Origin: an uncultured virus (IMG/VR IMGVR_UViG_3300033175_000390) | Taxonomy: Duplodnaviria > Heunggongvirae > Uroviricota > Caudoviricetes | DNA length: 20,000 nucleotides | IMG/VR virus record: IMGVR_UViG_3300033175_000390 | Direction: 5' to 3' (one strand) | Part shown: in pieces, positions 1-20,000 of the stretch | Layout of the letters: every line of letters starts with the position of its first letter | Position numbering within the stretch: position 1 is the stretch's first letter | Notes under the pieces: generated by a model | What the model was told of the DNA's origin: nothing | Seen by the model: only the letters and a program-made list of their open reading frames with translations | Database searches by the model: none | Program-made: the position numbers and the translations under genes

Positions 1-377
1 TCAGTAACATTGAGCAGCAGAGCCTTGAATTCGTCAAATACACCCTCGACCCTTGGGTGATCAGGTGGGAGCAGTCTTTACAGCAGTCTCTCATCTTGCC
101 ATCGGAAAAGACGACGATCTTTATCAAGTTCAACCTCGACGGACTGCTTCGTGGCGACTATCAAAGCCGTATGCAAGGATACTCCACGGGCATTCAAAAC
201 GGCTTCATGTCGGTCAACGACGTGCGTAGCTTGGAAGATATGAACTTGTTGACCGCCGAGGAAGGCGGCGACCTGCACTTCGTCAACGGCAACATGGTCA
301 AGTTGGCCGACGTCGGCGCGGCGTACCTTCCTCCCGAACAGTCGGGCAACCCAAAAGAAACGGAGGACACTTCATGA
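1..377 (+). CDS. HK97-family phage portal protein, C-terminal part (5' end lies outside the window)
   Basis: The frame is open from position 3 (SNIEQQSLEFVKYTLDPWVIRWEQ...FNLDGLLRGD...NGFMSVNDVRSLEDMN...GGD). These are typical HK97 portal C-terminal motifs, and the gene directly precedes protease and capsid. Confidence 0.93.
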   Translation, partial: SNIEQQSLEFVKYTLDPWVIRWEQSLQQSLILPSEKTTIFIKFNLDGLLRGDYQSRMQGYSTGIQNGFMSVNDVRSLEDMNLLTAEEGGDLHFVNGNMVKLADVGAAYLPPEQSGNPKETEDTS

Positions 378-1078
378 AAGTAAAGAAATTCTGGAACTGG
401 GTGCGAGACGAAACAACAGGCGAACGTACCCTCTACCTAGACGGGGTCATTTCCGAGGACACTTGGTGGGGAGACGAAATCACTCCAGCAATGTTTAAGT
501 CGGAACTGTTCTCAGATAAAGGAGATATCATCATCTGGCTCAACTCACCCGGCGGCGATTGTATCGCAGCCAGCCAAATCTATGCCATGCTGATGGATTA
601 TCCGCACAACGTCACAGTTAAGATTGACGGCATTGCAGCTTCGGCGGCAAGCGTAGTAGCGATGGCGGGGACAAAAGTCCTCATGGCTCCCACCGCTCTG
701 ATGATGGTGCATAACCCGCTGACCATTGCCATCGGCGACAGCGAGGAAATGCAAAAAGCGCTGGATATGCTCGCCGAGGTGAAGGAGAGCATTATCAACG
801 CCTATCAAATCAAGACCAACCAGAGCCGGGTAAAAATCTCCCACTGGATGGACGCCGAAACATGGATGAACGCCAACAAGGCAATGGAACTTGGCTTTGC
901 CGATGGTGTACTGGAGGACGGCAAACGACAGCAAGCTGCTCCGACTTATGCGTTCAGCCGCAGAGCGGTTACTAATTCCCTGCTTGACAAGGTTAAGCCG
1001 AAAATAGCAGCCGAACCTGCGCCGCAAAGCGTACCCGTTGAGTCGCTCGAAAAGCGGCTCAATTTGATTATCCACTAA
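374..1078 (+). CDS. ClpP-like head maturation protease
   Basis: S14 protease motifs LNSPGG, GIAASAAS (catalytic Ser), MMVHNP and ETWMNANKAMELGFAD. RBS GGAGG upstream; lies between portal and capsid. Confidence 0.93.
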   Translation: MKVKKFWNWVRDETTGERTLYLDGVISEDTWWGDEITPAMFKSELFSDKGDIIIWLNSPGGDCIAASQIYAMLMDYPHNVTVKIDGIAASAASVVAMAGTKVLMAPTALMMVHNPLTIAIGDSEEMQKALDMLAEVKESIINAYQIKTNQSRVKISHWMDAETWMNANKAMELGFADGVLEDGKRQQAAPTYAFSRRAVTNSLLDKVKPKIAAEPAPQSVPVESLEKRLNLIIH

Positions 1079-1097
1079 TTTTATGGAGGTAAAGACA

Positions 1098-2273
1098 ATG
1101 AGTAAAATTCTTGAACTGCGTGAAAAGCGCAACAAAATCTGGAACACCGCTAAACAGTTCCTCGACCAAAAGCGCGGCGCGGACGGGCTTGTCCCCGCTG
1201 AAGCTGCCGCTGAGTACGACAAGATGGAAGCCGACATGGTCGCCCTCGGCAAGGAAATCGAGCGCCTGGAACGTCAAGCGGCCTTCGACCTCGAAATGAG
1301 CAAGGCAACATCTGAGCCTATTGTCGGCAAGCCTATCACCCCCGAAAAACCCAAGACTGGCAGAGCTTCCGACGAGTACCGTGCAGATTTCCGCAACGTT
1401 CTGCGCGGCAAGCCGATGATTCACAATGTCATGCTGGAAGGCGTGGACGCGGACGGCGGCTATCTCGTGCCGGAGGAATTCGAACGTCAGATTATTACGG
1501 GGCTTGAGGAATCCAACGTCGTCCGCTCCATCGCCAAGGTCATCACGACCTCTGCGGAGCGCAAAATCCCGCTTGCTTCCACCCACAGCGTAGCACAGTG
1601 GACGCTTGAAAACGGGGCGTACCAAGAAAGTAACCCCACCTTCGGGCAAATCACCGTGGACGCCTACAAGCTGACCGATCTCGTGAAGATTTCCACGGAA
1701 CTCCTGCAGGATTCGATGTTCGATCTTGAAACCTACATCGCCGGGGAATTCTCCCGCGCCTTCGGCATCGCCGAGGAGCAGGCGTTTTGCGTCGGCACCG
1801 GCACGGGTCAGCCCACGGGTATCTTCACGACAAACGGTGGTCACATCGGTGTGGCTGCGGGAGCAGCTGTCACGGTGGATAATCTTATCGACTTGATTTA
1901 CAGCCTGAAAGCCCCGTACCGCAGAAACGCCAAGTTCCTGATGAAGGACAGTACCATCTCTTCGCTCCGCAAACTGAAAGACAGCAACGGTGCGTATCTC
2001 TGGCAGCCTTCTGTTCAGGCGGGTCAGCCCGACCGCTTGCTCGGCTACCCGATTTACACCTCTCCGTATGTGCCGGATGTGGCGGCGTCGGCGCTGCCGA
2101 TTGCCTTCGGTGATTTCTCCAACTACTGGATTTGCGACCGTCTGGGCAGAACGGTGCAAAGGCTCAACGAACTCTACAGCACCAACGGGCAGGTCGGCTT
2201 CATCTGCACTCAGCGTGTGGACGGCAAGGTCATCCTCGCCGAAGGTATCCAACTGCTCCAGATGGGCGCGTAA
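1098..2273 (+). CDS. HK97-fold major capsid protein
   Basis: N-terminal coiled-coil delta domain, then GGYLVPEEF, GTGTGQPTGI, LRKLKDSNGAYLWQP and FGDFS motifs. Start placed at ATG 1098 after GGAGG at 1085-1089. Confidence 0.95.
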   Translation: MSKILELREKRNKIWNTAKQFLDQKRGADGLVPAEAAAEYDKMEADMVALGKEIERLERQAAFDLEMSKATSEPIVGKPITPEKPKTGRASDEYRADFRNVLRGKPMIHNVMLEGVDADGGYLVPEEFERQIITGLEESNVVRSIAKVITTSAERKIPLASTHSVAQWTLENGAYQESNPTFGQITVDAYKLTDLVKISTELLQDSMFDLETYIAGEFSRAFGIAEEQAFCVGTGTGQPTGIFTTNGGHIGVAAGAAVTVDNLIDLIYSLKAPYRRNAKFLMKDSTISSLRKLKDSNGAYLWQPSVQAGQPDRLLGYPIYTSPYVPDVAASALPIAFGDFSNYWICDRLGRTVQRLNELYSTNGQVGFICTQRVDGKVILAEGIQLLQMGA

Positions 2274-2291
2274 GAACGGAGGTGAACGGCG

Positions 2292-2609
2292 ATGACGCCA
2301 ACAGAATTGTTACCGAAAGTCAAAGAAAACCTGATACTGGCCCACGGTGAGGACGACGCTCTGCTCCTGCGGCTCATCGCCACCGCCGTGAACTATGCGG
2401 AAAGCTATCAGCATATCGCGGAGGGCTATTACACTGAAAACCCGATGCCGCCCACCACAGAACAGGCGGTGATTATGCTGTCGAGCCATTTCTTTGAAAG
2501 CAGAGATGGCTCGACGGCCGGTTTCTTCGCCGACAGCGTACAGGCAGGTCAGCAGGTCTGGAACACGGTCAACCTCTTACTGCGGCTGGACAGGAAGTGG
2601 AGCGTATGA
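2292..2609 (+). CDS. Head-tail connector (HK97 gp6-like)
   Basis: 105 aa; VKENLIL..EDDALL...AESY and QAVIMLSSHFFESR motifs; first gene after the capsid; RBS GGAGGTGA. Confidence 0.88.
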   Translation: MTPTELLPKVKENLILAHGEDDALLLRLIATAVNYAESYQHIAEGYYTENPMPPTTEQAVIMLSSHFFESRDGSTAGFFADSVQAGQQVWNTVNLLLRLDRKWSV

Positions 2610-2938
2610 GCTTTGGAAAGATGAACACCTTTGTAGACCTTATTGAGAAAGTAACTACAAAAGACTCGGAAGGTTTCAGCACTGAGATTGACAATATTGT
2701 TGCTTCAATAAGAGCATATCGGGAAGGTCGGCACGGCAACGAGAAATGGGCAAACAGAGCCACATTCTCCGAAGCCACCGACCTTTTCCGTTTCCGCTCT
2801 ATTCCAGGTGTCACCGTTACGACTGCAATGCATATTTCTTGTGAATACGGACGATTTGAAATCACTTCTGTGGAGGATGTCAAAGGTCGTGGAATGTACA
2901 TTGAAGTACTCGCCAAGGAGGTGAAGCCCAGTGGCTAA
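2606..2938 (+). CDS. Head closure / head-tail adaptor (SPP1 gp16-like)
   Basis: MSFGKMN...KDSEG...FRFR...FEITSVEDV pattern; ATGA overlap with the preceding stop; syntenic position. Confidence 0.82.
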   Translation: MSFGKMNTFVDLIEKVTTKDSEGFSTEIDNIVASIRAYREGRHGNEKWANRATFSEATDLFRFRSIPGVTVTTAMHISCEYGRFEITSVEDVKGRGMYIEVLAKEVKPSG

Positions 2939-3362
2939 ACCAACTATGAAAATGCCGGAGGACTTCTTGTTGAAGGTTTCCCGGCTGGCCGATCAGACCG
3001 ATGTCATCCTCCCCAGGGTGCTGAAAGCGGGCGGCGAGGTCGTCCTGGACAAGGTAAAAGGAAACCTAAGCTCGTCTATCGGACGCGGCACGAAATACCC
3101 GTCCAAGTCCACCGGCGAATTGATGGGCGCATTGGGGGTCTCCCCGGCGAAGCAGGATTGGGACGGCAACTTCAACGTGAAGGTCGGCTTTTCAGAACCT
3201 CGGAAGGACGGCGGCTCCAATGCCAAGATTGCCAACATCATCGAGTACGGCAAGCATGGCCAGCCGCCCAAGCCCTTCCTCAAGCCCGCCAAGTCAGCTT
3301 CACGGAAGGCTTGCATCGAAGCGATGGCCGTCAAGCTGGATGAGGAGATTAGAAACCTATGA
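2931..3362 (+). CDS. HK97 gp10-family neck/tail component
   Basis: STGEL and IIEYGKHGQPPKPFLKPA motifs; GTG start with RBS AAGGAGGTG. Confidence 0.85.
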   Translation: MAKPTMKMPEDFLLKVSRLADQTDVILPRVLKAGGEVVLDKVKGNLSSSIGRGTKYPSKSTGELMGALGVSPAKQDWDGNFNVKVGFSEPRKDGGSNAKIANIIEYGKHGQPPKPFLKPAKSASRKACIEAMAVKLDEEIRNL

Positions 3363-3703
3363 GCATTTTATCTGAATTGAACAGCCTGCTTGACGGACTT
3401 CACATCCCGGTTGAAACAGGCGTGTTTTCCACCGCCGCCCCGGAAGAGTATGTGGTTATCACTCCCCTTGCTGATACCTACGAACTCCATGCGGACAACC
3501 GCCCGAAATTCGAGACCCAGGAAGCGCGGCTGTCATTGTTCTCCAAGGGCAGCTACACCCAGCGCAAGAACCAAATCTGCGCCGCCCTGCTGGAAACGGA
3601 GATGACCGTGACCGATCGCCGCTACGTCGGGCATGAGGATGACACGGGCTATCACCACTACGCCATCGACGTGGCGAAAGAATACGAAGTACAGGAGGAA
3701 TAA
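3359..3703 (+). CDS. Putative tail completion/terminator protein
   Basis: 114 aa acidic protein ending HEDDTGYHHYAIDV, immediately upstream of the major tail gene. The call rests mostly on synteny. Confidence 0.7.
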   Translation: MSILSELNSLLDGLHIPVETGVFSTAAPEEYVVITPLADTYELHADNRPKFETQEARLSLFSKGSYTQRKNQICAALLETEMTVTDRRYVGHEDDTGYHHYAIDVAKEYEVQEE

Positions 3704-3707
3704 CACT

Positions 3708-4301
3708 ATGGCTACTATCGGGCTTGACAAGCTCTACTACGCGCCGATTACCGAGTCGGCGGCCACGGGCGAGGAATCTTACGGCACCCCCGTCCTGTTG
3801 GCAAAAGCAATCTCAGCGGAGCTGTCGGTTGAACTGGCTGAAGCGACCCTCTACGCCGATGACGGAGCGGCCTATGTCATCAAAGAATTTAAAAACGGAA
3901 AGCTGAAACTTGGTGTTGACGACATTGGGCGCACCCAGGCGGAAACCCTTACCGGAGCGGCCACCGACGAAAACGGGGTGCTTATCTCATCCAGTGAGGA
4001 CGGCGGACCCCCTGTCGCCATCGGCTTTCGGGCCAAGAAAGCCAATGGCGCTTACCGCTACTTTTGGTTTTACAAAGTTAAGTTCGGGGTGCCGTCTACG
4101 AACCTGGCCACCAAAGGTGACTCCATCACTTTCTCTACGCCCACAATTGAAGGTACGGTATCGCGCCGCAACAAACTGGACGGCAACGGCAACCACCCCT
4201 GGAAGGCTGAGGTCAACTCGGACGATGACGGTGTGGCGGCGGCGATCATCACCGGTTGGTACACGGAAGTTTACGAGCCAGCCTTCGCTCTGCAGGGTTA
4301 A
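3708..4301 (+). CDS. Major tail (tube) protein, phi13-family-like
   Basis: MATIGLDKLYYA...LYADDG...VAIGFRAKKANG.YRYFWFYKVKF...TKGDSITFSTPTIEG. Start at ATG 3708 after AGGAGG. Confidence 0.9.
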   Translation: MATIGLDKLYYAPITESAATGEESYGTPVLLAKAISAELSVELAEATLYADDGAAYVIKEFKNGKLKLGVDDIGRTQAETLTGAATDENGVLISSSEDGGPPVAIGFRAKKANGAYRYFWFYKVKFGVPSTNLATKGDSITFSTPTIEGTVSRRNKLDGNGNHPWKAEVNSDDDGVAAAIITGWYTEVYEPAFALQG

Positions 4302-4315
4302 AGGAGGTCTGACCT

Positions 4316-4699
4316 ATGGATAACGAGAGAAGCGCGAAAATCAATATCGGGGGCACGGATTTTGAACTGGTTCTTACTACAAGAGCTACCAAGGAAATAG
4401 CCCGCCGCTATGGCGGTCTGGAAAATCTAGGCGAGAAACTGATGAAGGCTGAAAACTTCGAACTTGCCTTAGATGAGATTATCTGGCTGATTACGCTCTT
4501 AGCCAACCAGTCCATCCTCATCCATAACCTAAGAAACAAGGACGCACCAAAATCTGTTCTTACCGAGGACGAGGTGGAACTTTTGACCTCGCCTTTGGAA
4601 CTGGCCAGCTACAAGGCGGCCATCACCGAAGCGATGTTTAAAGGCACCAAACGCGACATCGAGAGCGAGGGTGACCTAAAAAACACCGGAGCCGAGTAA
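4316..4699 (+). CDS. Tail assembly chaperone, short form (gpG equivalent)
   Basis: 127 aa ORF between major tail and tape measure genes; RBS AAGGAGG; in-frame slippery heptamer A AAA AAC near its 3' end. Confidence 0.85.
   Translation: MDNERSAKINIGGTDFELVLTTRATKEIARRYGGLENLGEKLMKAENFELALDEIIWLITLLANQSILIHNLRNKDAPKSVLTEDEVELLTSPLELASYKAAITEAMFKGTKRDIESEGDLKNTGAE
4678..4684 (+). other. -1 programmed ribosomal frameshift slippery site (A AAA AAC)
   Basis: Codons CTA AAA AAC (4676-4684) give an X XXY YYZ heptamer in the gpG frame. The -1 frame stays open past the gpG stop: HRSRVSDDELFTRLLY up to 4731. Confidence 0.82.
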
Positions 4700-4731
4700 G
4701 CGACGATGAGTTGTTTACCCGGCTTCTTTAT
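4684..4731 (+). CDS. Tail assembly chaperone frameshift extension (gpGT), exon 1 in the -1 frame
   Basis: 16 codons, CAC CGG AGC CGA GTA AGC GAC GAT GAG TTG TTT ACC CGG CTT CTT TAT, ending exactly at the intron 5' GTGCG. Confidence 0.78.
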
Positions 4732-5289
4732 GTGCGCCCAGATAGGGCATTGCCTAATGTGGTGTAGGAGCCACTCCGAACGATAACTCGGGAAATAACC
4801 CACTTAACCGAAAGGCGAAAGCTGGCACGGGAACAAAGCACGGTGGGAAAGCGGTAAGTCACCTTAAAACACATTGGTGCGACTGAACTGCAATATTAAG
4901 CGGATATAAGGTTTAAATTGGGTTTATTGAATGCGAGTTTCCAGTTTCTGTTAGTCGTAGGCGGAGGAAATGTGTTTGTAACCTCTGGAGCAGGAAAGGT
5001 TGTCATTAATAGAGGGACAATCGGTTATCAAATATCCTGTTCAACACGCAAGAGAACTTGTGATAACGAAACGAAAGCAAAACCGACAATCCGCACATAC
5101 CTGTAGGCAGTGTTAACTGGGGATACCCTAAACAGGAACGCCACAACGCGGCTATAGCCACAGGGCTTGAATACCCTGCATGGGTACGGAGCGTTCGTAG
5201 TAGTCCGAGGACGGGAAAGCCGTCCACATGGCGAAGGGACGCAGTTGTTGTGTACTAAAATCAAAATTGATTAGGGAGGAAAACCTCAT

Positions 5290-7080
5290 ATGCAACCAAC
5301 AATAGAGATTTTAGCAAGAATCAGCGTAAACTCTAACGCAAACAAGGATGAAGTTTTTACAAGACTTTACCGCTATTTGTTGCGACCAGATATCTACTTT
5401 GAAGCATATAAAAACCTGTATGCCAATAACGGAGCAGCGACCCGTGGCGTGGATAATGATACCGCAGACGGTTTTAGCGAAGCGAAAATTGATAAAATAA
5501 TAAAATCGCTTAGTGATGAAACCTACACGCCAAAATCAGTGCGAAGAACTTATATCGATAAGGGAAACGGGAAAAAGCGACCGTTGGGCATTCCGACTTT
5601 TACGGACAAACTGGTGCAGGAGGCACTTCGTATGGTACTTGAAGCTGTGTATGAACCGTCTTTCTTGGATTGGTCGCACGGTTTCAGACCGAACCGAAGC
5701 TGTCATACCGCGCTGGCAAGTTTGAAGAAAGAGTTTACAGGGGCGCGTTGGTTTGTCGAGGGCGACATTAAGGGTTGTTTTGATAATATCGACCACGCCG
5801 TTTTAATAAGTATGCTGAACAAGAAAGTGAAGGATGCACGAATAGTCAAACTGATTTACAAATTTTTAAAAGCAGGTTATATGGAAAATTGGCAGTACCA
5901 CAACACCTACAGCGGTACTCCGCAAGGCGGAATTATTTCGCCGTTGCTTGCCAATATCTATCTGCACGAACTGGATAAGTTTGTAATGATGTTAAAGGCA
6001 GAGTTTAACAAGCCGAGAGAAACCCATTCCACGTATGAATACGGGGTTATAAGAAGAAAGATGAAAAAACTCCGTAAGGAAATCGAAAACGCGGACGGTG
6101 ACAAGCGTGGGCAATTGCTTGATGAATATAAAGCAACTCGCGCACAGTTATTACAAACCCCCGCGAAGTCACAAACTGATAAGAAAATCAAGTATATCAG
6201 ATATGCAGACGATTTTTTGATTGCCGTCAACGGAAGTCGTGAGGACTGTGCGGAAATCAAGCGCAGGTTATTCGAATTTATCGGACAGACCTTGAAAATG
6301 GAACTCAGCGACGAAAAAACGTTGATTACCCATAGCAATGATTACGCGCGGTTTTTGGGCTACGATGTACGTGTGAGGAGAAATGGAAAAATTAAGCGCG
6401 GCGGTAAAAATGGTTGTACTAAACGCACGCTTAGCAATAATGTGGAACTCTTAGTGCCCTTTGAAGATAAAATCAATAAATTCCTGTTCTCAAAGGGTGT
6501 TGTTAAACAACGGCTGAACGGTACTGTCTACCCAACGCACAGACCCGCCCTGGAACGATTGACCGACCTTGAAATTGTGATGACCTACAACGCCGAACTC
6601 CGTGGAATATGCAATTATTACAGATTAGCCAGCAACTATAATAGTCTTGGGTATTTTGCATATCTGATGGAATATAGTTGTTTACGAACGCTTGCAGGAA
6701 AACACAAATCAAAGGTTAGCAAAATCAAGGAGAAGTTCAAAGACGGTCATGGCAAATGGGGTATTCCTTATACGACTAAAAAGGGTGAAAAGCGCTGTTA
6801 TTTCGCTAAATTAGCCGATTGCAAAGGGGCAAAATTCTGTACGGATATATTGCCAAACGCTTTTGTAATCCACATGAGCGCAAGAAATACCTTTGAAAAC
6901 AGGTTGAAAGCGAAAGTTTGCGAGCTATGTGGGACAACGGATGCAGAACACTATGAAATTCATCACATTCACAAGGTAAAAGACCTCAAAGGGAAAGAGC
7001 CTTGGAAAGTGGCGATGATAGCCAAACGGCGAAAAACTATGGTGGTTTGCAGAAACTGTCATAACACAATTCATCATTAA
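5290..7080 (+). CDS. ltrA: Group II intron-encoded protein (reverse transcriptase / maturase / HNH endonuclease)
   Basis: 596 aa, collinear with Lactococcus LtrA as recalled: EVFTRLYRYLLRPDIY, RPLGIPTFTDKL, HGFRP, EGDIKGCFDNIDH, GTPQGG, YIRYADDF, FLGY, ELRGICNYY, and C-terminal CELCG..EIHH..CRNCH. Confidence 0.95.
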   Translation: MQPTIEILARISVNSNANKDEVFTRLYRYLLRPDIYFEAYKNLYANNGAATRGVDNDTADGFSEAKIDKIIKSLSDETYTPKSVRRTYIDKGNGKKRPLGIPTFTDKLVQEALRMVLEAVYEPSFLDWSHGFRPNRSCHTALASLKKEFTGARWFVEGDIKGCFDNIDHAVLISMLNKKVKDARIVKLIYKFLKAGYMENWQYHNTYSGTPQGGIISPLLANIYLHELDKFVMMLKAEFNKPRETHSTYEYGVIRRKMKKLRKEIENADGDKRGQLLDEYKATRAQLLQTPAKSQTDKKIKYIRYADDFLIAVNGSREDCAEIKRRLFEFIGQTLKMELSDEKTLITHSNDYARFLGYDVRVRRNGKIKRGGKNGCTKRTLSNNVELLVPFEDKINKFLFSKGVVKQRLNGTVYPTHRPALERLTDLEIVMTYNAELRGICNYYRLASNYNSLGYFAYLMEYSCLRTLAGKHKSKVSKIKEKFKDGHGKWGIPYTTKKGEKRCYFAKLADCKGAKFCTDILPNAFVIHMSARNTFENRLKAKVCELCGTTDAEHYEIHHIHKVKDLKGKEPWKVAMIAKRRKTMVVCRNCHNTIHH

Positions 7081-7107
7081 GAGTTTAACTGACCAAACAA
7101 CAATGGG

Positions 7108-7141
7108 GAGCCGGATACCTTGAGAGGGGTAAGTCCGGTTC
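7108..7141 (+). ncRNA. Group II intron catalytic domain V
   Basis: GAGCCGGATACCTT-GAGA-GGGGT-AA-GTCCGGTTC: a 34-nt hairpin with AGC triad (7109-7111), GNRA loop and 2-nt bulge. Confidence 0.93.
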
Positions 7142-7202
7142 CGGGAGAGGACTGTGCAAACCTACCGTAGAAATGCGGCAAGGCGGCATTTTCCTACTCC
7201 AC

Positions 7203-7358
7203 TACGGTACGGTGCATCTGAACCGTTCCGAAGAGGAAACCTGGCTGACCCCGTTGGGTCTGCTCATGGACTTGTGGGAGTGTCATAAGCAGTTTCTGGG
7301 CTTGGCCAGGCCCAAACAGGAGATGTTCATAGACGGCATCATTCCGGAAGGCGTTTAA
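7203..7358 (+). CDS. Tail assembly chaperone frameshift extension (gpGT), exon 2
   Basis: Starts at the first base after the intron with TAC and reads YGTVHLNRSEEETWLTPLGLLMDLWECHKQFLG...PEGV* (51 aa). Joins exon 1 in frame as ...FTRLLY|YGTVHL... Confidence 0.82.
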   Translation, partial: YGTVHLNRSEEETWLTPLGLLMDLWECHKQFLGLARPKQEMFIDGIIPEGV

Positions 7359-7406
7359 GGGTTATCTGCATATAAGCGGCGGCTTATGCACAGATAGCCC
7401 TTTTCT
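7357..7406 (+). terminator. Intrinsic terminator-like hairpin between gpGT and tape measure genes
   Basis: AAGGGTTATCTG (7357-7368) pairs with CAGATAGCCCTT (7391-7402), with an inner ATAAGC/GCTTAT stem; the 3' arm ends in a short TTTTCT (7401-7406). Confidence 0.55.
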
Positions 7407-7439
7407 ATGTGCAATTCCGCAGCTAAAGGAGGTGGCGGC

Positions 7440-9845
7440 ATGGCGGACAATTTCGGCCTTAAAATTGGGGTCGAAGGCGAAAAGGAATTTAAAAATGCTC
7501 TCAGGGACATCAACCAGTCCTTTAAGGTGCTGGGTAGCGAAATGACCCTCGTAACCAGCCAATTTGATAAAAACGATAAATCCATACAATCGGTTACCGC
7601 CCGGAACACGGTTCTAAGTAAAGAAATCGACGCTCAGAAAGAGAAGATTTCCACCCTTAAGGCTGCACTGGACAATGCCTCCTCCTCTTTCGGTGAAAAT
7701 GACCGCCGTACTCAGAACTGGCAGATTCAACTAAATAAGGCTCAGGCAGAAATCAACGGTATGGAGCGTGAACTTGAGCAGTCCACAATCGATGCGGATA
7801 AGCTCGGTGAAGAATTAGACGATTCCGGTAAAAGTGCTGACGAGGCCAGTGGCAAGTTCGAAAAGCTGGGCGGCATCCTCAAAGGCATCGGCGTAACTAT
7901 GGGCGCGGTTGCGGTTGCCGCCGGTGCCGCCGCAATCAAGCTAGGCCAAGAAGTCGTGCAGCAGTTCGGCGAACTGGAGCAGAACCTGGGCGGTTCAGAA
8001 GCCGTGTTCGGCCAGTACGCCGCCTCCATCCAGAAGACCGGCGAAGAAGCCTACAAGAACCTGGGAGTTTCCCAAAGCGAGTACCTCGCCACCGCCAATA
8101 AGATGGGTGCGCTGTTCCAAGGCTCCGGCATTGAACAGCAAAAGTCGCTGGAACTGACTGAAAAAGCCATGCAGCGAGCGGCGGATATGGCCTCCGTCAT
8201 GGGTATTGATATGCAGATGGCTTTGGACTCCGTGGCAGGTGCGGCCAAAGGCAATTTCACCATGATGGATAACCTGGGCGTAGCCATGAATGCCACCAAC
8301 ATCCAAGCCTACGCTTTAGCCAAGGGCCTTGACTTCACCTGGGCATCCGCCACCAATGCGGAAAAAGCCGAAGTCGCCATGCAGATGTTCTTTGATACTA
8401 CCGAGCAGTATGCGGGGAACTTCGCCAAGGAGTCGACCCAGACCATCACTGGTTCAATCGGGCTGCTCCAAGCCGCCCTGGGATCGTTTACCGCCGGGCT
8501 GGGCAACGCCAACGCCGATATGACAAACCTGACCCAGAATCTGGTGGAAGCCTTTCAGGCTGTCGTTACTAACATTGTACCGGTTTTGGAGAACATCGTA
8601 GCTGCGCTGCCCCCGGCGGTTGGTTCCATATTGCAGGCGGTGGGTGATCTGCTGCCCACGCTCCTGAGTACAGTTACGGAACTGTTCTCGCAAGTGCTGG
8701 AAACCGTCCTGAATCTTTTGCCGCAACTAATCCCGGCGGCTGTTGGTGCCGTAATGACGATTGTCGGGGCCTTGATTGATAACCTTCCATTGCTCATCGA
8801 AGCGGCAGTGCAGCTGGTGTCTGCCCTTGTGGAGGGCATCGGTCAGGCTTTGCCGGAGTTAATCCCCGCCGCCGTAAACGCTGTCGCAACGATTGTCCAA
8901 GGCTTGGCAGACAATCTGCCCATGCTGCTGGGCGCGGCTTTGCAGCTTATCCTGGGCCTGGCGCAGGGGCTGGTGGACGCGATACCGCAGTTAATTGCCG
9001 CATTGCCCGCCATAATTAATGCTCTGGTTGATTTCATCATCGGGGCTGTGCCGCAGATTATCCAGGCGGGCATCCAGCTTTTAGCGGCCTTGGTCAAAGG
9101 ACTGCCGGAAATCATCATAGCTGTTGTGGCAGCCATACCCCAGATTGTCGAAGCGCTGGTTACCGCCATCATAGACCCGGAAAGCACCGGGATGATAATT
9201 GAGGCTGGTTTTGTCCTCTTTGTTTCTTTGATTCAGAACCTGCCTGCCATCATAGCTGCCATAGTTAAAGCCGTACCCCCGATCATTACCGCCATAGTGA
9301 ACGACTTTCGCCAGGGCATCGACCGTATTGTGGAGGTAGGCAAGTTTATCGTCGAGGGTATCTGGGAAGGGGTCAGCCAGATGGGTGGCTGGCTGGCGGA
9401 CAAAGTGAGAAACTTTGCTAAATCCATCATTGACTCCATAACCAGCGCTTTAGGGATTAGCTCGCCATCAGTCGTCATGCGGGACTTGGTCGGCAAAAAC
9501 CTGGTATTAGGTTTGGCGGAAGGAATAAGCCAAAACAGCAAAGACGCGGTCATAGCAGCTCATCGTCTGGTCAGCGATACTCTGGCTGCCATGGAGGAAC
9601 TGAGCAAGGGGACGGATTTTACGATTGCAGTGGGTGGTCTTAAGTCTGGATTGGAAGGTATGATGCCGCCAGCAGCAGCTCCTTCTGAACTGGCTTCATC
9701 AAACTTCGGCAGATATTCCCCAGACACACCAGGCAGCGCTGTGATCAACAACACTCTAAACTTTTACACTCCCACCGCCAGCCCAGCGGATATCGCTAAA
9801 GCCAGCCGCCGGGCAGCGGAGCAGATGCTGCGGTATGCCACTTAG
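7440..9845 (+). CDS. Tail tape measure protein (801 aa)
   Basis: Long Ala/Leu/Ile-rich helical protein with periodic LP.L/IP.I repeats and a C-terminal LGISSPS motif. RBS AAAGGAGGTG before ATG 7440. Confidence 0.93.
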   Translation: MADNFGLKIGVEGEKEFKNALRDINQSFKVLGSEMTLVTSQFDKNDKSIQSVTARNTVLSKEIDAQKEKISTLKAALDNASSSFGENDRRTQNWQIQLNKAQAEINGMERELEQSTIDADKLGEELDDSGKSADEASGKFEKLGGILKGIGVTMGAVAVAAGAAAIKLGQEVVQQFGELEQNLGGSEAVFGQYAASIQKTGEEAYKNLGVSQSEYLATANKMGALFQGSGIEQQKSLELTEKAMQRAADMASVMGIDMQMALDSVAGAAKGNFTMMDNLGVAMNATNIQAYALAKGLDFTWASATNAEKAEVAMQMFFDTTEQYAGNFAKESTQTITGSIGLLQAALGSFTAGLGNANADMTNLTQNLVEAFQAVVTNIVPVLENIVAALPPAVGSILQAVGDLLPTLLSTVTELFSQVLETVLNLLPQLIPAAVGAVMTIVGALIDNLPLLIEAAVQLVSALVEGIGQALPELIPAAVNAVATIVQGLADNLPMLLGAALQLILGLAQGLVDAIPQLIAALPAIINALVDFIIGAVPQIIQAGIQLLAALVKGLPEIIIAVVAAIPQIVEALVTAIIDPESTGMIIEAGFVLFVSLIQNLPAIIAAIVKAVPPIITAIVNDFRQGIDRIVEVGKFIVEGIWEGVSQMGGWLADKVRNFAKSIIDSITSALGISSPSVVMRDLVGKNLVLGLAEGISQNSKDAVIAAHRLVSDTLAAMEELSKGTDFTIAVGGLKSGLEGMMPPAAAPSELASSNFGRYSPDTPGSAVINNTLNFYTPTASPADIAKASRRAAEQMLRYAT

Positions 9846-9859
9846 AAAGGAGGAAGGCT

Positions 9860-10726
9860 GTGCAGAAGCTGGTATTTACGAATTCAAGGGGCCTATCGGT
9901 TTCCTTTGATACAGTGACTCCCTATCTTTTTTGGAAGATAGACGGCACCGGCTTGCCCCCGGTTACGCCCATACAGACCCAGACCGTCGGGCAGAACGGT
10001 TATACACTGCACTCCACCTTGCTGGAATCCCGCGAAGTGCGCCTGACCGGGCATATATACAGCCGTGAGGGTTTTAAGGCGTTTTACTCTGCCCGCAAGC
10101 GGATAAACGCAGTTTGCAACCCCTTGCTGGGTCCCGGCTGGATTCTTTACGAAAATAACTATGGTGTATTTAAAACCGGCGCCTTTGTGACAGACATAGC
10201 TTTCAGAGACCGGGTAGGCAACTCCCAGACCCTAACGGTTTCATTTGAGTGTCCTTCGCCTTTTTGGACGGCGGCGGAAAAAAGCGTGGCCTTACTGGCT
10301 TACATGTGGGGCGGGATGTCTTTCCCGATTAAAACCCCGAATCGTTTTGGAGTTATGGGCTACCAGGCCATCATCAACAACGACTCGGACGCGGATACCC
10401 CGCTAGAGCTTACCATGGACGGAGGTTCTTTAAACCCGGAGATAATTAACCAGACTACCGGGGAGTTTATTAAACTGGCGCACCAGGTTAACCCCGGCGA
10501 TAAGCTCTACATCAACACTGACCCGGAATACCTGGAAGTCAGCCTGATTACCACCGATCCGGAAACCAACCAGAAAGTAAAGCAAAACGCTTACGGCTAC
10601 ATTACCCACGACTCCTCCTTGTTCAAGCTGGTACCGGGGGTAAACCGCCTGACTTTTGAGTCTGACGATGAGAACACGGCGGTGCGGCTGGTGATTGGCT
10701 TTTACAAAAGATATGTGGGGGTGTAG
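9860..10726 (+). CDS. Distal tail protein (Dit; siphovirus tail component)
   Basis: Follows the tape measure gene; FECPSPFW, INNDSDADTP, NPEIINQTTGE and FKLVPGVNRL motifs typical of Dit-like proteins; GTG start. Confidence 0.82.
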   Translation: MQKLVFTNSRGLSVSFDTVTPYLFWKIDGTGLPPVTPIQTQTVGQNGYTLHSTLLESREVRLTGHIYSREGFKAFYSARKRINAVCNPLLGPGWILYENNYGVFKTGAFVTDIAFRDRVGNSQTLTVSFECPSPFWTAAEKSVALLAYMWGGMSFPIKTPNRFGVMGYQAIINNDSDADTPLELTMDGGSLNPEIINQTTGEFIKLAHQVNPGDKLYINTDPEYLEVSLITTDPETNQKVKQNAYGYITHDSSLFKLVPGVNRLTFESDDENTAVRLVIGFYKRYVGV

Positions 10727-10728
10727 GT

Positions 10729-11841
10729 ATGGCAGATATTTGTGAAATCCGGGTTTACGACCCAGAGCTTAACTGGATTGGAGTATGCGCCACCGCCGAG
10801 TCGGCGCGTTTTGAGCGAGAACTCTACGGGGCGGGAGCTTTTGAAATTCATGTGCGCCCTGAGAAATCCGGGGCGATAGAACTGGCCACCCCCGGCAATT
10901 TTATCATCATAAACGGAGATCCCGCTTGGTCGGGAATCATCCGCAGCTTTTCGGTCATCGAGAGCCGGGGCCAAGCCGAGTTTGCCATCTGGGGCGAATC
11001 TTGCGCCGGAATATTAAAACAGCGGGTAATCGTGCCCCCTACCCAGGCTCAGGATCTCACGGCCTTGGGTTGGGATAAAGTGACGGGCAGCGCGGAAGCG
11101 GTTATGAAACATTACGTCAGCCTGCAGGCAATGGAGCCTTATGACCCTGCCCGCGCTTTTCCCCTGCTGAGGATAGAGGCAAACCAGAACCGAGGTCAGT
11201 CCTTTTCTTGGCAGGCGCGTTACTCCATCCTTCTAGACGAGTTAAGCGATATCGGCAAATACGCCGGAATGGGTTTTGCGGTAACGGCTCACGCCGGAGC
11301 GAAGCAGCTTGCCTTTGAGACTGTTCTCGGCACTGACCGCAGCAAAAACCAGGATATAGTCTCCCCCGTGTCCTTTAACATGGAGTACCAGAACCTGGCT
11401 GACTACACCTACACGGAAGATTACAGTAATTACCGCACCACCGCCTATGCCGGGGGTGACGGCAAGGACGAAAACCGGCCGGTAATTGTACTAGACGGTG
11501 ATATATCCGGCCTTTTGCGCTTTGAAACCTTTATTGACTGCTCCAACGCCAAGAATACGGCGGAACTGCAGGCCCTGGGGCGGCAAAAGCTCGCTGAGAT
11601 GGCGGCGGCTAAAAACGTGGAGGCTTCCGCTTTGCCCAAGGCCTACATCTTCGGTCAGGATTACTTTTTAGGCGACCTGGTGACCTTGTATATCTCCCGG
11701 CTGGGACTGGATATCAGTGCCAGGGTTACCTCTGCGGTTGAAATCTGGGAAAGGCAGTCCGGACACAAGACGGAAATCCGCTTTGGGGAGAAGCTGCCCA
11801 ATATATTTACCACATCTTTAAAAAAGGAGGTGATCCTCTAA
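10729..11841 (+). CDS. Tail hub / Tal-like protein (ReqiPepy6 gp37-like family)
   Basis: 370 aa after Dit; GAFEIH, AYAGGDGKDENR, RFETFID and DYFLGDLVT motifs; no evident lysin extension. Confidence 0.75.
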   Translation: MADICEIRVYDPELNWIGVCATAESARFERELYGAGAFEIHVRPEKSGAIELATPGNFIIINGDPAWSGIIRSFSVIESRGQAEFAIWGESCAGILKQRVIVPPTQAQDLTALGWDKVTGSAEAVMKHYVSLQAMEPYDPARAFPLLRIEANQNRGQSFSWQARYSILLDELSDIGKYAGMGFAVTAHAGAKQLAFETVLGTDRSKNQDIVSPVSFNMEYQNLADYTYTEDYSNYRTTAYAGGDGKDENRPVIVLDGDISGLLRFETFIDCSNAKNTAELQALGRQKLAEMAAAKNVEASALPKAYIFGQDYFLGDLVTLYISRLGLDISARVTSAVEIWERQSGHKTEIRFGEKLPNIFTTSLKKEVIL

Positions 11842-12803
11842 TGGCACAAATCTGGTACGGACATTTTGACTCAACTGAAGATGACGAACGTGTCCTATTG
11901 GCAGAAGACTGGGCCAGGTATATACGCTCTTTCGTTTCCGACGGCGTCCGCAATGGCGGGGCTTGCCTGCAGGTCAGCGCTGATGGAGGCGCTAACGTTA
12001 AGATAGATACCGGCATTGCCTCAATTCAGGGATATATCTTTTATCTGGATGAAGATTACACGGGCAGATACTACAGTGTACCCGTCCCTGACGCCAACCC
12101 CAGCCTGAACAGAATAGACCGTTTAATCCTGCGCCTGGATCGGACCATCCAGAACCGGGCCATCATTCCCCTGGTCTTAACCGGAGAAGCCTCCGCCAGC
12201 CCGGTGCCGCCTGCTTTGACAAGGAACGAAAACATCTATGAGCTGTCTTTAGCGCGTATCTATGTGAAAGCCGGGGCTTTGCAAGTCTATGAACAGGATA
12301 TTACCGACGAGCGTTTTATCCAAGAGGTATGTGGACTGATGCACTCGGTGCTGGGACTGGACTCATCCGCCTGGCAAGCTCAGTTTGACGCCTTTATGGC
12401 CCAAATTGGGGCTGCTTTTACCGATGCCCAAAATGACCGGGATAATAACTGGCAGGGACAGATGGACAGTCAAGAGGCACAGTTTGAAACCTTTATGGAC
12501 GGGGCACAAAGTAGCCTGGCGACCGCTGCCGGTTTTGACTTCTGGAACACAGCTCGTTTACCGGGGAATTATTATCTGACTGAGTACCCAGCCGACGGCA
12601 GCATCGTCACTACTATCAAAAAAACGGCTGGCGATACTCTAGTAGCTACCGGGGTTACCACCTACCCGGCAGACGGTTCAGTGGTTTATGAGGAAACGGT
12701 CTACCAGGCGGATGGAGCGACTATCCAGCGCCACACTATTGAAACTACAACTTACGCGGCCGACGGAAGTATTATGAAGGAGGTGCAGGGGCTGTATGAT
12801 TGA
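11841..12803 (+). CDS. Putative baseplate/tail-tip structural protein
   Basis: N-terminal region with RIDRLILRLD...PVPPALTRN..IYELSLARIYV, as seen in Firmicutes siphophage post-Tal proteins; a helical linker; C-terminal YxADG repeats. Confidence 0.65.
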   Translation: MAQIWYGHFDSTEDDERVLLAEDWARYIRSFVSDGVRNGGACLQVSADGGANVKIDTGIASIQGYIFYLDEDYTGRYYSVPVPDANPSLNRIDRLILRLDRTIQNRAIIPLVLTGEASASPVPPALTRNENIYELSLARIYVKAGALQVYEQDITDERFIQEVCGLMHSVLGLDSSAWQAQFDAFMAQIGAAFTDAQNDRDNNWQGQMDSQEAQFETFMDGAQSSLATAAGFDFWNTARLPGNYYLTEYPADGSIVTTIKKTAGDTLVATGVTTYPADGSVVYEETVYQADGATIQRHTIETTTYAADGSIMKEVQGLYD

Positions 12804-14304
12804 AGCCGACATCAAAAAATTCTTAAATGACCGGGTTCCCAATGATCCTGAGTTTAAAGCCTTAAACCGGCAAATTGAGGGGTTAGAGGGAATGCTCGCT
12901 GCCGAAGCGGATAAAGAGCAATTAAGGCGGATGCGCAGGCGGTTGGCAAACGCGGCCACTTATTGCGCGGGGGTTAATTTTCCCAATACCGCCGCTTTGT
13001 ATTTCCCCACCGTCAGGAGCCAATACAATAACAGCAATATTTTCTTAACCAGCCACTATGCCAATAACATAGGCTGGGGCAACATCAACACTTTTAAGCT
13101 TAAAATCAATGATGCCATGGATACCTTCGTGTACCTCTATACCGACGGCGCCAGCGCCAGTTATTCCATGTGGCGCTTGGCCGGGGCTTATAACGGGGGT
13201 ACGTTTTTGACACAAAGCACCAGAACGGCAATCTCCTTTACTGGGCTGCCTTCAGATATATCCTATACCGCCATGGATATGTCGGCAGATGGTGATATTG
13301 TCTGCGTCGCCACCAGCAACGAGGCCAACCGGCTGACGGTGCTCAAACGAAACAGCGGTTCCAATACCGCCTATACAGCCGCAACGGTTGACGCTCAGCC
13401 GGACGCCAATGCCAGCGCCCTTTGCCTAAGCGGCGATGGCAGGATGATATTGGTGTCCCACACTGCCGCTCCTTATTTGACGGTCTATATGACCAATGCC
13501 GACCGCAGTGCCTATACCCGGCAAAGCTTGGCTGAAATCGGTGTTAGCGTGGGCCGGGCAGTGTATATCACCGCCGCCAGTTTTGACGGCGCTACTTTTG
13601 CCCTGGGCTATAACCAAAATACGGCCGCCACCCCGGCGGTAGATGTTTACCGGCTGCAGCCGGGCGGGGTTTATGCCTCAGCGGGGGTGGATTACCTCTC
13701 CCTATATAGTTTAGGCATTTTATGCTACGGCCACCGGGAAGGGCTGCAATTAAGCCGTGACGGCAACACCCTGCTTATGTTCCTGCGGCAGTCCACCAAT
13801 TACTATGAACCGGTAATTCTGAAATTCGACGAGTCAGGACAGCGCTTCGCTTTTGACGCGACAGAACACAACAACCAAATCTGGCGTCTTTCCTATTCCT
13901 CGACGGAATACGGCGGCGGATTAAGTTACCGTGACATTAATTATGAACTGTCGGCGGACGGCAACTGGCTTTTTTCCAGCCAGCTTTACCGCAGTACCTC
14001 ATCGCCATATGGTGTCTACAACCTGCTGCGGGTCATGGATGTGTCAGGCGGGGTTATCCGCCAGGCTTTGCCGGTACATTCCGCACTGCTTTCCACCACC
14101 AACCCCGGCGACGAAGCCCGCTATGGGGCCTCTTACTGGGCGCAGCACTATTTCTGGGTGGACCCGAAGATGCGTTTTGTCTGGCGGGGAGTGATTCCCT
14201 ATACAAATTACACCAACGATTCCCCCTACTATGCCTATTATTTACACTACAATTCCTACGCCTCCAGCGACATCATCATGCTGGATGGAGTCTGGACTGA
14301 TTAA
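12796..14304 (+). CDS. Putative receptor-binding/adsorption protein with beta-propeller-like repeats
   Basis: 502 aa; short coiled-coil N-terminus; five S/FxDG blade-like motifs; Tyr/Ser/Asn-rich; lies between tail-tip and lysis genes. Confidence 0.55.
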   Translation: MIEADIKKFLNDRVPNDPEFKALNRQIEGLEGMLAAEADKEQLRRMRRRLANAATYCAGVNFPNTAALYFPTVRSQYNNSNIFLTSHYANNIGWGNINTFKLKINDAMDTFVYLYTDGASASYSMWRLAGAYNGGTFLTQSTRTAISFTGLPSDISYTAMDMSADGDIVCVATSNEANRLTVLKRNSGSNTAYTAATVDAQPDANASALCLSGDGRMILVSHTAAPYLTVYMTNADRSAYTRQSLAEIGVSVGRAVYITAASFDGATFALGYNQNTAATPAVDVYRLQPGGVYASAGVDYLSLYSLGILCYGHREGLQLSRDGNTLLMFLRQSTNYYEPVILKFDESGQRFAFDATEHNNQIWRLSYSSTEYGGGLSYRDINYELSADGNWLFSSQLYRSTSSPYGVYNLLRVMDVSGGVIRQALPVHSALLSTTNPGDEARYGASYWAQHYFWVDPKMRFVWRGVIPYTNYTNDSPYYAYYLHYNSYASSDIIMLDGVWTD

Positions 14305-14316
14305 GGGAGTGAAATT

Positions 14317-14949
14317 ATGTACGCGATTTTAAATGAGGACGGCTACTGTATTATGTACGCCAAAGAAGCGCCTTCGCCGGAACTGGCGGTAAAAGTAGCC
14401 ATGGCGGAGGTTTTAAGCGGCAAGTATGCAGGCCAGCGCTTTGATCGGGAAACCGGGCTGTGGGCCGATGAAAGGGACGAGGTTCTGGCGGCGGGTTTCC
14501 CGCCTTATATATTCAGCCTGGAAGAGAAGGTTGATTTAATTCTGACCTTGCTTTGCGGCTTGCTTATGCCGGGCGCTTTTGAAGCCGTTTTATCCCCGGA
14601 TACTGCTATCCTGGCGGCAAACCGGGGGCTGATCAAAGAAACCGCCGACGGCTCCCAGTGGGCACCTAATAAGAGGATGGTAAAAGGCCAGCTGGTAACC
14701 TGGCAAGGGCAGGTGTACAAAATCATCCAAGAGCATATTTCTCAGGCAGACTGGCCGCCGGACATGGTTCCGGCTTTATTTTTGCCTGTGGCCGAGGGCG
14801 GGGTTTTCCCGGAATGGAAACAGCCTAGCGGAGCGCATGACGCTTATCATCTCGGCGACAAAGTGACTTATGAAGGGAAGCTCTGGGTCTGCGTAGTGGA
14901 AAGCACCAGCTACGCGCCGGGGGTATACGGATGGGAGGAATTGCAATGA
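14317..14949 (+). CDS. Phage protein with two C-terminal CBM5/12-like carbohydrate-binding modules
   Basis: W...KGQLVTWQGQVYKIIQEH..DW.P and EW.QPSGAHDAYHLGDKVTYEGKLW...PGVYGW fit the CBM5/12 (ChtBD3-like) pattern. Confidence 0.65.
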   Translation: MYAILNEDGYCIMYAKEAPSPELAVKVAMAEVLSGKYAGQRFDRETGLWADERDEVLAAGFPPYIFSLEEKVDLILTLLCGLLMPGAFEAVLSPDTAILAANRGLIKETADGSQWAPNKRMVKGQLVTWQGQVYKIIQEHISQADWPPDMVPALFLPVAEGGVFPEWKQPSGAHDAYHLGDKVTYEGKLWVCVVESTSYAPGVYGWEELQ

Positions 14950-15356
14950 AAGATATATGGGATATGGTACAAATCGCCGCGGCCGCTTTAGGCGGTTTTA
15001 CAGGCTGGTTTTTAGGAGGCTGGGATGGGTTTGTATTCGCTCTGGTGGCTTTTGTGGTCTTAGACTACCTGACCGGGTTTATGCGGGCGGTGGCGGAGAA
15101 GCGCCTTTCCAGCCAGGTGGGGGCTTTAGGCATTATGAGGAAGGTTTTGATTTTCTTTATCGTAGGCGCCGCCCATGTAGTTGACACCCACCTTTTAGGA
15201 GGTGCGGCAGCGCCCCTTCGTACCGCGGTTATCTTTTTCTACATCGCTAATGAGGGAGTATCCCTGCTGGAAAACACCGCCGCCATAGGGCTGCCGGTGC
15301 CTAATGCCCTTAAGCAGGCACTGGCGCAGCTGCAGGACAAGGAGGGCGACAGATGA
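14946..15356 (+). CDS. Holin (toxin secretion/phage lysis holin family)
   Basis: Hydrophobic segments with LDYLTG, LSS.VG..G..RK and FYIANEGVSLLEN...GLPVP motifs. ATGA overlap at 14946 with RBS GGAGG; directly upstream of the endolysin. Confidence 0.92.
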   Translation: MKDIWDMVQIAAAALGGFTGWFLGGWDGFVFALVAFVVLDYLTGFMRAVAEKRLSSQVGALGIMRKVLIFFIVGAAHVVDTHLLGGAAAPLRTAVIFFYIANEGVSLLENTAAIGLPVPNALKQALAQLQDKEGDR

Positions 15357-16069
15357 ACCTGCGCAAACTGATCTTTACTAACAACGCCTGCTACAAGGCG
15401 GGCAGAACTATAACCCCCAAGGGCATTATGATACATTCTACGGGCGCCAACAACCCATGGCTGAAACGCTATGTGGGACCAGACGACGGGCTTCTTGGCA
15501 AAAACCAGTATGGCAATCACTGGAATCAAAATTTGCCGGAGGGGCGGTCAGTCTGCGCCCACGGCTTTATCGGCAAGCTGGCTGATGGGAGCATTGCTGC
15601 CTATCAGACTTTACCCTGGAACCATCGCGGCTGGCATGCTGGCGGCAAAGCCAACGACACCCATATAGGCTTTGAAATCTGCGAGGACGGACTGAACGAT
15701 GCAGCATATTTCAACAAGGTGTACCAGGAAGCCGCCGAACTGTGCGCCTACCTCTGCAAGCAGTACGGACTGACCGAGAAGAGCGTCATCTGTCACAGCG
15801 AGGGGTATCAGCTGGGCATTGCCAGCAACCATAGTGATGTGATGCACTGGTTTCCCAAGCATGGCAAGTCGATGGATATTTTTCGCACAGAAGTCAAAAG
15901 GCTGCTCACGGCAAGCGAAACGTCAAAACCTCCAGCACCCGTCCCGACCGAGCCGAAGAAACTCTATCGCGTCCAAGTCGGCGCGTATTCGGTTAAAGCA
16001 AACGCGGATGCCATGCTCGAAAGGATCAAGGCGGCAGGGTTTACGGATGCTTTCATCAAAACTGAATGA
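15353..16069 (+). CDS. Endolysin: N-acetylmuramoyl-L-alanine amidase (Amidase_2 type) with C-terminal SPOR domain
   Basis: IMIHSTG, GWHAGG, IGFEICED, CHSEG and NHSD motifs; Pro-rich linker; LYRVQVGAYSVKANA...GF.DAFI SPOR pattern. Confidence 0.92.
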   Translation: MNLRKLIFTNNACYKAGRTITPKGIMIHSTGANNPWLKRYVGPDDGLLGKNQYGNHWNQNLPEGRSVCAHGFIGKLADGSIAAYQTLPWNHRGWHAGGKANDTHIGFEICEDGLNDAAYFNKVYQEAAELCAYLCKQYGLTEKSVICHSEGYQLGIASNHSDVMHWFPKHGKSMDIFRTEVKRLLTASETSKPPAPVPTEPKKLYRVQVGAYSVKANADAMLERIKAAGFTDAFIKTE

Positions 16070-16091
16070 GCCGCTTACGGCGGTACGCAAA

Positions 16092-16135
16092 CGCCCCTCT
16101 CCTGTCTGTAGACGGTAGAGGGGCGCTTTTTATTT
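16092..16135 (+). terminator. Rho-independent terminator closing the late/lysis operon
   Basis: CGCCCCTCT (16092-16100) pairs with AGAGGGGCG (16117-16125), with an inner CTGTC/GACGG stem, followed by CTTTTTATTT. Confidence 0.85.
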
Positions 16136-16160
16136 CCCCTCCGAAACGGAGGAAAACAAA

Positions 16161-16394
16161 TTGAGTATGCAGGAACAACGGATTACACCCCTATGCGACA
16201 ACATTGCTGATAAAAAGAATCCTATTCCAGAAGAACAGTTACAGCGGGAAGCGGACTATGTGAAGGCACAGCAAGTGCTGAAATCCATGCTGGACTGTGG
16301 GCTTATTTCCTTGTCAGAATTCAACAAGATAACCGCGCTTAACCGCCAATCTTTCTCTCCTGCTCTGGCACAGATAATGCCCAGAAATCGTTGA
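16161..16394 (+). CDS. Small SHOCT-like protein of the recombinase module
   Basis: 77 aa; LKSMLDCGLISLSEFNKI matches the SHOCT-type L...G.I...EF pattern; GGAGG 8 nt before the TTG start. Confidence 0.7.
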   Translation: MSMQEQRITPLCDNIADKKNPIPEEQLQREADYVKAQQVLKSMLDCGLISLSEFNKITALNRQSFSPALAQIMPRNR

Positions 16395-16419
16395 TATTAC
16401 TTGGGTCCAGAGGTAATAT
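16391..16419 (+). promoter_or_regulatory. Putative sigma-A promoter for the recombinase genes, overlapped by an inverted repeat
   Basis: TTGATA (16391-16396), 17-nt spacer, TAATAT (16414-16419). Inverted repeat ATATTAC (16394-16400) / GTAATAT (16413-16419). Confidence 0.55.
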
Positions 16420-16444
16420 GTCACACTAACAAGGAGGTGAGGAA

Positions 16445-18007
16445 CTGAAAAAGGTAACAAAAATCGCGGAAAATACAACTGATTTCACTGAATGTCCCAA
16501 GCTGCGGGTAGCGGCCTACTGCCGTGTTTCTACCGATAGGGATGATCAATTGGTCAGCCTTGCAACCCAGATAAAGCATTATGAATCCTACATCAATGCA
16601 AACCTTGAATGGGAGTTCGCTGGGCTTTATTATGACGAAGGTGTCACAGGTACAAAAAAAGAAAAACGGCCTGAGTTGCTTCGGATGATTGCCGACTGTG
16701 AAAACAAGAAAATAGACTTCATTGTAACAAAGTCTATTAGCAGATTCGCCCGTAACACTACCGACTGCCTTGAACTGGTTAGAAAACTGCTTGACCTCGG
16801 CATTTTTATTTATTTCGAGAAGGAAAATATTAACACAGGGTCAATGGAAAGCGAACTCATGCTGTCAATCCTAAGTGGACTGGCCGAAAGTGAATCGGTT
16901 TCCATCGCTGAAAACAACAAGTGGTCGATACACCGTCGCTTTCAAAGTGGCACGTACAAGATATCCTATCCGCCCTATGGCTACGATAACGTGGATGGGG
17001 AGATGGTCGTCAACGAGTCACAAGCAGAAATTGTTCGCTATATTTTCGCTTCAATTCTATCTGGTAAAAGCACTCACAAAATTGCCGACGAGTTGAACAA
17101 CCGAAAAGTACCAACCAAAAAAGGCGGTCGTTGGACAGCAACAACCATCCGTGGAATGGTCAGCAATGAAAAATACACAGGGGACGCCATTTTTCAGAAA
17201 ACCTATACCGATGTCCATTTCAATCGGCATAACAACAGGGGTGAGAAGGATCGTTATCTGATTAAAAACCATCATGAAGCGATTATCAGTCATGAAGATT
17301 TTGAAGTTGCTCAGGATATTATTGAACAGCGTGGTAAAGAAAAGGGATTGGAAAGGCAGAACCAAAAGTATCAGAACCGTTACCCCTTTTCGGGCAAAAT
17401 CATCTGCGGTCAGTGCGGAGGTACATTTAAGCGCAGAATCCATTCAAGCGGCAGGCATAGAATTGCTTGGTGCTGCTCCATTCATATCGCAGACATCGAA
17501 AAATGCTCTATGAAATATGTACCAGAGTCAGATTTTGAATATGTGTTTGTTACCATGATGAACAAGCTTATTTTCGGACATGAATTTGTCCTCAAGCCGC
17601 TGCTAATCAGCCTGCGAGGGATGAAATCAGATGACAGCTTAATAAACATTCGGGAGCTTGATAAGAGACTCGAAGAAAACGCGGAACAGCGAAATGTACT
17701 GGTTGGGCTGATGACCAAAGGTTATCTTGAGCCTGCCGTTTACAATAAGAGCAACAATGAGCTGCTGCAGGATGCCGAAAGGCTACGCCGTCAAAAGGAA
17801 TCCTTAACCCGATTCTTAAATAACGATTTCCAAAACTTAAGTGAGGTCAGTGCCCTATTGCAATATGCCACCAAGGCATCGATAATGAAGGGCTTTGACG
17901 GAGATATTTTTAAACGCTTTGTGGAGCGGGTTGTTGTGTATTCCCGAGCAGAGATTGGGTTTGAGCTAAAATGCGGCATTACGCTGAAAGAAAGGTTGGT
18001 GAGATAA
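16445..18007 (+). CDS. Large serine recombinase 1 (resolvase + recombinase + Zn-ribbon domains), probable CTG start, 520 aa
   Basis: The frame is open upstream of the listed 16550 start and encodes KKVTKI...[12 protein letters not shown] (catalytic Ser). RBS AAGGAGGTGA at 16431-16440 precedes CTG 16445; an in-frame TAA lies at 16427. Downstream motifs [20 protein letters not shown] and CGQCG. Confidence 0.88.
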   Translation: MKKVTKIAENTTDFTECPKLRVAAYCRVSTDRDDQLVSLATQIKHYESYINANLEWEFAGLYYDEGVTGTKKEKRPELLRMIADCENKKIDFIVTKSISRFARNTTDCLELVRKLLDLGIFIYFEKENINTGSMESELMLSILSGLAESESVSIAENNKWSIHRRFQSGTYKISYPPYGYDNVDGEMVVNESQAEIVRYIFASILSGKSTHKIADELNNRKVPTKKGGRWTATTIRGMVSNEKYTGDAIFQKTYTDVHFNRHNNRGEKDRYLIKNHHEAIISHEDFEVAQDIIEQRGKEKGLERQNQKYQNRYPFSGKIICGQCGGTFKRRIHSSGRHRIAWCCSIHIADIEKCSMKYVPESDFEYVFVTMMNKLIFGHEFVLKPLLISLRGMKSDDSLINIRELDKRLEENAEQRNVLVGLMTKGYLEPAVYNKSNNELLQDAERLRRQKESLTRFLNNDFQNLSEVSALLQYATKASIMKGFDGDIFKRFVERVVVYSRAEIGFELKCGITLKERLVR

Positions 18008-18439
18008 ATGAGCCACACACCATTTGGCTACCGTATTAAAAACGGAAAGGCTGTTATTGATATCGAAGCAGCCGAGCAGATAAAAATCTTGTTTGAGTCC
18101 TATTTGTCCGGAGATTCGTTAGCAACAGCTGCAAAGAAGGCAGGCATCAAAGCCTTTCACGCCGGTATCGGCAGAATGCTTCGCAATACGCGTTATCTTG
18201 GCGACGACTATTATCCCGCCATAATCGACCCGGACACGTTTACAGCCGCCGAAGCGGAGCGTATCAGGCGGGCTGAGAAACTCGGTCGTATCTATGAACC
18301 ACAAGAAGAAACAACGGTCGTCTATCCTACTGCCTTTCACGTAATAGAAGGAAGAGAAGAATTTGACGACCCCTTCGCACAGGCGGAATACGCCTACAGT
18401 TTAATCGAAACGGAGGTGAACAAGAATGGCAGTAAGTAA
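18008..18439 (+). CDS. Small recombinase-domain protein lacking the catalytic domain
   Basis: 143 aa; [16 protein letters not shown] and YPAIID..TF resemble the recombinase DNA-binding domain; no YxRVS motif. Confidence 0.75.
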
Positions 18440-20000
18440 AAGCGTCACCGTGATTCCGGCAAGGAAGCATGTTCGAAAGAGTGAGGACGAAGAAAAGCCT
18501 AAACTCCGTGTTGCTGCCTATTGCCGTGTTTCCACGGACAGTGACGAGCAGGCTACCAGTTATGAAACACAGATTGAACACTACACTGCCTATATACAAG
18601 GGCATCCTGACTGGGTGCTGGCGGGAATATTTGCAGACGACGGCATTTCCGGTACCAACACCAAAAAGCGTGAGGAATTCAACCGCATGATTGACGAGTG
18701 TATGGCTGGTAATATCGATATGATTATTACAAAGTCCATCAGCCGATTTGCCCGAAACACACTGGACTGTTTGAAATATATCCGTCAGCTCAAGGAGAAA
18801 AACATTCCCGTTTATTTTGAAAAGGAAAATATTAACACTATGGATTCTAAGGGCGAAGTTCTGCTCACGATTATGGCATCCCTTGCCCAACAGGAAAGCC
18901 AGTCACTAAGCCAAAACGTAAAACTGGGGTTACAATATCGCTACCAACAGGGTGAAATTCAAGTCAACTGCGCTCGGTTTCTCGGCTATACCAAGGATGA
19001 AAACAAGCGTCTGGTGGTTGTTCCCGAAGAAGCTGAAATCATCAAACGCATCTACCGGGAATACCTTGAGGGTGCCAGTATGTTGAAAATAGCTCGTGGT
19101 TTGGAAGCGGACGGTATCCTAAACGGTGCCGGCAGGGAACGCTGGCATACAAGCAACATAAATCAGATCCTGCGAAACGAAAAGTACATCGGCGACGCTC
19201 TTTTACAGAAAACATATACCGTAGATTTTCTCACAAAAAAGCGAGTCAAGAATAACGGTATCGTTCCGCAATATTATGTAGAAAACAGCCATGAAGCCAT
19301 TATTCCGCGTGAAATCTTCATGCAGGTGCAGGAGGAGCTTGTCCGCCGTCGTATTGTGCACACCAGCCCAAACGGAAAGAGCCGAACCTTTAGCAGCAAC
19401 CACTGCTTCGCTCAGATTGTTATCTGCGGCAACTGCGGCGAGGTTTTCCGCAGGGTTCACTGGAACAACCGAGGCAAGAAATCCATCGTCTGGCGCTGCG
19501 TAAGCAGACTGGAGAACACTGGCCTTTTCTGCGATGCCCGCACGGTGCTTGAAAGCACCATCGAGCAGGTACTGGTCACCGCCATCAATAATACCCTGAG
19601 GGGAAGGGACGCTTTCCTATTCATACTAAAGGAGAACATCGCAACTGTTCTAACCCGTGAAAATGACCGGACCTTAGCCGATATTGATAAGCGGCTGGAA
19701 GAACTTCAAACGGAACTATTGAAGCTGGCCACTTCCAATGCGGATTATGATAAAGTCGGTGATGAGATCCACCGCCTGCGTGACCAGAAGCAAAAATTGC
19801 AGGTTGAAAACGTCAACCGTGATGAACTTAAAAAGCGCATTGCTGATATGAGCACATTCCTAAAAAAGCAATCCACCGCCCTCGCCGAATATGACGAGCA
19901 GCTTGTCCGGCGGCTGATTGAAAAAGTCACCGTCTACGAAGACAAATTTACCGTGGAATTCAAGTCTGGCTTGACGGTGGATGTGGATGAATACGGGTAA
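18426..20000 (+). CDS. Large serine recombinase 2 (524 aa)
   Basis: [50 protein letters not shown]...WRC Zn ribbon and coiled coil; RBS GGAGGTGA; ends at TAA 19998-20000. Confidence 0.93.

Follow-up and report, generated by a model that had tools for sequence, protein, structure and literature searches.

The window analysed here, a stretch of 20,000 nt from an uncultured virus (IMG/VR IMGVR_UViG_3300033175_000390), contains two segments of a putative tail assembly chaperone gene, termed G and T, that are separated by a group II intron (Table 1). PHROG profiles and the annotation of PV036457.1 place the region between a major tail protein gene on the 5' side and a tape measure gene on the 3' side. 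PV036457.1 labels the region as 'reverse transcriptase' and hypothetical ORFs only, in line with the original prediction that standard annotation would miss the intron. When the coordinates of that prediction were recomputed (G ORF, heptamer, –1 frame, intron ends, the TAG inside the intron and the 190-aa product), they proved correct to the base. G001 and G002 each contain the region once, at 100% identity, and five DNA runs each contained at least 0.90 of the sampled words; the DNA occurs in sludge and digester studies. An assembly artefact or chimera was ruled out, since the same arrangement is found in independent assemblies and records.

Table 1 Features of the chaperone locus in window coordinates
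Feature	Coordinates	Strand	Evidence and remarks
Major tail protein gene	3708..4301	+	Upstream neighbour; phrog_88, E 6.9e-51; CDS in PV036457.1
Putative tail assembly chaperone G ORF	4316..4699	+	0 frame, 127 aa; phrog_2115 'tail protein', E 4.7e-26
Slippery heptamer A_AAA_AAC	4678..4684	+	Predicted –1 frameshift site; same and in phase in 78/78 intron-less relatives
Predicted frameshift-stimulating hairpin	4688..4726	+	Conserved core 4691-4697 with 4717-4723; all in exon 1; fold and covariation
Exon-1 part of T extension, HRSRVSDDELFTRLLY	4684..4731	+	–1 frame; contiguous with T segment in relatives
IBS2 (CGGCU, –12 to –8)	4720..4724	+	Pairs 5/5 (one G.U) with EBS2; covaries across intron family
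IBS1 (CUUUAU, –6 to –1)	4726..4731	+	Pairs 6/6 (one G.U) with EBS1 at 5009-5014
Group II intron, Ll.LtrB-like (IIA), 2,471 nt	4732..7202	+	5' GUGCG, 3' AC; RF00029; boundaries match related introns
EBS2 (AGUCG)	4953..4957	+	Loop of domain I stem-loop
Delta (UA, 5007-5008) and EBS1 (AUAGAG, 5009-5014)	5007..5014	+	Domain I stem-loop; delta pairs with +1/+2, UA at 7203-7204
Intron-encoded protein, 596 aa: reverse transcriptase, maturase X, HNH endonuclease	5290..7080	+	Pfam; LtrA alignment
Domain V	7107..7142	+	Rfam alignment, fold
Domain VI, bulged branch-point A at 7196	7144..7200	+	Rfam alignment, fold
Exon 2, T segment, 51 aa plus stop	7203..7358	+	116 homologous short ORFs; phrog_10988, E 8.1e-22
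Tape measure protein gene	7440..9845	+	Downstream neighbour; phrog_58, E 5.5e-72; CDS in PV036457.1

Frameshift signals and the reading of G and T

At the slippery site of the window the 0 frame reads CTA AAA AAC, which puts the heptamer in X_XXY_YYZ phase. The stop codon of G (4697-4699) lies 32 nt 5' of the 5' splice site. The –1 frame opens just 5' of the heptamer, where a TGA stop is followed by PKK, and continues as HRSRVSDDELFTRLLY over 16 codons to 4731; the 5' splice site falls 47 nt past the heptamer, exactly between codons. On unspliced RNA this frame meets a TAG at 4765-4767, 11 codons into the intron. Owing to the intron length of 2,471 nt, its removal brings position 7203 into the –1 frame of G, and translation of 7203-7358 (51 codons) gives YGTVHLNRSEEETW...PEGV and a stop. 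The predicted spliced and shifted product, GT, would have 123 + 16 + 51 = 190 aa.

The original prediction had expected intron-less relatives to join both segments in the –1 frame. Indeed, 78 of 80 related viral loci lacked a reverse transcriptase gene here and had the T segment in the –1 frame, starting 36-87 nt after the G match ended; the remaining two loci were L001, identical to the window, and the truncated L047. By this comparison, the joining of G and T across the junction is more than chance. The intron was present in only one of the 80 nearest G relatives. Intron-less relatives read an uninterrupted ELFTRLLYYGTVHL in the –1 frame, and 92 of 116 homologous short ORFs run across the predicted junction as ...R-L-L/I-Y followed by Y-G-T-V. 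In the intron-less relatives the T frame is open from the heptamer only and runs on from G. All 78 carry AAAAAAC in phase; heptamer and intron site are 47 nt apart in 73 of them and 65 nt apart in the other five.

The hairpin downstream of the heptamer had a minimum free energy of –24.1 kcal/mol (z –6.2) in the window, whose own core contains one A.C mismatch. Among 49 distinct relatives, its pairing was found in 90.8% of cells, compared with 29-53% when the partner was slid. Two pairs covaried, namely 15-45 (CG 26, UG 11, UA 9, GC 3) and 18-42 (GC 33, AU 8, CG 3), and both of these compensatory pairs are formed by synonymous third positions. The hairpin covers IBS2 and the first base of IBS1; burial of these bases in a stable hairpin could, judging from the predicted fold, impede splicing.

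No Pfam family was matched by G or T, and a Foldseek search of the PDB with the G model returned no match at E <= 0.001. The best VIA-align (wide) hit of the model, with Z 5.7, was an unrelated helical protein. Against BFVD there were nine matches at E <= 0.001, three of which (E 1.8e-4 to 8.9e-4) bear the label tail assembly chaperone. The putative chaperone identity of G rests on its position, the frameshift signature and these weak fold matches. In lambda, the pair gpG/gpGT reportedly arises by a programmed –1 frameshift that is said to be conserved across siphophages. The present locus resembles that system in its two overlapping frames, flanked by the major tail protein and tape measure genes, in its heptamer near the end of G and in a longer product that would have the N-terminus of G in common. 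It differs in its divided T part, which contains an intron, in the strong hairpin with covarying pairs on the 3' side and in matching no known chaperone family of Pfam.

The intron, its protein and its relatives

The Rfam model RF00029 (D5/D6) matched 7106-7202 with 54.6 bits (gathering score 40) and ended exactly at 7202. The intron starts with GTGCG at 4732 and ends with AC at 7201-7202, as fits the 5' GUGYG and 3' AY boundaries, and in alignments its ends coincide with the ends of related introns from 79 viral loci and from genome loci. The predicted fold comprises D5 and a D6 with its bulged A. The Rfam models for D1-D4 gave no match to the intron, even at E up to 1, and its domain I, which holds the EBS loops, aligns with that of related introns. 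In the window, pairing was complete for EBS1-IBS1 (6/6), EBS2-IBS2 (5/5) and delta-delta' (2/2). Of 23 intron types, 10 paired EBS1 with their own site at 6/6, a level reached by 8.5% of 504 mismatched combinations; EBS2 was paired with the own site in 14 of the 23 types and in 17% of mismatched combinations.

The intron-encoded protein contains the Pfam domains RVT_1 (1.5e-35), Intron_maturas2 (1.6e-16) and AI2M-like_HNH (2.2e-23). It aligns collinearly with LtrA along residues 1-596 (E 1.2e-250), YADD and HNH motifs included. Ll.LtrB is about 2.5 kb long, similar in size to the intron of the window, and resides in the Lactococcus lactis relaxase gene ltrB. It recognizes its exons through IBS2 at –12 to –8, IBS1 at –6 to –1 and a delta nucleotide beside EBS1 that pairs with +1, and the same IBS2/IBS1/delta layout was found in the window. 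On sequence grounds, the intron is a member of the Ll.LtrB family. Unlike in Ll.LtrB, the host gene is the frameshift extension of a phage tail chaperone rather than a conjugative relaxase, and G, not the T favoured by LtrA, occupies position +5 of the 3' exon.

The intron was also found at the same site in L085, L164 and L165 (99.96-100% identity over 2,434-2,471 nt), where the 5' exons are only 64-72% identical to that of the window, and in a further phage background, L244. A near-identical intron in diverged exons indicates that retrohoming was probably recent and would therefore imply a working ribozyme and protein. T is intact 3' of the intron in the window, L164 and L244; the C-terminus of T in L165 deviates, which may reflect decay or a sequencing error. 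Ten of 49 distinct empty sites represent perfect but unoccupied targets. In this phage lineage, late genes (head and tail) harbour related introns at 11 or more codon-precise sites; heavily translated genes such as those for the major tail protein, portal and protease are among them. L108 and L109 carry a distantly related intron (69% protein identity) 15 nt upstream, dividing the hairpin between the exons; by the topology of the protein tree alone, the two T-site introns fall into different subclades. Some related introns were located in genome contigs (L180, L232) at a site reading ...IHN before and HI... after the intron, which we take to be the ltrB site. A metagenome scan with the first 33 nt of the intron gave 0 matches and one with its last 31 nt a single contig, while a scan of viral sequences yielded no contigs beyond two already known.

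A proposed selfish intron in a gene with a predicted frameshift, and alternatives

With good confidence, we read the locus as an intron inserted into a frameshifted chaperone gene, where GT would need both frameshifting and splicing and the intron would be selfish and tolerated. A temperate siphophage would make the chaperone pair G/GT in the usual way, G by ordinary termination at its stop codon and GT by a –1 ribosomal slip on the heptamer, helped by the hairpin a few bases 3'. A mobile group II intron of the Ll.LtrB type would have retrohomed into the part of the gene that is used by T only. Because the stop codon of G precedes the 5' splice site, G would be independent of splicing. The 190-aa GT would be produced only from intron-free RNA, with the LtrA-like maturase aiding intron removal; a shifted ribosome on unspliced RNA would halt 11 codons inside the intron. 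The intron would be a selfish, recently spreading element, and we propose that the phage tolerates it because it splices. We infer that splicing and frameshifting take place in vivo and that the tail depends on GT. Splicing might also tune the G:GT ratio, as originally suggested; a selfish intron of low cost is the simpler reading.

Other routes into T can be weighed against ribosomal frameshifting. A 61-aa ORF starting with ATG 7173 inside the intron (7173-7358) is listed by gene callers (P0004; CDS in PV036457.1), and recoding would be irrelevant if T were made from it alone and were sufficient. We regard this as extremely improbable, given that the ATG lies within domain VI with no Shine-Dalgarno sequence upstream and that this start is absent from intron-less relatives, in which the T frame continues from G. 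T might instead be reached by transcriptional slippage, with splicing still needed: the conserved site consists of six consecutive A, and one extra A in the mRNA would lead to the same downstream frame, with K for N at residue 123. Six A are, however, short for efficient polymerase slippage, and a strictly kept X_XXY_YYZ phase (78 of 78 relatives) and, at the usual distance downstream, a covarying hairpin are features of ribosomal –1 frameshifting, so slippage by the polymerase seems quite unlikely. A different possibility is that the intron is splicing-dead here and the prophage tail-defective, GT being cut off after ...LLYVRPDRALPNVV. Assembled contigs from metatranscriptome runs were compared in this respect. 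Parts of the intron appeared in four runs; X16 contained an unspliced junction with a variant exon, and X17 contained a 151-nt exon1-exon2 contig of an L069-like relative, which a spliced transcript or an intron-less phage would yield alike and which was thus not counted. No junction in these contigs was unambiguously spliced for the intron-bearing exons, so that the RNA runs are ambiguous on splicing. The hairpin may moreover sequester IBS2, and similar prophage insertions are treated as gene disruption in PMC11318856. Nevertheless, the 596-aa protein retains YADD and HNH and is intact, and so are D5/D6, the EBS/IBS pairings and, in the three backgrounds named above, the downstream T; near-identical copies in at least four diverged backgrounds would require recent lariat formation and reverse splicing. 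A dead intron is thus very unlikely in our estimate.

The arrangement could also be adaptive. The hairpin would compete with EBS2 for IBS2, shifted ribosomes would unwind it, and splicing efficiency would set the G:GT ratio or the timing of tail formation, with T serving as a ribosome-poor refuge that favours intron folding. The overlap of the hairpin with IBS2 and IBS1, the second intron of L108/L109 that splits the hairpin, and the separate subclades of the T-site introns (tree topology alone) speak for this idea. On the other hand, the same intron family occurs in heavily translated genes, so low ribosome traffic is not required; moreover, 78 of 80 relatives do without the intron, and the perfect targets among the empty sites are still unoccupied. 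We therefore hold an adaptive role to be unlikely. A coupling of splicing and frameshifting is conceivable, if doubtful: hairpin and EBS2 would vie for the same exon bases, the stimulator of L108/L109 would form only after exon ligation, the T extension would be a repeatedly colonised refuge and GT output would report splicing. The selfish, tolerated intron remains our preferred reading.

Known phage introns and implications

A 2025 survey reported group II introns in phages, where they were previously thought absent, and noted that some phage intron reverse transcriptase proteins are mis-annotated in GenBank (PMC12350094). Like the present case, that work concerns intact group II introns in conserved phage genes, validated by intron-less homologs and EBS/IBS pairing. 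It only counts its IMG/VR hits, and none of the words tail, portal, chaperone, frameshift and tape measure occurs in its main text; its supplementary tables may list the contigs discussed here. According to PMC3706429, Cluster J mycobacteriophages have introns in capsid and tail genes and thus offer self-splicing introns in late structural genes of siphophages with a chaperone frameshift, but those described there are most likely group I, accompanied by homing endonucleases and located outside the chaperone genes. Similarly, PMC11318856 describes LtrA-type introns inside prophage genes of gut Clostridia (Clostridium clostridioforme LM41), but these insertions, in a lysis module and in a helicase gene, are interpreted there as inactivating and involve no frameshift. 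The main text of the Heliusvirales paper nowhere uses the terms intron, reverse transcriptase, frameshift or chaperone. In the literature searched, no group II intron was placed in a chaperone frameshift gene or inside a frameshift extension.

One protein would depend here on two recoding events, both overlooked by standard annotation, with a group II intron inside a region that is accessible only through programmed frameshifting. Heptamer, hairpin, IBS2/IBS1 and intron come together within ~55 nt of exon, a compact natural system suited to the interplay of ribosome traffic, mRNA structure and group II splicing in bacteria, for which L108, with its hairpin divided by an intron, provides a natural variant. 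LtrB-like introns occupy no fewer than 11 sites among the head and tail genes of a widespread lineage of phages, a finding of relevance to intron transfer between phages and to correct gene calling in viromes.

Reading frames and intron anatomy

The late operon of a temperate siphophage lies in the window and encodes, in order, the portal C-terminus, ClpP-type protease, major capsid protein, connectors, tail terminator, major tail protein, a 127-aa ORF (the putative tail assembly chaperone G), a 2.5-kb insert, a short ORF, tape measure, Dit, Tal, fibres, holin, amidase and serine recombinases. The recombinases form three tandem ORFs at 16550–20000 (485 aa, 143 aa and at least 524 aa, the last running past the window end), of which the 143-aa ORF is fragmentary and matches Recombinase weakly. 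The slippery heptamer within G was placed by its 0-frame codons. The –1 frame opens only shortly ahead of the heptamer and gives HRSRVSDDELFTRLLY as far as 4731; the intron starts at 4732 with GTGCG, and on unspliced RNA the frame runs into a TAG. Exon 2 translates as YGTVHLNRSEEETW...PEGV*, and excision of 2,471 nt brings 7203 into the –1 frame of G, giving a product of 123 + 16 + 51 = 190 aa. The original prediction, according to which the frameshifted product GT needs group II splicing as well as a –1 frameshift, is exact in its coordinates (heptamer, 4731/4732 boundary, TAG, restart at 7203, 190 aa).

Features of the interrupted putative chaperone gene and its intron
Feature	Window position	Remarks
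G (127-aa ORF)	4316–4699	
Slippery heptamer A_AAA_AAC	4678–4684	0 frame CTA AAA AAC
Frameshift hairpin	4688–4726	fold –24.1 kcal/mol, z –6.2
Four small hypothetical ORFs annotated in PV036457.1 (L083)	4728–5289 (L083 5997–6558)	minus strand; over intron domains I–III
Stop of –1 frame, unspliced	4765–4767	TAG
EBS2 AGUCG	4953–4957	pairs 5/5 with CGGCU 4720–4724
EBS1 AUAGAG	5009–5014	pairs 6/6 with CUUUAU 4726–4731
Intron-encoded protein	5290–7080	596 aa; RT, maturase and HNH domains
D5/D6	7106–7202	Rfam model, 54.6 bits vs gathering score 40
Exon 2	7203–7358	

The insert is an ordinary Ll.LtrB-type intron, whose protein is collinear with LtrA of Ll.LtrB and aligns with it over the full length (E 1.2e-250, 836 bits, YADD conserved). 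The predicted folds of D5 and D6 have the expected form, including a bulged A at position 7196. The EBS elements were located in a domain I alignment of 47 related introns, where the loops of two stem-loops covary with each intron's own 5′ exon, and the dinucleotide immediately 5′ of EBS1 pairs with exon 2 positions +1 and +2; we take this EBS1/EBS2/delta arrangement to be the IIA layout of Ll.LtrB. Among 23 intron types, EBS1 formed 6/6 pairs with its own site in 10 cases, compared with 8.5% of 504 mismatched combinations, and the corresponding values for EBS2 were 14/23 and 17%. The Rfam group II models for D1–D4 gave zero matches on the intron (4732–5289) with E relaxed to 1; surveys built on them would therefore find D5/D6 only. 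A 40-nt stretch just upstream of the protein start (5198–5238) was matched alone by other, longer RNA contigs of higher depth in two metatranscriptomes and looks like a short segment common to other elements.

The exon junction and frameshift signals in relatives

A search with the 51-aa exon-2 peptide returned 116 homologous short ORFs, 92 of which continue uninterrupted over the predicted junction (...R-L-L/I-Y|Y-G-T-V...; for example MSDDELFTRLLYYGTVHLNRSEEETW). One ORF starts within an intron 3′ end, and the other 23 mostly start at or after the junction or are small variants. At the DNA level, the contiguous –1-frame G–T arrangement that the original prediction expected of intron-less relatives was indeed found: in 78 of the best 80 out of 575 viral loci in which a G relative is encoded, the T segment follows the G match by 36–87 nt, in the –1 frame and without an RT gene. 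The remaining two were a locus identical to the window, intron included (L001), and one whose sequence ends too early to judge the junction (L047).

All 78 intron-less relatives carry AAAAAAC in X_XXY_YYZ phase, 47 nt (73/78) or 65 nt (5/78) from the intron-homologous position. A hairpin follows a few bases 3′ of the heptamer, with 90.8% of cells paired across 49 distinct sequences, compared with 29–53% when the partner was slid by 1–3 columns and 86.2% in shuffles. Compensatory changes were observed at pairs 15–45 (CG 26, UG 11, UA 9, GC 3) and 18–42 (GC 33, AU 8, CG 3); since each of these columns falls on the third base of an Arg, Thr or Ser/Gly codon, the covariation is synonymous. In the window, the hairpin retains the conserved core with one A·C mismatch and lies wholly within exon 1, its 3′ arm overlapping IBS2 and the first base of IBS1.

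Spread of the intron family through late genes

Relatives of the window intron (protein identity 56–71%) were collected at 79 loci in viral contigs and 79 in genome contigs, the latter with one genome per species. In 71/79 viral loci the introns occupy homologues of this phage's late genes, always in sense orientation and at codon-precise sites, at least 11 in number: portal 173|174 (22 loci) and 245|246 (11), protease 62|63 (8), 67|68 (1) and 145|146 (2), connector 27|28 (1), major tail protein about 8|9 (16), G 56|57 (3), the T site of the window (2), a second T site 15 nt upstream (2) and tape measure 16|17 (3). The ClpP protease has three or more sites. The other 8/79 loci lie in unassigned genes. 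Among the genome contigs, only 16/79 loci lie in such late genes; those elsewhere include an ...IHN|HI... site, presumably that of the ltrB relaxase. Two viral contigs (L122, L129) carry two family introns each, the first at portal 173|174 and the other beyond it, within or close to the protease gene. In L101, L102 and L103, the intron interrupts G itself at residues 56/57 (...LDEIV|WLITLLANQS), so that G and GT would both need splicing.

In a FastTree phylogeny of 71 distinct intron proteins, the window intron grouped with major-tail-protein introns and that of L108, at the second T site, with tape-measure introns; from this placement, the T extension seems to have been colonised twice. The L108/L109 intron sits inside the hairpin loop (L108:150–195, 2670–2700), separating the 5′ arm GTCGGGT in exon 1 from the 3′ arm ACCCGAC in exon 2, and the stimulator can therefore form after splicing only.

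The window intron itself, 99.96–100% identical over 2,434–2,471 nt, also occupies the homologous site in a viral contig (L085), a Bacillota MAG (L164) and a Syntrophomonadaceae MAG (L165). Their 416-nt 5′ exons are only 64–72% identical to that of the window, as are the 3′ exons of L164 (72%) and L165 (66%), that of L085 being cut off; L244 has a further diverged 3′ exon. Conservation of the intron so far above that of its flanks points to recent retrohoming among diverged phage backgrounds, a process that requires splicing, an active protein and a lariat RNP. Perfect pairing (13/13) with EBS1, EBS2 and delta is offered by 10 of 49 distinct empty sites, and 31 show a single IBS1 mismatch. Some 14 sets of DNA reads from sludge, wastewater, landfill and digester samples contained at least 0.80 of the sampled words, a fraction approximating the intron's share of the query. 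T ends in ...KQFIVGLPSLKKSPSLMR* in L165 (4413–4570) but in ...KQFIGIAKPKKIAFIDEVIPEWL* in the otherwise similar L244, a difference that suggests a one-base indel, due either to decay or to a long-read error. A contig titled as a Candidatus Micrarchaeota archaeon MAG (L163, JAHKLX010000061.1) contains this Bacillota-type siphophage region at 100% identity, probably a binning error in that MAG.

Transcripts, annotation and implications

RNA was compared on assembled contigs, and intron segments were present in four metatranscriptomes. One contig spans an unspliced junction with a variant exon (X16); another, from an L069-like relative, joins exon 1 and exon 2 contiguously (X17, n = 1), as either a spliced transcript or an intron-less phage could produce. 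The public record PV036457.1 matches the intron query at 100% identity. Its annotation of the region consists of a 'tail protein', then four small hypothetical ORFs on the minus strand, a 'reverse transcriptase' and one hypothetical protein; the four ORFs, which lie over ribozyme sequence, are most likely false gene predictions. Group II introns are known from phages, a curated set having yielded 20 and IMG/VR 9,229 contigs (Merk, Jones and Eddy 2025, PMC12350094). In the main text of that article, tail, portal, chaperone, tape measure and frameshift go unmentioned, and full-text literature searches returned no description of an intron within a G/GT frameshift gene.

The anatomy is real and the proposed double dependence of GT is supported: judged from sequence, GT should need both –1 frameshifting and group II splicing, and G neither. 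Most simply, the intron is a selfish Ll.LtrB-type element. The novelty lies in where it sits, in its overlap with the frameshift signals and in the colonisation of late genes across the whole family, and we hypothesize that splicing and frameshifting may be coupled in regulation.

Follow-up and report, generated by a model that had tools for sequence, protein, structure and literature searches.

The stretch of DNA analysed here (20,000 nucleotides, referred to below as the window) is the structural module of a tailed phage. Its genes run in the order major tail protein, gpG (4316-4699), gpT and tape measure, and bases 1-9696 are a 100% match to PV036457.1, a Ca. Heliusvirales record. The gpT reading frame is split by a group II intron, and a hairpin just upstream of the insertion site contains IBS2, the exon segment that pairs with EBS2 of the intron. 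The features are as follows.

3708..4301, + strand: major tail protein gene (phrog_88, E 6.9e-51)
4316..4699, + strand: gpG, a putative tail assembly chaperone ORF of 127 aa (phrog_2115, Phage_TAC_11 lead, gene position)
4678..4684, + strand: slippery heptamer A_AAA_AAC (X_XXY_YYZ), near the end of gpG
4684..4731, + strand: 5' exon part of gpT, 16 codons, in the -1 frame of gpG
4688..4726, + strand: predicted hairpin of the window allele, 16 bp with an A-C mismatch and a 5-nt loop
4690..4724, + strand: conserved core stem, 4690-4699 with 4715-4724 (pairing conservation, covariation)
4697..4699, + strand: gpG stop codon TAA, inside the 5' arm of the stem
4720..4724, + strand: IBS2 (CGGCU), exon positions -12 to -8, wholly within the core stem
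4726..4731, + strand: IBS1 (CUUUAU), only its first base in the stem, pairing 6/6 with EBS1 including one G-U
4732..7202, + strand: group IIA (ML, Ll.LtrB-like) intron of 2471 nt, GUGCG...AC (RF00029, boundaries from L256)
4953..4957, + strand: EBS2 (AGUCG), intron positions 222-226, pairing 5/5 with IBS2
5008..5014, + strand: delta A5008, which pairs with exon base +1, and EBS1 AUAGAG (5009-5014), in an 11-nt hairpin loop
5290..7080, + strand: intron-encoded protein of 596 aa with RT (YADD), maturase and HNH parts (Pfam RVT_1, Intron_maturas2, AI2M-like_HNH)
7203..7358, + strand: 3' exon of gpT, 51 codons (phrog_10988), in which the -1 frame continues once spliced
7440..9845, + strand: tape measure protein gene (phrog_58, E 8e-72)

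The matching record PV036457.1 (L081) was filed as Ca. Heliusvirales from human feces, and its annotation consists of short hypothetical ORFs and an RT, with neither the intron nor the frameshift marked; the main text of the Heliusvirales paper (PMC11283538) contains no mention of an intron, a frameshift, a reverse transcriptase or tail assembly. Sequencing runs containing the stretch came from sludge, wastewater, landfill and digester samples. An identical copy of the phage region stands on a contig whose title names a Ca. Micrarchaeota MAG (L161), where it has probably been mis-binned. Between 16550 and 20000 the window carries three serine-recombinase-like ORFs after lysis genes, named by eye.

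The best profile for gpG is phrog_2115 'tail protein' (E 4.7e-26), and its lead in the Atlas is Phage_TAC_11 (score 0.90), a family found on 29% of that cluster. It matched nothing in Pfam, and a fold search with its predicted model (pLDDT 80) gave no clear match, the best being an unrelated protein (Z 5.3, rmsd 3.4, 85 residues aligned). Position agrees with a G/GT pair, with the phrog_88 gene upstream and the phrog_58 gene downstream of gpG/gpT. The locus resembles lambda gpG/gpGT in its overlapping frames between the major tail and tape measure genes and in the X_XXY_YYZ sequence near the end of the first ORF (PMC5009743). According to the same source A_AAA_AAC itself occurs at the g-t site of HCTV-2, and those parts of the paper that deal with G-T sites name no 3' stimulator for them (PMC5009743).

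We compared this site with its relatives in 106 loci, four of which lacked the 3'-arm motif used for extraction, two of them because an intron splits it. Of the 66 distinct segments obtained, five carry 18-nt insertions and four the intron; the remaining 57 rows are of equal length, and 56 of them are distinct and make up the intron-free alleles counted below. Invariance of the motif columns in this set is partly by construction. The heptamer A_AAA_AAC begins all 66 segments, for whose extraction an A-run was required, although no locus failed on the A-run; in a second set, in which the heptamer was not required, it was present in 37 of 38 distinct segments, the other one ending in T. The gpT frame has no start of its own; from the heptamer onward it coincides with the -1 frame of gpG. 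No conserved start codon was found among the 16 codon columns before the intron site. The -1 frame is free of stops in 56/56 alleles and open for at least 55 codons in 62/62 segments without an intron at the 4731/7203 site, and in the intron-free allele L256 gpT is one contiguous open frame. If the RNA is left unspliced, the -1 frame reads 11 codons of the intron and then a stop (window 4732-4767), which would yield a truncated gpGT.

The intron has all the parts of the IIA/ML class: GUGYG/AY ends, domains V-VI, recognition by EBS1, EBS2 and delta, and an RT-maturase-HNH protein. Domains V-VI lie in an Rfam RF00029 match at 7106-7202 (54.6 bits), and L256 matches the window on either side of the intron, as far as 4731 and then from 7203 onward, which fixes the boundaries. 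The closest solved sequence to the intron-encoded protein is LtrA (residues 1-596, E 1e-250). Like Ll.LtrB/LtrA of Lactococcus lactis, the intron has the same 5' end motif, EBS2 at 222-226, delta-EBS1 at 277-283 and a colinear RT-maturase-HNH protein. It differs from Ll.LtrB in that its host gene is a phage tail chaperone predicted to require a frameshift, its IBS2 is buried in an exon stem and its EBS1-IBS1 pairing is weak, at -1.8 kcal/mol where the median of 95 exon ends is -4.4, with a mismatch in the alleles L083 and L162. The EBS/IBS assignment agrees with the behaviour of sibling introns: in a set of 96 rows, in which the window is present twice and many rows are kin, EBS2 pairs 5/5 with exon positions -12 to -8 in 57%, as compared with 11% after permutation of exons, and EBS1 pairs in at least 5 of 6 positions in 90%, as compared with 39%. 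Group IIC introns likewise insert just 3' of a stem-loop, at terminators or attC stems, according to the sections of the source cited (PMC4424553), but the intron here belongs to class IIA, has a true EBS2 and encodes an HNH domain. Targeting of the stem in the IIC manner was considered and rejected, since an EBS2 exists and follows IBS2 from one member of the clade to the next, and most sibling sites are stem-free.

The siblings (L084-L239) form a clade of Ll.LtrB-like introns whose proteins are mostly 56-73% identical; in 95 exon ends 60 different combinations of EBS2 and EBS1 were counted. To judge by eye from the flanks, many interrupt genes of this same prophage family, namely those for portal, protease, capsid, major tail, tape measure and endolysin.

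Folding of the window allele predicts a stable hairpin downstream of the heptamer, with a minimum free energy of -22.7 kcal/mol (86% of the ensemble, z -7.14); 0 of 200 shuffles were as stable. This is the helix that an earlier note had drawn from the letters alone: 4688-4694 pairs with 4720-4726 and 4696-4704 with 4710-4718 around a 5-nt loop, giving 16 pairs and one A4695-C4719 mismatch, with the gpG stop in the 5' arm. The stem formed both with and without intron domain I, the comparison proposed in that note, being kept when 4640-5060 (exon plus domain I) was folded, and it was also intact in a fold of the ligated exons. Two details of the description had to be amended. The 3' strand had been given as exactly IBS2 plus the first base of IBS1; these do make up the outer strand 4720-4726, but the linker base 4725 lies between them. 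The spacer had been given as 3 nt, which holds for the window's lowest pairs, but the conserved core begins 5 nt after the heptamer. The two lowest pairs are poorly conserved, 4688/4726 being paired in 27/56 alleles and 4689/4725 in 44/56. As a separate observation, the 5' arm at 4688-4694 is the same 7-mer as the one that opens intron domain V (7107-7113), so that the IBS2 strand is complementary to domain V as well; this 7-mer has four copies in the window against 3.1 expected, and its recurrence is likely to be due to chance.

The core helix is conserved across the family. Of 80 gpG loci in viral contigs, all but one are without an intron at this site and retain the stem. In the 56 distinct intron-free alleles, 96.3% of 560 core cells are paired, and 38 cells show changes on both sides as compared with 6.5 in shuffles; 0 of 500 shuffles reached either figure, and slid-register controls were 27-51% paired. 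The shuffles ignore kinship, so joint changes were also counted on a tree of 60 alleles computed from the flanking DNA. When the 308 column pairs are ranked by joint change, the first three places all go to pairs of the stem (4695/4719, 4698/4716 and 4701/4713); 4692/4722 ranks 22, and the three pairs at 4687-4689/4725-4727 rank 168-257. The pair 4690/4724 is formed in 54/56 alleles. In both arms the bases that change together are third codon positions of the gpGT frame, and the changes are silent, with Arg CGG/CGA/CGC facing Thr ACC/ACT/ACG and Val GTA/GTG facing Phe TTT/TTC; protein constraint therefore does not explain the covariation. RNAalifold retained only 8 core pairs, at -4.6 kcal/mol. 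Repeated compensatory changes in intron-less homologues, which the earlier note had named as a way of checking the stem, are thus present in this family.

These findings are consistent with a role for the stem as a 3' stimulator of -1 frameshifting, as had been suggested, on the grounds of its 5-nt spacer and covarying core. Stem-loops located 3' to the slippery site stimulate -1 frameshifting in dnaX too. The stem also resembles the stimulators of IS911 and HIV in being stable and in standing 5 nt after the heptamer, within their range of 5-9 nt; it differs from them in that each arm is coding sequence of the -1 frame and the wobble positions of the two arms lie opposite one another. Since -1 stimulators are usually 5-9 nt from the heptamer in the published account (PMC5009743), the placement of the core answers the concern that a 3-nt spacer is too short. 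The distance from heptamer to stem is fixed in 61/66 distinct segments, and the other five differ by exactly 18 nt. Three of these have the insertion in the loop, with frame and stem both kept. The other two, L035 and L048, have 18 extra nt between the heptamer and the core stem, which is at odds with a strict spacer; the insert of L048 forms a hairpin of its own directly after the heptamer, possibly a replacement stimulator.

By calculation the hairpin and the EBS2-IBS2 pairing compete in the pre-mRNA, as the earlier note had argued, the stem being the stronger of the two. Opening IBS1 and IBS2 together would cost 10.5-13.0 kcal/mol in the four intron-bearing alleles, which take ranks 1, 3, 4 and 5 among 92 exon ends; for the remaining 88 the median is 3.1, the 95th percentile 7.6 and the maximum 12.2 kcal/mol. 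Opening IBS1 alone costs 2.6 kcal/mol. The EBS2-IBS2 duplex is worth -3.9 to -4.5 kcal/mol, and on nearest-neighbour energies the stem outcompetes it, leaving IBS2 buried. The further proposal, that a ribosome arriving at the gpG stop frees IBS2, survives only in part. When a ribosome is placed in the model at positions between the AAC codon and the stop, with an assumed 11-15 nt covered, the opening cost falls to 0-3.9 kcal/mol, so a passing ribosome does open the stem in the model; it does so, however, three to four codons before the stop, and in 4/56 alleles the gpG stop is at another place.

The premise that EBS2-IBS2 pairing is needed for splicing is not supported by two introns studied elsewhere. 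Loss of this pairing in Ll.LtrB reduced splicing while loss of EBS1 abolished it (PMC7444581), and IBS2 mutants of RmInt1 retained 71-85% excision (PMC3123198); DNA homing requires EBS2 in either case (PMC3123198). In RmInt1, loss of IBS2 combined with a weakened IBS1 nonetheless made excision barely detectable (PMC3123198), and in a pre-catalytic Ll.LtrB RNP both IBS1 and IBS2 are described as paired (PMC7641739). These two results and the weak EBS1-IBS1 helix found here mean that this intron may truly need the stem to be opened. Contigs from four of 6 RNA runs (80% likeness) cover pieces of the intron. One RNA contig, X16, joins 4725 to 7203 with six other letters between and is the intron-free junction of another allele; in such contigs spliced RNA is indistinguishable from an intron-free phage template.

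The intron has spread recently. Among its four alleles (the window, L083, L162 and L163) it differs by 0-1 base over about 2.45 kb, while the exons are only 62-74% identical and the tree places four separate gains. A near-identical intron in four unrelated alleles has the pattern expected of recent homing, and spread on this timescale would imply an active RNP in some donor. By comparison of the sequences the stem is ancestral and far older than the intron. The intron-free alleles L256 and L330 have hairpins identical to those of the window and L162 respectively. Stem energies in the intron alleles (-24.0 to -26.7 kcal/mol) lie inside the intron-free range (-16.2 to -31.9, median -22.1), which argues that the stem was not weakened after the intron arrived. 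The A-C mismatch was considered as an adaptation that frees IBS2 and was rejected, for it occurs in 4/56 intron-free alleles and in L256, and the other three intron alleles pair at that position. A stem that predates the intron and is the same in intron-free twin alleles speaks against the evolved coupling of translation, frameshifting and splicing that the earlier note had envisaged.

The choice of target can be examined in the same alleles. Forty-seven of the 56 intron-free alleles would pair 5/5 with EBS2 and in at least 5 of 6 positions with EBS1, so the intron fits the family consensus. The insertion site ranks 43 of 548 windows for conservation and the two neighbouring intron sites rank 126 and 346; the idea that these introns choose the most conserved windows was thus only partly borne out. 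Sibling introns occupy many sites that have no such stem. Pattern scans of viral and metagenome contigs for a diverged intron at the same site returned only known copies or chance matches, and among 125 genomes of the class of G004 the only hits were G004 itself and one sibling intron, which lies in another gene, probably a relaxase-like one.

On balance we think it probable that an old stimulator of -1 frameshifting has been joined by an intron that colonised the site late, one that splices by means of IBS1 and either takes IBS2 when the stem is opened or dispenses with it. According to this explanation, the hairpin would act as the 3' stimulator of a programmed -1 frameshift that yields gpGT from gpG. 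Ribosomes on A_AAA_AAC would meet the 10-bp core 5 nt downstream, a minority slipping back by one base and the rest terminating inside the unwound stem. An Ll.LtrB-like intron whose EBS2 and EBS1 happen to match this conserved stretch would have homed recently into several alleles, and as homing operates on DNA the RNA stem would have been irrelevant to insertion. In the pre-mRNA the stem would cover IBS2 and leave IBS1 free; splicing would be anchored on IBS1, and IBS2 would be skipped, or else captured with help from the maturase when a ribosome on gpG opens the stem. The overlap of stem and IBS2 is then best read as a by-product of homing into a conserved site and not as a switch built by selection.

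A stronger claim for translation is possible, though we hold it only tentatively: the weak EBS1-IBS1 helix may make EBS2-IBS2 pairing necessary, and only a ribosome on the last codons of gpG may open the stem for long enough. It would follow, with the same reserve, that splicing takes place, and gpGT and mobile intron RNP are produced, only during translation of the late tail operon. The calculated energies agree with this proposal, as the cost of opening IBS1 and IBS2 far exceeds what the EBS2-IBS2 duplex returns and the modelled ribosome removes most of that cost, and a precedent exists in the T4 td intron, which is reported to splice poorly once upstream translation is uncoupled (PMC3017892). 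As in td, an exon pairing here opposes the splicing fold, and in td it is relieved by translation of the upstream exon (PMC3017892); td, however, is a group I intron in which the mispairing is between exon and intron and was found by experiment, whereas the stem here is a functional exon stem and its effect is calculated. Nearest-neighbour energies, moreover, take no account of Mg2+, of tertiary contacts or of the maturase, a protein situated next to the EBS-IBS helices in the structure described (PMC7641739), and the free IBS1 can serve as a toehold. The partial dispensability of IBS2 in Ll.LtrB and RmInt1 and a stem left unaltered after the intron's arrival also weigh against gating by the ribosome, as does the prospect that frameshifted ribosomes on unspliced RNA, reading 11 intron codons, would cover the splice site. 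Gating keeps a real chance nonetheless because of the double-loss result in RmInt1 and the weak IBS1 pairing here. In its fullest form, which we hold with equal reserve, a single helix would set the gpG:gpGT ratio, lock IBS2 until a gpG ribosome arrives and re-form after ligation to shield the mRNA.

The last of these functions can also be proposed separately. The stem may work after splicing, re-forming in the ligated exons so as to speed release of the product and to block re-binding, reverse splicing and reopening of the exons; this we consider very improbable, along with its corollary that EBS2 is kept solely for DNA homing and that a shielded essential gene is a tolerable home. The stem is intact in the fold of ligated exons, Ll.LtrB is reported to reduce host mRNA through EBS-IBS pairing with the spliced message (PMC6003770), and four lineages have kept the intron in a gene whose lambda counterpart is required for tail assembly. 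The proposal is, however, a purely inferential one, and sibling introns sit in essential structural genes that have no stem, so shielding is not required. A role of this kind is compatible with the late-colonist explanation and would add to it. It is least probable of all, finally, that the stem is conserved for some job other than frameshift stimulation, for example as a nuclease site or in attenuation that reduces expression of the tape measure gene. A U-rich stretch does follow the stem (in 47/56 alleles, 5 or 6 of 8 nt are T), two alleles have a much longer spacer, and an SD-like 4-mer found within 20 nt upstream of the heptamer in 45/66 segments, a count made with no chance control, could be the real stimulator. 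Yet a terminator scan did not call the stem, the longest T run after it is at most 4 in 55/56 alleles and is explained by Leu/Tyr codons, and the heptamer keeps its distance from the stem, fixed or offset by exactly 18 nt as described above.

Each part of this arrangement is of a known kind. The literature searched did not describe their combination, a presumably active IIA intron with its IBS2 buried in a covarying frameshift stem: among titles and the openings of abstracts, with few subscription papers covered, no group II intron in a frameshifted tail chaperone and no IBS2 buried in a frameshift stimulator came to light. To our knowledge no 3' stimulator has been identified for lambda G/GT. 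This family departs from lambda in having a family-wide covarying 3' stem and a T part that is split by a group II intron, and the covariation is evidence that a 3' stimulator of the G/GT frameshift is present throughout the family. Natural alleles ranging from -16 to -32 kcal/mol are suited to testing how the chaperone ratio is set. The intron alleles offer a natural test of whether bacterial group II splicing depends on translation of the upstream exon, and of how a IIA intron copes with a buried IBS2 and a weak IBS1. Were ribosome gating true, recoding, splicing and intron mobility would be linked to the lytic phase of the phage, and release of the mobile RNP would be confined to the period of late phage translation, in which replicating phage DNA offers abundant targets; were it false, the locus would be an instance of a selfish intron tolerating a structured target.

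Other introns lie close to the same site. In L106 (193-2677; also in L107) a sibling intron whose protein is 69% identical is inserted 18 nt upstream, between the arms of the same hairpin. There, in a reversal of the situation in the window, the two arms cannot pair until the intron has been spliced out; the fold of the ligated exons gives -24.1 kcal/mol. A second sibling intron lies inside gpG, about 200 nt before the heptamer, in L162 (and L255) and in L099-L101. In L162, which has both introns, production of gpGT would need two splicing events and a frameshift.

Follow-up and report, generated by a model that had tools for sequence, protein, structure and literature searches.

The group II intron Ll.LtrB is the basis of targetrons. 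Introns of its type are spliced with the help of their own protein, reverse-splice into DNA and are copied by endonuclease-primed reverse transcription, as set out in sections of PMC4424553 and PMC12350094, and Ll.LtrB and Ef.PcfG exemplify the homing of one intron to a conserved site within a gene family whose alleles have diverged (PMC5072309, relevant sections). Group II introns have also been reported in phages by Merk, Jones and Eddy 2025, whose IMG/VR hits number 9,229, and a contig carrying the intron studied here is an unannotated row of their Table S2 (PMC12350094). We analysed a 20,000-nucleotide stretch of DNA from an uncultured Caudoviricetes virus (hereafter the window), which according to its ORFs and profile scans covers the head, tail, lysis and integration regions of a temperate siphophage.

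Over bases 1–16,077 the window is 100% identical to PV036457.1, a public record placed in Ca. Heliusvirales, whose annotation does not mark the intron described below. Public annotation of the identical region (L242:8439-9000) covers the intron with four small minus-strand ORFs, which our analysis corrects to intron RNA, and puts the gpT start inside intron domain VI. Positions 16161-20000, outside the stretch matching PV036457.1, carry a SHOCT-domain ORF, two large serine recombinases and a short recombinase-like ORF, in that order. At 12796-14949, a 502-aa ORF without a Pfam match is followed by a CBM5/12-domain protein, together a candidate receptor-binding module. Promoter and terminator scans were at chance level (4 hits against 4.6 expected, and 3 against 3.5).

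The intron lies among the tail genes, which, like the other elements of the window given coordinates below, are on the plus strand. A major tail protein gene of the phi13 family (3708-4301; PHROG 88, TIGR01603) is followed by a 127-aa ORF in frame 0 (4316-4699), for which position and a frameshift signal suggest a tail assembly chaperone of the gpG kind. A −1 slippery heptamer, A AAA AAC, lies in phase with this ORF at 4678-4684. The 5′ part of the −1 frame, or gpT segment, extends over 4678-4731 and ends in Arg-Leu-Leu-Tyr, and the remaining 51 codons form the 3′ exon (7203-7358; PHROG 10988), which is conserved in empty alleles. A tape measure protein gene, annotated as such in the identical region of PV036457.1, follows at 7440-9845. 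Neither gpG nor gpT matched Pfam or NCBIfam, their only profile matches being PHROG 2115 (‘tail protein’) and PHROG 10988 (function unknown). The putative gpG/gpGT chaperone role is thus drawn from the position between the major tail and tape-measure genes and from the frameshift signal. Position, an open −1 frame and a slippery site that is conserved and in phase together correspond to the gpG/gpGT type. Lambda-type gpG/gpGT genes likewise lie between the major tail and tape-measure genes with an X XXY YYZ heptamer in phase (PMC3706429, relevant sections); unlike them, the gpGT product of the window would require both frameshifting and splicing. Removal of the intron in silico restores an open −1 frame that starts at the heptamer, near the end of the 127-aa ORF. 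On unspliced RNA, a ribosome in the −1 frame would terminate 11 codons into the intron, which implies that splicing would be necessary for gpGT. The sole alternative start in the −1 frame is a TTG at 4711, inside a hairpin discussed below. An initial annotation of this DNA had proposed that the frame is reached by frameshifting only, and indeed the heptamer is held in the −1 register in 79 of 79 empty alleles.

Judged by its sequence, 4732-7202 is an intact group IIA intron of the Ll.LtrB clade. It comprises 2,471 nt, and its ends (GUGCG...AC) fit the group IIA rule of 5′ GUGYG and 3′ AY; the exact empty-site joint, 4731>7203, is present in DNA contigs. Domains V and VI (7106-7202) match RF00029 at 54.6 bits, above the gathering score, and the match and fold include the catalytic AGC. 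The 5′ intron RNA is identical to Ll.LtrB at 411 of 558 aligned bases, an alignment that would also imply the epsilon′/lambda′ internal loop and other tertiary contacts. EBS1-IBS1 and EBS2-IBS2 pairings and a delta-delta′ contact from the EBS1 loop, the features that define IIA introns in the relevant part of PMC4424553, are all found. The intron encodes a 596-aa protein (5290-7080) with RT, maturase X and HNH endonuclease regions (Pfam RVT_1, Intron_maturas2 and AI2M-like_HNH) and the RT motif YADD at residue 305. It is ~60% identical to LtrA, whose structure 5g2x was matched at E 1e-250, and scores 299.1 against the TIGR04416 cut-off of 300. In two RNA runs (X15, X16), contigs at depth 2–6, too thin to show absence, span parts of the intron and contain no exon-exon joint.

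Targeting by such an intron depends on where its EBS elements lie. IBS2 corresponds to exon positions −12 to −8 (4720-4724) and IBS1 to −6 to −1 (4726-4731), with 4725 (−7) as a linker position. EBS2 is at 4953-4957, and an 11-nt Id3 loop (5005-5015) contains delta A5008, EBS1 (5009-5014) and G5015, which stands opposite −7. The pairings put forward initially, namely 4720-4724 with 4953-4957, 4725-4731 with 5009-5015 and A5008 with delta-prime T7203, hold, and the sole non-Watson-Crick pairs are indeed the G-U pairs at −10, −7 and −4, each at the third base of a −1-frame codon. Taken alone, these pairings are weak evidence for the assignment: the EBS2 is one of 5 candidate matches at that offset, and the chance that two wobbles fall on the 3 third positions among 11 is p = 3/55 = 0.055, or 4/220 = 0.018 when −7 is counted. 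What settles the assignment is alignment to Ll.LtrB together with covariation with the exons. In the pairwise alignment, the EBS1 (position 279) and EBS2 of Ll.LtrB fall on the same columns as those of the window intron. Across 38 target sites of related introns, with one representative each, 338 of 418 positions in the equivalent columns form Watson-Crick pairs with the intron's own exon; 2,000 shuffles of the pairing averaged 132 and never exceeded 173, and sliding the register gave 82–119. Position −7 is Watson-Crick in 21% and mismatched in 64% of these target groups, so the intron can probably do without the G5015:T(−7) wobble, although seven EBS1 nucleotides are counted for Ll.LtrB in the relevant part of PMC8283771. 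The three wobbles exist as first described, with −7 mostly unpaired in relatives.

The 38 target sites derive from 159 loci recovered in two scans, 146 of which have a recognisable 5′ end and 142 enough exon. We grouped the 142 by hand, leaving out L072, L078, L079 and L080 (<50% protein identity), in which the EBS was not alignable; three of the four represent one phase-1 site and the other is phase 0. A scan with the L078 protein recovered no relatives. Exon profile scans and junction motifs place 19 of the 38 sites in virion or lysis genes: portal (2), ClpP-like head protease (5), capsid (1, motif only), head-tail adaptor (1), neck (1), major tail (2), gpG (1), gpT (2), tape measure (1) and endolysin (3). 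Twelve belong to conjugation or ICE genes, encoding coupling proteins (4), VirB4-like, NlpC/P60, relaxase (motif only) and DarB-like (2) proteins, a methylase, a sortase and a C39 peptidase; the remainder are four other mobile genes and three unknown. Half of the loci come from a viral collection, which inflates the phage share. Since 17 of the 19 virion/lysis sites are in ordinary reading frames, the initial emphasis on a frameshift-only frame as a special target did not stand. On a quick tree, which does not establish the direction of change, LtrA falls within the clade (99% SH-aLRT) and sits among members that target phage genes, with phage and conjugation targets intermingled. The phages of L087, L119 and L126 carry two related introns, either in the major tail and tape measure genes or in the portal and ClpP-like protease genes. 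An intron in a phage ClpP-like gene (L279:547, and L126:4385, the second intron there) has the EBS1 and delta of Ll.LtrB with a different EBS2, and may represent an intermediate step from one kind of target to the other, relaxase or phage.

Insertion in this clade falls between codons: of the 38 groups, 37 have phase 0 as the frame with the best support, L055 being unclear. A universal phase-0 rule for IIA introns was considered and rejected. More distant IIA introns (40–47% protein identity) include at least three phase-1 sites (L264, L268-L276, L072/L079/L080; EBS placement is unreliable there), which limits the rule to the clade. One such distant family, L268-L276, inserts in phase 1 into a TTQIYA motif, presumably like that of tyrosine integrases. 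Within the clade, phase 0 may persist because it exposes 3 of 12 paired positions to third-base drift, compared with 4 or 5 otherwise, or it may be inherited. The second possibility, that phase was handed down and not selected site by site, we judge nearly as probable as its opposite. A retargeting intron would keep the part of its EBS that fits codon-shaped words, with their G-rich first positions, and with it the phase, and preferences of the intron protein (G−21, T+5) may contribute. This would suit the ClpP intron of L279 and L126, which joins the EBS1 and delta of Ll.LtrB to a similar His-Asn target, an EBS2 word common to five groups, and the off-target copies L017, L132 and L133, which are also phase 0; G−21 occurs in 21 of 38 groups and T+5 in 15 of 32, and phase 1 is seen outside the clade. 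However, the EBS1 hexamers differ in 38 of 38 groups, those sharing the EBS2 word are scattered on the quick tree, and G is no more frequent at −21 than at −3 or −6. Inheritance bears on phase alone, moreover, and is compatible with selection of the EBS for breadth.

Wobble is concentrated at the third codon position. Over the 38 groups, non-Watson-Crick pairs occur at 58 of 114 third positions versus 22 of 304 first and second positions, and the EBS base is G or U at 84 of 114 third positions versus 149 of 304 others. Opposite an exon T, the EBS has A in 47 cases and G in 4 at first and second positions, compared with 10 and 16 at third positions; opposite an exon G, it has C in 100 cases and U in none, compared with 8 and 17. 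Sorted by codon family, NNY codons are faced by G in 31 cases and A in 6, NNR codons by U in 14 and C in 4, and Met and Trp codons by C in 3 of 3. The 31 of 37 G opposite NNY compare with 18.4 expected from host codon usage (p 2.5e-5), while U opposite NNR (11/15 against 8.4 expected, p 0.13) and the four-fold codons (28/40 against 23.1, p 0.08) are not significant alone; overall, the comparison gives 70 of 92 against 49.9 expected. When identical EBS triplets are collapsed, NNY codons retain 12 G versus 4 A (p 0.03). At −1 and −4, roughly one group in four tolerates a true mismatch.

A homing site could exist without any such tuning, the EBS being the plain complement of an ancestral allele and the wobbles arising from third-position drift of the target together with near-neutral A-to-G and C-to-U changes in the EBS. 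Drift alone explains why occupied alleles with a shared EBS vary at 44 of 64 third positions versus 18 of 128 others; the mismatches tolerated at −1 and −4 point the same way, and with 28 distinct EBS2 words among the 38 groups the independent cases are fewer. Yet a neutral ratchet should affect all positions, whereas first and second positions keep A opposite T and C opposite G almost strictly, and the excess of G opposite NNY survives the codon-usage null and, weakly, the collapsing of triplets. We regard this untuned explanation as unlikely, though it retains some weight. Across the clade, introns enter at codon boundaries, keep Watson-Crick pairs strict at the first two codon positions and favour G or U in the EBS at the third. 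The best reading of this pattern is selection for homing breadth across synonymously drifting alleles.

The distribution of the window intron itself bears directly on homing. Four diverged prophage alleles (the window, L003, L004 and L082) are all occupied at RL(L/I)Y|Y, a Tyr|Tyr junction; L001, L002, L081 and PV036457.1 repeat the window allele and were excluded as independent cases. Among the four, the intron differs at 0–1 of 2,471 nt, and the 3′ exons of L003, L004 and L082 are 52–73% identical in an ungapped comparison. All five records searched whole (5/5) contain one intron copy, at the Tyr|Tyr site, and no ectopic one. Empty alleles coexist with occupied ones in the same samples: two DNA runs contain exact empty joints at depth 54 and 214, compared with depth 6–10 for intron contigs. 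On the other side, only 1 of 80 viral gpG loci has the intron, and the two RNA runs showed no spliced joint. An intron that hardly varies between diverged alleles and keeps to a single site, alongside empty alleles, bears the mark of active homing, and on this distribution the intron is recently mobile with a dedicated site. This upholds the initial annotation, which had argued for a dedicated homing site instead of a chance insertion. A chance ectopic insertion in the window prophage is highly improbable, since the ectopic-looking copies of the sister introns L017, L132, L133 and L135 and the discordant 5′ end of L241 are outweighed by a site shared by four diverged alleles and the L241 3′ junction, with no other copy in the five records. 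In L241, a near-identical intron whose 3′ end is at the gpT site, the first 40–75 intron bases are replaced and the 5′ end is joined to a major capsid gene; this is probably a chimeric assembly, the alternative being a real deletion. Scanning metagenomes with the intron 5′ end gave 0 matches, and with an EBS1-loop pattern one, L241; a viral scan with the intron 3′ end returned the known contig only.

Two of the occupied alleles have further peculiarities. The 3′ exon of L004 (5914-6080) apparently shifts frame near its end relative to other alleles, seemingly through a sequencing error or a broken gpT. L003 (732-3442; G003 contig C7, L259) has a single tail chaperone gene interrupted by two distinct introns of the Ll.LtrB clade, one in gpG and the window-type intron in gpT, separated by a 251-nt middle exon that holds the slippery site and the hairpin.

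The 79 empty alleles, which represent 50 distinct contexts, show how the EBS of the window would perform across natural variation. At this site the peptide FTRLxYxG is near-invariant, and aligning the RLLYY codons confirmed the proposal that synonymous variation is tolerated, since 78 of 79 empty alleles (49 of 50 contexts) pair with the window EBS with no more than one mismatch. Were the EBS strictly complementary to the window allele, 58 of 79 (35 of 50 contexts) would do so. Among distinct contexts, the best-covering EBS base is U opposite −10 and G opposite −7, −6 and −4; the G opposite −6, which had escaped earlier notice, reads both CTN and TTR leucine codons. The A opposite −1 is not optimal, covering 46 of 50 contexts where G would cover all 50. 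In two occupied alleles there are true mismatches, G-A at −4 in one and at −6 in another. The EBS is not matched to CGA-CTC-CTC-TAT, initially given as its perfect complement: a perfect match of this type at the 11 core positions is seen in only 3 of 79 empty and 0 of 4 occupied alleles. Nor is EBS fit decisive for occupancy, since one of 80 loci is occupied though 78 of the 79 empty ones look permissive.

Part of the target is also structured. A conserved hairpin (4688-4726), supported by folding, shuffling and covariation, pairs 4688-4704 with 4710-4726; its 5′ arm includes the gpG stop codon (4697-4699), and its 3′ arm contains IBS2 plus positions −7 and −6. It begins three bases 3′ of the heptamer, with the conserved core five to seven bases 3′, and its predicted energy of −24.1 kcal/mol (z −7.3) was reached by 0 of 200 shuffles. 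Of 54 distinct contexts, 50 have exactly 47 nt between the end of the heptamer and the site of insertion. In those 50 alleles, 86.8% of hairpin cells are paired, compared with 33–51% in slid registers, and the −40:−10 pair is never broken (C-G 26, U-G 11, U-A 10, G-C 3). The covariation score was reached by 0 of 500 shuffles, a control that ignores relatedness. From its position, the hairpin is probably a frameshift stimulator. Because IBS2 is the 3′ arm of this stem, codon use at the insertion site is biased, CTT accounting for 42 of 50 codons at the site versus 58 of 319 leucines downstream. Positions −10 and −7 are thus synonymous, as initially stated, yet not free, being base-paired in a conserved hairpin.

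In a simple model, opening IBS2 costs ~14 kcal/mol, against −3.9 gained by EBS2-IBS2 pairing, and masking the 5′ arm of the hairpin, as a ribosome at the gpG stop would, abolishes the stem. These two results lead us to the hypothesis that splicing may be coupled to gpG translation. A structured IBS2 was rejected as a rule for the clade, most other targets being predicted partly open. In five empty alleles (L194, L207, L215, L217, L227) the slippery site and the RLLYY motif are separated by additional sequence, which in at least two of them apparently includes a second hairpin arm. A second intron type lies in gpT 18 nt upstream, inside the same hairpin (L105:193-2677, L106); its insertion parts the hairpin arms, so that in this precursor the hairpin would form only after splicing.

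Taken together, the sequence evidence makes it likely that the window contains an active IIA retroelement of the Ll.LtrB clade homing to the gpGT Tyr|Tyr junction, with its EBS selected for breadth over synonymous alleles. Late-operon RNA would be spliced with the help of the intron protein, restoring the gpGT frame. A lariat-protein particle would then reverse-splice into empty alleles of other prophages, and the inserted intron would be copied by En-primed reverse transcription, as in Ll.LtrB. The target would last because it is doubly constrained, by the FTRLxYxG peptide and by the base-paired hairpin for frameshifting, and EBS U opposite −10 and G opposite −6 and −4 are the single bases that pair with most natural alleles. 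A more far-reaching combination, which we offer tentatively and consider possible rather than probable, joins a radiation of the clade over virion and lysis motifs, an anticodon-like rule, and translation-coupled splicing in the window member. The radiation would have colonised conserved motifs across the virion/lysis module of one temperate phage family as well as conjugative elements; the rule would place the unpaired −7 and the tolerant −1, −4 and −10 on third bases, with G or U; and ribosomes halting at the gpG stop would melt the hairpin, freeing IBS2 for splicing and tying both intron splicing and gpGT output to translation.

This locus offers a detailed example of retrohoming into an essential recoding signal of a phage, with a single protein that would depend on frameshifting as well as splicing, and the clade pattern makes the notion that introns choose conserved sites a testable rule of codon phase and wobble. 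The rule is relevant to the retargeting and persistence of group II introns and to the design of broad-range targetrons, as well as to whether RNA-guided targeting by itself can produce a phase-0 bias. In the introns of fungal mitochondria, a review links such a bias to in-frame ORF fusion (PMC8393795, relevant sections), which cannot apply to the window intron because its protein has its own start.

In the literature searched, outside which lie older subscription papers including target-site work by Lambowitz, Dunny and Zimmerly, we found no report of EBS wobble against codon position, of the phase of bacterial group II insertion sites, of a group II intron in a tail chaperone, or of a radiation into virion genes. 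The sections of PMC12350094 consulted contain no codon-phase or wobble analysis, those of PMC3522654 and PMC12584367 nothing bearing on the codon question, and the main text of PMC11283538 neither ‘intron’ nor ‘frameshift’. New here are an IBS2 that forms the 3′ arm of a conserved, covarying hairpin after a slippery site, and a clade of 38 target sites with 37 between codons and G opposite NNY in 31 of 37.

Among described phage introns, the curated IIA hosts in the relevant part of PMC12350094 are UvrX, a DarB-like helicase and ssb, with two intron proteins 46% and 39% identical to that of the window; its Table S1 lists no tail chaperone, and the virion-related hosts there, a minor tail protein and a terminase, are both IIB. 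Cluster J mycobacteriophages likewise have self-splicing introns in capsid and tail genes, but these are group I according to the authors, without a reverse transcriptase or EBS/IBS targeting (PMC3706429, relevant sections). The closest comparison is with Ll.LtrB and Ef.PcfG, which share with the window intron an 11-nt Id3 loop, delta beside EBS1 and phase 0. The window intron is not Ll.LtrB itself, whose EBS set and relaxase His-Asn|His site are different: its target is the frameshift segment of a tail chaperone, not a relaxase, its EBS1, EBS2 and delta differ, and its IBS2 lies inside a conserved exon hairpin. The initial annotation had set the two introns in contrast, which is right for the target gene but not for the pairing, since Ll.LtrB has G opposite all three third positions (−1, −4 and −10) and shares with the window intron the G-T wobble at −4 (PMC8283771, relevant sections). 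The core idea of that annotation thus holds in a more general form, extending to the clade as a feature common to both introns instead of one that separates them.
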